From Candidatus Eiseniibacteriota bacterium (lineage in GTDB: Bacteria > Eisenbacteria > RBG-16-71-46 > CAIMUX01 > VGJL01), in assembly GCA_041946735.1 (NCBI GenBank), contig JBHGAY010000002.1, forward strand, positions 102,368 to 166,367: a DNA stretch of 64,000 nucleotides, given 5' to 3'. A program made the position numbers and the translations under genes. Of the stretch, positions 1 to 64,000 are shown one piece after another. Position 1 is the stretch's first letter, and every line of letters starts with the position of its first letter. The notes beneath the pieces were generated by a model. That model had not been told where the DNA came from. It worked only from the letters and a program-made list of their open reading frames with translations, and did no database searches.

Positions 1-725
1 GCGCGGCTCGCGCCGACCGCGCCGCCGAGCGCCTCGGCGAGATCGCGGACGAGCGCGAAGTTCTCGGGCGACTTCAAGCCACGGCCTCCGGAGACGATCA
101 CCTCCGCCTCGGTGAGATCGACCGCCTGCCCCTCGGAGGCGACGACGTCGACGACGCGCACGCGCGAGGCGAGCGGATCGGCGGGGGCGGGAATCGCGTT
201 CGTCGCCCCGGCGCGACCCGGCTCGCTCGGCGCGGCGGTCACCGCGCCCGGCCGGACCGTCACGACGTAGGGCGGCTGCCCCTTCGTCTCCTGGTTCGCG
301 AAGAGCTTGCCGCCGTAGACCGACTTGCGCGCGCGCACCCGGCCGTCGGCCGTCGCCGCCACCTCGATCGCTTCGGCGATCCAAGGGCGGCCGATGCGGG
401 CCGCGAAGCGCGGGGCGAGGTCGCGTCCCATCGCGGTTGCGGGAAGGAGGACCAGCGAGGCGCCGGACGCTTCGAGCGCCGCCTTCAGCGCCGCCGGATA
501 GCCGGTCGGGTGGTAGCGGCGGTAGCTGGGATCCTCGACGACATGGACCGTGTCGGCGCCGGCCGCGAAGAGATCGCCGGCGAGGCTGGCGACGCCGTCG
601 CCGAGGAGCGCCGCATGCACCTTCCCGCCGCCGGCGAGCTGGCGGGCGAGAGTCAGGCACTCGAAAGCGCTCCTCTTGAAGGCTCCCTCGCGCTGCTCGG
701 CGAAGACCAGGACGTCGAAACCCAT
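1..725 (-). CDS. etfA: electron transfer flavoprotein alpha subunit, N-terminal ~241 aa; the 3' end runs past the window start
   Basis: The minus-strand ATG at 725-723 reads MGFDVLVFAEQREGAFKRSAFE. A GGGAGG RBS lies at 737-732, directly downstream of etfB. The ORF is absent from the track because it has no stop inside the window. Confidence 0.75.
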   Translation of the reverse strand, partial: MGFDVLVFAEQREGAFKRSAFECLTLARQLAGGGKVHAALLGDGVASLAGDLFAAGADTVHVVEDPSYRRYHPTGYPAALKAALEASGASLVLLPATAMGRDLAPRFAARIGRPWIAEAIEVAATADGRVRARKSVYGGKLFANQETKGQPPYVVTVRPGAVTAAPSEPGRAGATNAIPAPADPLASRVRVVDVVASEGQAVDLTEAEVIVSGGRGLKSPENFALVRDLAEALGGAVGASR

Positions 726-745
726 CCGCTGCCTCCCTGCCTGCC

Positions 746-1537
746 CTACAGCAGCTTGCGCTCCTCGCGGAGCGCCTTGAGCACCGCGAGGACCGACTCG
801 CGTGCGTCCCCCTGCAGCTTCTTCCCTTCGGCGCGCGGCGGAATCGGCTCGAGCGCGACGGTCTCGAGCTGCGCGCCCGACGGTCCCAGCGCGTCGGCTC
901 CCTGGCCGAGAGAGGCGGGATCGACCGCCTCGATCGGCTTCTTCTTCGCCTTCATGATGCCGGGCAGGGAGGGATAGCGAGGCTCGTTGAGCCCCTTGTT
1001 CGCGGTCAGCACGGCGGGAAGCTCGACCTCGACGAGCTCCGCCGCGTTCTCGATCTCGCGGCGCGCGCGGAGGCGCTTCTCGTCGGTCCACACGATCTCG
1101 GTGACCGCCGAGACGTGGGGCATCCCCAGCTCTTCAGCGAGGGCGACGGCGACTCCGTGGTTCTCGACGTCGATCGAGACCTTGCCGGCGAGGACGAGAT
1201 CGGCCTGGAGCGGCCGGATCACGCCGGCCAGGATGCGGGCGGTCTGCAGGTCGTCGCCCCCGAGGAGCGAGTCGTCCTTGACGATCAGCGCCCGGTCGGC
1301 GCCGAGGGCGAGGCAGGTGCGCAGCGCCTCCTCCGCCTTGGCCGGACCAATCGAGAGGACGGTGATCGTCGATCCCGCGAAACGGTCCCGGATCCGCAGC
1401 GCCTCCTCGATCGCGTACTCGTCGTAGGGGTTGACGACCATCTCCGCGCTGGCGCGGTCGATCGACTTGCCGTCCGGAGCGATCTGCACGCGGGCCTCCG
1501 AGCTGGGGACCTGCTTCACGCAGACCACGATGTTCAT
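746..1537 (-). CDS. etfB: electron transfer flavoprotein beta subunit
   Basis: A 263-aa ORF reading MNIVVCVKQVPSSEARVQIAPDGKSIDRASAEMVVNPYDEYAIEEALRIRDRF, which is the typical EtfB N-terminus and length. Confidence 0.9.
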   Translation of the reverse strand: MNIVVCVKQVPSSEARVQIAPDGKSIDRASAEMVVNPYDEYAIEEALRIRDRFAGSTITVLSIGPAKAEEALRTCLALGADRALIVKDDSLLGGDDLQTARILAGVIRPLQADLVLAGKVSIDVENHGVAVALAEELGMPHVSAVTEIVWTDEKRLRARREIENAAELVEVELPAVLTANKGLNEPRYPSLPGIMKAKKKPIEAVDPASLGQGADALGPSGAQLETVALEPIPPRAEGKKLQGDARESVLAVLKALREERKLL

Positions 1538-1758
1538 CGAGCCTCCCGGTCGCTACCCGGACCGAACCGATCCGGCTCCCAATGGATCTCCCTCCCCGGA
1601 ACGACGAAAAACGCCTCCCGGTCCCCGAAGCCTGCTGGAAATCGGAACGGGGAATGGATCGAGTGGACGGTATCAGAGCATTTCACGGAGGGGCAAGACG
1701 AAATGGCCCGCCGGGAAGGGGGCGGCCGGACGCCCACGCGGGCCTGGAACAAGGGAAA

Positions 1759-2691
1759 CTACCGCCCTTCGGCCCCCTCCTGGAGGATCCGGACCAGCTC
1801 CCGGTCGGTCAGGCGGCGGAAGCTCGCCGGTTTGGGCAAGCGGAAACGCCCCGGATCGGTCCCCGGGTCGGGGCCGGCGGCGGTGAGCCTCGCGTCTACG
1901 CGGAGCGAGGGGCGCATCGCCTCGATCCGCAGCGACCGGGGCAGGTCGATCCCGTTCGTGGAGCGGAAGGCGGCTCTCTCGATCCGGATCGCGACGCCGC
2001 CGTCCCGGTCCGGGATCTCGATCGTGTCGATCCGCTCCCCCTGGCCGGTCAGGACGAGGCGCGGCGCGGGGGCCCCCGCGGCCCCGTCCTCCGCCATGGC
2101 CCCGGCCCCGGGGCCCGCCCCGGCCCCGGCCCCCGCCGGGCCCCAGGCTGCGGAGAGCTTCCAGGGGTCGCCGGCCTTCTCGAGCACCGGGTCGCGAAGT
2201 TGCGCGACCAGCGGGGAGGGGCAGAGCAGCCAGAGCAGAGCGGCCGAAGCGATCGAGACGTCCTCGCCCCCCGGGCTGCCGCCCGGGCTGCCACCCGCCC
2301 GGCCGCCGGCCGACCAGTACGCCTTCTTTTGCGGCAGGCTCACGAAGGCCGAATCTCCGCGCAGGACGATCGAAGCCAGCGGCACGAAGGCGCCGAAGCG
2401 CAACTGCAGCCGGGCCTGGTCCGGCCAGGCGGCGCGGAGCGCCCCGTCCAGGCGCACCGGGCTTCCCTCCGCCGGGACGATCCGCAGGTCGAGGTTGGCG
2501 GCGAGGTCCGCCGGACAGGGGCGCGCGGCCAGGATCTCGGCGAGCCGCCGTCCCCCTTCCGCGCCCGTCTCGAGTTGCGGCAGGCGCGGCGCCCGCGCGG
2601 CGCAGCCCGCCAGGACCGCGGCCGTGGCGAAGAGGATCGCGAAGCGGATCGACGTCGACGACTTCGAGCGGATCGGCCTCCGCGACTGCAA
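1759..2691 (-). CDS. putative lipoprotein of unknown function
   Basis: A signal peptide with lipobox (IRFAILFATAAVLAGC) is embedded in the long ORF 1759..3246. The start is probably the TTG at 2691 and is uncertain. There are no recognisable catalytic motifs. Confidence 0.5.
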   Translation of the reverse strand: MQSRRPIRSKSSTSIRFAILFATAAVLAGCAARAPRLPQLETGAEGGRRLAEILAARPCPADLAANLDLRIVPAEGSPVRLDGALRAAWPDQARLQLRFGAFVPLASIVLRGDSAFVSLPQKKAYWSAGGRAGGSPGGSPGGEDVSIASAALLWLLCPSPLVAQLRDPVLEKAGDPWKLSAAWGPAGAGAGAGPGAGAMAEDGAAGAPAPRLVLTGQGERIDTIEIPDRDGGVAIRIERAAFRSTNGIDLPRSLRIEAMRPSLRVDARLTAAGPDPGTDPGRFRLPKPASFRRLTDRELVRILQEGAEGR

Positions 2692-2711
2692 GCGGATCGA
2701 CGTCGACGACT

Positions 2712-3101
2712 TCAAGCGGACGGGAACTCCGAAGGGCTGCGGCCGATCGCCACGATCGAGCACGCCTCGATCGGGTTCATCCCGAGCGACTCGATCTTGG
2801 CGATCAGCTCGGGGCTTCCGGCTCCCGGGTTCACGTAGACGTCCCGCACCCCCTTCGCCGGTGCCTGCTCGACGACCGAGAGGCCGTTCTTCGGCGGGAC
2901 GTAGAGGCTCATCCAGGCGGCGCGACCGGGGACATCGGCCACGGTGGGCGAGCAGGGAAGCCCCTCGACCTCCCGGTCGATCGGATGGACCGGGTAGACG
3001 ATCCAGCCCAGCTCCTTGTAGGCGCGGACCGCCTTGTTCGCGAAGCGGTCGCGCTTGTGCGACGCCCCGACGATGATGATGCTCCTCTCCTCCAGATCCA
3101 T
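2712..3101 (-). CDS. CoA-binding domain protein (YccU/YneT-like)
   Basis: The protein begins MDLEERSIIIVGASHKRDRFANKAVRAYKELGWIVYPVHP, with the CoA-binding-fold motif IVGAS...YPVNP-like. ATG at 3101 with a GGGAGG RBS at 3112-3107. Confidence 0.8.
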   Translation of the reverse strand: MDLEERSIIIVGASHKRDRFANKAVRAYKELGWIVYPVHPIDREVEGLPCSPTVADVPGRAAWMSLYVPPKNGLSVVEQAPAKGVRDVYVNPGAGSPELIAKIESLGMNPIEACSIVAIGRSPSEFPSA

Positions 3102-3324
3102 CGCATCCTCCCGTGCGGCCGGCCGGGCCGCCGCCCCTTGCGCGTTCGCGCCGTGCTCGCCCACACTGGCGGTTCGCGCCGTGCTCGCCCGCGCTGCCCG
3201 CACATGGGCGCCGGGCGGTCCAAGCCGCGCAGGGCGGCGTCCCCACCTCGTCCGAGCCTAGACGAGACGGGAGGGTCTGTCACCTCGGGCGGATTCCGGC
3301 GGCGAAGGAGGAGAACCGGCAACG

Positions 3325-4014
3325 ATGCGGCTGCGCGACTGGCAAGCGGCGGCGACCCTCGAGGAGCTGCAAGCGCTCCTTCTCGACGGGCCCTCTCTCT
3401 TCCCGCCGGATCGTCCCGCGCTCGACGCTCCCTTCGATGCCGTGCCGTTCTGCTTCTTCGACGTCGAGACGACGGGACTCGACCCCGAGCGCGGCGACCG
3501 GATCGTCGAGATCGCGGCTGTTCGGATCGATCCCGGCGGCCGCGAGCGGCGCCACGTCGAGATCCTCGATCCGCGCCGCGACATCCCCGACGAGGTGCGC
3601 GCGATCCATGCGATCCGCCCCGAGCAGGTGCGGTCGTGCCGGCGCTTCGCCGCGGGGCGCGACGAGATCCTCTCGCTCTTCGACGGCGCCGTGGCGGTCG
3701 GACACAACGTCGGCTTCGATCTTCGCTTCCTGAGGTGGGAGCTGCGCCGCGCCGGCGCGGATCTCCCGCCGCTGCGGGTGCTCGACACGTGGTGCCTCGC
3801 GCGCCGCTGGTGCCACTTGCGCAGCTACTCGCTCGAATCGGTCGCGCGGCATCTGGAGATCTCCCCGCGCGATCTGCACAAGGCTCTGGACGACGTCCTG
3901 ACGACGCGCGCGGTTCTCGAGCGGCTCGCGCCGCGCATCGAGCCGCCCGCCGCGCGGCTCGTCGATCTTCTGAATGCGATGCTGGCGCCGCTTCCCGAGA
4001 GCGTGAAGGAGTGA
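3325..4014 (+). CDS. DEDDh 3'-5' exonuclease, DnaQ / DNA polymerase III epsilon-like
   Basis: Exo motifs are present: I is FFDVETTGLD, II is VGHNVGFDLRFL, III is HKALDDV. An AAGGAGGAG RBS lies upstream of the ATG at 3325. Confidence 0.85.
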   Translation: MRLRDWQAAATLEELQALLLDGPSLFPPDRPALDAPFDAVPFCFFDVETTGLDPERGDRIVEIAAVRIDPGGRERRHVEILDPRRDIPDEVRAIHAIRPEQVRSCRRFAAGRDEILSLFDGAVAVGHNVGFDLRFLRWELRRAGADLPPLRVLDTWCLARRWCHLRSYSLESVARHLEISPRDLHKALDDVLTTRAVLERLAPRIEPPAARLVDLLNAMLAPLPESVKE

Positions 4015-4086
4015 CCCGGACGGGGAGGGGACGGAGTGATGGCGGTGGCGGAGTGACGGCGGTGAAGAAGTGACGAGGGGGAAGGA

Positions 4087-5241
4087 GTGACGGTGGATCC
4101 GCGGATCGGATGGACGAGCTGGGTCGAAGTGGAAGAGAAGGCGATCGTCGCGAATCTTGCGTCGTTCCGCCACCGCCTCGCGCCCGGCGCCGCGCTGATG
4201 GCGGTCGTGAAGAGCAACGGCTACGGCCACGGGATGGAAGAGGTCGCGCGGATCGCGGCGGCTCACGGAGCCGACGCGTTCGGCGTGCACACGGTCGCCG
4301 AGGCGGAGAGGCTCGGGCGGCTCGGACTCGGCAAGCCGGTCATCATCCTCGGATACACGGCGCGGGCGGAGGCGGAGCGACTCGTCGCGAGCGGCGCGGA
4401 GGCCACCGTCTACAACGTCGAGACGCTCGAGGCGCTGTCGGCGGCCGCGAGCGCGCGCGGCGCGGTCGTCCGCTGCCACGTCAAGGTCGAGACGGGCGTG
4501 CAGCGCCAGGGGATCTTCCTCGAGGATCTCGAGCCGTTCCTCGCGCGCCTCGCCTCGCTGCCGGGGCTCGCGCTCGCCGGAGTCTCCACGCACTTCGCCA
4601 ACATCGAGGACACGACCGACCACTCCTACGCGCGCCGCCAGCTCGCGATCTTCCGCGAAGCGGCTGAGCGCGTGCGTGCGCGCGCGCCCGAGGCGCTCCG
4701 TCACTGCGCCTGCTCGGCGGCGGTGCTGACGATGCGCGAGACGCTCTTCGACATGGTGCGCGTCGGGATCGGCCTCTACGGCATCTGGCCGTCGCGCGAG
4801 ACGCTGCTGTCGTGCCGGATGGCGGGAGAGGACGAGATGCCGCTGCGCCCCGCCCTGTCGTGGAAGGCGCGGCTCGCCCAGGTGAAGCTCGTGCCGGGGG
4901 GGGCGTACGTCGGGTACGGCTGCACCCACCGCACGACCCGGCCGACGCGGGTCGGCGTGATTCCGATCGGCTACGCGGACGGCTACGACCGCGGCCTTTC
5001 CGGGATCGCGCACGTGCTCGTGCGCGGCCGGCGCGCGCCGGTCCTCGGCCGCATCTGCATGAACCTCTTCATGGTCGACGTGACCGACATCGAGGGCGTC
5101 GGGCTCGAGGAGGAGGTGGTCCTGATCGGACGGCAGGACGGGGAGCAGGTGACCGCGGCCGACCTGGCCTCGCTGTGCAACACGATCGCCTACGAGATCG
5201 TGGCCCGCATCGGACCGCATCTGCCTCGGATCGTCGTGTAA
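4087..5241 (+). CDS. alr: alanine racemase
   Basis: The PLP-binding motif AVVKSNGYGHG is present and the length (~384 aa) fits. The GTG start at 4087 directly abuts the GAAGGA; the alternative GTG at 4093 has better spacing. Confidence 0.9.
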   Translation: MTVDPRIGWTSWVEVEEKAIVANLASFRHRLAPGAALMAVVKSNGYGHGMEEVARIAAAHGADAFGVHTVAEAERLGRLGLGKPVIILGYTARAEAERLVASGAEATVYNVETLEALSAAASARGAVVRCHVKVETGVQRQGIFLEDLEPFLARLASLPGLALAGVSTHFANIEDTTDHSYARRQLAIFREAAERVRARAPEALRHCACSAAVLTMRETLFDMVRVGIGLYGIWPSRETLLSCRMAGEDEMPLRPALSWKARLAQVKLVPGGAYVGYGCTHRTTRPTRVGVIPIGYADGYDRGLSGIAHVLVRGRRAPVLGRICMNLFMVDVTDIEGVGLEEEVVLIGRQDGEQVTAADLASLCNTIAYEIVARIGPHLPRIVV

Positions 5242-5286
5242 CGACGCGTAGCGTCGCCGTTCCGGTCCGGTCGGCTCCCCCGCGCC

Positions 5287-5560
5287 GTCGAATGCGGCAT
5301 CGAGCTTCCCGAACGGCGTTCGACCGGCGAGGCACGTGGCATCGACCTTCCCGCTTCGCTTTCGACCGCGGTCGGATGCAACGCCCACGTTCCCCGGCCG
5401 CGTTCGACCGGCGCCGCACGTCGCATCGACGTTTCCGGTACGCTCTCGCCCGCGGTCGGATGCGGCGCCCACGTTCCCCGGCCGCATTCGACCGCAGGAG
5501 AACGTCGAGGCGACCTTTCGGATCTGCATTTTCCGGGCAGAAAACGTCGAGGCGAGCCTT
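5287..5560. repeat. degenerate tandem repeat with an 84-bp period, about 3 copies, in the alr-downstream intergenic region
   Basis: Units at 5317-5400 and 5401-5484 are ~85% identical (cgttcgaccggcg..gcacgt.gcatcgac...gtcggatgc..cgcccacgttccccggccg). Partial copies flank them. Confidence 0.8.
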
Positions 5561-5788
5561 GCCGGTCCGAAGCTCCGCCGGGAGGAAGCGCGGGCGAGAG
5601 CCCGGACCGGCACGCTTCAGGCAGAAACTGCGGGACTGCCCGCGCCCCCTGCTGGTATCCTCATTTCGCCGAAATGAGAGAGGGACTCGGTCCGGCCGCG
5701 ACCGTATCCCGGTCCTCGATCGGAGCGCGGAGACCTGCTCCGCCTCCCGGCCGCTCAGGCCCCGCTCCCCGGCAGACGGAGGTCGCCT

Positions 5789-8431
5789 ATGTCTTGCGCG
5801 CGCCACGGTGCGATCGTCGCGTTCCCCGTCCTCGCCTTGCTGCTCCTCGTCTTCGCCGCTCTGGCCGATCCTCCCCCGATCTCGCAGGAAACAGGCCTCG
5901 ACCACGGCTTCCGGTACTCCTACGACGCGACCATGGCGATGGCGGCGTCGGCCGCCCTCAGCGACTCCTCCGTCCTCTTCTGCTGGAGCGAGGACTCCCA
6001 CGTGATGGCGATCCCGTTCGGCAGGAGCGGGGAATCGATTGGAGGCAACCGCACGGTCCTGTTCGAGGGATCCTATCCGGACCTCTCGTCGCCGGATGCG
6101 AGCGGCTGGAAGATCGCGGCGCGCGGCGGGGGCACTCTCCACGTCCGCAACCTCGATCCCGCCTCGCTCGCGACGACGATCGACCGCACGATCGGGACGA
6201 CGCCGGGCGCGGCGATCGAGAACCCGGAGATCGCGAAGATCGGCGACGCGCACGTCGTCGCCTGGCAGGAAGCGGCGGGCTCGACGTACGCGTTGCGTAT
6301 GCAGCGCTTCGACTCGCTCCTCGAGCCTCTCGATCCCGAGCCGATCGACCTCGGTCCGTGCAGCGAGCGGACCTGCGATCTCGCGTCGACGGACAGCGGC
6401 GGAATCCTGATCTACGTCGATGGTGCCGGGGAGGCGGCGGTTCGGCTCCTCGGAGCGGACGGCCTCCCAGCCGGCGATCCGCGCCCGCTCGACGCTACAG
6501 AGACGTACGATCCCGAAGTGGCGGCGTGCCCCTGCGGGGATGGATGGTTCGTCGCCTGGAGCCGCACGTCCGGGATCGGCGCCGCTTTCCTCGCGGCGGA
6601 CGGCTCCCTCCTGGCTCCGGGGATCCTCGGCCTCTCTCCGTACCCGGACTACGGCATGTCCGCATCCGAGGATGCGGAAGGCGGCGTGCTCCTCGCGTAT
6701 CGCGAGGACGGCTACGCCATCTGGGCGCAACGTCTGCGGGCGGGAGTGGGAGCGGTCGGAAACCCGCTCATCCTCTCCGGCGACGCGCCGTACCTGGCGT
6801 TCGGCTTTCCAATGGATCTCCGGGAAGTGGCGTGCGCGTGGACAGGCGAATGCTTCGCCGTCGCGTGGACCAGCTATCACGACCCGCCCGTCGGCGGCGA
6901 TCGTCGCGAGGGCGGTGGCGCGCGGGATCGCAACTGGTTCGGCGCCTTCCCGGTCTACTCCCAGTGGGTAGCGCCGGACGGCGGGTTGCTGTACGGCAAT
7001 CCGTTCCCGATCAACGTGCTGAGCTCGCCGGCCGAGGCGACCGTCGTTCGTCACCGGGACACGTCCCTCGCGATCGTACGGGACGGGATGCGGGGCGAAT
7101 GGCTGCACACGCTCGTCCTCGGCCCCGAGGGCGGCGTCATCGAGACCCCCGCGCGTTACCGCACCGCCGCGGAGCCGGACGACTGCGAGCTGTGGGATTG
7201 TGAAACGTGGAGTATCGATCAATTGGCCGCAGCTCGAGACGGGACGGGCGCGGCGGTCGGCTACCGGCTGCGCACTCACTTTTCGAACGAGTACTACGAG
7301 ATGGACGCGGCCTATCTCGTGATCGATCGCCTTGCGGCGGACGGCTCGTTCCTCGATCGCGCTTCGAGCTCCCTCTACATCGGAAACAGCGAGCTTACGT
7401 CCTTCGCGATCGTCCCGATCAACGAGACGCGCATCCTCGGGGCGTACACGGCCGACGATTGGGGCGGCCGCGCACCCGAGAGCGGCTACGTGCAGCTCCT
7501 CGACTGGAGCACCGGCGAGCCGATGGCGAGCTGGCGCCTTCATCGGGAGGACAACTTGACTCCGGTGACGGGAATCACCGCAGCGCCCCTTCCCGGCGGC
7601 ACGCGGTTCCTGATCGCCTGGAACGAGGGCGGCGCGCTGCGCGCGGGCGTTCTCGACCTCGACGATCCTCCGGACGAGATCGTCGGCGCCGTCGTGCCTC
7701 CATCTGCGCCTCTCGCCGGCCGCCCGCGGCTGATCGCCGGTGAGAGTCAGGTTCTCTGCGCGTATCCGGCCGAGCGGGCCGATGGGTCGGACATCGAGGC
7801 GGTACGCTTCGACGCGCAGGGCGAGCCGATCGACGCGACGCCGATCGTCCTCTGCGGGATCGCCGGATCCCAAGGGAACGTGGACGGCACGTGGGACGGG
7901 GACCGCTGGCTCGTCACCTGGTCGACCACGGGCTACGGCGTCCCCCACGAGCTGCGTGGCAACCGCGTCGATCCGGCCGGGGTCGCTCTCGATGGCGACG
8001 GCTTCGCGATTGCGCCGGACATCCGGGTCCCCGCGAGCGTCTCCTCGGACGGCGGCGGCCTCGTTTCGCTCGTCCACAGCGCGCGGCGCTTCCTCTGGAT
8101 CGACGATACGGAGGGATCGTCCGCCGTGGAGGAGCAGGCGACGGCTGCGCTCTCGCTCTCGGGCGTGCGCCTGGGCCCGAGCCCGACGACCGGGACGGTG
8201 CGCCTCGCCGCGCCGCTCGCCAGCGGCACGCGCGCGAAGGTCACGATCGTCGACGCGGGCGGGCGTGTCGTGGCGGTGCGCGCCCTCGACGGCTCGGGCG
8301 GCCTCGATGCACGCCTGCTCTGGGACGGCCGGCGTGACGACGGCACACGCGCTCCCGCCGGGCTGTACCTGGTCCGGATCGAGTCGCCGGAAGGCGCGGC
8401 GACGGCGCGGAAGATCTTGCTCGTCCGCTAA
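5789..8431 (+). CDS. secreted repeat (β-propeller-like) protein with a T9SS-type C-terminal sorting domain
   Basis: Signal peptide MSCARHGAIVAFPVLALLLLVFAALA. Recurring hhAW blade-like motifs (VVAWQEA, FVAWSRT, AVAWTSY, LIAWNEG, LVTWSTT). The C-terminus is ...LLWDGRRDDGTRAPAGLYLVRIESPEGAATARKILLVR. GGAGG RBS. Confidence 0.75.
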   Translation: MSCARHGAIVAFPVLALLLLVFAALADPPPISQETGLDHGFRYSYDATMAMAASAALSDSSVLFCWSEDSHVMAIPFGRSGESIGGNRTVLFEGSYPDLSSPDASGWKIAARGGGTLHVRNLDPASLATTIDRTIGTTPGAAIENPEIAKIGDAHVVAWQEAAGSTYALRMQRFDSLLEPLDPEPIDLGPCSERTCDLASTDSGGILIYVDGAGEAAVRLLGADGLPAGDPRPLDATETYDPEVAACPCGDGWFVAWSRTSGIGAAFLAADGSLLAPGILGLSPYPDYGMSASEDAEGGVLLAYREDGYAIWAQRLRAGVGAVGNPLILSGDAPYLAFGFPMDLREVACAWTGECFAVAWTSYHDPPVGGDRREGGGARDRNWFGAFPVYSQWVAPDGGLLYGNPFPINVLSSPAEATVVRHRDTSLAIVRDGMRGEWLHTLVLGPEGGVIETPARYRTAAEPDDCELWDCETWSIDQLAAARDGTGAAVGYRLRTHFSNEYYEMDAAYLVIDRLAADGSFLDRASSSLYIGNSELTSFAIVPINETRILGAYTADDWGGRAPESGYVQLLDWSTGEPMASWRLHREDNLTPVTGITAAPLPGGTRFLIAWNEGGALRAGVLDLDDPPDEIVGAVVPPSAPLAGRPRLIAGESQVLCAYPAERADGSDIEAVRFDAQGEPIDATPIVLCGIAGSQGNVDGTWDGDRWLVTWSTTGYGVPHELRGNRVDPAGVALDGDGFAIAPDIRVPASVSSDGGGLVSLVHSARRFLWIDDTEGSSAVEEQATAALSLSGVRLGPSPTTGTVRLAAPLASGTRAKVTIVDAGGRVVAVRALDGSGGLDARLLWDGRRDDGTRAPAGLYLVRIESPEGAATARKILLVR

Positions 8432-8466
8432 CAGGACGATCCGCCTCGCCGCGCCGCTTGCGGCGG

Positions 8467-8507
8467 AGACGGCGGCGGTCGGCTCGCGTGGCCGGCCGCC
8501 GCCGTCT
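8467..8507. terminator. bidirectional hairpin between convergent genes
   Basis: A 12-bp perfect stem (agacggcggcgg / ccgccgccgtct) with a 17-nt loop, 36 nt after the stop at 8431 and 9 nt after the csaA stop. There is no clear U-tract. Confidence 0.45.
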
Positions 8508-8515
8508 TGCTGCGA

Positions 8516-8950
8516 TCAGTGGATCGCGGAGCCGGGCGGCACCTCGCGAAGCGGCGTCAGGATCGAGACGGTGCCGGCGCCGCTCGCCGCGAGCAGCATC
8601 CCTTGCGACCACTCGCCGCGCAGCTTCGCCGGCTTCAGGTTCGCGACGACGACGATCGACTTCCCTTCCAGCTCCTCCGGCTGATACCAGGGCGCGATTC
8701 CCGCGACGATCTGACGCTCGCCGCCCCCCTCGGGCCCGAGGTCGATCGCGATCTTCAAAAGCTTCTCGGCGTTCGGGTGCCGCTCGACGCGCACGACCCG
8801 CGCCACGCGCAGGTCGAGCTTGCCGAACTCCTCGATGTCGATCTCGGGCTTGCCTTCCGCCGGGCGGGTCTCGCCGGCCCCCTGCGGAGCGCCGGTTCCC
8901 TGCGGAGCGCCGGTCGCGGGCGGACGGGCCTCCTCGTTCTCGCTGCTCAT
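8516..8950 (-). CDS. csaA: tRNA-binding protein (CsaA/Trbp111 EMAP-type domain)
   Basis: LDLRVARVVRVERHPNAEKLLKIAIDLGPEGGGERQIVAGIA is the classic tRNA-binding OB-fold motif. The ATG at 8950 overlaps the upstream GT2 stop (ATGA). GGAGGA RBS. Confidence 0.85.
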   Translation of the reverse strand: MSSENEEARPPATGAPQGTGAPQGAGETRPAEGKPEIDIEEFGKLDLRVARVVRVERHPNAEKLLKIAIDLGPEGGGERQIVAGIAPWYQPEELEGKSIVVVANLKPAKLRGEWSQGMLLAASGAGTVSILTPLREVPPGSAIH

Positions 8951-9876
8951 GTTTCCTCCGGGGACTCCGTCCCCTCGCTCGCGATCCCCTTCTTCTCGCG
9001 CGCTCCCCGCTTCTCGGCCTCGAGGAGCGCCGTGTACTTCATCCCGGCGTAGAGGGCGTCCATGACGGCGACGACGAGCCCCGTCCTGCCGTCACGGAAT
9101 CCTCCGCGGACCAGGTAGCCTTTCACGAAGCGCAGCGGCGGACGGAAGAGCAGATCGAGGGCCGTCGTTCTGCGGCCTTCCGCGCGCGCCTGTTCGGCCC
9201 ACAGCCGCGACCACTCGCCGATCTTCTCGAAGTGATGCGCGACGTCGCGATAGCTCTCGTGCCAAAGGATGCCGCGCAGGCGCGCGGTCGGGCCGTCCAC
9301 CCGCACCTGCTCGTGCACGGAACGGTCGTCGATGCGGGCGCGCTCGCGATCGAAAAGACGCAGCACCGAGTCGCTTCCCCAGTTTCCGTGACGGATCTCC
9401 CGGCCAAGATACCGGCTCCGCCGCCGCATCCAGAACCCCGCCTTCCCGCGCGGCTCGGCGGTGGCGGCCGCGCAGGCGGCGGCGAGGTCCGGATCGATCC
9501 GTTCGTCGGCATCGAGCCAGAGGATCCAGCGGTGACGCGCGCGCGCGATCGCGAAGCGCTTGGAGCCGGCGAACCCTTCCCACGGACGGACGATCACCTC
9601 GGTCGCGAGCGGCCGCGCAAGCTCGGCGGTGCGGTCGCGCGTCGTCTCGTCGACGACGACGATGCGCTCCGCCGCCCAGGCCGCGGAGCGGAGGCAGGCC
9701 TCGATCCGGTCCTCCTCGTCCTTCGCGACGACGACGACCGAGACCGGCGCGGGGCGCGCGGCGGAGGGATCGGGCGGCGCCGGCGTTGCCGGCGCCGTTG
9801 CCGGCGGCGCCGTTGCCGGTGCCGGCGGCCGCGGCCGCGGCCGCGGCGGCTCAGCGGCGTGCGCCACGGGGGCCAT
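8947..9876 (-). CDS. family 2 glycosyltransferase (LPS-core type)
   Basis: From the ATG at 9876 (MAPVAHAAEP...) the protein reads VSVVVVAKDEEDRIEACL...WLDADERIDPDL, a GT-A DxD fold. A Pro/Ala-rich N-terminal extension is present. Confidence 0.8.
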   Translation of the reverse strand: MAPVAHAAEPPRPRPRPPAPATAPPATAPATPAPPDPSAARPAPVSVVVVAKDEEDRIEACLRSAAWAAERIVVVDETTRDRTAELARPLATEVIVRPWEGFAGSKRFAIARARHRWILWLDADERIDPDLAAACAAATAEPRGKAGFWMRRRSRYLGREIRHGNWGSDSVLRLFDRERARIDDRSVHEQVRVDGPTARLRGILWHESYRDVAHHFEKIGEWSRLWAEQARAEGRRTTALDLLFRPPLRFVKGYLVRGGFRDGRTGLVVAVMDALYAGMKYTALLEAEKRGAREKKGIASEGTESPEET

Positions 9877-11044
9877 GCGACCTCCTCCTCTCCCGCTCCT
9901 CCGCGGCGGCCTCGACGATCTCGAGGGCGCGGCGCGACGTGCGCGCGATGTCGAAGCGCTCGCGAACCCGGCGGCGTCCCCGCTCGGCGAGCGAGCGAGC
10001 GCGCGCCGGCTCATCGAGGAGCGAGGCGATCGCGCCGGCCAGCGCGCCGGGATGCGCGGGCGGGACGAGCACACCCGCGTCGCCGACCGTCTCGGGAATC
10101 ACGTGAACCTCGGTCGCGACGAGCGGAACGCCGAGCGCCATGTACTCGAGCGCGGAGCGGCAGACCGCCTCGCTGCCGGTCGAGGCGATCACCGCGGCGT
10201 CGAGCCCCGCGGCGAGCGCGAGCGGATCGTCCACGGCCGGCAGGACGGCGAAGCGGTCCGCGATTCCCGCCTCTCGCGCCATCGTCTCCACCGCCTCCCG
10301 GCCGAGCTGCCCCTCCGGTCCTGCGCAGACGAACCGCAGCCTTTCGGCGAGCGCCCCGCGCGCCGGATCGAGCAACGACCGCGCCGCGGCGACGAGGTCG
10401 GCGTGCCCCTTGACCGGGCTGTAGCGCGCGAGCATCCCGGCCACGACGGCGCCCTCCGGCCACCCCCGCTCCTCGCGCAGGCGCCGGCGCGCGCACTCGC
10501 GATCGATCGTCCCACCGGTCTCCGGATCGATCCCCGCCGGGAGCACCTCGATCCGCTCCGCCGGGACGGCGAGACGCTCGAAATATCCGGGGATCATGAA
10601 GCGTCCGGACGGAAGGACGCGGTCGCTCCCCTCCACGTAGAGCCAGCGCGCCGCCGGGCCCGCGGCCGGCCGGCGTATGTCGGCGCGGAACCGGAGAAGC
10701 GGGCTCCTCGTCGCCCGCAGCGCGGCGGCGGCCGCGAAATGCCCGGAGCCGGTGTGCACGAAGACGGCAGCGAGGCGCCCCGACACGGCCGCTTCCCGGA
10801 GGTCGCGGAATGCGCGGAGCCACCGATCCGGGCGGCGCGACGCGAGATCCCGCCAGCGCGAGCCGTCCATTCCGGCGCTCGCCGCGCGGTCGGCGAGAGG
10901 GCTCGACGGAGGCGCGACGATGCGCGAGGCGAACCCATGGCGGCGCACCCCCTCGGCCAGGGAGAAGGCATGGTAGGCAAGGGCGCTCCACCATCGCACC
11001 CAGGCGAGATGCAAGACGTATCTCTCGGACTCCGGCTCTTCCAC
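9851..11044 (-). CDS. family 4 (GT1-type) glycosyltransferase
   Basis: The C-terminal domain reads ...SPVKGHADLV...EYMALGVPLVAT...AEAI... The N-terminus is YVLHLAWVRWW. The GTG at 11044 is a tentative start. It overlaps GT2 by 26 nt. Confidence 0.7.
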   Translation of the reverse strand: MEEPESERYVLHLAWVRWWSALAYHAFSLAEGVRRHGFASRIVAPPSSPLADRAASAGMDGSRWRDLASRRPDRWLRAFRDLREAAVSGRLAAVFVHTGSGHFAAAAALRATRSPLLRFRADIRRPAAGPAARWLYVEGSDRVLPSGRFMIPGYFERLAVPAERIEVLPAGIDPETGGTIDRECARRRLREERGWPEGAVVAGMLARYSPVKGHADLVAAARSLLDPARGALAERLRFVCAGPEGQLGREAVETMAREAGIADRFAVLPAVDDPLALAAGLDAAVIASTGSEAVCRSALEYMALGVPLVATEVHVIPETVGDAGVLVPPAHPGALAGAIASLLDEPARARSLAERGRRRVRERFDIARTSRRALEIVEAAAEERERRRSHGPRGARR

Positions 11045-11236
11045 TCGGACGGTGAGGCTAGCATGCGGGACGGAGGGCCTCAATCGGGGCGGCGACTCGA
11101 CCAGCGGCGCCGCCCTTCGCGACTCCGGCCCGCGCGGCCGGTTTCGCGTGGACTTCCCGTCGCCGGCGACCCTACAGTGGACCGCGATCCTGCCCGGCGT
11201 CCCGGGCGCTCGATGCTTGGCGATGAGGCTCTGCCG

Positions 11237-13264
11237 ATGCCGTTTCGAAGGACCGGATCCGTCTTCCTCCTGCTTCTCCTGCTGTGGGCCGCGACCGCCG
11301 CTTCCCCGGCATTTGGGCCGCCGGCTTCCGGGCCGCTCGCTTCCGAGCGGCTCGCCTCCGAGCGGCTCGCCTCGGTGCCGCTCCCGAAGGGACAGGCGTT
11401 CGTGGATCCGCCGGGAGGCGCGATCGGTCCGCTCCAGACGATCCGGATCGTTTCGCGATGGGACTCGGCGGGCTACGCGATCGCCCCCGACTTCTCGGAG
11501 CTGGAAGGCGGAGAAGCGGGCGACTTCGCCGTCGCGGACAGCGGCAACGGCTCCTACCTGATCGTGTATACGACCGGCCCGATGGCGGGGCTCTCGAGCG
11601 CCGCGGGCCTGACGATCCCGATCCAGGCGACGAACTCGATCCAGGGGAGCTTCACCGATCGCACCCTCCGCGCATGCCGCAATCTCGGCCGCCGGCCTGA
11701 GCACATCGCGACCGAGATCGTTCGCCCGCTCGAGGTCTACCATCCCGGCGACTCCCTCGTCGTCCGCACGCGCTGGCAGCAGGGCGACGCCTCGGGGATG
11801 ACCGTCACCGCGGATTACGCATCGCTCGCTAAGCCGGGCTCCGGCGTGCCGGCGCAGACCGTCGCGATCGTCGACACGCTCCTGCAGATCAAGGAGTACA
11901 CCTTCTCGTGGAAGATCCCGGGGGTCGGGCAGCTTCTCCAGGAGGGCAACGACCTGCCGCTCACCTTCGTCGGCCGCGATGCGCTGTGCAGCGAGGTGCG
12001 GGTCTCCCCGGTGACGATCGACCTCCGCCTGAGCGGCGCCCCCGCGCTCCTCTCGCACCGGGTCCTCGAGCCGGCCGGCCGCGGCGTTCGTGCCGGGGAC
12101 ACGCTGATCCTCTCCTGCGTCTGGGACCGGCCGGGCTACGACCTGCGGCCGGACTTCTCGGCGCTAGATGGCACGAGCGGCGACGGCAGCTTCGCGGTCG
12201 TCGACCTGGGAGGCGGCAGCTACGAGATCCGCCACACGGTCGCCCCGCTCGGCGATCTTCCCGACGCGCTCGTGCCGGTGCCGGTCACGGCGACCGATCC
12301 GTTCGGGGATCGTTTCACCGACAACTCGATCTCGATCAGCCGCAACCGGTCCACGCCGGGGCCGGTGCATCTGGGAACCGACACGCGGCGCTCGCGCCGC
12401 GTCTACAAGGGCAACGACTCGCTCGTCGTCGTCAGCCGCTGGACGCACCCGGCCGGCCTCGGCATCCAGATGCGCCCGCTGTTCACCGGGCTCGTTCCCA
12501 CGTTCGCCGACACCGAGGCGGTCGTGACGCGGCGCGGCGTCCCTTCCTCGGTCGACACCTTCTTCGTCGCCTACCGGCTCCCGCAGAAGGAATCGGGGCT
12601 CCTCGCTCCCGACGGAGAGCGGATCCGCATCGGCGTCGTCGCTCGCGACTCGCTCTGGACCGAGGTCGTCTACGACTCGATCCTCGTCGATCTCGACACG
12701 AAGGCGCCGCCGGCCTCGCCCACGCTCGACCCTTTGCCGGCGAGCACCGACGTAAGTCATATCCTGGTGACCGGCATCGCGCCGGAGGCCTACGCCGTCG
12801 CCTTCATCCGCAACGACGTGCTGCGCTTCCGCTCGCCGGTCGACAGCTTGACCGGACGGTTCGAGGCGGAGATGGATCTCGTTCCCGGCTCGAACAAGAT
12901 CACCGCTTGGGGGGAGGACTTCGCCGGCAACAAGACCCCGCTCGGGAACAACGTCTTCACGAACTACATCACCGGCAGGGTCACGAGCTACCCGACGCCG
13001 TTCCGCCCGGAGGACGAGATCTCCGTCGGCGATCCGGAGGGAATGCAAGAGGCGCTTGTGCAGATCTACAACCTGGAAGGGGACGTCGTTCGCGAGTTCC
13101 GCCAGGAGGGAGGAAGCTTCTTCGAGGCTCGTTTCGAATGGGACGGGAAGGACGTCGACGGGAGGATGGCGCAGCCGGGCTACTACCTGGTTCGCATCCA
13201 CCGGACGTCCACGAGCGGGAAGACGCGCAACGAGGTGAGCTCGATGCTCTTCCGGACCAACTGA
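11237..13264 (+). CDS. secreted Ig-like repeat surface protein with a T9SS-type C-terminal sorting domain
   Basis: Signal peptide MPFRRTGSVFLLLLLLWAATAASPA, then (LASER)x3. Three internal ~90-aa repeats (IRIVSRWDSAGYAIAPDFS..., TLILSCVWDRPGYDLRPDFS...). The C-terminus is ...EARFEWDGKDVDGRMAQPGYYLVRIHR...LFRTN. The upstream part of ORF 9560.. is antisense junk. Confidence 0.75.
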   Translation: MPFRRTGSVFLLLLLLWAATAASPAFGPPASGPLASERLASERLASVPLPKGQAFVDPPGGAIGPLQTIRIVSRWDSAGYAIAPDFSELEGGEAGDFAVADSGNGSYLIVYTTGPMAGLSSAAGLTIPIQATNSIQGSFTDRTLRACRNLGRRPEHIATEIVRPLEVYHPGDSLVVRTRWQQGDASGMTVTADYASLAKPGSGVPAQTVAIVDTLLQIKEYTFSWKIPGVGQLLQEGNDLPLTFVGRDALCSEVRVSPVTIDLRLSGAPALLSHRVLEPAGRGVRAGDTLILSCVWDRPGYDLRPDFSALDGTSGDGSFAVVDLGGGSYEIRHTVAPLGDLPDALVPVPVTATDPFGDRFTDNSISISRNRSTPGPVHLGTDTRRSRRVYKGNDSLVVVSRWTHPAGLGIQMRPLFTGLVPTFADTEAVVTRRGVPSSVDTFFVAYRLPQKESGLLAPDGERIRIGVVARDSLWTEVVYDSILVDLDTKAPPASPTLDPLPASTDVSHILVTGIAPEAYAVAFIRNDVLRFRSPVDSLTGRFEAEMDLVPGSNKITAWGEDFAGNKTPLGNNVFTNYITGRVTSYPTPFRPEDEISVGDPEGMQEALVQIYNLEGDVVREFRQEGGSFFEARFEWDGKDVDGRMAQPGYYLVRIHRTSTSGKTRNEVSSMLFRTN

Positions 13265-13294
13265 GCGCTGGATGAAGGACGGGACGGAGCAAGG

Positions 13295-14314
13295 ATGATC
13301 GATCGCCGCGACCCGGCAGCCGCCCGCGGGCAGGCGCCCACGATCTCGACCTCCCTCTCTCGCCGCGTGCGCGGCCCGCTGTCGCTCGCTCTTCTCGCGG
13401 CCTCGCTCGTCGCGATTCTCGCCTGCGCGGCGCCCGCGCGCGCGCAGGTGGCCGGAGCGTTCCCGCATCTCGAGCCGTGGCCGGCCGCCCTCGCCCTCGG
13501 AGGCGCCGAGGAGGGGCTCGGGCGCGGAACGGAGGCGACGCTCGAGAATCCCGCCGGGATGCTGGCCGTCCCGGGCAAAGGTTTCGCCTTCTCGCACGCC
13601 TCGCTGTTCGAGGGCGGGCTCGTGCACCACCAGGCGGCGGCGATCTCCTGGGCGCGTTCGGCGAAGCGGATGCGCTGGCAAGGCTCGAACATCGTCACGG
13701 AGGCCGGCGAGGTGCGATCGGCGTGGGGCCTCGCGTTGACGAACCTCTCCGGCGATCTCCCGGGGAGCGACACCTACGGCGAGCTGCAAGTCGGCGTCGC
13801 CTACGCGCGCCGCCTTCCGCTCGCGATCGACGGCGGAATTCGCGTCCGCTTCCTGCAGGCGCGGAGCACCGTCGACGGCTCCGATGGAGGGGGCTACGCG
13901 CTCGACCTCGGCCTGTCCGGCGAGATCGCCGGCTTCCGCCTCGGAGGCGTCGCGCGCTCCTTCTTCTCCGACACGCGTTGGGACCGCTCGCTGGACGAGC
14001 CGCTCCCGGCCGGCTTCGACCTCGCGCTCGAGCGCCCGCTCGCCGGCGGCGTCTCGTCCCGCTTCGGCGCGACGATCCGCGAGAACGGGGAGCCGCAGCG
14101 GGTGACCGGCGGGGCGTCGTGGGACGTCCCGGGAATGCCGCTCGCCCTGCTCGGGGCCGCCTCGCTGCGCGATACGCGCGCCGAGAACCGCGTGGAGCCG
14201 TCGGCCGGCGCCACGTTCCGCGTCGGGATCTTCGCCGCCGCCTACGCGGTCCGCTTCGGTCCGGCCGGACTCGGCGAAATCCATCGCTTCAGCCTCCGCG
14301 TCGCAGTTCCCTGA
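13295..14314 (+). CDS. outer-membrane β-barrel, PorV/PorQ/PorP-like T9SS-associated family (putative)
   Basis: A signal peptide ends ...APARA|QVAG. The N-terminal motif is LALGGAEEGLGRGTEATLENPAGMLAVPG (GGA..G.G..A...NPAGL-type). Alternating β-strand pattern; C-terminal ...SLRVAVP. It sits 30 nt after the cargo gene. Confidence 0.6.
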   Translation: MIDRRDPAAARGQAPTISTSLSRRVRGPLSLALLAASLVAILACAAPARAQVAGAFPHLEPWPAALALGGAEEGLGRGTEATLENPAGMLAVPGKGFAFSHASLFEGGLVHHQAAAISWARSAKRMRWQGSNIVTEAGEVRSAWGLALTNLSGDLPGSDTYGELQVGVAYARRLPLAIDGGIRVRFLQARSTVDGSDGGGYALDLGLSGEIAGFRLGGVARSFFSDTRWDRSLDEPLPAGFDLALERPLAGGVSSRFGATIRENGEPQRVTGGASWDVPGMPLALLGAASLRDTRAENRVEPSAGATFRVGIFAAAYAVRFGPAGLGEIHRFSLRVAVP

Positions 14315-14316
14315 TC

Positions 14317-14400
14317 GCTCGGCCGGAGAGCTCGGCTGGAGAGCTCGGCTGGAGAGCTCGGCCGGAGCGCTCGGCCGGAGCGCTCGGCCGGAGCGCGGCG
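14317..14400. repeat. tandem 13-nt repeat (gctcggcYggagM) x6
   Basis: The sequence reads gctcggccggagag ctcggctggagag ctcggctggagag ctcggccggagcg ctcggccggagcg ctcggccggagcg. It starts immediately after the stop at 14312-14314. Confidence 0.8.
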
Positions 14401-14622
14401 GGCCTCGGCCGCTCGGAGGCCGCAGGCCGGCGACGCCGGCCGTTCGGCGTTGGCGGGGCGGCGCAATCCGGAAGCCGCGAGCCGGCGGAGTCGATCGATT
14501 GCCCCGCCGGAAGCGTGGTGATAGTGTGAGGACCCTTGCGGCCGACGAGCGGGCGTCTCGGGGTTCCGATTGCCCGTCGGCTCTGAACCGTTCACCCTAC
14601 CTCCCTCGGAGAAAACGCCCTG

Positions 14623-16584
14623 ATGGATGCGACGTATCGGATTTCGATCCCCGTTCTCTATGGCATCGAGAACTGGGGCAGCGGTTACTTCGACGTCAAC
14701 GCGGCCGGCCACCTGATGGTGAAGCCGTTCCGCTCGGGCCCCGGCGTCGACCTCTTCCAGGTCGTCGAGGAGCTGCGCAAACGCCGCTGTCCGACGCCCG
14801 TCCTGCTGCGCTTCCCTCAGGTGCTGGAGACGCAGATCCGTCATCTCCACCAGGCGTTCCAGAGCGCGATCACCGAGTTCCAGTACGGAGCCCGCTACCA
14901 GGGCGTGTTCCCGATGAAGGTCAACCACCGGCGAGACGTCGTGGAGGAGCTTCTTCGCGTCGGCAGCCGCTATGACTTCGGCATCGAGGTCGGCTCGAAG
15001 GCGGAGCTGTACATCGCCCTTTCGATCCCCCAGCCGGAGGACAGCCTGCTGATCTGCAACGGCTTCAAGGACGACTCGTTCATCGAGATGGCGTTCTGGG
15101 GACTGAAGACCGGCAAGCGCGTCGTGATCGTGATCGAGCAGGTGCGTGAGATGTACGCCATCTTGAAGCGGATCGAGGAGACCGGGCTGGTCCCGACGCT
15201 CGGCCTGCGCGGGCGCCTCTACACGCGGGGCAGCGGCAAGTGGGAGGAGTCGGGAGGAGAGACGTCGAAGTTCGGGCTCTCGACCGTCGAGATGATCGAC
15301 TGCCTGCGGATCCTCCAGGGGCGGGGACTCGAAGGGGCCCTCAAGATGCTCCACTTCCACATCGGCAGCCAGATCACCGACATCCGGAGGATCAAGGCGG
15401 CGGTGAAGGAGGCGAGCCGCGTCTACTCGAAGATCCGGAAGATGAAGGTCCCGGTCGAGTACCTGAACGTCGGAGGCGGCCTCGGGGTCGACTACGACGG
15501 GTCGAAGACGCCCTCCGACTCGAGCGCGAACTACACGGTGCAGGAGTTCGCGAACGACGTCGTCTACACGATCCGCGAGATCTGCGACGCGGAGGACGTG
15601 CCGGTGCCGACGATCGTCTCGGAGAGCGGGCGCGCGGTCACGGTCTATCACTCGATGCTGATCGTTTCCGCCGAGAACCGCTCGGACGCGAGCACGCTCA
15701 CGCGCAACGAGATGATCAGCGCCGAGTCGGACAACCAGGTTTTGCGTGAGCTGTTCGAAATCGCCCGCGACATCAGCGTGAAGAACTTCCGCGAGTACTA
15801 CCACGACGCGCTGCAGCAGCGGGAGGAGCTGTTCACCCTCTTCGATCTCGGCTACATCGACCTGCTCGAGCGCGGGCGCGGCGAGGCTCTCTTCGAGGAG
15901 ATCTGCACACGCGCGCTACGCTTCGCGAAGCAAACGAACTACGTGAGCGACGAGTTCGACCTGCTCGAGAAGGCGCTCCGGAAGAAGTACGTCGCCAACT
16001 TCTCCGTCTTCCAGTCGGTCCCCGACTCGTGGAGCATCGGGCAGCTCTTTCCGGTCCTCCCGATCCACCGCCTGAACGAGTTCCCGACCGAGAACGGCAT
16101 CCTGGTCGACCTCACCTGCGATTCCGACGGACAGATCGACAGTTTCGTCGACGTGAAGGACATCAAGGAGATCCTGGAGCTGCACCCGACGGTCAACGGC
16201 GGCCCGTACTACATCGCGATCACGCTTCTCGGCGCCTATCAGGACGTGATGGGGGACTTCCACAACCTGTTCGGATCGGTCAACGAGGCGCACGTCGTCG
16301 TCGACGAAAACGGGCGCCATCACATCAGGAAGATCCTTCGGGGGAACTCGATCGAGGAGATGGCGCGGATCGCGGGCTTCGAGATCGAGGATCTGCAGAA
16401 GGAGTTCTCGTTCCGGATCGCGACCGGCGTGCGTCAGGGCCGCATGAGCGAAGCCGAGGGGGCGAGCCTGCTCGAGGCCTACCGGACGCGCGCCAGGGAA
16501 TCGACCTATCTGAGCCCGTATCCACCAGCGGCCGAACAGCCGGCGGCCCCTTCGAACGGGAACTTCCGGCAGGCTGAGGCGTAG
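14623..16584 (+). CDS. speA: biosynthetic arginine decarboxylase
   Basis: A 653-aa ORF reading MDATYRISIPVLYGIENWGSGYFDVNAAGHLMVKPF...FPMKVNHRRDVVEEL...HFHIGSQI, a full-length SpeA-family match. Confidence 0.9.
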   Translation: MDATYRISIPVLYGIENWGSGYFDVNAAGHLMVKPFRSGPGVDLFQVVEELRKRRCPTPVLLRFPQVLETQIRHLHQAFQSAITEFQYGARYQGVFPMKVNHRRDVVEELLRVGSRYDFGIEVGSKAELYIALSIPQPEDSLLICNGFKDDSFIEMAFWGLKTGKRVVIVIEQVREMYAILKRIEETGLVPTLGLRGRLYTRGSGKWEESGGETSKFGLSTVEMIDCLRILQGRGLEGALKMLHFHIGSQITDIRRIKAAVKEASRVYSKIRKMKVPVEYLNVGGGLGVDYDGSKTPSDSSANYTVQEFANDVVYTIREICDAEDVPVPTIVSESGRAVTVYHSMLIVSAENRSDASTLTRNEMISAESDNQVLRELFEIARDISVKNFREYYHDALQQREELFTLFDLGYIDLLERGRGEALFEEICTRALRFAKQTNYVSDEFDLLEKALRKKYVANFSVFQSVPDSWSIGQLFPVLPIHRLNEFPTENGILVDLTCDSDGQIDSFVDVKDIKEILELHPTVNGGPYYIAITLLGAYQDVMGDFHNLFGSVNEAHVVVDENGRHHIRKILRGNSIEEMARIAGFEIEDLQKEFSFRIATGVRQGRMSEAEGASLLEAYRTRARESTYLSPYPPAAEQPAAPSNGNFRQAEA

Positions 16585-16632
16585 AGGGAGCGTATCGACC
16601 TCTCGCTGCAGGGGCGGGGCGCTGCTTCCACC

Positions 16633-16655
16633 AGAGCGGCGCCCCGCTCTTTTCG
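16633..16655 (+). terminator. intrinsic terminator of speA
   Basis: A hairpin (agagcgg-cgcc-ccgctct) is followed by TTTT, 49 nt after the speA stop. It is embedded in a longer GC stem (gcggggcgc...gcgccccgc). Confidence 0.6.
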
Positions 16656-16678
16656 TCTCCGGCCTGAGTCAGACCTGG

Positions 16679-17083
16679 TCAGAGGATCTGGCGCTCCGCC
16701 CAGCGGCCGAGATACGGGATCCGGTACCAGCGTCCCTGATGGGCTTGCCAGAGCAGGTAGATCCAGAGGACGAACAATCCCACCCGGAAGACGTAGAGGA
16801 GAGTCCCGTAGAGGAATCCCACGAACGGGAAGAAGGTGAGCAGCCACAGCGCGAACCAGACGAGGATCGCGACCGCCGTGGCGGCGATCGACTGGAGGCA
16901 GTGGAACTGCACGAACCGGTCCTCGCGCTTCCAGACGAGAAGGACCACGCCCGAAAATCCGGCGAGGGCATAGGCGAGCGCTGCATGCAGCCGCGAGGAG
17001 GGCAGCAGATCGAGCGAGGCGCCTCGCCCGCGCTCCCCCCCTTCCAGAACGTTCAGAGGATCCGCTCCCCGATCCGGTCCCAT
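16679..17083 (-). CDS. small integral membrane protein (DUF4870-like)
   Basis: The motif WKREDRFVQFHCLQSIA (matching ..DPFVRFHAKQAL..) is present, with 3-4 TM helices and the C-terminus WIYLLWQAHQGRWYRIPYLG. It overlaps the lepB 3' end by 31 nt. Confidence 0.6.
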   Translation of the reverse strand: MGPDRGADPLNVLEGGERGRGASLDLLPSSRLHAALAYALAGFSGVVLLVWKREDRFVQFHCLQSIAATAVAILVWFALWLLTFFPFVGFLYGTLLYVFRVGLFVLWIYLLWQAHQGRWYRIPYLGRWAERQIL

Positions 17084-17754
17084 CGTATCCGCCTCCAGAC
17101 CGACTTGGCGTCGTTCGGCTCGAGCGACCAGTAGACCGCCATCGCCTTCCCTATCACGAGGCGGCGGTCGAGGAAACCCCAGACGCGCGAGTCGGAGCTG
17201 TTGTCGCGGTTGTCCCCGAGCATGAACAGGTGGTTCGCGGGGACCCGCACCGGACCGTAGTCGTCGAACGCCGCGGCGTGGCGCGCCGGGTCGATCTTAC
17301 CCCCCGGCGGCAGGCTCACCCGCTTCCCGTCCACGTAGAGGACCTTGTCGCGGATCGTCACCATCTGCCCGCCCACCGCTACGCAGCGCTTGATGAAGGT
17401 GGCTCCGTCCTCGTTCGGCGAGCGGAAGATCAGAATCTCGCCCGCGCGCGGCTCGCGAAGCGCCGGAGTACGGAGCCCGATCAGCGGCAACCGCGTGCCG
17501 TAGAGGAACTTGTTCGCGACGACGCGATCCCCGGGAAGGATCGTCTCCTCCATCGAGCCCGATGGGATCTTGAACGCCTCGACGACCGAGACGCGGATGA
17601 GCAGCGCCAAACCGACGGCCAGCAGGACGGTCCGGACGTACGGGAGGGCGAGGTGGTTCGCGGAGCGCCGGATCGGACGGGGGAGGAGGTTAGGATCCGA
17701 AGCAGGGTCTTCAGCTGGGAACGAAGCGGGAAAGAGTGGTGAACGACTCGACAT
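17053..17754 (-). CDS. lepB: signal peptidase I
   Basis: The catalytic Ser box is IPSGSMEETILPGDRVV, Lys is in FIKRCVAVGG, and the GDNRDNSSDSR box is present. Confidence 0.9.
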   Translation of the reverse strand: MSSRSPLFPASFPAEDPASDPNLLPRPIRRSANHLALPYVRTVLLAVGLALLIRVSVVEAFKIPSGSMEETILPGDRVVANKFLYGTRLPLIGLRTPALREPRAGEILIFRSPNEDGATFIKRCVAVGGQMVTIRDKVLYVDGKRVSLPPGGKIDPARHAAAFDDYGPVRVPANHLFMLGDNRDNSSDSRVWGFLDRRLVIGKAMAVYWSLEPNDAKSVWRRIRWDRIGERIL

Positions 17755-18393
17755 GACACCAAGTTAGCATGAACCGGACGAAGCAAGGGGGAGATCGTTC
17801 GGGACTGCTGCGCCGGCCACGGGGCGAACAGGAAGAGAGCCGCCGGAATCACTCCAGCGACTCTCTTCGGAGGTTCGGCCGCTTGCCCCAGGTTCGGTCT
17901 CCGGAACCCATCTAGCCACGCCGTGGGTCAACGATGAATTCCGGCGACCGAAGCATCTGCAGGTTCGCAGCCAGAATCGGGGATCGGGGGCCCGCCGGTC
18001 ACGGAAGCAACCTTCGGTTCCGGCATTCGCCGGCATCCGGATTGCGCTTCTGCCGGGGTTGGGAAACAGTCCGTACCCAGCGAGCGTCCCGATCTGCCGC
18101 TCCTATGAGCAGCCGGCATGCCAGAACGGGTTGAACTCCCCGAAGGTTGTTAACTCTATTGCGGATCAAGAGGATAGGAGGTCGTCGCCGCCGCTCGAGC
18201 GCGCGAAGGTCGAGGAGGGCTCGCGATGTCGGAGGCTGGCGCGGTTCCCGGCGGGCGACGCCGCGCGCCCTCCGCCTGTAAACGGTTGTCCTGACAAGGC
18301 TTGGTGGTGGTTCCACCGGTACCACCACTTCGGCACCGGTGGTCGCAACTTCACTCACTCCCTTTCAGGAAAGAGGAACGCGATTCGCGTGGC

Positions 18394-18423
18394 GCAAAGA
18401 AAAGCCCCCGGACGACCGGGGGC
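18394..18423 (-). terminator. intrinsic terminator of the barrel/lipoprotein operon
   Basis: A perfect hairpin (gcccccgg-acga-ccgggggc, 18404-18423) is followed on the minus strand by UUUUCUUUG (the plus-strand A-tract at 18394-18403). Confidence 0.65.
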
Positions 18424-18491
18424 TCGTTCGAGCGCGGATTGCCGGACCCGCGGGCGTCGCGAGCGGACCCGCGGCGACCCGGCGGCGCCTG

Positions 18492-19967
18492 TCAGAGGCT
18501 CAGACCGGCGGTCAGCCTCAGCATTGCCACGCGGCGGTCGACATCGACGACCGTGGACTGCGGGTTGATGAAGGGATCGCCGGGCGACTCGTAATAGAAC
18601 TTCCTCAGCTTGTAGTCGACGATCTCGTAGGCCACGTCATAGCGAAGATTGCCCGTCTCGAATCCGAGACCGAACGTGAAGGAGTCGGTGTCGATGTCGC
18701 CTCCCGCCCACTGGTCCGGATCCGGGCCGCCGTTGAGCTTCGCGACGGACAACGGTCCTCTGTGATATCCGATCCGCAGGGGAAGGTCGATTTGCTTGAA
18801 CCGCAGCCAACGTCCCTCGGCTCCAATGTGGAAGCTCGTGACGTCGCGAAGCGGAAGCGACGGGTTCGATTCCATCCCCAGGAAATCCTCCCGGTACTCG
18901 ATCTTCGTCTCCGACCAGTTCTGGCGGTTCACCTCGACCGCCACCCGCACCTGTGGGATAGGCTGGAACCAGCCGCCGATCGACAGGAGCGCCGGGACGT
19001 CCATGTCGTAGCCCGCGATCCTCCCGAAGATGCGCTGCTGCGGAGCGCCGGGAGCACTGAGAACGAGGTAGTCCAGCCGGCCGCCGGTCACCTCCACCGT
19101 GTAGCCGGGCGTGAACCGCACGCCGATCCCGCCGAAGTTCGGGCGCCGCGCCTGGATGCCCAGGTCGGCCGAGATGCCTCGATAGCGATAGCGCGTCTTC
19201 AGGTATCCGCCCGCCGAGTTCGCGCCTCCGGTCGCGACGATCGACTCGATCTTCGAGCTGAGGCGGCCGGTCAGGTAGTTCAAGTTCGCCCCGACCGACA
19301 CCACATCGGGGATCAACTGCGCGGCGGCGGAGGCGGAGGCCGCGTCGACGCCTCCCTCTTCCTTGCCATCGACCGCGAGAGTCACCGGGAAGGCGAGCCC
19401 TTCGCCGAAGACAAGATCCGAGACGATCTCCTCCGGATAGGACGTGTCGAGGTAGCGGCGGAAGCTGATCGCGCCGGCGACCGGACGCCCGAGCAGCTCG
19501 CCCGAGATCCCCGCGCCGAGCATGTTGCCCCGGAGGTTCGACTTCAGATTGACGTCGTACCGCTGCACGGCGAGCAGCGGCGAGTTGGGAATATTGAACG
19601 TGTCGGGATATCCCGAGGTCGAGCCCGAGGATCGGATCCAGCGAAGGTCGCCGGTCACGTTCGGGCGCTGGAGCCATCCCAGCCCGGCCGGGTTCCACGA
19701 GATCGCCTGCAGATCGGTGGCCTCGCCGACGTAGGCGCCACCCATTCCATGACCCACCGCGCTCGCGCGCACTCCGGTCATGTCGAGCGGCCGGAAGACG
19801 AGCGACGGCTGGAGCGTCTCCAGCGTGGCGATCCCGATCGTGCCGAGGTCGGTCTCGACCAACTGTGCGGAGACCGGCGAGGGCATGAGAGCCGCGGCGC
19901 AGGCGACGAGAGCGAGCGCGAAGATGGCCGGGGCTGCGAGACGACGAACGACACCCACTCCTCTCAT
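18492..19967 (-). CDS. outer-membrane β-barrel, PorV-like T9SS-associated family (putative)
   Basis: The start is the internal ATG at 19967, with the signal peptide MRGVGVVRRLAAPAIFALALVACAAA. The motif GMGGAYVGEATDLQAISWNPAGLGW is present and the C-terminus is ...LRLTAGLSL. ORF-track residues 1-150 are junk. Confidence 0.65.
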   Translation of the reverse strand: MRGVGVVRRLAAPAIFALALVACAAALMPSPVSAQLVETDLGTIGIATLETLQPSLVFRPLDMTGVRASAVGHGMGGAYVGEATDLQAISWNPAGLGWLQRPNVTGDLRWIRSSGSTSGYPDTFNIPNSPLLAVQRYDVNLKSNLRGNMLGAGISGELLGRPVAGAISFRRYLDTSYPEEIVSDLVFGEGLAFPVTLAVDGKEEGGVDAASASAAAQLIPDVVSVGANLNYLTGRLSSKIESIVATGGANSAGGYLKTRYRYRGISADLGIQARRPNFGGIGVRFTPGYTVEVTGGRLDYLVLSAPGAPQQRIFGRIAGYDMDVPALLSIGGWFQPIPQVRVAVEVNRQNWSETKIEYREDFLGMESNPSLPLRDVTSFHIGAEGRWLRFKQIDLPLRIGYHRGPLSVAKLNGGPDPDQWAGGDIDTDSFTFGLGFETGNLRYDVAYEIVDYKLRKFYYESPGDPFINPQSTVVDVDRRVAMLRLTAGLSL

Positions 19968-20431
19968 GACCTCTCCCCCAGGAGCAGCGTCACGATGACG
20001 GCCCCTGTCGTCCAGAAGCTCGCCGAGCGAGCGGTCCGCGCGATGTCGAAACGCACCTGGTCCACGTTGGTGATGTCGCTCTTCAGCAGCATCTTGTCGG
20101 GAGCGGGAGGCTCGAGCGAGACGCGGGCGTTCTCGAGACGCGAGACCTGCTTCTCGACCCCGTCCGCGTCGCGGATCGGGACGAGTCCGGTGAGGACGAT
20201 CTTCTGGTCGTCGACCTCCTTCACCTTGCCTTCCGAGACGACCCGGGGCTCGCGGAGCACGACGTTCTGGCCCGGAGCGATCCGGCCCTCGATCTGCTCT
20301 CCGGTCCTGAAGGTCAACACGACGCGCTGATGCTCGTCGTACGTCAGATCCTCGACCGGAACGCGCTTCGCGCAGCCGAGCGCAAGCAGGAAACATCCGA
20401 TCATGGCCAAGAGCCACGGGACTCGTTTCAT
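19964..20431 (-). CDS. small lipoprotein of unknown function
   Basis: MKRVPWLLAMIGCFLLALGCAKR carries a lipobox. The stop overlaps the downstream barrel's ATG (ATGA at 19964-19967). Confidence 0.55.
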   Translation of the reverse strand: MKRVPWLLAMIGCFLLALGCAKRVPVEDLTYDEHQRVVLTFRTGEQIEGRIAPGQNVVLREPRVVSEGKVKEVDDQKIVLTGLVPIRDADGVEKQVSRLENARVSLEPPAPDKMLLKSDITNVDQVRFDIARTARSASFWTTGAVIVTLLLGERS

Positions 20432-20602
20432 TGCGTCTCTCCGAGGTCGGCAGGTGACGTCCGGGAAACGAGGGGGGTCTGACGACCTTGCAGCATCCCC
20501 AACAGCCACGCCTCCAACCACACCTTGTGCCCGGATCCCCCGGCGGATCCGAAGCCGGTCATCCAACGCCGCGACTCTAGGAGAACGGGGGGCGAACGTC
20601 AA

Positions 20603-20626
20603 GGGGGAGGCCCGGCGGCCTCCCCC
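20603..20626 (-). terminator. GC hairpin downstream of glnA (weak or no U-tract)
   Basis: The hairpin is gggggaggcc-cggc-ggcctccccc, a 10-bp perfect stem, ~155 nt after the glnA stop. Confidence 0.35.
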
Positions 20627-20781
20627 GCAAGCTCAAATCCCGAAAGGCACCTACGGCGCTGCGGCTGCTTCCCTCCGGCTCCCCTGTCTGGCCTCCGGCC
20701 GCCGATCCTCCGGCCGCCGATCCGCGGCGCCTGGATCCGCAGCGCCTGCTGGATCCGCAGCGCCTGCTGGCCCCGCAGTCC

Positions 20782-22131
20782 CTAGAGGAGGGGCAGGTAC
20801 CGCTCGATCTCGTATCCGGTCACCTGCACGCGATAGCGGTCCCACTCGATCTTCTTGTTCTCGAGGAACTTCGTGAAGACGTGCTCCCCCAGCGCCTCCG
20901 CGAGCAGCTCGCTCTCCTCGGCGATCTGGATGGCGGCGAGGAGCGATCCCGGGAGCGTGTCGATCCCCCGGGAAAGCTTCTCGGAGGCGGTCATGTGGAA
21001 GATGTCCTCCTCGACGGGCGGCGCAAGATCGTAGCCCTCCTGGATCCCCTTCAGTCCCGCCGCGAGCATCACCGAGAAGGCGAGGTACGGGTTGCAGGCG
21101 GGATCGGGGCAGCGGTACTCGATCCGCGTCGCCTTCTCCTTGCCGGGCTTGTACATCGGCACCCGCACGAGGGCCGAGCGGTTGCGTTGGCCCCAGGCGA
21201 CGTAGACGGGAGCTTCGAAGCCGGGAACGAGGCGCTTGTAGGAGTTGATCCACTGATTGGTGACCACGCACATCTCGCGGGCGTGCCGCATCAACCCCGC
21301 CATGAATGCGCGACCCACCTTCGAGAGGTGGTGCGGATCGGAGGCATCGAAGAACGCGTTCTGCTCCCCCCGGAAGAGCGACTGGTGCACATGCATGCCG
21401 CTGCCGTTCTCGCCGAAGAGCGGCTTCGGCATGAACGTCGCGTAGGTGCCGTTCGCACGCGCGATCCACTTGACCACGTAGCGGTAGGTGATCGTCGCAT
21501 CCGCCATGAGCATCGCTTCCTGGTACTTCAGGTCGATCTCGTGCTGGCTTGGCGCGACCTCGTGATGCCCCACCTCGACGCCGATCCCCATCGCCTGCAG
21601 CGCCTGGATCGTCTTGTGGCGCAGCTCGGTCCCGAGGTCGTCCGGCGTCTGGTCGAAGTAGCCGGCGATGTCCATGGTCACCGGCTCGCTGGGACTCTTC
21701 AGGTAGAAGTACTCCAGCTCGGGACCGACGTTGAAGCTGTAGCCGAGGTCGCGGGCGCGCTGCAGGTTCCTCCGGAGGACGTGACGCGGATCGCCGACGT
21801 AGGGCTGCCCGTTGGGATTCAGGATGTCGCACATCATCCGCGCGTGCAGCTCGCCGTCGATGCGCCAGGGCAGCAACTGGAAGGTGGAGAGATCGGGGAC
21901 GGCGATCAGGTCCGACTCGTAGATCCTCGCGAACCCCTCGACCGAGGAGCCGTCGAATCCGAGCCCTTCGTCGAGCGCCTCCTCGAGCTGCATGGGGGTG
22001 ATGCCGAACGACTTCAGCATCCCGAGGATGTCCACGAACCAGAGATTGATGATCTTGATGCCGCGCTCCTCGATGAAGCGCATCACGTTCTGGCGGGTGA
22101 GGTTGGTGGGGTTCACGCTTTCCTGGGCCAT
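20782..22131 (-). CDS. glnA: glutamine synthetase type I
   Basis: A 449-aa protein reading MAQESVNPTNLTRQNVMRFIEERGIKIINLWFVDILGMLKSF...MPKPLFGENGSGMHVHQSLF...NPYLAFSVMLAAGLKGI. Confidence 0.9.
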   Translation of the reverse strand: MAQESVNPTNLTRQNVMRFIEERGIKIINLWFVDILGMLKSFGITPMQLEEALDEGLGFDGSSVEGFARIYESDLIAVPDLSTFQLLPWRIDGELHARMMCDILNPNGQPYVGDPRHVLRRNLQRARDLGYSFNVGPELEYFYLKSPSEPVTMDIAGYFDQTPDDLGTELRHKTIQALQAMGIGVEVGHHEVAPSQHEIDLKYQEAMLMADATITYRYVVKWIARANGTYATFMPKPLFGENGSGMHVHQSLFRGEQNAFFDASDPHHLSKVGRAFMAGLMRHAREMCVVTNQWINSYKRLVPGFEAPVYVAWGQRNRSALVRVPMYKPGKEKATRIEYRCPDPACNPYLAFSVMLAAGLKGIQEGYDLAPPVEEDIFHMTASEKLSRGIDTLPGSLLAAIQIAEESELLAEALGEHVFTKFLENKKIEWDRYRVQVTGYEIERYLPLL

Positions 22132-22877
22132 CCGGGTCCCTCCTGGTCGGTCGGGTCGCGTTCGACGAGCGCGGCCCGCTCGTGGGGGGAAAGGGGATGG
22201 ATACCGCCCAGGAGCCGGGCCGTCAAGAGCGCAGAAGCGACCTGTTCGAGCCGCTCCATGCGCCGTTCCGCATCTTCCGGGTCGCGGCCGAGGGCGACCG
22301 CCCCGTGGTTGGCGAGGAGGAAGGCCCAGTGGCGCCGGGCGAACGGCTCCGCCGCCGCCACCGCCTCCTCCGTCCCCGGCCGGGCATAGGGAACGACCGG
22401 CACAGGACCGAGCGCGGCGGCCGCCTCGACGAGCGCATCGTCACGGATCGGGCGATGGGCGATCGCGTAGCCGGTGGCGACGGGCGGGTGGGCGTGGAGG
22501 ATCGCTCCGATCTCCGGTCGCCAGCGATAGACGGCGAGATGGAGGGGCATCTCCGACGAGGGGCGGGCGCCGAACCCGGCATCCTCCACGATGCGACCGC
22601 CCGCATCGACGCGCACCAGGTCGGCGCGTGTGAGCTCGTCCTGCCGGCAGCCGGAGGCGGTGATCCAGATCGTCCCGTCGGGACAGCGGGCGCTCAGATT
22701 TCCGTCGTCTGCGGCGAGGAGTCCGCGCGCGCCGAGACGGCGGCCGACCCGGCGCAGCTCCTCCGCGAGGCGTTCGATCTCCTCGGCCTCGGATCGATCC
22801 GCTTCTCCGGCTCGATCCCCGGCCCCGGCTCGATCCCCGGCTCCGGACCGGTCAATCGGCGGTATCGATCCCATTCC
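22113..22877 (-). CDS. class II aldolase/adducin-family protein (fuculose-phosphate aldolase / MtnB-like)
   Basis: The core reads ...LLAADDGNLSARCPDGTIWITASG...AILHAHPPVATGYA...AFLLANHGAVALG. The start is set at M77 (22877) and is uncertain. The N-terminus carries a (GAGDRA) repeat. Confidence 0.7.
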   Translation of the reverse strand, partial: GMGSIPPIDRSGAGDRAGAGDRAGEADRSEAEEIERLAEELRRVGRRLGARGLLAADDGNLSARCPDGTIWITASGCRQDELTRADLVRVDAGGRIVEDAGFGARPSSEMPLHLAVYRWRPEIGAILHAHPPVATGYAIAHRPIRDDALVEAAAALGPVPVVPYARPGTEEAVAAAEPFARRHWAFLLANHGAVALGRDPEDAERRMERLEQVASALLTARLLGGIHPLSPHERAALVERDPTDQEGPGWPRKA

Positions 22878-24471
22878 AGACGTCCGCGAGATGATCCGGC
22901 ACTTCCCCGGGAAGCGCTCCGCGCTCGCCTGCCCGCGCGACCGCGAAGTCGGCCGCCGCGCCGTGCGCATACACCGCGCACGCGGCCGCCTCGAAGGGAG
23001 AGAGACCCTGCGCGAGCAGCGCCCCGAGAATGCCGGAGAGGACGTCGCCCGACCCTCCGGTCGCCATTCCCGGATTGCCGCTCGTGTTGACGAGGACCCG
23101 GCCATCGGGGGAAGCGACGATCGCCGGCACGGTCTTCAGAACCACGATCACGCGCGCCTCGGCGGCGAGCCTCGACGCGGCCGCGATCGGGTCGGAGAGA
23201 ATCTCCGGGATCGAGGCGCCGGTCAGCCTCTCCATCTCGCCGGGATGCGGAGTGAAGACCGGCGTGACCCGATCGGCCGCCCGAAGCGCAGGACGGAGAG
23301 GATCGAGACCGGCGGAGGCGATCGCGTTCAGACCGTCGGCATCGACGACGATCGGTCCGAGCCATCCGGCGAGAAGCTCGACCACGAGCGCGTCGGTGTC
23401 CGCGTGGCGAGCGAGGCCGGGACCGAGGACCAGCGCGTCCCATCGATCCCGAAGCGAGATGAGAAACAGCAGATTCGAGGAGGCGAGAGTTCCGGTGTCG
23501 GTCTCCTGCAGCGGGAAGGTCATCGCCTCGGTCAACTTCGCCTCGAGGATCGGGTTCAGCGAGCGCGGGACGCCGGCGCGCACCAGCCCGGCGCCGGCGC
23601 GCAGCGCTCCGATCGCCGCGAGGGATGGCGCGCCGGTCAACCCCGGAGAGCCGCCGGCGATCAGGACGCGCCCGCGCGTCCCCTTGTGCGCCTGAGGCTC
23701 GAAGCGAGCGATCCGACCGCGAAGATAACCGGCCGCCAGCAGTCGCACGCGGCACCCGGCGGCCTCCTCCGCCTCGCGGGGAATCCCGATGTCGGCGACG
23801 TCCCAGAGACCGACGTGGGAACGGGCCGGCCAGAAGAGGAACGAACGCTTCGGGTAGGCCATCGTGATCGTGCGCTCCGCCCGGAACGCCTCCCCGTCGA
23901 CGGCGCCCGAGTCGGCGGAGAGTCCGCTGGGAATGTCGACGGCGATTCGCCGCGCCGGCGAGCGGTTCATCGCGGCGATCGCCTCGGCCTTCGGGCCTTC
24001 CAGCCGGCCGCGGAATCCGGTGCCGAGGACAGCGTCGAGGAGGAGATCGCCCGGCTCGAGACGCTCGATCGCGGCGAGGCGCTCGGGCGTCAGGGGCTCG
24101 AGCGCGACGCGGCGGGCGAGGAGCGGCGGCACCTGGAGCGCCGCGTCGCCGGCGATCGACGCGACCGGATCGGTGAGGAGCACGCGCGGGTTCGCGCCGG
24201 AATCGTGCAGCAGCCTCGCGACGACGAGGCCATCGCCTCCGTTGTTCCCGCGGCCGCAGACGATCCAGACGCGCCGGCGCGCGAGGCGCGGGTAGTGCCG
24301 CCGCAGGGCGCGCACGATCCCGATCCCCGCGCGCTCCATCAGCGTGGGACCGGGGACGCCGGCGCGCTCGATCGCGAAGCGGTCGCAGGCCCGCATCTCC
24401 TCCGCCGTCACGAGCGGCGGCGGGAGCGGAGGCGAGACGGAGATGGGGTCAGGAGGTGGCGGCGTTTCCAT
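22852..24471 (-). CDS. nnr: bifunctional NAD(P)H-hydrate repair enzyme (epimerase + ADP-dependent dehydratase)
   Basis: The N-terminal YjeF_N region is LMERAGIGIVRAL...IVCGRGNNGGDGLVVARLL. The C-terminal carbohydrate-kinase region is HKGTRGRVLIAGGSPGLTGAP...GGSGDVLSGILGALLAQG. Confidence 0.85.
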   Translation of the reverse strand: METPPPPDPISVSPPLPPPLVTAEEMRACDRFAIERAGVPGPTLMERAGIGIVRALRRHYPRLARRRVWIVCGRGNNGGDGLVVARLLHDSGANPRVLLTDPVASIAGDAALQVPPLLARRVALEPLTPERLAAIERLEPGDLLLDAVLGTGFRGRLEGPKAEAIAAMNRSPARRIAVDIPSGLSADSGAVDGEAFRAERTITMAYPKRSFLFWPARSHVGLWDVADIGIPREAEEAAGCRVRLLAAGYLRGRIARFEPQAHKGTRGRVLIAGGSPGLTGAPSLAAIGALRAGAGLVRAGVPRSLNPILEAKLTEAMTFPLQETDTGTLASSNLLFLISLRDRWDALVLGPGLARHADTDALVVELLAGWLGPIVVDADGLNAIASAGLDPLRPALRAADRVTPVFTPHPGEMERLTGASIPEILSDPIAAASRLAAEARVIVVLKTVPAIVASPDGRVLVNTSGNPGMATGGSGDVLSGILGALLAQGLSPFEAAACAVYAHGAAADFAVARAGERGALPGEVPDHLADVWNGIDTAD

Positions 24472-25144
24472 TGAGACGGTCCACGATCGCGAGGAGATCC
24501 TGGATGTCGTCGATCTCGTAGTCGGCCCCGGACTGGGCGACCCCTTTGGTGTCTCCGTAGCGCGCGAAGACGGTGGGAATGCCGAGACGGGAGGCGCCGA
24601 CCATGTCGCGGTCCGGCCAATCCCCCACCATCAACACCTCGGAGGGACTCATCTGCAGCAGCTCGAGCGCGCGCCGGAAGCCGATCGGGCTGGGCTTGCG
24701 CTCCTGGGTGTCGTCGAAGGTGATGACGAACTCGAAGATGTGGTGCAGGGCGAGGTGGTGCAGGCGCATCCACGCCTGGAGCGCCGGCGCGTCGGACAGG
24801 ACAGCCAGCCGGATGCCGCGACGGAGCAGCTCCGTCAGCGTGAGCCGCACGTGGGGATAGAGGACGAGGTAGGAGTCGCGCACGCGCCGGTACGCCGTGA
24901 TGGCGGCCGCGAGCACGCTCGGCGACACCTTGTCGAACTGCTCCTTCAGGAACTGATCGAAGACGTTCTGATACTCGATCCCCTGCCTGTCGTAGATTTC
25001 GAAGATGCGGGCGCGCGCCTCCTCACGGCTCAGCGGGAGGCCCATGTCGATCATCCCCTCGACCGCGGCGAGGATCGACGCCTCCTTCATCTTCATGAAA
25101 TCGGTCAGTGTGTTGTCGAGATCGAAGAGGATCGCTCGGATCAT
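24449..25144 (-). CDS. HAD-superfamily hydrolase
   Basis: Motif I is MIRAILFDLDNTLTD. There is a later conserved K, and the VGDWPDRDMVGA motif IV. 231 aa. Confidence 0.8.
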   Translation of the reverse strand: MIRAILFDLDNTLTDFMKMKEASILAAVEGMIDMGLPLSREEARARIFEIYDRQGIEYQNVFDQFLKEQFDKVSPSVLAAAITAYRRVRDSYLVLYPHVRLTLTELLRRGIRLAVLSDAPALQAWMRLHHLALHHIFEFVITFDDTQERKPSPIGFRRALELLQMSPSEVLMVGDWPDRDMVGASRLGIPTVFARYGDTKGVAQSGADYEIDDIQDLLAIVDRLNGNAATS

Positions 25145-25183
25145 CGCGACATGCGCCTCCGAAACGGCTCCTCGACGGCGACG

Positions 25184-25381
25184 CTACTTCGAGGAGTGAA
25201 TGATCGATCTCCCGTAGCTGATCTCGCCGTTGTCGATGCGGATGTTGAAGCCGCATTCGGGATTGGAGCAGACCCAAGCCTTGAAGTTGATCGGAGCACC
25301 TTCGCGACCATAGTCGGAGAGCGGGATCAGTACGCCGTCGTGGCACTTCTTGCAGTCCGGGTACGGCTGTCCCACGTCCAT
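25184..25381 (-). CDS. small zinc-ribbon protein (YgiT/MqsA-type zinc finger only)
   Basis: The protein reads MDVGQPYPDCKKCHDG...WVCSNPECGF, a CxxC...CxxC pattern. A strong AGGGGAGGAAAG RBS lies 3 nt before the ATG at 25381; the ORF track starts 9 codons earlier. Confidence 0.5.
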   Translation of the reverse strand: MDVGQPYPDCKKCHDGVLIPLSDYGREGAPINFKAWVCSNPECGFNIRIDNGEISYGRSIIHSSK

Positions 25382-25562
25382 GGTCTTTCCTCCCCTCATC
25401 ACACTCATCTTCTCCCCAACCTCACTGCCCTACCCGGCCTCCCAAAACCCATCCGGGGCGGACGATGGATCGCCCCGGCGACGTCGGACCCGTCCTTTGC
25501 CGGACGGCTCAGGTTTTAGAGCATCGCCATCGACGCCCCGGTTGTCAAGAGGAACGACGGCA

Positions 25563-26942
25563 TCAGGTTTTCCGCTCCTGCTTCTTCGCGGCCGGGAAGA
25601 GGATGTTGTTCAGGATGAGACGGTACCCGGGCGAATTCGGATGCAGCTCCAGCTCGGTCGGCGGATCGCCCACCTGGTGCTGGTAGTCCTCCGGATCGTG
25701 GCCGCCGTAGAACGTGAACGTCCCCTTGCCGTAGTTGCCATGGATGTACTTCACCTCGTCGGCGCCGGGCACCTCCGCCAGCAGGATGACCGACTTCTTG
25801 AGCAGCGACTTGCGGAAGCTGGTGGTCTGCCCCATGAAGCCCCGGATCATGTTCTGGTGGCACTGGGTCAGCATCGTCGGGACCGGGTCTTCCTTGGCGG
25901 AAAAATCAAAGAGCTGGAAGTAGTCGCTCTCCTGCCCGCGAAGCGACGCTTCGCGCGTCATGTCGATGTCGGAGAACTCGTAGACGAGCGGGTTCATCTC
26001 CAACCGGAAGTCGGTGAAAGCGAGGCAACGACGGTAGTCGATCTTCTGCGCCGCGCCCGCTTCGGGAGGATCGCCGTCGTAAGGAGTGTCGACGATGTCG
26101 ACTCCCTGGGCCGCGAGGGAGATGTCGAAGCTGTCGGTCGCCGAGCACATTGCGAAGACGAACCCGCCCTGCGCAATGTACTCGCGAATCCGCTGCGAGA
26201 CCGCCTGTTTGTGCTGCCACACCTTCTGGAATCCGGCATCGTGCGCGCGTTGCTCGAACGTGCGCACCTGCTCGATGTACCAGGGCGCCGTGTGGTAGGA
26301 GGCGTAGAACTTGCCGTACTGGCCGGTGAAATCCTCGTGGTGCAGGTGGAGCCAGTCGTACTTCGGCAGATCGCCGGCGAGCACCTCTTCGTCCCAGATG
26401 TGATCGAAAGGGATCCCCGCGTAGTCGAGCGCGAGAACGACCGCATCGTCCCACGGGTCTTTCGTCGGCGGGATGTAGACGGCGACCTTCGGCGCTTTCT
26501 CGAGGAGGACGACCTCCATGTTGTTCTTCTCGATCTCGTCCAGGATCGACGCCTCGTCGGATGCCCCGATGGTCTCGTACGTGACGCCGCCGAGCGCGCA
26601 GTCGCGGCCCGTCTCCGGATCGTCTTCCATCAGGAACGAGCCGCTCCGGTAGTTCAAAAGCCACTCGACGTTCTCGCCTCGCTGCAGCGCGTGATAGGCG
26701 ACGCCGTAGGCCTTCAGATGGTTGGCCTGCGAGAGGTCCATCGGGATCAGGATCTTCGCCCAGGCGGCCGCGGGGACGAGAAGCGCCACGAGGAGCAGCG
26801 CCGCGGCGATGGCGGCCGCGACGATGGCGGTGCCGGTGCCAGGAGCGACGGCGGTGGCGGCTGCGGCGCCGGTGCCGGCGGCAGGGGCGGTGGCGGTGGC
26901 AGGGGCGGTGGCAGGGGCCGTCGCGGTCATCCGTGGGGTCAT
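25563..26942 (-). CDS. membrane-anchored class-I glutamine-amidotransferase-like (ThuA/DJ-1-like) protein, putative
   Basis: The ATG at 26942 overlaps the TPR stop (ATGA). An (ATAP) low-complexity tract precedes a TM helix IVAAAIAAALLLVALLVPAAAWA. Cys context FVFAMCSATDSF; C-terminal TFTFYGGHDPEDYQ. The family assignment is from memory. Confidence 0.55.
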   Translation of the reverse strand: MTPRMTATAPATAPATATAPAAGTGAAAATAVAPGTGTAIVAAAIAAALLLVALLVPAAAWAKILIPMDLSQANHLKAYGVAYHALQRGENVEWLLNYRSGSFLMEDDPETGRDCALGGVTYETIGASDEASILDEIEKNNMEVVLLEKAPKVAVYIPPTKDPWDDAVVLALDYAGIPFDHIWDEEVLAGDLPKYDWLHLHHEDFTGQYGKFYASYHTAPWYIEQVRTFEQRAHDAGFQKVWQHKQAVSQRIREYIAQGGFVFAMCSATDSFDISLAAQGVDIVDTPYDGDPPEAGAAQKIDYRRCLAFTDFRLEMNPLVYEFSDIDMTREASLRGQESDYFQLFDFSAKEDPVPTMLTQCHQNMIRGFMGQTTSFRKSLLKKSVILLAEVPGADEVKYIHGNYGKGTFTFYGGHDPEDYQHQVGDPPTELELHPNSPGYRLILNNILFPAAKKQERKT

Positions 26943-28747
26943 CCCTTCTTCTCCTCCGCGCCCCCGGCGTTCCGGCCGGTGCGGCGCAGGTCCTGGAGCA
27001 GCGGCCGCACCTCGCTCGCCTCGTGGCTCTTCGGAAACTTGAGGATCAGGTCCTCGTAGCGGCGCACGACCGCCTCGCTGTCGCCGTACTTCTCGCGCAT
27101 CTTGTCCGCCACGGCGCGAAGGACGGGGGGAGCGGCGAAGCCATCGGCATGCCGCGCCGCGAGGGTGTCCGCGCGGGCCGCGGCCTCGTCCAAGCGGCCG
27201 AGATCGAGGAGCAGGAGGCTCTCCTCGCGAAGAAGATCCTCCTCGGCCGGGCACCGGTCGCACTTGCTCGACGCCTCGCGCACAATCTCGAGTCCGCGAT
27301 CGAAGGAGCCGATGCGGCGCTGGTAGGCGACCTGCCCCAGCGCCGCGCCGGTGACGTCTCCCGATCCCTCGATCCGCGTCAGCAGGAGAATCCGGTCGAG
27401 CGCGTCGTTCACCCGCGTTCCGCCCTCGAACTCCTTGACGATCCGTTCGTAGAGCGCCTTCGCCTCCTCCGTCTTGCCGGAATAGAAGAGAATCTCCGCC
27501 TGCTGGAAGACCGCCTCCTCCTTGCCGGCCGGATCGCTCGCCTGCTCCTCGATGCCGTGGAGCGCCTGGCGCGCCTCTTCGTAACGGCCGGCCGCAAGCT
27601 GCATCTCGGCGAGCGCGAGACGGGCTTTCGCGAGGCGCGCGGAAGCATCGGGAGTCCGGGCGTTCTGCAGCAGCGAGACGATTTCCTGATAGGCGGCCGC
27701 CGCGCGCTCCGCGTCGTGCTGTTCGTCCGCGAGCATGCGGGCGCGCTGCTCGAGAGCGGTGAACGCCTGCCGTCCGCGTGGGAAGCTGTCGTACGCCTGG
27801 CGGAACGCGGCGTCCGCTTCGGGATAGCGCTGGAGGCGGCGAAGGGCGGAGGCGCGGTAGATCTGCGCCTGCTGCAGGTCCTCGCCGGAGAGGCCGAGCG
27901 AGGCTGCCAGATCGGCCGCGCGGAGGACCGGCTCCTTCATCTCGCGCTCATCCAGCAGCGCGAGGTGCGAGAGCATCACCTTCCCTTTCGCGCCGCGCAC
28001 CTCGTCGAGCCGCTTCGCCTCGTCGATCGATTCGTCGGCGCGGCCCAGGAACAGGAGCGCCGCGACGAGAAGCTCACGCAGCGACGGCTCCTCCGGCCTC
28101 TTCTCGATCTCCGCGCGCAGGGGAGGCAGCGCCTTCTCGCCTAGCGAGTCGGCGCGGATCAGCGACTCCATCTCGTCGCGCACCCAGACGCCGGCGGCGC
28201 CGCCGCGGCGGTGGATCTCGAGGCAGACGGAGAAGGCCTCCTCCGGATGGTGCGCCTCGCGCGCGACGCGCTCCAACTCGACGAGGAGCGGAGTCGGATC
28301 GCCTCCGGCCTCGATCCGCTCGTCGGCCGCCTTGCGGTAGAGCGCGCGCGCCTCGTCGAGACGCCCCATCTTGCGCAGGCAGGTTCCCTCGAGGAGCCGC
28401 AGGTCGGGATTGTCGGGGAACTGCTCCTTCAGGGTCTCGATCAGCCGGTACGCCTGCTCGAACTTCTCCTGCCGCATGAGGACCTGAACGTCCCGCATGC
28501 CCCGCTCGACGGTGATGCGAGGGATGGGAGCCTGCGAGCCGCTCGGGGGCGGCGCGGGCCGGCCCGGCGAAGGGATGGTGACCGCGGGCGGCTGCGGGCG
28601 GCGGTCGTCCTGCGGCCGGCCGTCCTGCGGCCGGCCGTCCTGCGCGAGCGCCGCCGAGAGGGCGAGCGAGAGCGCGAGTGAGAGCGGGAGCGGGAGCAGA
28701 AGCAGGATGGAGGCGCGAAGCGCCCGCGGGATCGCCCGGCGCCTCAC
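26939..28747 (-). CDS. secreted tetratricopeptide-repeat protein
   Basis: The GTG start at 28747 overlaps the upstream stop (GTGA). The signal peptide is VRRRAIPRALRASILLLLPLPLSLALSLALSAALAQ, followed by (DGRPQ)x2. There are many TPR-like helical hairpins. ORF-track residues 1-741 are junk. Confidence 0.7.
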   Translation of the reverse strand: MRRRAIPRALRASILLLLPLPLSLALSLALSAALAQDGRPQDGRPQDDRRPQPPAVTIPSPGRPAPPPSGSQAPIPRITVERGMRDVQVLMRQEKFEQAYRLIETLKEQFPDNPDLRLLEGTCLRKMGRLDEARALYRKAADERIEAGGDPTPLLVELERVAREAHHPEEAFSVCLEIHRRGGAAGVWVRDEMESLIRADSLGEKALPPLRAEIEKRPEEPSLRELLVAALLFLGRADESIDEAKRLDEVRGAKGKVMLSHLALLDEREMKEPVLRAADLAASLGLSGEDLQQAQIYRASALRRLQRYPEADAAFRQAYDSFPRGRQAFTALEQRARMLADEQHDAERAAAAYQEIVSLLQNARTPDASARLAKARLALAEMQLAAGRYEEARQALHGIEEQASDPAGKEEAVFQQAEILFYSGKTEEAKALYERIVKEFEGGTRVNDALDRILLLTRIEGSGDVTGAALGQVAYQRRIGSFDRGLEIVREASSKCDRCPAEEDLLREESLLLLDLGRLDEAAARADTLAARHADGFAAPPVLRAVADKMREKYGDSEAVVRRYEDLILKFPKSHEASEVRPLLQDLRRTGRNAGGAEEKKG

Positions 28748-31700
28748 TGTCCGCCGCCCTCCTGCAGCGCCCGGAAGTACTCGTCGACGATGCGGCGGAA
28801 GTCGCCCGGGATCGGATCCTGCGAGCCTTTCAGGATCCCGCGACGGAGGCGCTCCGCGGCCGTGAGGGTCGAGGACACGGGGGGAGGCGAGATCGGGTTC
28901 TCTGCGTCGATCCCGGTGCGCGAGCGCCGTTGCTCCTCGAAGTCCTGCCGGCGCACGCTGCGCTGCGCGGTCAGCAGGCGGCTCAGGATCTTCTCCTGCC
29001 TGTCGAGGATCCGCGGATCGACGTTCTTCTCGCGCATCTCCTTGACGACATCCTCCATCTCTTCGCCGAGGTCTCCCAGCCGGCCGAGGACGTCCTTGCG
29101 ATCCTGCATCGACTGCGCGAGATCCTGCAGCCCGGCGCGAATCTGCATCTGTCGCGCCGCGAGCTGCTCCATCCGTCCAGAGCCGTCCTGCGGGAGCCTC
29201 CCTCCCTGCATCTGGCTCATCGCGTCCTGCGTTTCCTGATTGAGTCCCTGCTGCTGGCTCGTCAGTCCCTGCATCTGCTGCATCGGATTCGGATTGTTGC
29301 AGGAGGAGGACGAGGAGCACATGCTCTGGTTCGATTCGAGCAGGCTCGCGACCGCCATGTCGATCGACGTCCCGGTCTGGCGGCCCAGCGTGACACCGCC
29401 GGTCCGCTGCCCGGTTTCGAACGCGTTGGTCGCGTCGCCGAGCTTCTGAAGGATCTCGCCGAGCATCTTCGCCTGTGCCCCGGTGATGAACGGCGTTTGC
29501 CGCGCGATCGCGTAGATCTCGGAGACCACGTCGGAGACGGAGCGCTCGATCCGGTTTTGCTCGACCGCCAGGTCCCGCGTGCTCTTCTGCGCCGCTCCCT
29601 CGACCAGCGATTCCTGGCTCTTGGAGAGATCGACCAGGTCGCCGGCGAGGGCGAGCAGCTTGCGCGACAGCTCCTCGGTCATCGACTGGTTCATCTGCTG
29701 CTGCATCTGGCGCATCTGATCGGCGAACTGCTGGATCTGGCTCTTCGCCTTCTTCCCGGAGCGCATCGCCCCCCGCCGGTTGTTCTTGCCCATGCACATC
29801 TTGCCCGACTGCATCTCTTCGGACGCGGACTGCAGGGCCTGCTGCGCCTGCTGCCCCTGCGGGCTCTCCAGGTTCTGCTCCATCTGGGGATGGCTCTTCT
29901 CGGCGAGCTTCGACAGCTCCTCCATCTGCTTGCGGAGCTCGGCGAGCTCCTTCTGCAGCGCCTCCTGCTGCTCGGCGAGCTTCTGCGCCTCCTCGGGACT
30001 CATCGACGCCGTCGAGTCGGGCTTCGAGGAGTCCTGCGGCGTGCCGGCCTGCTGATTGAGCTGCTCCTGCTCCTTCGCGAGCTGCTCGGCTCGCCGGATC
30101 GCCTCGTCGAGCTTCTCCTCCGCCAGCATCTTCTCGAGCATCGCGATCGTCCGGTCGAGCCCCTGCTCGATCGCCTGCTGGGTGAGCTTCATCTTCTCGA
30201 GCGCCTTCTGCACCTCCTTCGGATCGAGGGAGCGCATCGCCTCGCGCATCTGCTCGAGCATGTTGTGGAACTCGGGGCTCTGGATCTCGCGCATCATCTC
30301 CTGGATCCGCGCGATCTTCTCGACGATCTCCGGGCTGAAGAGCTGCCCTTGCTGCATCCGGTCCATCTGGCGGTCCATCGCGGTCGCCATCTGGTCCATC
30401 TTCTGCAGGATCTCCTCCTGCTTCTGGAGGAACTGCTCCATCTCGTTCTTCTGGTCCCAGTCGATCGCCTGGTCGCGCCGCATCTCGCGCGACATGTCCT
30501 CGAGCTCCTTGCGGAGGTCGACCTGCTTGTCGAGCGATTCGCGCAGATCCTCGAGGCCCTCGTGCCGCTCCTGCTCCTGCTGCGCGTACATCTGCTCGAG
30601 GGTCGGGAAGCGGATCGAGTACTCCGGCGAGACGGTCGTCTTCGGTCCGCTCACCGCGTCGTTGTCGGTCAGCTCCAGGTGGTAGCGGATCTCGTCGCCC
30701 GGCGTGAGCGCGATCTCCTCGAGGTTCCACGGGTAGGCGACGCGCGCTTCGGTCTCGCTCTGCCACCGGGTGAGAGAGATCCGGGAGGATGGTTGATCGT
30801 TGCGGTGATAGACGAGGTCGAGCTTGCGGATCCCGAAGTCGTCCGCGCAGTCCGCCTCGACGACGACTCGCATCTCGGGGGGAAGATCGACCTGCTCGCC
30901 CGGACCGACGAGGAAGAGGCTCGGCATCCGGTCGGGGATCGGATCGATCCGGAACGACTCCGACGTCCACGCGGCGCTTCGCTCTGCGCCGCCATCGCTT
31001 CCCGACAGTTCGACGCGGAACTGGTCCGCCTCGCGCACCGGGACCTTCGCCGACAGCACCCCTTCCTCGCCCGCCTCGAGCGGGATCGTCCGGCCGGAGT
31101 CGAACCGCAAGCGTCCGCGCGCGTCGGGACGGCTCACGGCGACCAGCAGCTGCGCGTCGCTCCCCTTCAGCGCGGCGATCGAGGCATGCGGGGAGAGCTC
31201 CTTCTCCGGAGCGAGCCCCGTGTAGTCGGGGAAGCGGATCCGCTTCTCGTAGCCGGTCGCGCGGTACGGCTCCTGCACCGCGACCCGGTAGGTGCGGGAG
31301 CGATGCCGATCGAGGGAAACCATGTACTCCGTCTCGGCCTGGACATCGGCGAGCGTCGCGAGGAACTCGGTCCCCACGTCCGCCTGCATCGGCAGGCGCG
31401 ACCAGGCGCTCCCCCCCGTGCGGTAGAAGAGGGCCGGTGCGCCTTCGAGGCCGACGAGGCGCGCGCGCACCGGCAGCGAGGCGCCGCGCAGGATCGAGGC
31501 GTCCCCGGGCGTGACGAGGATCTCGCTGCTGTCGATCGCCACGGCGCGTCCCGGATGCAGGATCTGCGCCGCCCCGCGCGTGACCGCCTGCGGAGCGAGC
31601 GCCGCGAGCAGGAGGATCGCGACGAGCGCGCCGCCCGCCTGGGCGAGGGGAACCGACAGGGTGCGCGAGCGAGCGAGATCACGGTAACGGATCGAGGCCG

Positions 31701-32103
31701 CCGCATCCTCGCCGCGGCGCAGGACCTCCGCGGCGACGTCGCGCGCCAGCGGATCCTCCAGGCTCGACGCCTTGCGGCCGAGCTGCAGCGCATTGATCAG
31801 CTCGTTCTTCGCGAGTCCCGCCCGCCTCTCGACCTCCAGGATGAAGGCGCCGAACGGCAGGTGACGCTGCAAGCCGAAGCGCACGGCGCGAACGACACCG
31901 CCGGCGATCCCGGCCACCGCGATCGCCGGGACGATCCACGAGGCGGCGCGCCCGTTGCCGAGTAGCCATCCGAGCAGCAGCGCGACCAAGAGGGCCGGCA
32001 AGACGATCGCGGCGGCCAGCGACGCCGCTTCGAGAGCCCGCCGCGCGCGGAACGCCGCGTAGCCGCGTCGCAGGGTGCGCAGGAGTCGAACGTGCAGCTC
32101 CAT
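28744..32103 (-). CDS. large membrane protein with N-terminal TM helices and an extended Met/Gln/Glu-rich coiled coil (DUF4175-like)
   Basis: The 1119-aa protein has TM segments AAAIVLPALLVALLLGWLLG, WIVPAIAVAGIAGGVV and GGALVAILLLAALAP. About 400 aa are heptad-like, Q/E/M/K-rich (QMREAMRSLDPKEVQKALEKMKLTQQAIEQ...). A Cys/Ser/Asn tract SMCSSSSSCNNPNPMQQMQ is present. Confidence 0.7.
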   Translation of the reverse strand: MELHVRLLRTLRRGYAAFRARRALEAASLAAAIVLPALLVALLLGWLLGNGRAASWIVPAIAVAGIAGGVVRAVRFGLQRHLPFGAFILEVERRAGLAKNELINALQLGRKASSLEDPLARDVAAEVLRRGEDAAASIRYRDLARSRTLSVPLAQAGGALVAILLLAALAPQAVTRGAAQILHPGRAVAIDSSEILVTPGDASILRGASLPVRARLVGLEGAPALFYRTGGSAWSRLPMQADVGTEFLATLADVQAETEYMVSLDRHRSRTYRVAVQEPYRATGYEKRIRFPDYTGLAPEKELSPHASIAALKGSDAQLLVAVSRPDARGRLRFDSGRTIPLEAGEEGVLSAKVPVREADQFRVELSGSDGGAERSAAWTSESFRIDPIPDRMPSLFLVGPGEQVDLPPEMRVVVEADCADDFGIRKLDLVYHRNDQPSSRISLTRWQSETEARVAYPWNLEEIALTPGDEIRYHLELTDNDAVSGPKTTVSPEYSIRFPTLEQMYAQQEQERHEGLEDLRESLDKQVDLRKELEDMSREMRRDQAIDWDQKNEMEQFLQKQEEILQKMDQMATAMDRQMDRMQQGQLFSPEIVEKIARIQEMMREIQSPEFHNMLEQMREAMRSLDPKEVQKALEKMKLTQQAIEQGLDRTIAMLEKMLAEEKLDEAIRRAEQLAKEQEQLNQQAGTPQDSSKPDSTASMSPEEAQKLAEQQEALQKELAELRKQMEELSKLAEKSHPQMEQNLESPQGQQAQQALQSASEEMQSGKMCMGKNNRRGAMRSGKKAKSQIQQFADQMRQMQQQMNQSMTEELSRKLLALAGDLVDLSKSQESLVEGAAQKSTRDLAVEQNRIERSVSDVVSEIYAIARQTPFITGAQAKMLGEILQKLGDATNAFETGQRTGGVTLGRQTGTSIDMAVASLLESNQSMCSSSSSCNNPNPMQQMQGLTSQQQGLNQETQDAMSQMQGGRLPQDGSGRMEQLAARQMQIRAGLQDLAQSMQDRKDVLGRLGDLGEEMEDVVKEMREKNVDPRILDRQEKILSRLLTAQRSVRRQDFEEQRRSRTGIDAENPISPPPVSSTLTAAERLRRGILKGSQDPIPGDFRRIVDEYFRALQEGGGQ

Positions 32104-32137
32104 CAGGGCTTCCTCCTCGTCCGGCCGCCGCCGTCTG

Positions 32138-32821
32138 TCATCGCGTCAAGGCGTATACGACCACGTTGATCGCCATCCGCATCGCCTGCTCGCGCTTCTC
32201 CGGCGGATCGTTGTGCACCTCGGGATCCTCGATCCCATCTCCGATATCGGACTGGTAGGTGTAGTAGACCATCAGCCTGTTGCCATCGAAGATCCCGAGC
32301 CCCTCGGCCGGTTTCCCGTCGTGTTCGTGGATCTTCGGGGGACCCTTCGGGAAGTCGTAGAAGGAATGGTAGATCGGGTGGCGGAACGGAACAGGGGTGA
32401 GCTTGCGGTCGGGGAAGACGCGGGCGATCTCCCTCCGGAAGCTCTCGTCCATCCCGTAGTTGTCGTCAGCGAAGAGGAAGCCGCCGTTCTCGAGATAGCG
32501 GCGCAGCCGCTCCACCTCGGCGTCGCTCCACCTCACGTTGCCGTGTCCGTTCATATAAAGGAACGGATGCTGGAAGAGATCCGGGTCGAGGATCGACACC
32601 CGGTCCTCATCCATTCGTTCGATCGCCACCGGGGTGCGGTCACGCAGCGCGCGCGCCAGGTTCGGCAGGCTCGAGGGGTTGCTGTACCAGTCGCCTCCCC
32701 CGTCGTACTTCATGCGGGCCAGAACGAAGCCGGTCGGGGCTTCGGCCGCCGACCGGTCCAGGATCCCGGAGCCCGGGATCCCGACGATGAGCAGGAGAAC
32801 GAACGAGAGGATTCTGCGCAT
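32138..32821 (-). CDS. DUF4159-like secreted protein
   Basis: Signal peptide MRRILSFVLLLIVGIPGSG. Motifs are YDGGGDWYSNPSSLPNL, HPFLYMNGHGNVRWSDAEVERLRRYLENGGFLFADDNYG. The family name is from memory. Confidence 0.65.
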   Translation of the reverse strand: MRRILSFVLLLIVGIPGSGILDRSAAEAPTGFVLARMKYDGGGDWYSNPSSLPNLARALRDRTPVAIERMDEDRVSILDPDLFQHPFLYMNGHGNVRWSDAEVERLRRYLENGGFLFADDNYGMDESFRREIARVFPDRKLTPVPFRHPIYHSFYDFPKGPPKIHEHDGKPAEGLGIFDGNRLMVYYTYQSDIGDGIEDPEVHNDPPEKREQAMRMAINVVVYALTR

Positions 32822-32999
32822 CCACGCCTCGAAGGGGTAAGAAACCCGGGGTGTCAGCGCAGTTCCTTCCGCCGCCGCGATCCCCGGCTGCAACGGAGTC
32901 TAGCAGAGCTTCGGCGGCAAGATCCGAAGGATCGATCCTTCGCCAGGGCGGCTCCCCCGGTGGCCGGAGCCACCGCGGCGCCCGCCCCGGACGGATCGG

Positions 33000-33947
33000 T
33001 CAGGCCTTCAGCTTGGTGGCGCGCGTGTCGGCGGCCGCCTTGCGGCGCTCCGAGGCGAGGGTCATATCCAGGGCGAGCGCCGACGCCACGAAGACGGAGG
33101 AATAGGTGCCGAACCCGACGCCGATCAGCATCGCGAAGGCGAAGTCGTGGATCACCCGCCCGCCCATGAAGAGCAGCGCCTCGATCGTGAAGATCACCGT
33201 CAGCCCCGTGATGATCGTGCGGCCCAGGGTCTGGTTGATCGCGAGATCGAACAGGGCCGCGTCCGGCGCCCGCCCGCTCCCCTTCAGCCTCTCGCGGATC
33301 CGGTCGAAGACGACGATCGTGTCGTTGATCGAATATCCGCCGATCGTCAGCAGGGCCGCGATGATCGGGATCGTGATCTCCTTGTTCGTGAAGGAAATGA
33401 ACGAGAGGATCACGAGCGTGTCGTGGGCGAGCGCGGCGACGCCCCCGAGCGCAAACTTGAACTCGTAACGGACCCCGACGTAGATCAGGATTCCGGCCAG
33501 CGACAGCAAAACCGCCCACAACGCCTTGCCCCGAAGCTCCTTGCCGACCCGCGGACCGACGACCTCCTCACGAAGCAGATCGCTCTTGATGCCTGGGAAA
33601 TCGGCCTGGATGGCCTCGGCCATCTTCTCCGACGGAGCCTTCTCTCCGGCCTGTCGCTCCTCGCCAGTCGGGATGCGGATCAGGAAGTCCTTGCCTCCCT
33701 CGCTCGACTGGATCTCGGCGTCGGACCATCCTGCATTGGCCAACGACGACCGCAGAGCGTCCGCCTCGAGGGCCCGATCGAAGCGGAACTCGATCAGCGT
33801 GCCACCCGCGAAGTCGACCCCCATCCGGAAGCCACCGTGCGCGATGACCGAGATCGCTCCCGCGAGGATGATCGCGAGAGAGAAGACGTAGGCGTACTTC
33901 CGGTTCTGCATGAACGGGACTCGCGCCCCATGCAACACCTGCAACAT
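33000..33947 (-). CDS. secF: protein translocase subunit SecF
   Basis: 315 aa. The protein reads ...VDFAGGTLIEFRF...SINDTIVVFDRIRE...FGTYSSVFVASALAL. Confidence 0.9.
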   Translation of the reverse strand: MLQVLHGARVPFMQNRKYAYVFSLAIILAGAISVIAHGGFRMGVDFAGGTLIEFRFDRALEADALRSSLANAGWSDAEIQSSEGGKDFLIRIPTGEERQAGEKAPSEKMAEAIQADFPGIKSDLLREEVVGPRVGKELRGKALWAVLLSLAGILIYVGVRYEFKFALGGVAALAHDTLVILSFISFTNKEITIPIIAALLTIGGYSINDTIVVFDRIRERLKGSGRAPDAALFDLAINQTLGRTIITGLTVIFTIEALLFMGGRVIHDFAFAMLIGVGFGTYSSVFVASALALDMTLASERRKAAADTRATKLKA

Positions 33948-33983
33948 GATTCCCCTGCCTCTTTCCCCGGGATCCGGGCCCCG

Positions 33984-35573
33984 TCAGATCGAAATGCTCT
34001 TGGCCTGGCGCCGCGCGAGGAAGGTCTCGAAGATCATCCGCGCAACGAAGACGGCCGTGTACATGTTGGCGATCAGGCCGATTCCGAGCGTGATCGCGAA
34101 TCCCTTGATCGGCCCGGTCCCGAACCGGAAGAGGATGAGCGAGCTGATCAACGTGGTCAGGTTCGAGTCGAGGATCGTCCGCCAGGCTCGATCGAATCCG
34201 TTCTCCACGGCCAAGCGCGACGATTTCCCCGCACGCAGCTCCTCCCGAATTCGTTCGAACACGAGGATGTTCGCGTCGACGGCCATGCCCACCGTCAGCA
34301 CGATCCCCGCGATGCCGGGCATCGTCAGCGTGCCGCGCAGCGCGGCCAGCCCGGCGAAGAGGAAGAACATGTTCAGCAGGAGCGTGAGGACGGCGATCAT
34401 GCCGCTCCCGCGATAGTAGATGAGCATGAACAGGACGACGATGATCGATCCGACGATCCCGGCACGAACGCCGCTGGCGACCGAGTCCTTCCCAAGCGAC
34501 GGGCCCACGGTGCGCTCCTCGACGATCCGGACGGGAGCGGGAAGGGCGCCTGCCCGGAGCACGATTGCCAGGTCCTTCGCCTCGGCGTCGCTGAACCGGC
34601 CGGTGATCTGCGCCTGACCGGTCGGAATGCGGTCCTGGATCACCGGCGCGGAGGCCACCTTGTTGTCGAGGACGATCGCGAGCTGCCGGCCGATGTTCGC
34701 GCCGGTCACCTTGCGGAACGTCGAGGCCCCCTTGTTCGTCATGGTCATCGAGACGCCGGGCGCGTTCGGGTTGCGCGGATCGAGACCGAACTTCATCACC
34801 GCGGTCGAGATCGCCTCTCCCGTCATCTCGGGACGGCGGTTCATCACGAAGAGGATCCGGCCCGTGCGACCCTGCTCGAACTGCTCGGGATCGGAGCTGA
34901 AGCCGATCGAGGCGTCGCGCGGCAGCACCTGATCGAGATCGACGTTGGCCAGGAGCGCCTGGACCTTCGGGAAGTCCTCCTCGAGGATCTCCGCTCCGCC
35001 TTGCGCGAGGTTGGGGTAGTCCCACAGAAGGTCGGTCAAGGGGTTCGCGGCCTGCGTCGAGTCGGGGAGCAAGGAGTCGGGCAGGGCATCGGACCGTCCC
35101 GCGAGGGACCGGTTCAGGCGCTCGATCGCCTGGCGGGCCTCGGCCGGCTGCTTGACGAGCTTGAACTCGAGCACGGCGGTCTGGCCGATCAGCTGCACCG
35201 CGCGGTCCTTGTCGAGGAGACCGGGGAGCTGCACGAGGATGCGGTCTTCCCCTTGCTTCTGGATGATCGGCTCGGCGACGCCGAACTGGTCGATCCGGTT
35301 GCGCAGGACTTCCATGGCCCGGTCGACCGCTTCGGACACCTGGGCTTGCGACGGGAGATTCGTCCGGTCCACCTCGAGCAGCAGGTGCATGCCGCCGACG
35401 AGGTCGAGGCCGAGCTTCAGCGCCTTCGAACGGAGGTTCTTCGCCTCCGGATCCCTGCTCGTATACCGCTCCGAAGCCGGCATGCTGTAGAGCTGGAAGC
35501 TCGGAAGCAGCGAGTAGATCGCGAGCCCCAAGAGCACCGCGAGCAGGACCAACTTCCACGTGTTACTTTTCAT
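33984..35573 (-). CDS. secD: protein translocase subunit SecD
   Basis: The protein reads MKSNTWKLVLLAVLLGLAIYSLLP...LGLDLVGGMHLLLEVD... with the SecD periplasmic and TM domains. ATG at 35573; the ORF track begins 12 codons earlier. Confidence 0.9.
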   Translation of the reverse strand: MKSNTWKLVLLAVLLGLAIYSLLPSFQLYSMPASERYTSRDPEAKNLRSKALKLGLDLVGGMHLLLEVDRTNLPSQAQVSEAVDRAMEVLRNRIDQFGVAEPIIQKQGEDRILVQLPGLLDKDRAVQLIGQTAVLEFKLVKQPAEARQAIERLNRSLAGRSDALPDSLLPDSTQAANPLTDLLWDYPNLAQGGAEILEEDFPKVQALLANVDLDQVLPRDASIGFSSDPEQFEQGRTGRILFVMNRRPEMTGEAISTAVMKFGLDPRNPNAPGVSMTMTNKGASTFRKVTGANIGRQLAIVLDNKVASAPVIQDRIPTGQAQITGRFSDAEAKDLAIVLRAGALPAPVRIVEERTVGPSLGKDSVASGVRAGIVGSIIVVLFMLIYYRGSGMIAVLTLLLNMFFLFAGLAALRGTLTMPGIAGIVLTVGMAVDANILVFERIREELRAGKSSRLAVENGFDRAWRTILDSNLTTLISSLILFRFGTGPIKGFAITLGIGLIANMYTAVFVARMIFETFLARRQAKSISI

Positions 35574-35822
35574 CTCTTCTCCCGCCTCTGGGGCGCCCGA
35601 CGCGTACAAACCACAACAAACAAAGAGGCTAGGCTGTTCCCGCCGAGGGTGTCAATGCAAAACGACGGCGATCGCGGCGCGCTGGCAGCCCCGAAGCGAG
35701 GACGGGCACCTCGATGGTGGGCGGACGGCCTGAATGCCCCGCGAAGCCGGAATCAATCGGACACCCGGCGCCCTAAGCGCGGCGAGCCGAGGGCGCAGCA
35801 ACCCAGCGAGGGGAGCAGGCCA

Positions 35823-35859
35823 AGAGAAAAGGGTGGCCGGTTTGGAGAACCGGCCACCC
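35823..35859 (-). terminator. intrinsic terminator of the OMP-lipoprotein operon
   Basis: A perfect 10-bp stem (gggtggccgg-tttggagaa-ccggccaccc) is followed on the minus strand by UUUUCUCUUG. Confidence 0.6.
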
Positions 35860-35996
35860 GAGAATGGAGGACACCGCCGTCCGGGGACCGGCGGAGCGCA
35901 GAGTCAGGCCAGCGAGGCGGACGGACGCTGGCCGGTCCCGGCCAGCTGCATCTCTCGCTCGCGCTCAGGCCAGGCCGGGCCAGGCTAGGCCGTCGA

Positions 35997-36629
35997 TCAG
36001 GACTGCTGGCGCGCCGCAACGAGACCGATCGGACGGTCCACCCAGCGCACGATTTTCCAGATGTTGCCTGTCTTGGCGAAGTAGAGATCTGCCTGGTCGC
36101 CGCTGACGAGATACCGGAGGTTCTCGCCGCTCTGCGACTGCCGTGTGTCGACGTAGAGGTTGACCCCGGTCAGCTGGACCTTCTGCCAACCCGGATTCAC
36201 GTCGTTGGCCGGCGTCGGCGTCCCGGCGTCGAAGCTCAGCTCGATGGTCTCGGCGATGTAGCCGTCGTGGTTCGGCTCGGACTTGCTGAACATGTTGCGG
36301 GTGGCCACCATTTCGTCGTCGAATCCCCACGACGGCGGGATGTTGTCGTCTCCCCCGACGTCGTTGGGATCGAAGATGTACTCGAAATCGTAGGCGTCCC
36401 CGCCTTGGGAGTGGCCGAGAAGCTTCTCGTATTCATCGGGATTCATCTCGACGTACGCCTTCTTCAGGTTCTGAAGCACGTTGGTGATCGTCGTCTGCTC
36501 CAGATACCCCGTGTTGCCTCCGTCGTCCGGTTTCTTGGAGTCGGTGCTCCACGGACAGCCGGACAGGCCGAACAGCACGGGAAGGAACAGGACGATCAGA
36601 AGGAACTGAGTTGGACGTCGGATTCTCAT
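35997..36629 (-). CDS. lipoprotein, paralog A (unknown function)
   Basis: MRIRRPTQFLLIVLFLPVLFGLSGC carries a lipobox. It shares blocks with the next gene (NLKKAYVEMN vs NLKAATEERV; YFAKTGNIWKIVRW vs YFKQDGLSWLIARW). Confidence 0.6.
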   Translation of the reverse strand: MRIRRPTQFLLIVLFLPVLFGLSGCPWSTDSKKPDDGGNTGYLEQTTITNVLQNLKKAYVEMNPDEYEKLLGHSQGGDAYDFEYIFDPNDVGGDDNIPPSWGFDDEMVATRNMFSKSEPNHDGYIAETIELSFDAGTPTPANDVNPGWQKVQLTGVNLYVDTRQSQSGENLRYLVSGDQADLYFAKTGNIWKIVRWVDRPIGLVAARQQS

Positions 36630-36732
36630 CGGTATCTCTCCTCGGACGCCAGTGTCACCTGTCGAAACCACTCGATTCTAGCACATGGCCATGTCTGTCT
36701 CACGCCCCCGCCGCCGCCCGGATCCACCCGTC

Positions 36733-37293
36733 TCAACTTCCGAGATTCGGGTTCAAGCGGGCGTATCCCCAGGTGGGCAGATTCGGGTCGTCCCGCTTGT
36801 CCGCCCAGCGGGCGATCAGCCAGCTCAGCCCATCCTGCTTGAAATACAACGTGCAACGTCCTTGAAAGACGATGCTGTCGGCCGTCGCCGGCCGGTAGAC
36901 GAGGCGGTACCCCAGGTCCTGGTAGTAGACCAGATCACCGGCCACGCCGGAGTCCCGGACCGTCCAGGTTAGCTGGGCCGGCATGTCGTTGCGATACAGC
37001 TCGGTCATCGCCTGGATATCGCGGCTCATCGTCCATAGGGTGTCGTCGCCCGCCGCATCGAAGGTGTCGAAGCGAAAGACGTATCCATCGGCAAGCGACT
37101 GCTGGAATCCGCTGATCACTCTCTCTTCGGTCGCCGCCTTGAGGTTCTGGAGGGCGATCCGGGTATCGGTCGGCGTCTTCCAGCTTCCCGAATCCCCGGT
37201 GGGATTCTCCGCGTCCCGCAAGTCGAAGAGGCAGCCGCTGATGGCCACGCCGGCGGCCACGACGAGCGCGCCGAAGGCGAACCCGCGGGCCAT
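36733..37293 (-). CDS. lipoprotein, paralog B (unknown function)
   Basis: MARGFAFGALVVAAGVAISGC carries a lipobox. ~25% identical to paralog A over its full length. Confidence 0.6.
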   Translation of the reverse strand: MARGFAFGALVVAAGVAISGCLFDLRDAENPTGDSGSWKTPTDTRIALQNLKAATEERVISGFQQSLADGYVFRFDTFDAAGDDTLWTMSRDIQAMTELYRNDMPAQLTWTVRDSGVAGDLVYYQDLGYRLVYRPATADSIVFQGRCTLYFKQDGLSWLIARWADKRDDPNLPTWGYARLNPNLGS

Positions 37294-37356
37294 CCGGCGC
37301 CGCCGCAACGGCCACCCGCCCCGAACCACAGCGCCGCCCGTGCTCGTCCGCATGGC

Positions 37357-39363
37357 CTAGAAGTCCCTCCGGATCTGCGCGGTGATCGTCCAGTAGTCGC
37401 GTTCCGTCATCGATTCGGTCTTCGCGAAGGAGCCGGTCAGATGGAACGTGTCGGAGAAATCGTGAGTCATGTCCGCGCGCACGGAGAACTCGCCGCGATC
37501 GGTGGCCGTCAGCCGGTTGCTCGCCAGGGCGCGCGTCTCACGACGCTCGAACTTCTGGCGCGCCTCGAGGCGTAGGCCCTGCCCGAGCGGGTAGGAGCTG
37601 GCGAGCGTCATCGCGTGCCTCGTCTCCCTCGTGGCCGGCTGATAGTACCGTGCGCCGTTCGGGTCGGAACGCACGTACTTTCCCGAATCGCGGAACTGGT
37701 ACTCGTGCACGAATTGCATGGCGAGCCGCTCGCCGAGCCCGCTCACGAAGGTGGTCACGACGCCGTTGGTCCGCACGAGCGTGTTGTTCGACTCCTCGAA
37801 GACGTACTCCGTGTAGTCCGCTTGAATCGTGTAGCGCTGGCTGAGGTTCAGCTTTCCCCGCGTGTATCCCAGCTCGCCGGAGATACGGTAGGTCTCGGTC
37901 GTGTTGTTCTGCCCGGCGCGCGCGCCGGGAACGTTCACGAGCTGGCGCTGGCCGTAGTTGACGTTGAAGATGCCGTTCCACATCGACGACGGGCGATAGT
38001 TGAGCGAGGCGTCGGTCACGGTGCGCTTCTCGTCGCGGTCGTTGGCGCGATCGTCGTAGTAATACTGCAGCAGCGTGATCTCCTCGCTCCCCTGCAGCTG
38101 GATCTTGGTGCCGAGGTTCCTCCGGACGACCCCGCGGAACTTGCGGTTCACCTGCCGGAAGCCGACCGTCTCCTGAAGCCGGTTCTTCGCTTCGTCGGAG
38201 GAGAGGGTGGCCTGGAGATCGGTGCCGGCCAGCAGCTTCACGAACTCCGGGATCTTCCACTTGGCGTCGAGCTGCCCTCTCGTCGTCAGCTTGCGGAAGT
38301 CCTTCTCCTGCATCTGATAGTCGCCGGACACCTCCCCGCGCTCGACCTCCCCCTTGAACTCGGAGCCGGTGTTCGGCTTCCAGCTGAGGCTCATCCGCGC
38401 GTTCTTGTCCCGCCCGTCCTTTCCTTCCATCGCTCCCTGGCTGTTGAACGCCTGGGTGTCCCAGTACTGGGTGAAGTCGTGGACCCAGCGGCCGGTCAGA
38501 TTGCCGGTCACAGTGCTGCTCGGGGCCCAATCGACCGCGGACTCCCAGTGCTGTGAAACGTCGTCGGAGGGGGAGTTGAGCTCGAACCGCCGTTGTCCGC
38601 TGGTGACGTCGTACTGCCGCGTGCGCGAATCGCCCGCCCGGGTCTCGCGGCGCATCGTCGTGCTCGTCCGGAACTTGCTCACGTTGCCGCTGAGAACCAT
38701 CTCATAGCGGCGGTAGGAGCCGTCCACCTTGACCGAGTCGCGGAAGGCCGTGCGCCGGCTCATGTTTCTCTCTCCGTCATAGCCGAAGCTCGCCTTCGTC
38801 GTGAGACCGAAGCCGGCCATCGGAGCGAGGAATCGGTGCAGCATCTGCTCGGGAAGCTTGGAGGCCACGGCGAGGCCGAGGCTCGTGCGATTGTTGACCT
38901 GGTCCTGATACTTGGAGAGCTGCGATTGACGGCCGAACTGTCCGTCGACCCCGACGGTCAGCCCGCCCAACCCCTTCATCGCGTAGTCGAGCTTGAGATT
39001 CATCGTCCCGCGGCGGCCGCGGAGGTCGTTCTGCGACGTGTCGCGACGATTGTTCAGGCTCCAGTCGTTCGTTAGCGAGAGGCCGGCAACGCGCCGGTAG
39101 ATGCCGAGCGACTGGTCCCAGGACCGCGAGGATCGGTTGACGGTGTAGGTGCTCGAGTAGCTCGGGTGGAAGTCGATCCGGTCGAGGAAACGGTCGCTCG
39201 GAGCGGCGGGCCGGGCGGGCGGGGGAGCCGGTTCGGCGGGAGGCTGGGTCTGGCCGAACACCGGGTCGCCGGCCGCCATCAGGGCGAGAAGCCCCGTGCC
39301 GGCGAGGAGGTAGCGGAGTGCGGAGTGGATGGGTGAAGCCTCCCTCGAGATCCCGTCTGCCAA
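37357..39363 (-). CDS. outer-membrane β-barrel protein of unknown family (~668 aa)
   Basis: A signal-like N-terminus (...SALRYLLAGTGLLALMAAGDPVFGQ). The TTG at 39363 is a tentative start. Amphipathic β-strands alternate with Y/R/N/S/T-rich loops. The C-terminus ...ITAQIRRDF ends in an aromatic residue. Confidence 0.6.
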   Translation of the reverse strand: MADGISREASPIHSALRYLLAGTGLLALMAAGDPVFGQTQPPAEPAPPPARPAAPSDRFLDRIDFHPSYSSTYTVNRSSRSWDQSLGIYRRVAGLSLTNDWSLNNRRDTSQNDLRGRRGTMNLKLDYAMKGLGGLTVGVDGQFGRQSQLSKYQDQVNNRTSLGLAVASKLPEQMLHRFLAPMAGFGLTTKASFGYDGERNMSRRTAFRDSVKVDGSYRRYEMVLSGNVSKFRTSTTMRRETRAGDSRTRQYDVTSGQRRFELNSPSDDVSQHWESAVDWAPSSTVTGNLTGRWVHDFTQYWDTQAFNSQGAMEGKDGRDKNARMSLSWKPNTGSEFKGEVERGEVSGDYQMQEKDFRKLTTRGQLDAKWKIPEFVKLLAGTDLQATLSSDEAKNRLQETVGFRQVNRKFRGVVRRNLGTKIQLQGSEEITLLQYYYDDRANDRDEKRTVTDASLNYRPSSMWNGIFNVNYGQRQLVNVPGARAGQNNTTETYRISGELGYTRGKLNLSQRYTIQADYTEYVFEESNNTLVRTNGVVTTFVSGLGERLAMQFVHEYQFRDSGKYVRSDPNGARYYQPATRETRHAMTLASSYPLGQGLRLEARQKFERRETRALASNRLTATDRGEFSVRADMTHDFSDTFHLTGSFAKTESMTERDYWTITAQIRRDF

Positions 39364-39525
39364 GCCCGCCGTTGCCGGATCGGTCCGATGCCTGCATCCG
39401 TTTCTGGCTTCGGCCGGCAAGGCGCGGTGGTTCACGTTACGGAGCTTTCCTCTCCCGATCAAGCCACGCTCCTCAAGGAGTTCCGGTCCCCAGCCGATGA
39501 ACCCTGGGGAGTTCCCGGGGGAGCT

Positions 39526-41016
39526 ATGACACCAGAGCGAGTCCGTCTGTTCCGTCTCCGTCCCGAAAATCGACGCATTCTCGAGAACGCTCTCGACCGG
39601 CTGGGATGGCCGGGCACGTACGAGGAGCCCGGAGCGGCGGAGCATGAGGACGACGGGGCGCTCTCCTCCCGGCAGGCCGGCGACGCGGGTCGGAGCGGAG
39701 GCGGCCGCCTGGCCGATCCCCAGGGAGGCGGCATCGAGCTGTGGGTCCGGGAGCCGGGCGGGATCGCTCCTCCCGTGTCGGACTGCCCCACGCTCTGGAT
39801 CGTCGAGCGCCGCGTCGCCGGCTTCTGGCCGGCCGGCCCGGGCCCTCATGAGATGGTGCGGATGCCGGCGAGCCAGGAGGAGATCGTCCATCGCCTCCTC
39901 GCGCTTCTCCAGACGGTGAGGCGCGAGCGAACGATCGCTCGCTACGAGAGGGAGGCCGCCCTCAATCTCGATCGCAAGCTCGGCCTGGTCCGCGCGATCG
40001 CCCACGATCTCGTCTCCCCCCTGACCGCCGTCCTGGAGTACCTGGAGCTTCTTGCGGATGGAACGTGCGGCGAGACGACAGAGCAGCAGCACGGCCTGCT
40101 CCTCGAAGCGCGCAGCGCTGCCCGGCGCGTGATCGATCGGGTGGACGAGATGGCCGATGCGGCGCAGGCGGAAGCCGGCCGGCTGCTACGCGTGCGCCTG
40201 CGGCGGACCGACCTGCAGGAGATCCTCGACGGCCTGCAGGAATGGTCGGTCCCGCGGCTGCGCGGGAAGCGACAGCAAGTGACGATCCAGATCGAGCGCC
40301 AATGCCTGGTGGTCTGCAGCGACGCGGAGAGGGTGGAGCAGGCATTCCGGCATCTGGTCGAGAACGCCCACCGGTTCTCCCCGCCGGGGACGCGGATCTC
40401 CATCGCCGCTGGCGCGGACCCCGAGGCGATCGGGTACGCGCGGGTCACGGTCGCGGACGAAGGGCCCGGAATTCCGCCGGACCGGCGCGATCGCCTCTTC
40501 GATCCCTTCCCGCGTCGCGAGGGCACGGAGGCGTACGAGAGCGCGCGCGTCGGCGTCGGGCTCGCGATCTCCAGGGCGATCGCGGTCGCCTCCGGAGGGG
40601 AGCTGTGGATCGAGAACCCGCCGCTGGGGGGAACGCGCGTCGCGATGCGCCTTCCGCTGTGGGGCTCGCGCGCCGCGCGAATCGCGCAAGCGCAAGCGCG
40701 CCTCGCCGGCGCGCTGGATCTTCCCGCGAGCGCCTTGGTCGGCGTCGCTCGCCGTGCGCCCGTCGCGCAGGGACCCGCCTTCGAGGGCTTCCCGTTCCGC
40801 TTGAGCCCCGGCGAGCTTCTCGTCGTCGCTCCCCGCTTCGGCTCGGGCGTCCTCGTGCTCGGGACGGTGCGGGACTTCCGGAAAGCGGGCTCGCTCGAGC
40901 GGGTCCTGTCGCCTCGCATCACGATCCACCCGATGGAAGCGCCGGAAGCGGAAGCGCCGGAAACGCCCGAAACCCCCGAAACCCCCGAAACGCCCGAGGC
41001 GCCGATCACGACGTAA
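39526..41016 (+). CDS. cytoplasmic sensor histidine kinase with an N-terminal receiver-like domain
   Basis: The H-box is AIAHDLVSPLTAV; the N/G boxes are VENAHRFSP, VADEGPGI and GVGLAISRAIA. There is no TM segment. The C-terminus carries (ETP) repeats. The alternative start at 39388 has weaker codon bias. Confidence 0.8.
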   Translation: MTPERVRLFRLRPENRRILENALDRLGWPGTYEEPGAAEHEDDGALSSRQAGDAGRSGGGRLADPQGGGIELWVREPGGIAPPVSDCPTLWIVERRVAGFWPAGPGPHEMVRMPASQEEIVHRLLALLQTVRRERTIARYEREAALNLDRKLGLVRAIAHDLVSPLTAVLEYLELLADGTCGETTEQQHGLLLEARSAARRVIDRVDEMADAAQAEAGRLLRVRLRRTDLQEILDGLQEWSVPRLRGKRQQVTIQIERQCLVVCSDAERVEQAFRHLVENAHRFSPPGTRISIAAGADPEAIGYARVTVADEGPGIPPDRRDRLFDPFPRREGTEAYESARVGVGLAISRAIAVASGGELWIENPPLGGTRVAMRLPLWGSRAARIAQAQARLAGALDLPASALVGVARRAPVAQGPAFEGFPFRLSPGELLVVAPRFGSGVLVLGTVRDFRKAGSLERVLSPRITIHPMEAPEAEAPETPETPETPETPEAPITT

Positions 41017-41091
41017 TCGCGATCGACGCCTCCGGATCACCGCGCGTTTCGCGCCTCTCGGCGCGCGGCGCAGGGGGCCGGCGCGAGGCGG

Positions 41092-43611
41092 CTATGGCAG
41101 CCGGACGATCCTCTCCGTCCTCGTGACGGCGCCCGCTGTCACCCGGCAGAAGTAGATCCCCGACGGGGCGCGGCGCCCTGCGTCATCCCGGCCGTCCCAG
41201 AGGACCTCATGCATTCCGGCGCCTTGCTCAGAACCCTCTCCTAGCGAGCGGACTCTCCTTCCCGAGAGATCGAGCAGATCGACCTGCACCGGCATCGGGC
41301 GGGCGATCTCGTAGTGGATCGACGTCGTCGCATGGAACGGGTTGGGGCCCGCGGGGAAGAGCTTCAGATCGTCGAACGGGCGGATCGCCGGCTCCCCGAC
41401 CGCGGTCTGGCCGGGAACGAAGAGCGTCACGTCGTCGATGTACCATCCCTCCCCCGTCGGCTCCTGCCCGCGCGTGCCGAACCGGAAACGGAAGGAGAGG
41501 ATCTGCCCCGCGTACGCCTCGAGAGGGACGACGACCGGCGTCCAGTCGAAGGATCCCGACCAGAGAGGGGTGCCGGTCACGAACGGGACGACCGTGAAGC
41601 GCCGCCAGACGTGGTCGTAGCCGCCTTCGATCGGTTGCAGCGTGAACCAGCTGGCGCCCGAGTCGGTCGAAGCCTCGAGGATGCCGCCGTCCCCGGCCGT
41701 CGAATCGTCGACCGCGTAGGCGTCCATCCAGTGCCAGAAGATCAGTCGAGACCCGTCGGGGACGCGGACGAGCGGCGATTGCAGGTAGGCGTGGATCCGG
41801 GTTCCGTACGGGCCGTCACCGGCGTCCCCGCACTTGTACGAGGTCTGCCCGCCGTCCGTATGGTTGCGCTGCTGGCTCAGGTGCCAAGCGTCGGTGTATC
41901 CGACGGTCAGGGAATCGTGCCTCCACTCGGCCGCGCTCGGGCCCTCGAACCCCTCCTCGATCGAGGCGACGAGGTCCGATGCGAGGACGACGGAGCGGTT
42001 GGCGTTCACGCGTCCCCATCCGAAGTACATGTCCCAGCCGGGGGAATCCTCGTTGGGCGGGCCGACCTGATCCTCGGCCCCCTCCTCGAGCATCGCGCGC
42101 ACCTGATGGGCGTCGAGCGAGGGCGCGGCGCTCCAGATCAAGGCGCAGATGCCGGCCGTGAGCGGTGTGGCCGACGAGGTGCCGTTGAACGTCGTCGTGT
42201 AGTTCGTGCCGCTGTAGCCGGCGACGCCGGTCCGGTCGGTCGTGGTGATCTTGACTCCCGGCGAGATCACGTCCAACTCGGCGCCGTAGTTGCTGCCCCA
42301 GAAGTTCTCGCCGTCGCAGGAGGTGTAGCTCTTGCGCTGGTCGCACGGGCTGCTCGCGCCGCACGCGATCGTCTCCGGATAGCGAGCGGGATAGTTGACG
42401 TCGTTCGCGTTGGAGTTGCCCGAAGCGAAGACCATGATGCAGTCGAGCGCGTCGGCGTTGATGACCGCGTCGTGCACCGCGGTGAAGTCCCCCGACGACA
42501 TCCGCCACGAGCAGGACATGACGAGCCCCGTGAACTCCGCGCGCCGGCTGGCCGCATAGTTGATCGCGTCCGCGCGATTCTGGTTCATTCCGGAGCCGAG
42601 ATCGACGCGCAGCGGCATGATCCGGCAATGCGGCGCGATGCCGCTGACGCCGAGGGAGTTGTCCTGGACGGCGGCGGCGATTCCCGAGCAGCACGTGCCG
42701 TGCGCGTCCTCGTCGTCGGGGCTGCCGTCGGGACCGTTCGCGAAGTCCCAGTCCTCGCCGTTGCGGGGGAGGAAGTTGTCGCGAAGGTCCTCATGGTTCA
42801 AGTCGGCGCCCGTGTCGATCACGGCGATGATGACGTTCGGGTCTCCCTTCGTGATGTCCCAGGCGAGCGGCGCCTCGACGTCCGCCCCTGGCGTTCCGCC
42901 TCCTTGTCCCGTGTTGTTCTCGGACCACTGCTGCGGGAAGAGCGGATCGTTCGGGATGCTCAGCGCATCGTCCCAGAGCAGATAGGACGGTTCGGCGAAC
43001 AGCACCTCCGGGTCGGCGTAGAGCCCGCGAACCGCCGCGAAGACGGACAGTCCCGGAGGAAGGACGATCGTGTAATAGCCGGGCGTCCAGTGATCCTCCA
43101 GGACCGAGGCGCCGAACGCATGGATCTTCTCGATGCACCGCTCCGGGGAGACGCCCGAGCGGTAGCGGACGGTCGCCTCTCCCTCGAGGTAGTACTTCGT
43201 GAACCCCTCGGCGTCGATCACGGCCGGGATCGCCGACGCGACGCCCACCTCGGCGCGGAGACGCGGCGCCAGGTCCGCCGGGGTCGTGGCGCGCGACACG
43301 CGATAGACGGCCGCGCGGGTCTCCGGATCGAGAGGATGGACGGGGACGAGGCCGTAGCGGTTCTCGACGATCTCGCGATCGAGACTGCTCGCCGCGCGGT
43401 CGTACCGGACGAGGATCTCCTCGGTCGATTGCCGCAGATCCCATGGCTTGCCGAAGCGTGTGTCGAACCAGCTCCCGTCGAAGGAGGCGGCGGGCGAGGC
43501 GGCCGCCACGCCGGTGAGCAGAGCAGCGACGAGCAAGGCGCGGCGTAGCGGGACGAGCGAAGACACGGAATTGGTGCGGCGGGAAGGCAGCAGGGCCCCT
43601 CGGTCGGACAT
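41092..43611 (-). CDS. subtilisin-family (S8) serine protease with a T9SS-type C-terminal sorting domain
   Basis: The catalytic triad lies in VIAVIDTGAD, HGTCCSGIAAA and GTSSATPLTAG. The C-terminus is ...VQVDLLDLSGRRVRSLGE...VLWDGRDDAGRRAPSGIYFCRVTAG...IVRLP. Confidence 0.85.
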   Translation of the reverse strand: MSDRGALLPSRRTNSVSSLVPLRRALLVAALLTGVAAASPAASFDGSWFDTRFGKPWDLRQSTEEILVRYDRAASSLDREIVENRYGLVPVHPLDPETRAAVYRVSRATTPADLAPRLRAEVGVASAIPAVIDAEGFTKYYLEGEATVRYRSGVSPERCIEKIHAFGASVLEDHWTPGYYTIVLPPGLSVFAAVRGLYADPEVLFAEPSYLLWDDALSIPNDPLFPQQWSENNTGQGGGTPGADVEAPLAWDITKGDPNVIIAVIDTGADLNHEDLRDNFLPRNGEDWDFANGPDGSPDDEDAHGTCCSGIAAAVQDNSLGVSGIAPHCRIMPLRVDLGSGMNQNRADAINYAASRRAEFTGLVMSCSWRMSSGDFTAVHDAVINADALDCIMVFASGNSNANDVNYPARYPETIACGASSPCDQRKSYTSCDGENFWGSNYGAELDVISPGVKITTTDRTGVAGYSGTNYTTTFNGTSSATPLTAGICALIWSAAPSLDAHQVRAMLEEGAEDQVGPPNEDSPGWDMYFGWGRVNANRSVVLASDLVASIEEGFEGPSAAEWRHDSLTVGYTDAWHLSQQRNHTDGGQTSYKCGDAGDGPYGTRIHAYLQSPLVRVPDGSRLIFWHWMDAYAVDDSTAGDGGILEASTDSGASWFTLQPIEGGYDHVWRRFTVVPFVTGTPLWSGSFDWTPVVVPLEAYAGQILSFRFRFGTRGQEPTGEGWYIDDVTLFVPGQTAVGEPAIRPFDDLKLFPAGPNPFHATTSIHYEIARPMPVQVDLLDLSGRRVRSLGEGSEQGAGMHEVLWDGRDDAGRRAPSGIYFCRVTAGAVTRTERIVRLP

Positions 43612-43834
43612 CCATTCCCCCCTTTTGCCGGGTGCATCGGCGGTTTGCGCTCCCCCAGGCGAAGGAGAGCGCCGGTCAGTCCAGGACGGCCGTGGTTCCG
43701 TAGTCGTTCAATTGTAGTGGATCTCGGGACCTCCGGCAAGGAGGCGGGCCCTCGTGCGAGCCTTCGCGCGGGCCTCGTGCGGGCCTTCGCTCGTCCCACC
43801 GCCGATTCCCGGAGGCGCCGTCTCGCTGCTGCGA

Positions 43835-45406
43835 TCAGCCGAAGAGGTCGAGATCGCCCACCGATCGAGGAATCTTGCGCAGGAAGCGCCGGATCTCGGC
43901 CGGTCCCATCGAGACGAGGGCCGCTCCAGCCAGGCAGAGCAGCCCGCCGATCGCGAGCGCGGCGAGGATCGACACCATCGATCCTCCGTAGACCGGGCGC
44001 GTGAACCAGAGAAGGACGAGGGCCGGCGCGCCGCCGAGAAGCGCCTTCGGGATGGGCAGGAGCAGGTCGGCAAGCCCCGGGATCGTCGCCTCCCGCCTGC
44101 CGGCCAGCGGAATCAACAGCAGGTTCTTCAGGAGCAGCGCGATCGTGTTGCCGAGGGCGAAACCGAGAATGCCGAGCCCGGCGACGAACGCGAGGAGAAG
44201 GCTGATCGCGACGTTCGCCACGGCGACCACGAGATCCCCGATCGCGATCCACCCGATCCGGCCGCGCCCGACCAGAGCCGCCCAGACGGGGGCGAGCGAG
44301 ATCGTCAAGGCGGACGGAGCGAGCATCGCGACGAGGTAGACCGCCGAGCCGCGGTACTCCTCTCCGACCCAGTGCACGAGAAAGAGGTCCCCGAGGATCG
44401 ACGGCACGAGGCAGCAGGGCACCGCGATCGCCGCCGCCATCCTCACCGCGCGGCGCACGGCGCCCCGGCTGCGCTCCTCCTCCTCGTGCGCCTCGAGCTG
44501 CGTGAAGAGCGGGGCGAGCGCGACGATCGGCGCCCAAAGGAATCCGCGGATCATCGGCTCCCAGCGCGCGCCGAGGGAGTACGCGGTCACCGACGACGGT
44601 CCGAAGAAGCGCCCGATCAGGATGTTGTCGGTCGTCGTGTAGAGGATCGCCGAGATCTGCGAGAGCAGCGCCACCCCTCCGTAGGCGAGCAGGTCGCGAC
44701 GAACCTGCGGCGTGCCGGTCTGCGGCCGCGGAAAGGGAGGGCCGGCGACGCCGGCGCGGGCGGCGAGCAGCCCGAGGGCGAGGAGCACCGGCACCTCAGC
44801 GACGGCGAGTGAAGCGCCATAGACCGAGAGCGACGGCGAGAGCAGGGAGAAAGCGATCACGAGGACCGCGAGGCGGATCCAGGGATTGAGCGCATTCAGG
44901 ATCTGCATCCCGCCGAGCCTGCCGGTGGCGTAGAGCGGCACCTCGAGCGTCGCCGACGTGTTCGCGACCGTCTGCGCGAGGATGACGAGCCAGACCCCGA
45001 ACGCCGCCCCGCGGGAGACCGCTTCGGACAGCCCCAGGAAGCGGCAGTACGGATAGGCGAGGAACGCCGCCCCGATCAGGATGGCGAGGTGGGCGGCGTT
45101 GCCGAGCCAGAAGCCGACCGCGTAGTGCGCGCGCGCTTCCTCGCGGCGCCCCGAGTGGACGTGCAGCGTCACGTGGCGGCGCATCGCGGCGCCGATCCCC
45201 CCGCGCATCAGGAGCAGGTACTCGAACGCGGAGCTGGTCGCCACGACCACCCCGTACAGGTCGCTGCCCAGCTTGCGGATCAGGAAGGGGGTGAGCAGGA
45301 TCCCGACGAGGAGCGCCGAGGCGCGTGCGAAGATCGCGGTCGCCGCGTTGCGCGAGGCGAGGGAGACGAGCCCGGCGGGGTTCGCCTTGCCCGCCGCCGC
45401 GCTCAC
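43835..45406 (-). CDS. polysaccharide flippase (Wzx/PST family)
   Basis: Twelve-plus TM helices. The N-terminus is ...FARASALLVGILLTPFLIRKLG. The GTG start at 45406 overlaps the rmlA-like stop (GTGA). It is the 3' part of the junk 1696-aa ORF. Confidence 0.8.
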   Translation of the reverse strand: MSAAAGKANPAGLVSLASRNAATAIFARASALLVGILLTPFLIRKLGSDLYGVVVATSSAFEYLLLMRGGIGAAMRRHVTLHVHSGRREEARAHYAVGFWLGNAAHLAILIGAAFLAYPYCRFLGLSEAVSRGAAFGVWLVILAQTVANTSATLEVPLYATGRLGGMQILNALNPWIRLAVLVIAFSLLSPSLSVYGASLAVAEVPVLLALGLLAARAGVAGPPFPRPQTGTPQVRRDLLAYGGVALLSQISAILYTTTDNILIGRFFGPSSVTAYSLGARWEPMIRGFLWAPIVALAPLFTQLEAHEEEERSRGAVRRAVRMAAAIAVPCCLVPSILGDLFLVHWVGEEYRGSAVYLVAMLAPSALTISLAPVWAALVGRGRIGWIAIGDLVVAVANVAISLLLAFVAGLGILGFALGNTIALLLKNLLLIPLAGRREATIPGLADLLLPIPKALLGGAPALVLLWFTRPVYGGSMVSILAALAIGGLLCLAGAALVSMGPAEIRRFLRKIPRSVGDLDLFG

Positions 45407-46140
45407 GCCTCCGCCCTGGCTCCGAGCTTGCGCTCCGCGATGAGCCGGTTCGCGCGGTAGAGGCTCTCGAACGTCCCGGCGTCGGTCCAGAAGCCGCGCA
45501 GGAAGTCGAACGACATCATCCCGCGCTCGATGTAGGCGTTGTTGACGTCGGTGATTTCCAGCTCGCCGCGGGCGGACGGCTCCAGCGTCCCGATGATCTC
45601 CCAGACCCAGTCGTCGTAGAAGTAGACGCCGGTGACCGCATAGCTCGAGCGCGGGCTCGCCGGCTTCTCGACGATCCGCACGACACGGTCTCCCTCCAAC
45701 TCGGCGACGCCGAACCGCTCGGGGTCGGGAACTTCCTTGAGAAGAATCTTCGCGCCGGCCTTCTGCTTGCGGAACGATTCGACGTGCGGGGCGATGTCGT
45801 CCTCGAGGATGTTGTCGCCGAGGATGACGACGATCCGGTCCCCGCGACCGTAGTAGCGGGCGAGACCGAGCGCGTCGGCGATGCCGCCGTTGCCTTCCTG
45901 GTAGACGTAGTCGATGTGGGTCAGGCCGAGGTGCTTGCCGTTGCCGAGGAGGCGGACGAAGTCGCCCGCGTTGTTGTCGCCGGTGACGAGGATCAGGTCC
46001 TTCACGCCCGCCCGGACCAGAGTCTCGATCGGGTAGTAGATCATCGGCTTGTCGTAGATCGGCAGCAGATGCTTGTTCGTCACCTTGGTGAGCGGCGCGA
46101 GCCTGGTGCCCAGTCCCCCAGCCAGAACGACCCCTCGCAT
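45403..46140 (-). CDS. rmlA: glucose-1-phosphate thymidylyltransferase-like sugar nucleotidyltransferase (short form)
   Basis: The protein reads MRGVVLAGGLGTRLAPLTKVTNKHLLPIYDKPMIYYPIETL... (a G-x-G-T-R-L motif). GGAGGAG RBS; ATG at 46140. Confidence 0.8.
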   Translation of the reverse strand: MRGVVLAGGLGTRLAPLTKVTNKHLLPIYDKPMIYYPIETLVRAGVKDLILVTGDNNAGDFVRLLGNGKHLGLTHIDYVYQEGNGGIADALGLARYYGRGDRIVVILGDNILEDDIAPHVESFRKQKAGAKILLKEVPDPERFGVAELEGDRVVRIVEKPASPRSSYAVTGVYFYDDWVWEIIGTLEPSARGELEITDVNNAYIERGMMSFDFLRGFWTDAGTFESLYRANRLIAERKLGARAEA

Positions 46141-46180
46141 CGGTTCTCCTCCTCGCGCGCGAACGCTTGGCGCCGGTACC

Positions 46181-46220
46181 CCCACGGCCGATCACGGATT
46201 CCCACGGCCGGTCACAGATT
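46181..46220. promoter_or_regulatory. 20-bp tandem direct repeat (candidate operator) in the divergent rmlA/clpC promoter region
   Basis: The two copies are cccacggccgatcacggatt | cccacggccggtcacagatt, 18 of 20 identical, 41-80 nt upstream of the rmlA ATG. Confidence 0.4.
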
Positions 46221-46456
46221 CCGGGGGACATTACCACCGCCGGGGCGGAGGAAGCAGCACCGCGCAGCGGAAAGCGGCACGGGGCAGCGGAGATCGGGGG
46301 GCGGACGCCTTCGGGGTCGAGAGTCGGGTCGCCGGAGACGGGCTTGCGAGGCGCGGATGCCCCGGCGCGCGCGTGAGGCCGGATCGTCCACGCGACGCCC
46401 GGGAGCGGATCGAGCGGGATGCTATGGTAGCGGAAACGGAAGGAAGGGGGTCCCGG

Positions 46457-48958
<2,502 letters not shown>

Positions 48959-48988
48959 CCCGTCCGGCGGCGATCCGCCGATTGCCGG

Positions 48989-50002
48989 TCAGCGAAGCGA
49001 CGGCCCGGCGGCGCTCGCCAGGGCGCGGGCGAGCGCGGCGAAGGCCGCGAGATCGAGCGTCTCGGCCCGCCGCGTCGGATCGATCCCCGCCTCGGAGAGC
49101 ACGCGCGCCGCGAGCGCCCCGTCGCCCAGAGCCGACCGGAGGGCCGCGCGCAGCATCTTGCGCCGCTGCCCGAACGCGGCCGCCAGCGCCTTCTCCAGAT
49201 CGCGCGGATCGCCGGCATCGACCGGCGGCTGCGGATGGAACCGCAACCCGATCAGCGTGGAGTCGACTTCGGGGACCGGCCAGAACGAGCTGGGGCCGAC
49301 GCTGGCGAGCTTCTCCACCGCGGCATGATAGGAGACCCACACGGTGAGGCTGCCGTAGGTGCGCCCCCCGGGCGAAGCGAGCAGCCGGGCGGCCACTTCC
49401 CGCTGCACCAGGAACGCGGCGCGCGAGAACGAGGCGCGGTGCTCCAAGGTCCAGAGGAGGATCGGCGTCGTGATCGCGTACGGGAGATTCCCCGCGAGGA
49501 AGAGCGGCGAGGATCGAGGCGTCCAGCCGCTGGCGCCGGCGCCGTCGCCGTCGCTGGCTTCGCCGTCGTGGCCGTCGCTGGCGGCCGCGCGGCCAGGAAG
49601 AGCGCACGGATCGAGATCGAGGATGCTCCCCTCGAGGAGGTGAAGCCGGCCCGCCGTGATCTCCGGCGCGAACCTCTCGCGCAGGAGCGCGGCCAGACGC
49701 GCGTCGACCTCGACCGACCAGACGCGCGCAGGGCGTCCGGACCCGGTCGCTGGCGGATCGAGAAGCGCTCGGGTCAACGATCCCGCGCCCGCCCCGATCT
49801 CGAGGACGTCGCTGCCCTCCGCGATCTTCATCGCGCGCACGAGGCGGCCGGCCGCGGCCGGATGCACGAGGAAGTTCTGGCCGAGCCGTTTGCGCGGCGT
49901 CACGCCATGGGCGCGCAGCCAGGCCCGCTCCGACGCCGAGCCCTCGCCGCCGCGGCCGCCTTCGATGCCGGCGTCGTCGCCGCCGGCGCCGCCCGGGCTC
50001 AT
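48989..50002 (-). CDS. rsmA: 16S rRNA (adenine1518/1519-N6)-dimethyltransferase
   Basis: The LGQNFL motif, the SAM-binding VLEIGAGAGSLT, and the NLPY motif are present. It has an acidic low-complexity insertion (AASDGHDGEASDGDGAGASG). The ATG at 50002 overlaps the tatD stop (ATGA). Confidence 0.85.
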   Translation of the reverse strand: MSPGGAGGDDAGIEGGRGGEGSASERAWLRAHGVTPRKRLGQNFLVHPAAAGRLVRAMKIAEGSDVLEIGAGAGSLTRALLDPPATGSGRPARVWSVEVDARLAALLRERFAPEITAGRLHLLEGSILDLDPCALPGRAAASDGHDGEASDGDGAGASGWTPRSSPLFLAGNLPYAITTPILLWTLEHRASFSRAAFLVQREVAARLLASPGGRTYGSLTVWVSYHAAVEKLASVGPSSFWPVPEVDSTLIGLRFHPQPPVDAGDPRDLEKALAAAFGQRRKMLRAALRSALGDGALAARVLSEAGIDPTRRAETLDLAAFAALARALASAAGPSLR

Positions 50003-50781
50003 GCGCGATCGGCGGGGTCGGCGGGGAGGTGGAAGAGGCGGATCGCGTTGGAGTCGGTCACGCGCTCGACCTCCTCGATCCCGACCTGGAGGGAATCGGC
50101 GATGGCGGCGGCGATCTTCGGAATGTTCGCCGGCTCGTTGCGATCGTTGCGTCTCGGATGGGGCGTGAGGTAGGGGCAGTCGGTCTCGAGCACCATCCTC
50201 TCGAGGCCGACGGCGCGCAGCAGCGGTCCGCTCTTCTTGGGGCTGTAGGTGACGGAGCCGCCGAAGCCCAGGAGAAATCCGAGATCGCCGGCCCTCTTCG
50301 CGATCGCCTCGTCCCCGGAGAAGCAGTGCAGCACGCCGCGAACCGCTCCGCGCCCCTCCTCCTCGAGGATGCGCAGGACGTCCTCATGGGAAGCGCGGGC
50401 ATGGACGACGAGCGGCAGCCCCGACTCGCGCGCGAACTCCACGTGCCGGCGGAAGAACGCCTGCTGCACGTCGTGCGGCGCGTAGTTGCGGTAGTAGTCG
50501 AGCCCGGTCTCGCCGATCGCCACGATCTTCGGGTCGGGGAGCGCGGCGAAGAGGCGTTCGAGATCCGCGAGCGAGGCGGCGCCGCTGTCGTGCGGATGGA
50601 TTCCGGCCGAGAGGACGATCCGCGGATCGGCGGCGGCCAGCTCCCTCGCCTTCGGCCAGTCCGCCGCGCTGATGTTCACCTCCAGGAGCGCGCGGCCTCC
50701 CGCCTCCCAGTAGCGCCGGAGCACGGCGTCGCGGTCCTTGTCGAAGGCGGACGCGTGGACGTGCGCGTGCGTGTCGATCAT
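49999..50781 (-). CDS. tatD: TatD-family metal-dependent hydrolase / DNase
   Basis: The protein reads MIDTHAHVH..., ...GETGLDY..., ...HCFSG..., ...ETDCPYL. 260 aa. The ATG overlaps the PSP1 stop (ATGA). Confidence 0.85.
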   Translation of the reverse strand: MIDTHAHVHASAFDKDRDAVLRRYWEAGGRALLEVNISAADWPKARELAAADPRIVLSAGIHPHDSGAASLADLERLFAALPDPKIVAIGETGLDYYRNYAPHDVQQAFFRRHVEFARESGLPLVVHARASHEDVLRILEEEGRGAVRGVLHCFSGDEAIAKRAGDLGFLLGFGGSVTYSPKKSGPLLRAVGLERMVLETDCPYLTPHPRRNDRNEPANIPKIAAAIADSLQVGIEEVERVTDSNAIRLFHLPADPADRA

Positions 50782-51752
50782 GCCTCGAATCCTTCGGAGC
50801 GCGAGGCCGCGCGCTCGCCCGGCGCGCGAGCCGCTCTACCGGCGGAGCGGCAGCATCCGCCCGCGCCGCAGCCGCCGCGTTCCGGCGTAGGGCCGTCCCG
50901 CTCCGGCGTATGGGCACCCCGCGCGACGCCGACGCTTGCGTTCCCGCCCTCTTCGCTCTCGCCCTCGCCCTCCCCCTCGCCGTCGTCCTTGAACGCGAGG
51001 CAACAGAGAAGGCGCCCACACATCCCGGAGATCCGCGCGGGGGCGAGCGCGAGGTTCTGGCGCTTCGCCATCTTCAGCGTCACGGGCTCGAAGGCGCCGC
51101 TCAGGCGGGTGCAGCAAAGCGGACGGCCGCATGGTCCGAGACCTCCGAGCCGGCGCGCCGCCTCGCGTTGCGGGATCTGCCGCAGCTCGATCCGGGTGCG
51201 GAAGATCTTGGCGAGGTCCCGCACGAGCGCGCGGAAGTCGATCCGTCCCTCCGCGGTGAAGTAGAAGGTGACGCGGTTGCCGTCGAATTGGTACTCCGCG
51301 TCGAGGAAACGCATCGGCAGGTCCAGCGCCTGCGCCCGCTCCCTGCAGATACGGAGCGCCTCCTCGTCCTCGCTGCGAATCGTCTCGAGATGGCGGATCT
51401 CCTCGGGCCCCGCCTCCCGCAGCACGCGCCGCGGTTCCCGCCGGTCCTCGCTGGCCGCCCCCTCGGCGACGGTGTGGCAGAGCAGGCCGATGTCGATACC
51501 GCGGTCGGCCTCGACGATCAGGTAGGCGCCGGGATCCGGATCGAGCGAGTCGGGAAGCAGGCACCTCTCGTAGCGATGCCCTTTGAAGCGGACCTGCACG
51601 AGCCGGGGCGACGTGCCGCTGCCTGCGCCGCCGCTGGCGGCGGCGGGGCTGCCGGCGCCGCCGCTGCTGCTGGCGGGACTGTTGCCGGCGGCGGGGCCGT
51701 TGCCCGCGGCGCGGCTGCCGGTGCCGGCGGCCGCGCGATCCTCGGATCCCAT
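50778..51752 (-). CDS. PSP1 C-terminal-domain protein (RicT/YaaT homolog)
   Basis: The PSP1 motif reads GLGPCGRPLCCTRLSGAFEPVTLKMAKRQNLALAPARISGMCGRLLCCLAF. ATG at 51752. It has a Gly/Ala/Ser-rich N-terminus and a GEGEGEGESEEGG C-terminus. Confidence 0.8.
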   Translation of the reverse strand: MGSEDRAAAGTGSRAAGNGPAAGNSPASSSGGAGSPAAASGGAGSGTSPRLVQVRFKGHRYERCLLPDSLDPDPGAYLIVEADRGIDIGLLCHTVAEGAASEDRREPRRVLREAGPEEIRHLETIRSEDEEALRICRERAQALDLPMRFLDAEYQFDGNRVTFYFTAEGRIDFRALVRDLAKIFRTRIELRQIPQREAARRLGGLGPCGRPLCCTRLSGAFEPVTLKMAKRQNLALAPARISGMCGRLLCCLAFKDDGEGEGEGESEEGGNASVGVARGAHTPERDGPTPERGGCGAGGCCRSAGRAARAPGERAASRSEGFEA

Positions 51753-52963
51753 CACCGGGACCTCCCCTGCGGCCCGGCCGTGGTGGAGCGCGTCGCCCCG
51801 GGAGCCTCTCCCGCGATCTGCGAAAGCGCCTCGAAGAGCGAGAGGGCGGGATTCACGTTCCGATCGATCGAGTCGACCATCTCCTCGAGCGCGTCGACCC
51901 AGGCGCGCAGCGTCGCGACCGGCATTCGCGCCGCCTCCTTCTCTAGAAGGTCGAGGCGGTCGGGATTCGCGAGCGAATCGGGCGACTGGCCGAACTTCAC
52001 CGCGAGCAGGTCGCGGCACCAGAGGAGCAGCAGCTCGACCGTGCGCCGCGCCGCGTTCGGGTCGAGACTGCGCGACCATTCCCGCGTCTTCTCCTGCGCC
52101 CGCTCGGGATCGACGTGCAGGAGGCTGAGCGCGCGGTCGCGCGTCTCGGGGATCGAGTCTTCGAGGCGAAGCTGGAGCGCGCGGCCGAGGCTCCCTTGCG
52201 CGAGAGCGGCGATCAGGCGGGAGGTCTTCGGCGCGACGCCGAAGCGGGCAGCGAGGATCTCCTCGATCGTCTCGCGGCGGAGCGGGCGGAACCGCACCTG
52301 CTGGCAGCGGGACACGATCGTCGGCAGCAGCATCGACGGCTCCTCGGCGATCAGGATGAGGTGCGTCCCCGGGGGAGGCTCCTCGATCAGCTTCAGGGCG
52401 GATTGCGCGGCGTCCTCGGTCATCCTCGGCGCGTCGGCCAGGATGTAGACCCGCCGCGGGCCCTCGACGAGCGCCATCCCCGCTTCCGCCTTCAGCTCGC
52501 GGACGCGCTCGATCCCGATCGTCGCATTGCGCGCGAACTCGAGCAGGTGGAACGGCCCGGCGGCGTACTCGTGCAGGCGCCGGGCGATGTCCTCCGGACT
52601 CGACTCCTCGTCTCGCGTCGCCGGAAAGAGCAGCCGCAGGTCGGGATGGATCAGCGCGGCGACCTTGCGGCAGCCGAGGCAGGCGCCGCACGGTCGCCGG
52701 TCCGCTTCCGCCCCGCATTCCAGCGCCTGCGCGAGCCCGAGCGCGGTGCGCGTCTTGCCGACCCCGCGCGGCCCATGGAACAGGTAGGAGTGCGGGACGC
52801 GATCCTCGCGCGCCGCGCGCCGGAGTCGCTCGACCGCGTCGTCCTGATCGCGAATACCGGAAAGAATCGGCGGAGCCGCCGGCGCGGCGCCTCCGGAGAC
52901 ACCGGCCGCCTCGGGCTCCTCCTCCCTCGCCCGCCGCCCTCCGCGGCCCCCGCGCGCGGTCAC
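51752..52963 (-). CDS. holB: DNA polymerase III delta' subunit
   Basis: The Walker A is HSYLFHGPRGVGKT, the zinc-module-like region is ECGAEADRRPCGACLGCR, and SRC-like LPTIVSRCQQVRF is present. The GTG at 52963 overlaps the envC stop (GTGA). The stop abuts the PSP1 ATG (TGATG). Confidence 0.7.
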   Translation of the reverse strand: MTARGGRGGRRAREEEPEAAGVSGGAAPAAPPILSGIRDQDDAVERLRRAAREDRVPHSYLFHGPRGVGKTRTALGLAQALECGAEADRRPCGACLGCRKVAALIHPDLRLLFPATRDEESSPEDIARRLHEYAAGPFHLLEFARNATIGIERVRELKAEAGMALVEGPRRVYILADAPRMTEDAAQSALKLIEEPPPGTHLILIAEEPSMLLPTIVSRCQQVRFRPLRRETIEEILAARFGVAPKTSRLIAALAQGSLGRALQLRLEDSIPETRDRALSLLHVDPERAQEKTREWSRSLDPNAARRTVELLLLWCRDLLAVKFGQSPDSLANPDRLDLLEKEAARMPVATLRAWVDALEEMVDSIDRNVNPALSLFEALSQIAGEAPGATRSTTAGPQGRSR

Positions 52964-54198
52964 CGCAGCCACTCCTGCGGATCCATCGCCTCCTCGCCCC
53001 GCCGGATCTCGAAGTGCAGGCAGGTCCCCTTGATCGAGTCGGTGTCGCCGACCTCGGCGATCGTCTCCCCCTCGGCGACCTTCGCCCCCTTGCCGACCAG
53101 CACGCGCGAGCAATGGGCGTAGAGGGTGTAGAAGCCGCCGCCGTGATCGAGGATCACGCAACGCCCGTAGCCGGAGAGCCAGTCGACGAACTCCACCCGT
53201 CCCGCGGCGACCGCCGCGACCGGGGTCCCGGCCGGAGCCGCGATGTCGATGCCGTTGCTCGGCACCTCGGTGCCGAATCGTGGGTTGCGCTCCAGACCGA
53301 AACGGCCGACGAGCTTTCCTTCGACAGGCCAGCGCAGCCCATGGCGCTTGCCGCCCAGGCCCGGGCCGGCCTGCGAGGGAGTCCCCCTCTTCTTCGCTTC
53401 CGCCCGCTCCTTCTCCAGCCGCGCGATCAGGCCTTTGATCTGCGCCTCGCTCTTGGCCAGCTCCTTCTGCCGCTCCTCGAACTTGCCCCGCTCCTTGCGC
53501 ACGCCGACCATTTCGCGCTGCGCCGCCGCCGCCTTCTTGTCCAGCCGCTGCTTCTCGCGAAGCTTCTCCTCCTGGAGCTGGTCGAGCCCGCGCTGGCGCG
53601 AAAGAAGGAGCGAAGTGGCGAGCGCCAGCTCGTCCTTCTGCTGCGCCAGCCAGATCAGGTCGGCGCGATCCTTCTGGATCGCCTGCGAGAGGAGCGTCGC
53701 CCGCGAGAACAGGTCGGCGAACCCCTTGGAAGAGAGGAGCAGCTCCGGCGTTCCCGGCTGGCGGTGCCGCTGGAAGGCGCGCAGGCGCCGGCGCAGCGAG
53801 GAGCCGACCTCCTCCTGCCGCGCAACCTTCTCGTCCAGCTCCCCCTGCCGCTGCTCGAGGTCGCCGAGCAGCGCCCGCTCCTGCGCTTCGAGCTGGGCAA
53901 GATAGCTCTCGGTCAGCTCGCGGTCGCGCCGGATCCGCTCGTCGACCGCCCCGAGGTTCTTCTCCTTGCGCCGCAGCTCCTCGATCTTCTTGCGGTTCTC
54001 CTCCATCTGCCGCTTGAGCGTCTGGAGCTGCCGCTGCCCCTCGATCAGCGGGTCCTCGCTCTTCTGGGACAGGACGGGAAACGCCACGGCGAGCAGCAGC
54101 GCGAGAAGCGCGCCACCGGCGATCGCCGCCGTCCGGCGCGACGGCGAGAGGAGGGCGGAGCGCCGCCCCTTCCCATCAAGAGCTGGTGAGCGCCTCAC
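52960..54198 (-). CDS. envC: murein hydrolase activator EnvC-like (coiled coil + LytM/M23 domain)
   Basis: A signal peptide (AIAGGALLALLLAVAFPVLSQ) from the GTG at 54198. About 250 aa of coiled coil. The C-terminal M23 domain is GIDIAAPAGTPVAAVAAGRVEFVDWLSGYGRCVILDHGGGFYTLYAHCS. Confidence 0.75.
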   Translation of the reverse strand: MRRSPALDGKGRRSALLSPSRRTAAIAGGALLALLLAVAFPVLSQKSEDPLIEGQRQLQTLKRQMEENRKKIEELRRKEKNLGAVDERIRRDRELTESYLAQLEAQERALLGDLEQRQGELDEKVARQEEVGSSLRRRLRAFQRHRQPGTPELLLSSKGFADLFSRATLLSQAIQKDRADLIWLAQQKDELALATSLLLSRQRGLDQLQEEKLREKQRLDKKAAAAQREMVGVRKERGKFEERQKELAKSEAQIKGLIARLEKERAEAKKRGTPSQAGPGLGGKRHGLRWPVEGKLVGRFGLERNPRFGTEVPSNGIDIAAPAGTPVAAVAAGRVEFVDWLSGYGRCVILDHGGGFYTLYAHCSRVLVGKGAKVAEGETIAEVGDTDSIKGTCLHFEIRRGEEAMDPQEWLR

Positions 54199-55072
54199 TC
54201 CGCCGCTCCAGGTGCCGCAGCGCCGGTCCGACCGACGCGATCGAGCTTCCCATCCCCAGCAGAATCGACCCACCCAGGAACAGCAGAATCCAGAGGGGCG
54301 GGAAGAAGAGCATCCCCGGCATCGTTTGCGAGATCGCGAACCGCAGCAGCGCGGCGAGGCCGAGCGCCGCCGCCGAAGCGAACGCCGCGTGCAGCGAGCC
54401 GAGGAGGACGTACGGGAAGCGGATGAAGGCGGAGGTCGCCCCGACGATCTTCAGGATCCGGATCGTCTCGTGGCGGCCGAGGAAGGCGAGCTTGATCGTG
54501 TTCCAGAGGACGATCAGGACGGCGAGGCCGGCGAGAAGCGCGGCGCCCGCCGTCGCGAAGTAGACGTTGCGCAGTCCCCGCTCGAGCGACTGCACGAACC
54601 CGGCGCCGTAGACCACTTCGTCCACGCCTTCGTAGCTGCCGATCTCGCCCGCCAGCTCCTCGAGGACGCCGGGCCGCCGCGCCGCCTGGGGCGTCAAGCG
54701 GATCCGGAAGGCGTGCGAGAGCGGATTCTCGCCGAGCGCGCCGATGACGTCGACGCCGCCCAGATCCTTCTCGACCTCGGCCAGCGCAACGTCGCGCGAG
54801 ACGAACGTCACCTCCGACACCTCGCCGAAGCCGCGGAACGTCTGCCCCAGCTCCTCGATCCGCTCCGGTCCGATCCGGTCGGAGAGGAACACCTCGATCC
54901 CCTTGCGCGCCTCGAGGGCGTGGGCGAGCGTGCGGATGTTGTGTCCGGCCAGCAGGACGACGGCGAGCAGGAAGAGGACGGCGACCAGGGCGGTCAGGCT
55001 GGCGAGCGCGCCCGCCCGGTCGCGCGAGGCGATCTCCCAGGCCTCCGAGAAGAAGAAGCGGAGCCGGCTCAC
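54176..55072 (-). CDS. ftsX: cell division ABC transporter permease FtsX
   Basis: 298 aa with four TM helices and a periplasmic domain between TM1 and TM2. The ATG overlaps the ftsE stop (ATGA). Confidence 0.9.
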   Translation of the reverse strand: MSRLRFFFSEAWEIASRDRAGALASLTALVAVLFLLAVVLLAGHNIRTLAHALEARKGIEVFLSDRIGPERIEELGQTFRGFGEVSEVTFVSRDVALAEVEKDLGGVDVIGALGENPLSHAFRIRLTPQAARRPGVLEELAGEIGSYEGVDEVVYGAGFVQSLERGLRNVYFATAGAALLAGLAVLIVLWNTIKLAFLGRHETIRILKIVGATSAFIRFPYVLLGSLHAAFASAAALGLAALLRFAISQTMPGMLFFPPLWILLFLGGSILLGMGSSIASVGPALRHLERRSEALTSS

Positions 55073-55761
55073 AGCGCCCTCACCCGCCCGCCCGGGACGT
55101 CCCGCACGAGCCTGCCATCCTCCAACGTCACGGTGCGGCTGGCGAACCGGGTCGCCATCGTCTCGTCGTGCGTCGCGACCAGAACGGTTGCGCCGGAACG
55201 GTGCACGCGCCGGAAGAGGTCGAGGATCTCGGCGGCGGAGGAAGCGTCCAGATTCCCTGTCGGCTCATCGGCCAGGAGGATCCGCGGCTCGTGCACGAGC
55301 GCCCGGGCGATCGCCGCCCTCTGCTGCTCGCCGCCGCTCAGCTGATCGGGGAAGGAGTTCCTCTTGTGGTAGAGGCTGACCTGCGTCAGCAGCCGGAGCA
55401 CGATCCGCTGCAAGGTCGGCGTATCGAGCACCCCGGTCATCCGAAGGACGTAGGCGATGTTGTCGAAGACGGTCTTGTCGCGGATCAAGCGGAAGTCCTG
55501 GTAGACGACGCCGAGCCTGCGGCGGAGGCGCGGCAAGTCGCGGTCGCGGATCCGGGCGGAGTCGAACTCGAGGACGCGCACGCGCCCTCGGACCGGCAGT
55601 TCCTCCATGGTCACAAGCTTCAACAGGCTCGACTTCCCCGCTCCGCTCGGGCCGAGGAGGAAGAGCATTTCGCCCGGTTCGATGGAGATCTGGATGTCCT
55701 GGAGGGCGTATTCCTGATGCCCGCCCGGATAGCGAAGCCAGACGTGCTCGAAGCTGATCAT
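55069..55761 (-). CDS. ftsE: cell division ABC transporter ATP-binding protein FtsE
   Basis: The Walker A is LGPSGAGKSSLL, the signature is LSGGEQQRAAIARAL, and the Walker B is ILLADEPTGNLD. Confidence 0.9.
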   Translation of the reverse strand: MISFEHVWLRYPGGHQEYALQDIQISIEPGEMLFLLGPSGAGKSSLLKLVTMEELPVRGRVRVLEFDSARIRDRDLPRLRRRLGVVYQDFRLIRDKTVFDNIAYVLRMTGVLDTPTLQRIVLRLLTQVSLYHKRNSFPDQLSGGEQQRAAIARALVHEPRILLADEPTGNLDASSAAEILDLFRRVHRSGATVLVATHDETMATRFASRTVTLEDGRLVRDVPGGRVRAL

Positions 55762-55941
55762 CGGCGCGCTCGGCGGCGGGCTCGCCTGTCGATTGGTCGG
55801 CTCTGCGGTGGTCGGATCATCGGTCGCTCCCCCGTCCCGTCGTACTTCCTGAGGCCCGGCCTCCGCAAGCCCCGATCGCGCGGCGCGGGATTTTTCGACT
55901 CGCGCGCAGCCGATCGGCCGCGCCGTGCCTCGGCTCCGCGA

Positions 55942-56220
55942 TCAGATCCAGGGGTCGTCGAGGGCGCGCCGCCCGATCTCGCGGACCATCTCGCGCGCCT
56001 GCACGCGCGAGACCTGTCCGGAGGGCACCTCGAGGATCTCCACCTCCTGCTCGTAGCGACCCAGCGGATCGCGCCATCGTATCCGATCCCCGGCCCGGAT
56101 CGTACGAGAGGGACGGGCGACCGAGTCGTTGACCCAGACCCGTCCCTCGGTGCAGGCCTTCGTGGCCTGGCTGCGCGTCTTGAAGAGGCAGAGGGCGTGA
56201 AGCAGGAGATCGAGTCTCAA
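55942..56220 (-). CDS. RNA-binding S4-domain protein (Hsp15-like)
   Basis: From a tentative TTG start at 56220, the S4 fold reads LRLDLLLHALCLFKTRSQATKACTEGRVWVNDS...AGDRIRW. A GGGGG tract lies upstream. Confidence 0.55.
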   Translation of the reverse strand: MRLDLLLHALCLFKTRSQATKACTEGRVWVNDSVARPSRTIRAGDRIRWRDPLGRYEQEVEILEVPSGQVSRVQAREMVREIGRRALDDPWI

Positions 56221-56245
56221 CCCACCCCCGGGGACGCGCGCCGGA

Positions 56246-57649
56246 TCACGGGTTCCGGCGCACCTCCACGAACGTCTTGTTGCGAAGCTCGGCGATGTAC
56301 GCCTCGAGCTTCTTCTGTCTCTCGTCGCGCTCCACCATCGCCCGAAGCTGGTCGCGGACCTCGTCGAACGTATAGTCGGTCTCCGCCTGCTCCCCGAGGA
56401 GCTTGAAGAGGTGGAATCCTCCCTCGACCTTGGCCGGGCGACTGATCTGGCCGACCCGCAGCGAATCGACCGCCCCCTGCGTGTCGCCGAGGAAGTTGTC
56501 GATCGGCAACCAGCCGACATCGCCGCCGGTCTGGCGCGTCGCCGGGTCGTCGGAGTACTTCCGCACCGCTTCGGCGAAATCGATCGCCCCCGAGACGATC
56601 TCCTTGCGGATCTCGTCGACGCGAGCGCGCGTGCGCGACTCGTCGCTCCGGGTCGGCGTGATCTTCACGAGGATGTGCCGCACCTGCGCCCAGGCCCCCG
56701 AGCTGTCCCGGTCCATGACCTGGATCAGGTGGTAGCCGAGGTTCGTACGGATCGGACGGCTCACTTCGCCGATCGGGAGCGTGAAGGCGCGCGACTCGAA
56801 GTTGCGATCTCCGAGATCGCCGGGACCGAAGCGGCCGAGCAGGCCTCCCTGATCGCGGCTGTTCTCGTCGTCGGAGTAGCGGCGGGCGGCTTCGTCGAAC
56901 GCGAGGCCCTTCTGGATCTCCTCGTAGATGTCCTGCGCCTTCTGGCGGTAGGTGCGCTCGATCGTGCTGTCCGGGCTGATCCGCACGAAGAGGTCGAGCA
57001 CCCGAAGGGCGCGTGGCTTCTTGCCGATGTCCCCCTTGTGCTCCTCGAACTGCTTCTGCACGTCGGCGTCGCTGACGACGATCTTCGAGAAGATCTCGCG
57101 CTGGAGGAGCTGGCGGCGCAGGTAGTCCTTGCGGGCTTCGTCGGTGTAGCGCTTGCGGAGATCCGCCTCGGTGATCCCTTCCTTCTGGAGCTGCTTGGCG
57201 AAGCCGTCGGCGCCGAGCCGCTGGCGGTCCCCCTGGATCGCCTCGTCGACCGCGCGCTGGATCGCCGCTTCGTCGACCTTGATCCCCTTCGCCGCCGCCT
57301 CCTTGTCGAGGAGCAGCTCGCTGATCATGTTGTCGAGGATCTGGCGGCGCAGCTCGTTCGCCTGGGACGTGTCGTTCGGATCGACCTGGAACTGAGGGGC
57401 GAGCATGCCGAACTGCTCTTCCACCTCGGAGCGGAGGATCGGATGATCTCCCACGACCGCCGCCACACCGTCCGCCACCTTCGCGGGCGCCCCAGCCGTC
57501 CCGGCCACACCTGCAGCGCCGGCCGCCGGCGCGCTCTGGGGCTGATTCCCCGCCTGAGCCTCGCCGTCGGACGGCAGCGACAACAGGAAACCAGCCGCCG
57601 CCAGCAAGGCGATCCCGAGGAAACTCCGGGACCTGTTCGAAATCCGCAT
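56246..57649 (-). CDS. surA: periplasmic chaperone / peptidyl-prolyl isomerase SurA-like (two parvulin domains)
   Basis: The signal peptide is MRISNRSRSFLGIALLAAAGFLLSLP. The parvulin motifs are DQGGLLGRFGPGDL and TGGDVGWLPIDNFLGD. ORF-track residues 1-102 are junk. Confidence 0.8.
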   Translation of the reverse strand: MRISNRSRSFLGIALLAAAGFLLSLPSDGEAQAGNQPQSAPAAGAAGVAGTAGAPAKVADGVAAVVGDHPILRSEVEEQFGMLAPQFQVDPNDTSQANELRRQILDNMISELLLDKEAAAKGIKVDEAAIQRAVDEAIQGDRQRLGADGFAKQLQKEGITEADLRKRYTDEARKDYLRRQLLQREIFSKIVVSDADVQKQFEEHKGDIGKKPRALRVLDLFVRISPDSTIERTYRQKAQDIYEEIQKGLAFDEAARRYSDDENSRDQGGLLGRFGPGDLGDRNFESRAFTLPIGEVSRPIRTNLGYHLIQVMDRDSSGAWAQVRHILVKITPTRSDESRTRARVDEIRKEIVSGAIDFAEAVRKYSDDPATRQTGGDVGWLPIDNFLGDTQGAVDSLRVGQISRPAKVEGGFHLFKLLGEQAETDYTFDEVRDQLRAMVERDERQKKLEAYIAELRNKTFVEVRRNP

Positions 57650-58065
57650 CCTTCCTCTCCTACCTCTCCCCATCATGGAGAAGCCCACCAGGACAGGCAT
57701 CCGCCGATCCCTCGGGCTTTTCCGTTGCGTACGATATCCCGCGCTCGCTGGCGGGGGCAAATACTCCCTGTGCGACTGTCCGGCCATGGGCGACCGCTTC
57801 TGCCGATCCATGGGCATTCCGCGCCGATCCTTGCGGACTGCGGCACCCCGATGCAGATCGCGGCCGGAGCCGCCGAGCGCCTTGCAGCGTGCACGCGGCC
57901 GTAGCCAGTCCGGCACAGGCGGACCGCAACCTACCCGCGAACTTCGTTTCTTCATGCGACTTCGGTGATCGGCCCCCGTGAACAGGGCCTGGCAGACCTC
58001 TTGCTTCCGGGATTTCGTGCCTCGATCGGTTTTTGGCTAGGGGCCCGAGAGCAGAGGAGCGAGTC

Positions 58066-58464
58066 GTGGTTTCGACCCGGATCGTCCTGATCTCCGATTC
58101 CGTCCGCTTGGCTGGGCGTCTTCGCGCAGCCCTACGTCACGAGGGATACACGACAATGGTGCATGGGTTCGCCGGACATCCGAACTTGATTCTCCTCCGC
58201 TCTTGCCCCGACCTCCTGATCCTCCATGCGAGCCGGGACGCCGCGCACCTGGAGCGCTGGCGCCAGGGAGTCGAGGCGACTCGGCGGCGGCGCTCGCTGC
58301 CGGTCCTCGGGATCGCCCCGCGCCACATGGGCGGGAGGGAGCGTTCGATTCTCGAAGGGATCGCCGATCTCGGCGTTTGCCGGAGGCCCGTGCGCAAGCG
58401 AGAGATTCTGGAGCGGATCGACCCCTGGTCCACCTCCGGGGCTCGACTGCTTCGTGCGAGTTAG
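58066..58464 (+). CDS. stand-alone receiver-like domain protein (pseudo-receiver; His replaces the phospho-Asp)
   Basis: The REC-fold pattern is RIVLISDSVRLAGRLRAALRHEGYTTMVHGF...PDLLILHASRD...LPVLGIAP. An AGAGGAG RBS lies 6 nt before the GTG at 58066. Confidence 0.5.
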   Translation: MVSTRIVLISDSVRLAGRLRAALRHEGYTTMVHGFAGHPNLILLRSCPDLLILHASRDAAHLERWRQGVEATRRRRSLPVLGIAPRHMGGRERSILEGIADLGVCRRPVRKREILERIDPWSTSGARLLRAS

Positions 58465-58623
58465 GGCTCGAGTCGGGGCACGAGTTGGGGGCTCGGAATA
58501 AGGGGGTCGAGCGGGGGCTTCGAGTAGGGGAGTAGGGCGACAAGAGTAGGAGCTCGAGCGAACTTCGTGTGCGACGAGCGAACTTCGCATAGGGATCGCG
58601 ACGGAAACGGCCGAGGACAGGGG

Positions 58624-60426
58624 ATGCACGTGGGTACGCACGCAAAAGAGGCTTCCAAGCTGCCGCCGCGCTGCCAATCGCTCCTCGAGAGCGCGGCGCG
58701 CATGACCGGCATGTGGCTCGAGGTGTGGAACGGGGGACGCGACCCGCTCGCCTCCGCCCCGGTTCCGCCGTCCTGCCGGGCGTGTGGTCGGCGTGATCTC
58801 GAACGCTTCTCGGTCTGCCGGCGCGAGCGGGCCCGGGCTGTGGTCACCGGGTGCGCCGGGAATCCGGAGGGAAGAGGATCGGTCTGCCCGCGCGGCCGGA
58901 AGATCCTCTGCGTGCCGATCGCCATGGCCGACGCCCCGTGGCTGCGGCTCGTCGCATGCGTCAACGGTCATGGCCACCGGCACGGAGAGGTCGCTTCCGC
59001 GGATGGCAACGGGCGCGGGGGCGCCGCCCACGGGAGCGGGAACGGCAACGGGAACGGCAACGGGAAGGGCAGCGGAAACGGCAACGGCAACGGCAACGGC
59101 AACGGAAGCGGAAACGGCAACGGGAAGGGCAACGGAAACGGCAACGGCCGCAGCGCGAGCGTAAACGGAAACGGCAGCGGAAACGGCAGCGGCAGAGGCG
59201 CGGACGAGTCCCGCATCCGCTTCCTCGAGGATCTGGCAGCCCTCTTCGCCGAGCACCTCTCCTTCGCCCGCTCGCTGACCCACGCGACCGGAGAGCTGAC
59301 CCACCGTCACGAGGAGCTGGACCTCCTGTATACGATCTCCGGCTCCCTGCGCCATGCCGAAGGGGTGCGCAGCCCCTTGCGCCGAATCCTCGAGCAGGCG
59401 CGCGTCGCCCTGGTGGCCGATGCCGTCGTGCTCTCGATCGACTCCAGCCGGGTGTTCGAGCAGGTGTCCGGACCGTCCCTCGGCAACGGCAAGGCGCCGG
59501 GCGGGCGGGACTGGCGGCTGCTCTCGAGCTTTCTCGCGGAGCGTTTCCGCGACGGCGCGCTCGGCTTCTTCGAAGGCGCGCCGGCCGACCTTCCCGGGAT
59601 GGATGGGCGGCTGGCCGTCGTGCAGCGACTCCTCGCCGTCCCGCTGCCCGGCAGCGCCGGCAACGACGGCTGCCTCTGCCTCGCCTACATGCAGGCGGAG
59701 CGGCGCCGCGGCTCCTCGGAAGTCCGGCTGCTGAAGCTGCTCGCCGAGAAGGTGTCGATGGCCGTCGCCAACGACCTCCTCGTCGAGGACCTGCACGACT
59801 TCCTGATGGCGACGGTGAAGAGCCTGGTCAGCGCAATCGAGGCGAAGGATCCCTACACGTCCGGCCATTCCGAGCGGGTGAACCTCCTTTCGATGCTTCT
59901 TGGCAAGACGATGGGGCTCTCGGCGGCCGATCTCGAGGTGCTCCGCTGGGCCTCGATCCTGCACGATGTCGGCAAGATCGGGATGCCCGAGGAGATCCTG
60001 AAGAAGCCGGGGATCCTGACGCCCGAGGAGTACGAGGTGATGAAGGAGCACCCGGACCGCGGCTACAAGGTGCTCGCGCCGATCCGGCAGCTGGAGGCGG
60101 CGAGCCTCGGCGTCCGCCATCACCACGAGATGTTCGACGGACGCGGGTATCCGCTCGGGCTGAAGGGAGAGGCGATCCCGCTCCCGGCTCGGATCATTTC
60201 CGTCGCCGACACGTACGACGCGCTGACGAGCACCCGCTCCTATCGCAAGCGGCGCGGGCCGGACCAGGCGTTCGCGATCATCCAGGCGGTGCGCGGCACG
60301 CAGCTCGATCCGCGAGTGGTCGACACCCTCGCCGAGCTGATGCCGTTCATCCGCGAGCACGAGGTCATGCTTCAGCCCGAGGGGCTGGAGGGCGCGCCGC
60401 TCACACTGCCGTCGCAGGCGGCCTAG
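58624..60426 (+). CDS. HD-GYP c-di-GMP phosphodiesterase with a Cys-rich N-terminal region, a Gly/Asn repeat linker and a GAF-like middle domain
   Basis: The HD-GYP core is HDVGKIGMPEEILKKPGILTPEEYEVMKEHPDRGYKVL...HHHEMFDGRGYPLGL. The N-terminal cysteines are CQSLL..CRACG..C..C. GAGGA RBS; ATG at 58624. Confidence 0.85.
   Translation: MHVGTHAKEASKLPPRCQSLLESAARMTGMWLEVWNGGRDPLASAPVPPSCRACGRRDLERFSVCRRERARAVVTGCAGNPEGRGSVCPRGRKILCVPIAMADAPWLRLVACVNGHGHRHGEVASADGNGRGGAAHGSGNGNGNGNGKGSGNGNGNGNGNGSGNGNGKGNGNGNGRSASVNGNGSGNGSGRGADESRIRFLEDLAALFAEHLSFARSLTHATGELTHRHEELDLLYTISGSLRHAEGVRSPLRRILEQARVALVADAVVLSIDSSRVFEQVSGPSLGNGKAPGGRDWRLLSSFLAERFRDGALGFFEGAPADLPGMDGRLAVVQRLLAVPLPGSAGNDGCLCLAYMQAERRRGSSEVRLLKLLAEKVSMAVANDLLVEDLHDFLMATVKSLVSAIEAKDPYTSGHSERVNLLSMLLGKTMGLSAADLEVLRWASILHDVGKIGMPEEILKKPGILTPEEYEVMKEHPDRGYKVLAPIRQLEAASLGVRHHHEMFDGRGYPLGLKGEAIPLPARIISVADTYDALTSTRSYRKRRGPDQAFAIIQAVRGTQLDPRVVDTLAELMPFIREHEVMLQPEGLEGAPLTLPSQAA
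59033..59203 (+). repeat. hexanucleotide microsatellite (AACGGC)n with Lys/Ser variants, inside the HD-GYP gene
   Basis: About 28 tandem hexamers (aacggc/aacggg/agcgga/aagggc) encode GSGNGNGNGNGKGSGNGNGNGNGNGSGNGNGKGNGNGNG... Confidence 0.85.
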
Positions 60427-60589
60427 CGACCAGCGGGTCGTTGCTGCAGGCGCGACAGTTTTGGGGCTGAGAGGCGCGCATTCCTTTGAAGCCGTCCCCG
60501 ACCTCCGGGGCGGCTTCGCCGGGGGCCGTCCCGCGCGCGGTACGCGAAGAGCGGACCCGATGCGGGGCGGACCCTGCTACCATCTCGGC

Positions 60590-60865
60590 ATGACCGATTC
60601 CATCGAGGAGATCCGGGTCGTCTTCCGCCTCTGGGGACCGATGCGTCTCGCGGCGAGGCAGGAGACCATCGCCGTCCGGCTTCCTGCGAAGAGCGGCGCG
60701 GCAAGACTTTCCGCGGCCCTCGACATCCTCTATCGGAGCTTCCCGGCCCTGGCGCCCCATCGCGCGAGCGCGCGGGTCGCGATCGGAAACGACTACGTGC
60801 GGGACGACCGTCCGCTCCAGGGCGGCGAGGAGATCTCCTTGATCCCGCCGGTGCAGGGCGGATGA
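60590..60865 (+). CDS. moaD: MoaD/ThiS-family sulfur carrier protein
   Basis: A 91-aa protein ending ...EEISLIPPVQGG (C-terminal Gly-Gly). The stop overlaps the moaE ATG (ATGA). Confidence 0.8.
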   Translation: MTDSIEEIRVVFRLWGPMRLAARQETIAVRLPAKSGAARLSAALDILYRSFPALAPHRASARVAIGNDYVRDDRPLQGGEEISLIPPVQGG

Positions 60866-61296
60866 TCGGTGGCGTTCCGGAATCGGCCGCTCCCGCGACC
60901 GTCCGTGTGGTCATCACGGCCGAGCCACTCGCCATCCCCGCGGAGGAGCGGTCACGTGAAGGGCGCGACGGCGCGGTCCTCGAGTTCTACGGCGTCGTGC
61001 GAGACACGGAGGACGGCCGCGCCATCGAGGCGATCGATTACGAATGCCATCTCTCGATGGCGCAGGCGCAGCTCGAGCGGATCGCGCGTGAAACGGCCGC
61101 CCGCCACTCGCTCTCGGAGCTGATCGTGCTGCACCGGATCGGCGTCGTCCCGGCGGGCGAGCCGAGCTTGTACGTGCGCACCCTCGCGCCGCATCGCGGG
61201 CCGGCCCTGGCGGCGGTCGCGGAGCTGATCGAAGACTTGAAGCGCGACGTCCCGATCTGGAAGCACCCGATCGAGCGGCGCGGCGCGGAGGCCTGA
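60862..61296 (+). CDS. moaE: molybdopterin synthase catalytic subunit
   Basis: 144 aa. The MoaE pattern is ...LEFYGVVRD...IVLHRIGVVPAGEPSLYV...DVPIWKHP. Confidence 0.85.
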   Translation: MIGGVPESAAPATVRVVITAEPLAIPAEERSREGRDGAVLEFYGVVRDTEDGRAIEAIDYECHLSMAQAQLERIARETAARHSLSELIVLHRIGVVPAGEPSLYVRTLAPHRGPALAAVAELIEDLKRDVPIWKHPIERRGAEA

Positions 61297-61401
61297 CCAG
61301 ACCTCAGCCATCGGGCGGCCCGGCTCATGGTGCCCCCACTCAGTTTTCCTGCTGCATCACGATGCGGCGGGCGGACCGCACCGCTGCCACTACCACCACC
61401 C

Positions 61402-62277
61402 CTACCGCTCGGCCGAGCCCTCGAGCAGCGCCGTCGCTGCGGTGGCCGCCTCGCGGCCGCTCTCCTCGATCGACCGTCCCGCCCGCCGCCACCACGAATA
61501 GACCGCGAGGAACGTGTCGCCGAGTCCGACCGGCTCGCCGCCCAGCCGGCGAGGCGGAACGGCCGCGACCTCGACCGGCTGCCCGGCGCCGGCGGCGATG
61601 CGCGCCCCGTGGTCCCCGCGCGTCACGACGATCTCGCTCGCGATCTCGGCGAGCGGCGGAGCCCCTGGGGAGCCCGCCAGCGCGTCCACCTCCGACTCGT
61701 CGCCGCAGAGGACGGCGAGCGGCGGAAGCTGCGCGACGAGCGGGTACGCGGCAGGGACGACGACCGCGCCGGGATCGGCGGCGCGCACGAGCCCCTGGAT
61801 GCCGAGATGGAGCGGCCGCCCGCACTGTGTGAGCGCCGCCAGCAGCGACGCCGGCAGGTCGCGTGGCAAGAGCGGCCCGAGCAGCACCCATGCGGCCTCG
61901 CTCAGCGCCTGCGCGCCGATCCGGTCCGCGTCGACCGGGTCGGAGGCGGAGACGGCGAAGAGCCGGCGCTCGTTCGGGCGCGCGCGATCGAACTCGAGGC
62001 GGAAGCGGGTCGTTTCGCGCGAGGGATGTTCGACGACGCGCACGCGCGCGGGCAGCGCGCCGAGCAGGTCGCGATCGCGTGCGGCGAGCGGGGTGTGGAG
62101 GATCACGCGGGCGCCGAGCCGGTCGAGCGCGCGCGCCGCGTAGAGTCCCGCTCCTCCCGCGCGCACGAGCCCGCTCGGGAGCTCATCGCGGCAAAGCGGC
62201 GCGATCAGGAGGACCGGCCTCGGCGCGCGGCCCAACGAGGGAGCAGCGCGAAGCGGCCGCGGCGGGCGAGCGCTCAC
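61402..62277 (-). CDS. PfkB-family carbohydrate kinase (ribokinase-like)
   Basis: The C-terminal motif is PVGLGDTFLAVY (GAGD-T-F type). The GTG start at 62277 overlaps the peptidase stop (GTGA). ORF-track residues upstream are junk. Confidence 0.75.
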   Translation of the reverse strand: MSARPPRPLRAAPSLGRAPRPVLLIAPLCRDELPSGLVRAGGAGLYAARALDRLGARVILHTPLAARDRDLLGALPARVRVVEHPSRETTRFRLEFDRARPNERRLFAVSASDPVDADRIGAQALSEAAWVLLGPLLPRDLPASLLAALTQCGRPLHLGIQGLVRAADPGAVVVPAAYPLVAQLPPLAVLCGDESEVDALAGSPGAPPLAEIASEIVVTRGDHGARIAAGAGQPVEVAAVPPRRLGGEPVGLGDTFLAVYSWWRRAGRSIEESGREAATAATALLEGSAER

Positions 62278-64000
62278 CGGAGCTTCAGGAGCCGGAGCGT
62301 CGCCTCCTGGCCGCCGCCCGCGGTCCGCATGCGCAGGAAGTAGACGCCGGACGGCAGATCGCGGCCGTCCTCGTCGCGCCCCTTCCAGATCAGGTCGTGG
62401 CGTCCCGCCGGGCGATCCTCGTCGAGAAGCTGCGCGACGCGGCGTCCCTGCACATCGAACAGGTCGAGGCGCACGCGATCGGCTGCGAGCATGTCGAAGA
62501 GGATCGTCGTGTCGTCCCGCAACGGCGACGGCCAGGCGCCGACGAGCCGTGATCGCGCCGAGAAGGCCGGCTCGGGAGCAGAGACGACGCCGACGAGCCG
62601 CACGTCGTCGACCGCCGCCTCGTAGAGCGATGCGGAGCCCCCGTCGTCGGCGACGAAACGCAGGCGCATCCGGTCGGTCAAGGGCCACCGCGTCTCGAGA
62701 TCGTGGAAGGTGACCTCCGCCCATGCGGCGTCGCCGCCACGCACGCTTTCGAGGACCGTCCAGCTCTCGCCGTCGTCGTTGGACAGCAGCACGAGGAGCG
62801 AGTCGTCCGGCACCGTGCCGTCGACGAACCAGCGCGAGTAGGAAAGGACGACCTGCCGGGCGCCGGCCAGGTCGATGCGCGGAGAGGTAAGCGTCGTGCG
62901 GCCGCCATCGACGTCCGCCTCGCCGGTCGGCGCGCCTTCGGGCGCGTTGCCGGTGACGAAGCAGGCTCCCGAGCTGTCCCCTTCGGCGTCGATCGCCGGC
63001 TGCGCGGAGGTGCCGACCGGCGGCTCCCGGACCCACAACCCGCTCGTCGCGCCGTCCTCCGGACCGCCGATCGTCCAGCCCTGATCCGCGTCGAAGCTGT
63101 CGGCGAAGAGCGCTTCGCGGCCGACGACGAACGAGAAGGTTCCGTCGTACGGGTCGGTCGCCGCCCGTCCCTCGAGATCGCGCGCGCGAATCGCATACTC
63201 GACGCGCCGGCCGGGTCGCTGACGCGGGATCGTGTAGGAGTAGCGCACCGAGTCGTCGACCGAGCGCATCCGCCCGATCGTCCACGCCCCGCCGTCCACG
63301 CGCCACCGCACGACGACGCTGTCGGCCTCGAGCGGCGCGATGTACGAGAAGATCTGCGCGGTCACCGGGTAGCCGTCGCCGCCGATCGCGGGATCGTGCA
63401 ACGGCTCGTGCTCGATCCGCACGCGCAGCGGCCTCGCGTAGCTCGCGAGCAAGGCGACCGCGGACTGCACGTTCGCCCGGAGGAACGGAAAGCTGTTCAG
63501 CCCGATTCCGATCCGGTCGGTCGAGCGGTGGTAGGCGGGATTCGGCGGATTCTCCCCTTCGAAAAAGAAGATCGCGGCGTAGCCGTTGTTCCAGAACGAC
63601 TGCTGATCCGAGTTGCCGCCGCTCAGCGTCGACTCGCGAAACCGATGGCCGGGAAGGTAGGTCTCGATCGCCTCGTAGGTGCGCTCGATGATCTCCGGAT
63701 ACGACGGATCGGTGATGAGGTCGAGGTCGGGATCGGCTCCGGCGTAGCCGATCATGTCGAGGTTCACCATCCCCCGGATGTCGAGAGCCAGGTCCGCCGC
63801 CTGCCCCGCCCATGCCGCGCTTCCGTGCAGTCCCTGCTCCTCCCCGGAGAAGCAAAGGAAGATCAGCGTCGCCTCGAACGGCTCGGGCGCGAGCACGCGC
63901 GCCGCCTCGAGCACGCCGGCGGTGCCCGATCCGTTGTCGTCCGCTCCCGGAGAAACGGGAACGGAGTCGTAGTGCGCGCCGATCACGTAGATCTCGTCCG
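62274..64000 (-). CDS. M28-family aminopeptidase with a T9SS-type C-terminal sorting domain (the 5' end runs past the window end)
   Basis: The Zn ligands are in GAHYDSV...GADDNGSG...SGEEQGLHGS. The C-terminus is ...VRLDLFDVQGRRVAQLLD...LIWKGRDEDGRDLPSGVYFLRMRTAGG...LRLLKLR. The frame stays open to 64000 (...DEIYVIGAHYD). Confidence 0.8.
   Translation of the reverse strand, partial: DEIYVIGAHYDSVPVSPGADDNGSGTAGVLEAARVLAPEPFEATLIFLCFSGEEQGLHGSAAWAGQAADLALDIRGMVNLDMIGYAGADPDLDLITDPSYPEIIERTYEAIETYLPGHRFRESTLSGGNSDQQSFWNNGYAAIFFFEGENPPNPAYHRSTDRIGIGLNSFPFLRANVQSAVALLASYARPLRVRIEHEPLHDPAIGGDGYPVTAQIFSYIAPLEADSVVVRWRVDGGAWTIGRMRSVDDSVRYSYTIPRQRPGRRVEYAIRARDLEGRAATDPYDGTFSFVVGREALFADSFDADQGWTIGGPEDGATSGLWVREPPVGTSAQPAIDAEGDSSGACFVTGNAPEGAPTGEADVDGGRTTLTSPRIDLAGARQVVLSYSRWFVDGTVPDDSLLVLLSNDDGESWTVLESVRGGDAAWAEVTFHDLETRWPLTDRMRLRFVADDGGSASLYEAAVDDVRLVGVVSAPEPAFSARSRLVGAWPSPLRDDTTILFDMLAADRVRLDLFDVQGRRVAQLLDEDRPAGRHDLIWKGRDEDGRDLPSGVYFLRMRTAGGGQEATLRLLKLR

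Follow-up and report, generated by a model that had tools for sequence, protein, structure and literature searches.

A minus-strand operon in a 64,000-nucleotide window (the whole stretch of DNA analysed) from a Candidatus Eiseniibacteriota bacterium encodes a predicted outer-membrane β-barrel, then lipoprotein B (lipoB), then lipoprotein A (lipoA), and is followed by an intrinsic terminator. A soluble histidine kinase gene is divergent from it. The three open reading frames, here called the triad, and the terminator lie where the first-pass annotation of this DNA had placed them (Table 1).

Table 1. Features of the triad and its surroundings, in window coordinates
Feature	Position	Strand	Remarks
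secF	33000..33947	-	conserved downstream neighbour of triad
secD	33984..35609	-	conserved downstream neighbour of triad
intrinsic terminator	35823..35859	-	stem 35859..35831, then T-run; closes operon
lipoprotein A, 210 aa	35997..36629	-	ATG 36629, lipobox LSGC; NTF2-like by paralogy; ~25-aa insertion; motif FDPNDVGGDDNIPPSWG
sigma-70-like match, candidate internal promoter	36675..36703	-	GTGAGA-17-TAGAAT with TG, in 103-nt lipoB-lipoA spacer
lipoprotein B, 206 aa	36733..37353	-	lipobox AISGC; predicted NTF2-like cone fold; post-Cys tether; C-terminal TWGYARLNPN
outer-membrane β-barrel (predicted), 668 aa	37357..39363	-	signal peptide, Pro-rich linker, 28 predicted strands
divergent intergenic region, barrel/kinase	39364..39525	.	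162 bp
soluble histidine kinase	39526..41016	+	HisKA + HATPase_c; ~150-aa N-terminal and ~110-aa C-terminal regions without family
ksgA/rsmA	48989..50002	-	context gene
tatD	49999..50781	-	context gene

Operon signals. The barrel stop lies 3 nt from the lipoB ATG in the window, the two overlap or are 0-3 nt apart in nearly all loci, and the lipoB ribosome-binding site (GGAGGG) sits within the 3′ end of the barrel gene. The best lipoA start has the ribosome-binding site GGAGAGA; the frame stays open up to GTG 36671. The terminator has a 12-bp stem (9 G-C pairs) with a 5-nt loop, followed by TTTTCTCTT, its tail reading TTTTCTCTTG, and stands 138 nt past the lipoA stop; the strong stem and T-run bear out the earlier call. 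Terminator-like sites across the region show no excess (3, against 2.7 expected from shuffles); the operon's own site is a strong one. The sigma-70-like match in the lipoB-lipoA spacer is the sole one in 5.7 kb (shuffle mean 0.3). The upstream region common to barrel and kinase, previously put at about 160 bp, has its length confirmed; it contains no match to the sigma-70 consensus, and a search of it for regulatory repeats gave weak inverted repeats only. Rfam matched no non-coding RNA element anywhere in the window.

The barrel protein. TTG was taken as the start codon because no other in-frame start retains the signal peptide seen in orthologs. The signal peptide is followed by a Pro-rich linker of ~30 aa and then by the predicted strands, over residues 68-667, and the protein ends in ...IRRDF, with the terminal aromatic residue noted before. 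AlphaFold2 models it confidently (pLDDT 92.5, pTM 0.82), with 28 strands by DSSP, a count which, like closure of the barrel, is read solely from the DSSP string and the pTM of a single-chain model. Non-strand segments reach 16 residues at the longest, extracellular loops have at most 9 residues, and the model has neither a periplasmic domain nor a plug, as the first-pass annotation had said of the latter. Hydrophobic and polar faces alternate in all 28 strands. With its signal peptide, amphipathic strands and C-terminal aromatic β-signal the protein is thus assigned to the outer-membrane β-barrels in general and is, on the model, among the widest single-chain barrels yet predicted. A circular 28-strand barrel would have a C-alpha diameter of ~50 Å, a free lumen of ~39 Å (~4 nm) and a free lumen volume of roughly 43,000-55,000 Å^3. 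One 150-aa domain is estimated by geometry at ~20,000 Å^3 and a diameter of ~34 Å, therefore two such domains would roughly fill the lumen. Conservation is lower at positions that face the lumen (0.27) than at those that face lipid (0.37), which leaves no obvious conserved surface for docking within the barrel.

The two lipoproteins. LipoA is identical to NCBI ACE15D_01915 (P0004). Both proteins have a lipobox, and its Cys is invariant across 36 aligned homologs. The paralogy proposed earlier is upheld by BLASTP (27% identity, E=8e-12). The motif DPNDVGGDDN, which had been ascribed to both, is confined to lipoA, the corresponding stretch of lipoB reading FDTFDAAGDD; what they have in common is the pattern FDP.D....D..W...D...A...(M/L)(F/Y). 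The AlphaFold2 model of lipoB has NTF2-like secondary structure with a core pLDDT of ~96, and Foldseek matched it in the PDB to NTF2, SnoaL and KSI folds (E ~1e-7, TM ~0.7 normalised to target). There were 470 PDB matches at E<=1e-3, and the matches listed are all NTF2, SnoaL, KSI or designed NTF2-type proteins. By its model, then, lipoB has the alpha+beta cone fold of the NTF2-like superfamily (SnoaL, ketosteroid isomerase, CaMKII hub, DUF4440-type) and belongs to it at the level of fold only: identity is just 12-19%, no Pfam family matches, and the triad lipoproteins differ in being lipidated, tethered, TWGYARLNPN-tailed and fixed beside a barrel gene. The same fold is assigned to lipoA through its paralogy with lipoB.

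After the lipidated Cys, lipoB continues in a tether (C-G-L-F-D-L-R-x-P-E-x-P) whose conservation is among the highest in the protein: C41, F43 and R46 are invariant, and G40, E49, P51 and others are conserved at 90% or more. The pLDDT of the tether is low in the monomer model (58-73); a segment that is conserved yet modelled so poorly is typical of one that would become ordered upon contact with a partner. LipoA and the distant pairs at loci L017 and L018 carry a related pattern, C-x-F-[DS]-x-[RKE]-x-P. The last strand of lipoB is invariant on both faces, W178 and R182 on one side and W183 and D185 on the other, which is consistent with a buried interface other than the cone pocket. LipoA-like paralogs elsewhere in the same MAG adjoin a DUF5916/CBM9 protein and a 258-aa protein; the latter may be a small barrel, too narrow to hold a lipoprotein. 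Kinship of the triad barrel with the DUF5916 barrel was rejected by BLASTP and by hhalign (probability 1.3%). A metagenome scan with one lipoA paralog (P0005) found no relatives.

Family searches. None of the three proteins matched Pfam or NCBIfam, and profile searches of PDB sequences gave no match, so the earlier statement that the barrel has no recognisable family holds, for both lipoproteins as well. The window barrel had no Pfam or NCBIfam match at E<=1, and its 65 relatives had none at E<=0.01, LptD and MtrB/PioB signatures included; generic, sub-threshold OMP_b-brl matches were seen in 9 of the 65. A sub-threshold STN match in the barrel (15 bits, against a cut-off of 28.4 bits) falls within the signal peptide. 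A known porin or DUF family is ruled out by these searches, and since the linkage is conserved (below), the reservation attached to the first-pass annotation, that the barrel might be a known porin and the lipoproteins common DUFs without conserved linkage, does not apply. Literature searches on the Eisenbacteria outer membrane and LptD, on DUF5916, on NTF2-like lipoproteins with a barrel and on 28-stranded barrels did not find this system. The three proteins are without a family name, and an NTF2-like fold as a barrel partner is previously undescribed.

Conservation and neighbourhood. Barrel, lipoB and lipoA stood in this order on one strand in all of the roughly 22 distinct loci with enough flank, which answers the question raised earlier of whether homologous triads co-occur elsewhere. 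These include lineages whose SecD is 46-47% identical and whose barrel is 23-25% identical. The triad is seen once per locus and is without exception embedded in a block of housekeeping genes (tatD–ksgA–triad–yibQ/pdxJ–secDF), with surA, ftsE, an M23 peptidase gene, tatD and ksgA ahead of it and secDF after it. In distant relatives tatD and ksgA are directly upstream of the barrel gene, ksgA overlapping it, and yibQ and pdxJ come after the triad. In the window a ClpB-like gene, an S8 protease gene and the kinase gene stand between tatD/ksgA and the barrel. The kinase, S8 protease and ClpB-like genes, yibQ and pdxJ vary among loci; the order and tight coupling of the triad persist. The triad is apparently a core, vertically inherited gene set of Eisenbacteria and relatives, and its housekeeping surroundings, which are vertically inherited, suggest a core role in the envelope rather than an accessory system. 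The entire chromosomal region is syntenic in these lineages, and inertia could therefore account for some of the conservation of order. Many proteins with FlgD_ig tails are encoded near the triad.

The operon had been described as less GC-rich than its neighbours. GC z-scores are indeed negative (lipoA -2.3, lipoB -1.2, barrel -0.9), but those of secDF and DUF4159 (-0.8 to -1.4) are just as low, and GC3 of the triad is ordinary (0.84-0.90, mean 0.88, within the window range). It is codon positions 1 and 2, and hence the amino-acid composition, that account for the low GC. Horizontal acquisition was rejected, since GC3 is normal and synteny is kept across deep divergence.

The histidine kinase. 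Pfam found HisKA (E=1.3e-7) and HATPase_c (E=3.5e-23), identifying a histidine kinase as predicted. Its N-terminus had been called receiver-like. A receiver domain there is doubtful: Pfam gave none at E<=1, and hhalign against the response regulator of locus L010 gave a probability of 0.4%, over residues 1-28 only. A stretch resembling GxxDFLxKP (GPHEFxRLP) can be made out by eye. The kinase neighbours the triad, its orthologs likewise being divergent from it, in a single Eisenbacteria clade (the window, L001, L004, L009, L010, L011 and L030) and is missing beside the distant triads (L017-L021). The H-box reads AHDLVSPL in the window copy and is lost in the L009 and L011 orthologs, and the H-box histidine and G-boxes are missing from several orthologs. 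The description of the kinase as an orphan is correct for this genome, but L010 and L030 have a single-domain response regulator gene after it. Lacking a DNA-binding output, a regulator of this type gives no ground for assuming that transcription of the operon is directly controlled, and the one-clade linkage and the lost boxes leave the suggested regulation of the operon by the kinase doubtful.

We tentatively favour the reading that the three genes may encode one core plug-and-barrel outer-membrane complex, in which two lipoproteins would fill or gate a 28-strand sheath. In architecture such a complex would be like LptD/LptE and MtrB/MtrA-MtrC. The barrel would be a sheath without a plug or long loops of its own; lipoB and lipoA, encoded in fixed order and translationally coupled to it, would sit in or on its lumen as a gate, with N-terminal tethers that are conserved but intrinsically unstructured docking on the barrel. 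Single-chain barrels of at least 22 strands with solved structures, as far as we compared them (TonB-dependent transporters, ushers, LptD, MtrB, SprA), are occluded by their own plugs or by partners. We infer physical association, lumen occupancy and stoichiometry; transport direction and substrate are guesses, our best guess being a conduit that would serve envelope biogenesis or export, not inducible nutrient uptake or display. Of the earlier interpretation, the uncharacterised barrel with two paralogous lipoproteins stands, while the surface exposure and the uptake or display role gain no support. The lipoA-like paralogs that adjoin unrelated proteins, one of which, if a barrel, would be too narrow, suggest that this lipoprotein family can act peripherally, not as a plug.

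A TonB-independent uptake channel under control of the kinase, the lipoproteins acting as surface substrate-binding lids, would resemble SusCD and BtuBG in that an outer-membrane barrel is encoded with partner lipoproteins. We consider it unlikely, since the barrel is without plug, TonB box or STN domain (no match to Plug, PF07715, or TonB_dep_Rec, and 28 rather than 22 strands), its short loops are unlike those of ligand-binding transporters, and the lipoproteins have another fold. The context differs too: one triad per locus in a housekeeping block, co-transcribed with ksgA in distant lineages, is unlike inducible loci of the polysaccharide-utilisation type, and the kinase is missing from distant triads, degenerate in several orthologs and, where a response regulator is paired with it, joined to one without a DNA-binding domain. 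The barrel might instead be a translocator sending lipoB and lipoA to the surface, in the manner of Slam (type 11) or of BAM-assisted RcsF-OMP, with the lipoproteins as cargo and end products. Cargo genes adjoin the translocator gene in Slam systems, as in the triad layout, the post-Cys motif in both paralogs and distant orthologs could be an export signal, and elsewhere in the MAG lipoA-like genes stand beside other outer-membrane barrel genes, predicted or possible. We nevertheless judge this very unlikely: there is no DUF560 (PF04575), TPR or periplasmic domain, 28 strands (14 in Slam) far exceed what a flippase-type protein needs, a barrel emptied of cargo would leave a ~4 nm hole, and a two-lipoprotein stoichiometry and order fixed over deep divergence fit subunits better than cargo.

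A further candidate role is that of a glycolipid or lipid translocon replacing or supplementing LptDE, in which the NTF2-like lipoproteins would handle lipid. LptD too is a very large single-chain barrel (26 strands, 28 predicted here) and carries a ~190-aa lipoprotein in its lumen, to which the small lipoproteins of the triad may be likened by analogy; its genes, too, are housekeeping genes. Some NTF2-like domains, that of MlaC for one, are lipid carriers. The E. coli operon is lptD-surA-pdxA-ksgA, and the housekeeping neighbourhood of the triad, with surA, ksgA and pdxJ, echoes it, a resemblance that may be coincidence. Against this, the barrel matches neither LptD (PF04453) nor OstA_N (PF03968), and with ~30 residues between signal peptide and first strand it has no N-terminal β-jellyroll to take LPS from a periplasmic bridge; the lipoproteins do not match LptE (PF04390), and lipoB is predicted to be NTF2-like. 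We regard such a role as very unlikely, together with the equally doubtful idea that there is no complex at all, the barrel being a general porin, perhaps narrowed by oligomerization, and the lipoproteins independent periplasmic NTF2-like enzymes or binders whose order reflects synteny. The syntenic region, the poorly conserved lumen lining and the frequency of enzymes among NTF2-like proteins agree with the latter, but triad order and coupling outlast changes among the flanking genes, an unplugged 28-strand barrel is incompatible with the outer-membrane barrier, and a tether that is conserved yet disordered argues for a partner. More broadly, the triad could represent an unrecognised class of essential translocon that takes over a core biogenesis task in Eisenbacteria and related lineages, either exporting lipid or an LPS-like glycolipid where LptDE would otherwise do so, or passing Sec-exported proteins with C-terminal sorting domains; passage of such proteins would explain the fixed place by secDF and ksgA/pdxJ and the FlgD_ig-tailed proteins nearby. 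We think this broader proposal improbable.

MtrCAB, too, is among the closest known systems, with a partial structural match of the barrel to the MtrB sheath (6r2q_B) at a TM-score of only 0.38. MtrB has 26 strands, not 28; no HMM for MtrB/PioB (PF11854, TIGR03509) matched, and the triad partners are NTF2-like rather than multihaem cytochromes, with no CxxCH and only two Cys in lipoB and one in lipoA. A comparable strand number is found in SlpA of Deinococcus-Thermus, solved at 30 strands in D. radiodurans and predicted at 28 in Thermus (PMC9388160).

Should the lipoproteins plug the barrel, the triad would be a third independently evolved plug-and-barrel example beside LptDE and MtrCAB, and a tangible candidate for the machinery with which these bacteria assemble or traverse their outer membrane. 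Nearly all that is known of outer-membrane machineries comes from Proteobacteria and Bacteroidota, and this triad is from an uncultured phylum. At the least, the triad allows three new protein families to be defined (the barrel family with ~230 clusters at 50% identity) and supplies a synteny that is diagnostic.

The three ORFs of the triad, encoding a β-barrel protein and the lipoproteins B and A (lipoB, lipoA), are arranged head to tail on the minus strand (see the table). The barrel stop codon is 3 nt from the lipoB ATG, and the GGAGGG ribosome-binding site of lipoB lies within the barrel gene. The lipoA ATG at 36629 is preceded by a GGAGAGA ribosome-binding site, and its reading frame is open up to a GTG at 36671. 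The first-pass annotation had described the sequence correctly, since its ORFs, hairpin terminator and divergent kinase were all found. The window comes from a Candidatus Eisenbacteria MAG. At NCBI, ACE15D_01915 and ACE15D_01920 are identical to lipoA and lipoB, respectively, and QUU85_03760 is a partial barrel with 99% identity to that of the window. A sigma-70-like promoter match, the sole one in 5.7 kb, falls in the 103-nt lipoB-lipoA spacer and, judged by its sequence, may allow lipoA to be transcribed from within the operon.

The operon had also been singled out as less GC-rich than its neighbours, and its genes do fall at the low end of the window (z = -2.3, -1.2 and -0.9 for lipoA, lipoB and barrel). 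Since their GC3 is normal and secD, secF and the DUF4159 gene are equally low, the low GC reflects amino-acid composition rather than foreign origin, and we no longer regard it as an anomaly.

Features of the window discussed in the text
Feature	Position	Strand	Description
Barrel	37357..39363	minus	ORF, TTG start, 668 aa
lipoB	36733..37353	minus	ORF, 206 aa
lipoA	35997..36629	minus	ORF, 210 aa from ATG 36629
Operon terminator	35859..35823	minus	12-bp GC-rich hairpin and T-run
Divergent kinase	39526..41016	plus	Soluble, HisKA and HATPase_c; 162-bp spacer to barrel
Sigma-70-like match	36675-36703	minus	GTGAGA-17-TAGAAT with extended TG
lipoA-secD spacer	35610-35996		387 bp, contains terminator
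Conserved barrel motifs	~37765-38062	minus	Residues 434-447, 486-492, 522-533
lipoB C-terminal tail	36733-36780	minus	TWG[YW]ARLNPN
ksgA	48989..50002
surA	56246..57955
FlgD_ig-tailed secreted proteins	5789-8431, 9560-13264, 41092-43611, 62274-63986		Predicted; among them the kinase-adjacent S8 protease and an M28 peptidase
ORF without Pfam match	25563-27263	minus	566 aa
ORF without Pfam match	13295-14314	plus	339 aa
Region without Pfam match	43700-46000		~2.3 kb, between S8 protease and ClpB-like gene

Loci for comparison were gathered by exact-protein look-ups and pattern scans, and the three family HMMs were run on 30 sources (29 loci and the window); one further locus, L030, was read separately from its gene table. 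In every locus with enough flanking sequence, ~22 distinct loci with no exceptions, the order is barrel, lipoB, lipoA on one strand, and the barrel/lipoB junction is overlapping or nearly contiguous almost everywhere. The order holds in close Eisenbacteria (SecD 72-75% and barrel 38-48% identical to the window) and in distant lineages (SecD 46-47%, barrel 23-25%). The first-pass annotation would have been refuted by a barrel from a known porin family and lipoproteins that were common, unlinked DUFs; the unbroken order from close to distant lineages shows otherwise, and none of the three proteins has a Pfam or NCBIfam match. The triad is a real, conserved and unnamed feature, and the general idea of an uncharacterised barrel-lipoprotein system stands. 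In two of the loci, L009 and L010 (ENA ERZ250395xx contigs), barrel, secD and yibQ are each split into several short ORFs, most likely through frameshift errors of long-read assembly rather than as real pseudogenes.

Among 1.84 billion cluster representatives, an exhaustive HMMER profile search picked out 232 relatives of the barrel at E<=1e-3, of which 131 reach E<=1e-10; nearly all are 600-750 aa long. A Pfam scan of 65 of them gave only sub-threshold generic matches (e.g. OMP_b-brl in nine), and the profiles of barrel and lipoB matched no PDB sequence. The AF2 model of the barrel (102-sequence alignment; pLDDT 92.5, pTM 0.82) has a disordered signal peptide and Pro-rich linker (residues 1-55) followed by 28 DSSP strands (residues 68-667), all 28 with hydrophobic/polar alternation and with a polar lumen face rich in T, S, R, D and N. 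Its longest non-strand segment is 16 residues and its presumed extracellular loops are at most nine, which leaves the barrel without a plug, a periplasmic domain or lumen-filling loops. The most conserved motifs, YYDDRANDRDE (D444 invariant, D442 nearly so), NNTTETY and FEESNNTLVRTN, group in the C-terminal half at loops that follow odd-numbered strands, on what is presumably the extracellular rim.

The lipoproteins, which have canonical lipoboxes (LSGC in lipoA, AISGC in lipoB), are 27% identical to each other (E=8e-12). The DPNDVGGDDN motif belongs to lipoA, and the equivalent lipoB site is FDTFDAAGDD; the lipoA loop and the acidic cluster of the barrel are, speculatively, candidate cation-binding sites. 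A lipoprotein profile search gave 35 relatives, none with a Pfam domain, and those few with an organism name are all Eisenbacteria. A lipoB motif scan of GTDB species genomes found four loci, three in named Eisenbacteria and one in an 'uncultured bacterium'. LipoB is modelled by AF2 as an alpha+beta cone (core pLDDT ~96) that matches NTF2, SnoaL, ketosteroid-isomerase and CaMKII-hub folds (E ~1e-7, target-normalised TM ~0.7). By paralogy we assign the same NTF2-like fold, with a ~25-residue insertion, to lipoA. The tether after the lipoB lipobox Cys, C-G-L-F-D-L-R-x-P-E-x-P, is among the best-conserved segments yet unstructured in the monomer model, and lipoA and distant lipoprotein pairs share a related C-x-F-[DS] pattern. 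The last lipoB strand has invariant residues on both faces, and the C-terminal tail is kept in all lipoB orthologs. A similar tail, TWGxIKxxW, is found on P0005 and P0006, which are DUF5916-associated lipoA paralogs, and is absent from triad lipoA.

With 28 strands the barrel would have a C-alpha diameter of ~50 A and leave a free lumen ~39 A wide, with ~43,000-55,000 A^3 of volume; a 150-aa domain, ~34 A in diameter, takes up ~20,000 A^3. In the solved barrels of at least 22 strands taken for comparison, the lumen is blocked by a plug of the same chain or by partner proteins, and a barrel this wide would, if empty, breach the outer-membrane barrier. We therefore propose from the model geometry that barrel, lipoB and lipoA would form one three-part plug-and-barrel complex, with the lipoproteins filling or gating the lumen. 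This is the most economical model because a barrel without occlusion of its own is always accompanied by exactly two globular ~150-aa lipoproteins whose joint volume matches the lumen, and it draws support from the conserved but unstructured tether, the C-x-F-[DS] pattern and the two-faced invariant strand. It would place the triad with the known class of lipoprotein/β-barrel outer-membrane complexes. Against it, the lumen-facing residues of the barrel are less conserved than the lipid-facing ones, and two extra lipoA-like NTF2 lipoproteins stand beside unrelated proteins in L008 (L008:4127-5623, L008:8001-10983), another contig of the same MAG (ACE15D_09810). The gene for one, P0005 (51% identical to lipoA), immediately precedes that of a 756-aa CBM9/DUF5916 protein. 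The second, L008:4979-5623, is directly downstream of the gene for a 258-aa protein that, by eye, may be a small outer-membrane barrel. Given such neighbours the lipoprotein family need not plug a lumen, and across the phylum it may partner outer-membrane barrels more generally.

The triad is embedded in a block of housekeeping genes. The window runs surA, ftsE, M23 peptidase, tatD, ksgA, ClpB-like gene, S8 protease (T9SS-type tail), kinase, triad, secD, secF, DUF4159, DUF4175-like gene; close relatives have ftsEX-M23-holB-PSP1-tatD-ksgA-NTP_transferase-kinase / triad-yibQ-secDF. Distant relatives have ksgA overlapping the barrel gene and, after the triad, yibQ and/or pdxJ; in L017 and L018 secDF then follows. 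The ancestral order was therefore tatD-ksgA-triad-yibQ/pdxJ-secDF, into which the kinase, ClpB-like and S8 protease genes were inserted later. A yibQ-type divergent polysaccharide deacetylase gene separates lipoA from secD in most relatives (e.g. L001:11490-12557); the window and L011 have lost it, and in the window its loss has left the 387-bp spacer. The lptD operon of E. coli is lptD-surA-pdxA-ksgA, and surA, ksgA and a pdx gene recur around the giant barrel here (window 48989-57955; distant triads L018-L021), a notable if circumstantial resemblance. Replacement of LptDE would be an attractive role for the triad; however, the β-jellyroll that defines LptD is absent from the triad barrel. 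The housekeeping context, apparent single copy and deep vertical inheritance speak weakly for a constitutive conduit in envelope biogenesis or export and against an inducible system for uptake or display; the surface display or uptake first suggested is not supported.

Orthologs of the kinase are encoded divergently from the triad in the window, L001, L004, L009, L010, L011 and L030, seven lineages in all, and are missing from distant triads. Within this clade a regulatory link, which the first-pass annotation had envisaged, is possible, but it does not characterise the system as a whole. The kinase is an orphan in the window but not in L010 (4109-5790) or L030 (1226-2973), where it is followed by a single-domain (CheY-like) response regulator not found in the window. 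No receiver domain was detected in the N-terminal region of the kinase, where one had been suggested. The H-box histidine is missing from the L009 and L011 orthologs and ATP-binding boxes are degenerate in several, including L001 and L004, so that in part of the clade the kinase seems, from these sequences, to be degenerating.

Two other ORFs of the window, and a region beside the S8 protease, have coding-like GC3 and no Pfam match. Four large proteins, all predicted to be secreted, carry a FlgD_ig / T9SS type-A-like sorting domain at their end, with the S8 protease reaching the TIGR04183 cut-off.

Follow-up and report, generated by a model that had tools for sequence, protein, structure and literature searches.

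Described HD-GYP systems and layout of the locus

HD-GYP proteins are a less-studied class of c-di-GMP phosphodiesterases and, to our knowledge, their control by N-terminal domains and partner proteins is largely unknown. The closest described systems are RpfG and 'RpfX' (REC-HD-GYP and REC-PAS/GAF-HD-GYP), in which, as in the locus analyzed here, a receiver is associated with an HD-GYP domain and PAS-like or GAF domains lie between input and catalysis, according to the available part of a survey of HD-GYP proteins (bioRxiv 10.1101/2021.11.05.467447). In contrast to theirs, the receiver of this locus is produced from a gene of its own, as a polypeptide distinct from the enzyme, and lacks Asp at the phospho-acceptor position as well as the conserved Thr and Lys; moreover, no histidine kinase gene adjoins the pair, and its canonical relatives likewise consist of two genes. 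A GAF domain followed by an HD-GYP domain with all the listed metal and substrate motifs is also found in PmGH from Persephonella marina (4mcw, 6.5e-38), to which the present enzyme adds a Cys-conserved PocR-type N-terminus, an Asn-Gly linker of 68 aa and a dedicated, receiver-like partner with its own gene. By sequence, the closest solved HD-GYP catalytic domain is that of V-cGAP3, the V. cholerae cGAMP phosphodiesterase (5z7c, 6e-41), which differs in having tandem HD-GYP modules and other N-terminal domains, whereas the enzyme studied here carries an RxY[K/R] motif of the c-di-GMP type, as defined in the available part of the survey. CheY-like folds devoid of a phosphorylatable Asp are known from the D2 adaptor domain of PleD and from FrzS. 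Both proteins match the pseudo-receiver described below, PleD being the best match in the PDB through its two receivers, including the non-phosphorylated D2 (residues 155-273), but the pseudo-receiver is a stand-alone protein of ~130 aa that forms a Pfam-less family of its own and has an HD-GYP enzyme as its conserved genomic partner. Finally, the enzyme resembles PocR (PF10114; Salmonella PocR, Eubacterium limosum MtaR) in the PAS-like fold of its N-terminus, for which orthologues score above threshold, and departs from it in its output, which is GAF-HD-GYP instead of an AraC-type DNA-binding domain. In the available part of the HD-GYP survey, a single archaeal multi-domain ORF is the only case where PocR is mentioned alongside HD-GYP (bioRxiv 10.1101/2021.11.05.467447). 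Against this background, we consider it reasonably probable that the pair constitutes an Eisenbacteria-specific pseudo-receiver/HD-GYP derivative of a widespread canonical receiver bicistron, in which the receiver has been kept as a phosphorylation-independent subunit.

The DNA analyzed here (the window, 64,000 nt) comes from a Candidatus Eisenbacteria MAG and has a GC content of 69%. All the sequence features named in the original prediction are present in it, including the gap of about 160 nt between the two genes, which amounts to 159 nt (58465..58623) up to the ATG at 58624; the NCBI annotation places the start of the enzyme at a GTG (58630), yielding 598 aa. Consensus scans of 57800..60700 returned neither promoter nor terminator, and the 416 nt that separate the divergently transcribed surA from the first gene of the pair, here termed ORF A, produced no Rfam match and no folding above expectation. 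The features are the following:

58054..58059, + strand: Shine-Dalgarno-like GAGGAG, 6 nt 5' of the ORF A GTG (read from the sequence)
58066..58464, + strand: ORF A, pseudo-receiver gene (GTG start; 132 aa)
58464..58537, + strand: degenerate 12-13-nt G-rich tandem repeat, unit about GGGGCTCGAGTAG, ~5 copies (TRF and repeat search)
58465..58623, + strand: intergenic spacer of 159 nt, inserted by comparison with all related loci examined
58555..58587, + strand: exact 13-mer CGAGCGAACTTCG, twice (starts 58555 and 58575, 20 nt apart)
58613-58617, + strand: Shine-Dalgarno GAGGA, 5' of the enzyme start
58624..60426, + strand: HD-GYP enzyme gene (PocR-like/NG-linker/GAF/HD-GYP), ATG at 58624, 600 aa
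58666..58962, + strand: PocR-type PAS-like sensor domain (assigned by orthology), aa ~15-113, with conserved C51, C54, C65 and C88
58996..59199, + strand: Gly/Asn/Ser low-complexity linker, aa ~125-192, with an in-frame (GGCAAC)n array at 59037-59194
59200..59778, + strand: signalling helix and GAF domain (the latter assigned by orthology), aa ~193-385
59824..60318, + strand: HD-GYP catalytic domain, aa 401-565 (Pfam HD_5, 2.5e-41, 141.7 bits against a cut-off of 27.2)

Domain content of the two proteins

On its own, the ORF A protein matches no Pfam model, Response_reg included, and no NCBIfam model, and a word-indexed protein search retrieves only ORF A itself. Its family emerged from an exhaustive HMMER search, which matched 21 representative sequences at E<=0.001, approximately 17 of them family members of 120-166 aa. 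The family profile matches 168 receiver chains in the PDB at E<=1, the best being PleD (3.9e-12), and aligns with YycF, PhoP, PhoB and CheY along the full length. Similarly, the AF2 model of ORF A, a prediction run with database proteins, displays a (beta-alpha)5 topology (E-H x5) with a pLDDT of 91.2, and its comparison with the PDB by Foldseek gave 261 matches at E<=1e-3, with all 50 among the matches listed being receiver domains or constructs containing one. Fold and sequence homology hence agree in placing ORF A in the receiver (CheY-like) superfamily, as had been anticipated together with the presence of His in place of the phospho-acceptor Asp. That residue, His54 (codon 58225-58227, in the motif DLLILHAS), occupies the acceptor position at the end of strand beta3, the Thr and Lys positions are taken by Ala and Arg, and a single acidic residue is kept of the pair following beta1 (S10-D11). 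Judging from the loss of Asp, Thr, Lys and the full acidic pair, ORF A is not a phosphorylatable receiver. Among 17 family members, the acceptor column contains E in six cases, H, Q, D, Y and N in two cases each and V in one, while the Thr position is mostly A, V or L and the Lys position mostly R; several W/R-rich positions, on the other hand, are conserved. The aspartate-less receivers of ~130 aa to which ORF A belongs form a small family that Pfam models miss. The use of His54 as a substitute phospho-site was also considered and rejected, because the position varies even inside the family.

The first 112 residues of the enzyme contain eight Cys (17, 51, 54, 65, 77, 88, 96 and 112), which the original prediction had described as CxxC-like in spacing and ascribed to a metal or redox sensor. 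The count holds, but C51-C54 is the only true CxxC, and four of the eight Cys are conserved while the other four vary. The region is likewise conserved and sensor-like but, instead of an unknown CxxC-rich metal module, it appears by orthology to be a short PocR-type PAS-like domain. A domain search with the N-terminal 122 aa returned no Pfam or NCBIfam match, the window sequence being sub-threshold in Pfam, and the assignment is made through its orthologues, the N-termini of which pass the PocR (PF10114) gathering score of 23.9 bits while covering only model positions 5-100 of 162. Foldseek comparison of the N-terminal model with the PDB gave weak matches only, to roadblock, PAS and Cache domains, and a PDB profile search retrieved no PocR structure. 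Of the four conserved Cys, three fall on canonical PocR Cys, in a weak alignment to a sequence that we take to be Salmonella PocR, its 159-bit match to PF10114 being the sole validation. Divergence of the N-terminus among orthologues would have spoken against a module of this kind, and that objection lapses because the Cys-bearing N-terminus is conserved in the orthologues recovered with the full-length enzyme, whose N-termini align with it.

Downstream of this domain, the Gly/Asn linker, expected at ~60 aa and located at residues ~125-192, comprises 30 Gly, 18 Asn and 8 Ser in 68 residues, and TRF reports its (GGCAAC)n array at 25.8 copies with 74% matches. Orthologue linkers range from roughly 10 to about 140 residues, none of them with NG repeats, and two short-read contigs from the same species (L013 and L014) terminate within the array. 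The GAF-like domain that had been proposed after the linker is supported through orthologues: the window enzyme matches GAF_2 below threshold (residues 252-381, E 0.16, 12.6 bits against a gathering score of 28.6) and is assigned by orthology to collinear proteins that exceed Pfam GAF thresholds (P0003, GAF_2, 34.9 bits; P0024, GAF, 34.2; L025, 35.4). The HD-GYP domain presents the complete set of motifs, with roles and definitions taken from the available part of the survey (bioRxiv 10.1101/2021.11.05.467447): SGHSERV at 413, HD at 447-448, KPG at 461-463, EHPDRG at 475, HHHE at 499-502, GYP at 508-510, ADTYD at 528 and RSYR at 538-541. It is hence predicted to hydrolyse c-di-GMP.

Conserved pairing and canonical receiver/HD-GYP bicistrons

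The pseudo-receiver gene lies directly upstream of the enzyme orthologue in all six related loci with enough downstream sequence (L004, L005, L006, L008, L010 and L011), within the order surA (divergent), pseudo-receiver, HD-GYP, moaD and moaE and with gaps of -4 to 35 nt, which upholds the proposal that ORF A is conserved and genetically coupled to the enzyme. In a further Cys-bearing clade (L001-L003) there is no receiver gene, so the enzyme can evidently work without a partner. In the window itself the two genes stand 159 nt apart and do not overlap, and tight translational coupling has therefore been lost here.

A wider comparison covered GTDB species genomes. A separate receiver ORF lies directly upstream of the enzyme in 41 of the 80 closest HD-GYP loci, and 28 of these 41, as counted with a nearest-start heuristic, have a stop/start overlap of -4 or -1 nt. 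The acceptor position is Asp in 39 of the 41 receivers, nearly all of which also keep DD, T and K, and the canonical receivers sampled all pass Pfam Response_reg (five of five, 64-78 bits). The hosts of these canonical pairs belong to the Desulfobacterota, the Planctomycetota and other phyla, and the N-terminal domain recurs in their enzymes (hhalign Prob 94.6, E 6.7e-8) without its Cys. With around half of its closest relatives pairing a canonical receiver gene with a Cys-less enzyme, the window pair is hence a phosphorylation-independent derivative of a split system, and the receiver/HD-GYP two-gene module, normally with an intact receiver, is widespread and, it appears, previously undescribed. 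Tabulated against receiver type, the CxxC..C motif occurs with a canonical receiver in no row and with a degenerate one in 11, and 28 rows combine a canonical receiver with absence of the motif, an association that represents few independent evolutionary events and essentially one Eisenbacteria clade. Two degenerate receivers without the Cys motif (L011 and L017) are exceptions to it.

It seems reasonable to postulate that the locus encodes a two-gene cytoplasmic signalling module, in which the first gene would provide a stand-alone receiver-fold protein stripped of phosphorylation chemistry and the second a one-component enzyme made of a PocR-type domain (C-x2-C...C...C), a variable linker, a GAF domain and an HD-GYP domain. 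In the ancestral form, a canonical CheY-like receiver gene would have extended over the start codon of a homologous gene for a Cys-less PocR-like/GAF/HD-GYP enzyme, which makes this form a 'split' counterpart of fused REC-PAS/GAF-HD-GYP response regulators; its receiver presumably bound the enzyme in trans and relayed its phosphorylation state. In the Eisenbacteria lineage, the receiver would then have been retained as a phosphorylation-independent subunit, and the signal would enter through the Cys-bearing PocR-like domain, the GAF domain or both, by way of a putative ligand or metal. The likeliest binding surface of the pseudo-receiver would be the conserved alpha4-beta5-alpha5 face (ADLG, Trp121), together with the Arg-rich alpha3 helix. 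That the pseudo-receiver physically gates the enzyme, with regulation presumably running in that direction, is plausible, and the evolutionary context raises the plausibility of this idea. More tentatively, a stand-alone CheY-like receiver translationally coupled to a PocR-like/GAF/HD-GYP enzyme may form an undescribed, widespread unit whose input was rewired in Eisenbacteria, with the phospho-relay given up as every active-site residue of the receiver disappeared, a Cys3-4 (metal or redox) site coinciding with that loss and the dead receiver kept under strong purifying selection as an obligate regulatory subunit.

The resulting set of homologous enzymes, accompanied by a functional receiver across many Desulfobacterota and Planctomycetota, by a dead one in one Eisenbacteria clade and by none in another, offers a natural comparison with which to test the regulation of HD-GYP enzymes by a receiver in trans and the contribution of an Asp-less receiver after the loss of phosphorylation. 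It also adds a ~130-aa receiver family that escapes the present models of Pfam and NCBIfam, as well as an architecture, PocR-GAF-HD-GYP, absent from the available part of the HD-GYP domain survey (bioRxiv 10.1101/2021.11.05.467447). Since all the components are of known kinds, the significance of these additions is moderate.

Alternative readings and the intergenic spacer

The preferred reading of ORF A as a retained subunit has to be weighed against two others. That ORF A might be a spurious ORF or the decaying, functionless remnant of a receiver gene is suggested by its lack of Pfam and NCBIfam matches, the disappearance of every catalytic residue, a GC3 of 0.77 against 0.87-0.94 in its neighbours and the loss of the gene in a sister clade. 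We regard this as scarcely credible, given that family members at 27-43% identity hold their length at 128-137 aa, that the structural model is confident, that a strong Shine-Dalgarno precedes the gene and that dN/dS between two orthologues is 0.093, below the values of the adjacent enzyme and SurA genes. By this substitution pattern ORF A is a real gene under purifying selection. Binding of c-di-GMP through Arg and Trp is established for receiver-like proteins, Cle and VpsT among them, and the pseudo-receiver could be an independent adaptor or effector, co-transcribed for joint expression without regulating the enzyme, for instance a cyclic-dinucleotide-binding CheY-like readout acting through its Trp/Arg-rich alpha3 (E63-x-W65-R66 ... 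R73, R75, R76). The conservation of the W/R-rich positions across the family, the enzyme without a partner in the P0028 clade and the distance between the window genes are congruent with such a role. However, no known c-di-GMP-binding motif was identified in the pseudo-receiver, the stop/start overlaps of its relatives and of the canonical pairs are what is usually seen for subunits produced in a fixed ratio, and there are fused REC-PAS/GAF-HD-GYP proteins whose receiver acts on the enzyme in cis, according to the available part of the survey (bioRxiv 10.1101/2021.11.05.467447). An independent adaptor is hence, in our opinion, unlikely, and a subunit of the enzyme remains the preferred reading.

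Two further alternatives concern the enzyme and the expression of its gene. HD-GYP enzymes reportedly hydrolyse cGAMP as well, and the best PDB sequence match being the cGAMP-specific V-cGAP3 might indicate that the enzyme acts chiefly on 3'3'-cGAMP, or on some other cyclic dinucleotide, instead of c-di-GMP. We deem this improbable, since RSYR conforms to RxY[K/R], the motif of the c-di-GMP type, both KPG and GYP are preserved, and cGAMP-shifted enzymes present RxxQ or RxxN in the available part of the survey (bioRxiv 10.1101/2021.11.05.467447). The G-rich direct repeats proposed for the intergenic region are present, and they had been put forward as a structured leader or riboswitch, for example one responsive to c-di-GMP, controlling the enzyme gene. 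The 74 nt of 58464..58537 are 50% G and hold seven sense-strand tracts of 3-5 G, and ViennaRNA with G-quadruplexes enabled predicts one there (-60.6 versus -56.7 kcal/mol, a gain of 3.9 kcal/mol); the spacer is also identical in independent samples of the species. Nevertheless, the leader idea is unsupported because a permissive Rfam scan of 57500..58800, c-di-GMP riboswitches (GEMM-I/GEMM-II) included, found no family, its only match being a chance microRNA on the minus strand (15.9 bits against a gathering score of 50), and because the spacer folds no better than shuffled sequence (z-score 0.02). In addition, some 20 G4-like stretches occur anyway across the GC-rich window, and all the relatives are devoid of the spacer. 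An RNA leader therefore seems very improbable.

The gap at this position in relatives measures 35, 11, 11, 9, 12, -4 and 49 nt, and the 159-nt spacer is thus an insertion absent from every relative examined. Spacer and Asn-Gly linker alike are expansions of tandem repeats that no retrieved relative has, and neither is a conserved part of the module. Origin from a dispersed REP- or MITE-like element was considered for the repeats and rejected: within the 64 kb, CGAGCGAACTTCG has only its two exact copies here, with a 2-mismatch copy at 57934, and nothing close to the G-rich unit turns up in the rest of the window. The intergenic region is 100% identical in two independent assemblies of the same species (L013 and L014), and the repeat regions are not assembly artefacts. 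As read from the sequence, the G-rich repeat units seem to resemble the stop-codon/Shine-Dalgarno junction at the end of ORF A.

A degenerate receiver paired with an HD-GYP enzyme

The features of the locus are as follows:

57650-58065, divergent region between surA and ORF A, 416 nt, unusually long (289-468 nt in relatives)
58066..58464, + strand, ORF A (pseudo-receiver gene), GTG start, 132 aa, GAGGAG six bases 5' of the start
58464-58537, within the spacer, degenerate G-rich tandem repeat with a 12-13-nt unit
58465..58623, spacer, holding two exact copies of CGAGCGAACTTCG
58624..60426, + strand, enzyme gene (ATG to stop), GAGGA Shine-Dalgarno six bases 5' of the ATG
59037-59194, + strand, (GGCAAC)n array, 25.8 copies, in frame, encoding the Gly/Asn linker

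The original prediction of a receiver-like fold with His in the phospho-acceptor place (His54, where a predicted beta-strand ends, in the DLLILHAS motif that begins at residue 49) is borne out by motif position, profile searches, AlphaFold2 and Foldseek. The ORF A protein has no match in Pfam or NCBIfam, and a word-indexed protein search returned only the protein itself. An exhaustive HMMER search among representative sequences yielded 21 matches (E<=0.001), of which about 17 are family members (120-166 aa, 27-43% identity) and two, both weak, are bona fide multi-receiver proteins; two family members match Response_reg sub-threshold over the full domain. A profile built from 17 members matches 168 receiver chains in the PDB (E<=1, positions 5-126), led by PleD (3.9e-12, through both receiver domains, including the non-phosphorylated D2) and followed by YycF, PhoP, PhoB, KdpE and CheY. 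The AlphaFold2 model, computed with the family alignment as input, presents a clean (beta-alpha)5 topology (pLDDT 91.2) and obtains 261 Foldseek matches in the PDB (E<=1e-3), all 50 of those listed being receiver domains or receiver-containing constructs. Within the window, which has 69% GC and proteins identical to those of a Candidatus Eisenbacteria MAG, codon-position GC in ORF A is coding-like yet weaker (GC3 0.77 vs 0.87-0.94 in neighbors), and in a single closely related orthologue pair (contigs L004 and L005) its dN/dS, 0.093, is lower than that of surA (0.145) or the enzyme gene (0.208). Profile matches, AlphaFold2 and Foldseek therefore make the assignment of a receiver-fold protein solid, and dN/dS places ORF A under purifying selection.

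The acceptor column of the family alignment is varied (E6, H2, Q2, D2, Y2, N2, V1) and His54 is hence one among many replacements, with no sign in the alignment of being conserved as a feature. At the conserved Thr position A, V or L predominates, as does R at the Lys position, and most members keep only one of the N-terminal acidic pair. What the family does conserve is P48-D49 before beta3 and, within alpha3 or beyond it, E63-x-W65-R66 and R73/R75/R76. Alpha4 carries the conserved pair E92-R93, the alpha4/beta5 junction A100-D101-L102-G103 and alpha5 W121; P108 is conserved as well. Canonical receivers generally use the alpha4-beta5-alpha5 face for output and dimerisation, and that of the pseudo-receiver may serve as a partner-binding surface.

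The HD-GYP enzyme predicted downstream lies 159 nt 3' of ORF A, and orthologue contigs establish the pairing as real and conserved. These carry holB, an M23 peptidase gene, ftsX, ftsE, an S4-domain gene and surA on one strand, and the pseudo-receiver gene, the HD-GYP gene, moaD(ThiS) and moaE on the opposite strand. In six of them (L004, L005, L006, L008, L010 and L011) the enzyme gene is immediately preceded by a family member of about 130 aa, and another is present in L012, a contig that stops 84 nt inside the following gene; the respective gaps to the following gene are 35, 11, 11, 9, 12, -4 and 49 nt. In a Cys-bearing sister Eisenbacteria clade (L001-L003), a 358-nt spacer (L001:5643-6000) holds no pseudo-receiver gene, and the Cys-bearing enzyme and synteny are retained despite this absence, providing a natural partner-less comparison. 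No Rfam match or excess folding was detected in the divergent region (57650-58065); the mechanical surA ORF (569 aa, to 57955) exceeds the called 467-aa gene. On its own strand, the enzyme gene is followed by moaD(ThiS)-like and moaE (60461-61296), as in most relatives examined. The listed moaD(ThiS)-like ORF (60461..60865, 134 aa) is probably over-extended; ATG 60590 would give about 91 aa ending in GG, and the proteins of relatives span 81-85 aa.

Split receiver/HD-GYP pairs in other phyla

The main new result is the existence of canonical split pairs in other phyla, which provide a context for the degenerate pair of the window. The enzyme alignment was scanned over one genome per GTDB species, and all ORFs of the 80 closest loci were searched with the pseudo-receiver profile. 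In 41 of the 80 loci the enzyme ORF is directly preceded by a separate receiver ORF, and in 28 of these the nearest enzyme start overlaps the receiver stop by 4 or 1 nt (as in L042:2264-4194, L029:2276-4158 and L068:2087-4116, among loci L021-L090), although the nearest-start heuristic favors small gaps. Two of the 41 loci are Eisenbacteria-type; the other 39 belong to Desulfobacterota, Planctomycetota and other phyla, and their receivers all have Asp at the acceptor position, with DD, T and K also kept in nearly all. The five HD-GYP-linked receivers sampled all pass Pfam Response_reg (64-78 bits). Enzymes downstream of canonical receivers present an X-GAF-HD-GYP architecture, the N-termini of which (~100 aa) are homologous to the N-terminal domain of the window enzyme (hhalign Prob 94.6, E 6.7e-8) and lack its Cys. 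In two Desulfobacterota loci (L035:1902-2867 and L045:2253-2705) the PocR-like N-terminal domain and GAF-HD-GYP occupy different ORFs, for which a frameshift, an error in assembly or a true additional division of the enzyme could each account.

CxxC..C motif and upstream receiver in the 53 locus rows with the PocR-like N-terminal domain (several rows are duplicates; few independent events)
Motif present, degenerate receiver: 11 rows
Motif present, no receiver: 4 rows
Motif present, canonical receiver: 0 rows
Motif absent, canonical receiver: 28 rows
Motif absent, no receiver: 8 rows
Motif absent, degenerate receiver: 2 rows

This pattern, which reflects few independent events, suggests a rewiring of input. 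The best explanation for the window pair is a phosphorylation-independent derivative of the split module, shown in its anatomy and ancestry, in which the pseudo-receiver may have been retained as the partner of the enzyme. All of the originally noted features can be found in the DNA, and the reading of them as a self-contained module holds in part: the pairing of a non-phosphorylatable receiver with a sensor HD-GYP enzyme stands, the RNA leader is not supported, and the sensor becomes a PocR-type PAS-like domain. An HD-GYP survey (bioRxiv 10.1101/2021.11.05.467447) lists fused REC-HD-GYP and REC-PAS/GAF-HD-GYP families, whereas here the receiver is a separate gene. No description of the split arrangement was found in the literature searched, and searches on single-domain response regulators or pseudo-receivers with HD-GYP, or on Eisenbacteria c-di-GMP, returned nothing relevant. 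The split module appears undescribed, as does the family of stand-alone pseudo-receivers; every component of the pair is of a known kind, and the significance is moderate.

Domains of the enzyme

The NCBI annotation starts the enzyme at GTG 58630. A full-length search returned hundreds of relatives, and the N-terminus is kept in orthologues, with the consensus LLE..A.LL...LE(I/V)W.....P......C..C....P..F..C...R.........W.CP.GL.L...PI......G.L.AV. The eight Cys predicted in the first 112 residues are present, but only C51-C54 is a real CxxC; C51, C54 and C65 hardly vary, C88 occurs in most orthologues and the remaining four are unconserved. The Cys-rich sensor-like region is a conserved domain, assigned instead as PocR-type PAS-like from the Pfam matches of orthologues: 17 of 35 N-termini match PocR (PF10114; best E 1.5e-8), and four orthologues exceed the gathering score, covering model positions 5-100 of 162. 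In a weak profile alignment (E 0.074) with a Salmonella PocR N-terminus, its identity supported by a score of 159 bits against PF10114, C51, C65 and C88 fall opposite the PocR Cys of the 'FC', 'TRC' and 'YRC' motifs. This tentative lead suggests that the Cys set is a PocR-family trait and no new module. A word-indexed search with the N-terminal 124 aa (58624-58995) missed its own database parent (protein P0002), making its negatives untrustworthy for short or compositionally odd queries.

The Gly/Asn linker was correctly identified (residues ~125-192; 30 Gly, 18 Asn and 8 Ser in 68). Linkers between the PocR-like and GAF domains are hypervariable among orthologues (roughly 10 to about 140 residues), and no Asn-Gly repeat was seen in those retrieved. 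The array encodes about 18 copies of Asn-Gly, the dipeptide most prone to deamidation, so that the linker could undergo chemical ageing. Two contigs from short-read assemblies of the species (L013 and L014) terminate inside the array. The last ~25 bases of the latter (JAUCQG010001472.1; L014:2050-2074) are CTGTCTCTTATACACATCTGACGC, joined within the GGCAAC repeat, which is presumably a Nextera transposase adapter and, if so, would be adapter contamination in a deposited MAG contig.

The GAF-like domain predicted after the linker is assigned through collinear orthologues above Pfam thresholds, the window enzyme itself matching GAF_2 only sub-threshold and HD_5 at 2.5e-41. The HD-GYP motif set of the enzyme is complete (H415, HD447-448, KPG461-463, H476, HHHE499-502, GYP508-510, D529, RSYR538-541). 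The closest solved domain is V-cGAP3 (5z7c, a cGAMP enzyme; 6e-41), with PmGH (4mcw; 6.5e-38) just behind. According to the survey, KPG and RxY[K/R] bind the guanines and RxxQ/RxxN variants move specificity toward cGAMP (Galperin and Chou, bioRxiv 10.1101/2021.11.05.467447); because the enzyme carries KPG and RxY[K/R]-type motifs, c-di-GMP is its most likely substrate.

The G-rich spacer

The G-rich direct repeats anticipated between the two genes are present, and the spacer is no assembly artefact, since two further samples of this species gave contigs 100% identical over it. The structured leader proposed for them was not upheld: permissive Rfam scans of 57500..58800 gave nothing apart from a miRNA hit, due to chance, on the other strand, and the 186-nt leader folds like shuffled sequence (z 0.02). 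The leader is thus neither a known nor an evidently structured RNA, and a search of the spacer region for promoter-like or terminator-like sites found none. The junction in relatives is a compact stop / GGAGG / start, and the extra ~150 nt of the window have the appearance of stop/SD-like units (GAGT-TAG-GGG...) multiplied in tandem. A G-quadruplex could be envisaged in 58464-58537, which has seven G-runs in 74 nt (50% G, sense strand) and is, of all G4-prone stretches in the window, the longest; one is predicted there only with G4 folding enabled. G4-like stretches number about 20 across this GC-rich window, however, and the quadruplex is therefore a minor possibility.

Short-read assemblies of the species break within both this tract and the GGCAAC array, and contig L015 of the same species ends at 58499, inside the G-rich tract. 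Short tandem repeats are common in the genome, which the 50 TRF rows of the 64-kb window mark as repeat-prone; they include an 84-bp unit x2.1 at 5316-5494 (87% matches) and a 13-bp unit, CGCTCGGCCGGAG, x6.2 at 14316-14396 (94% matches).
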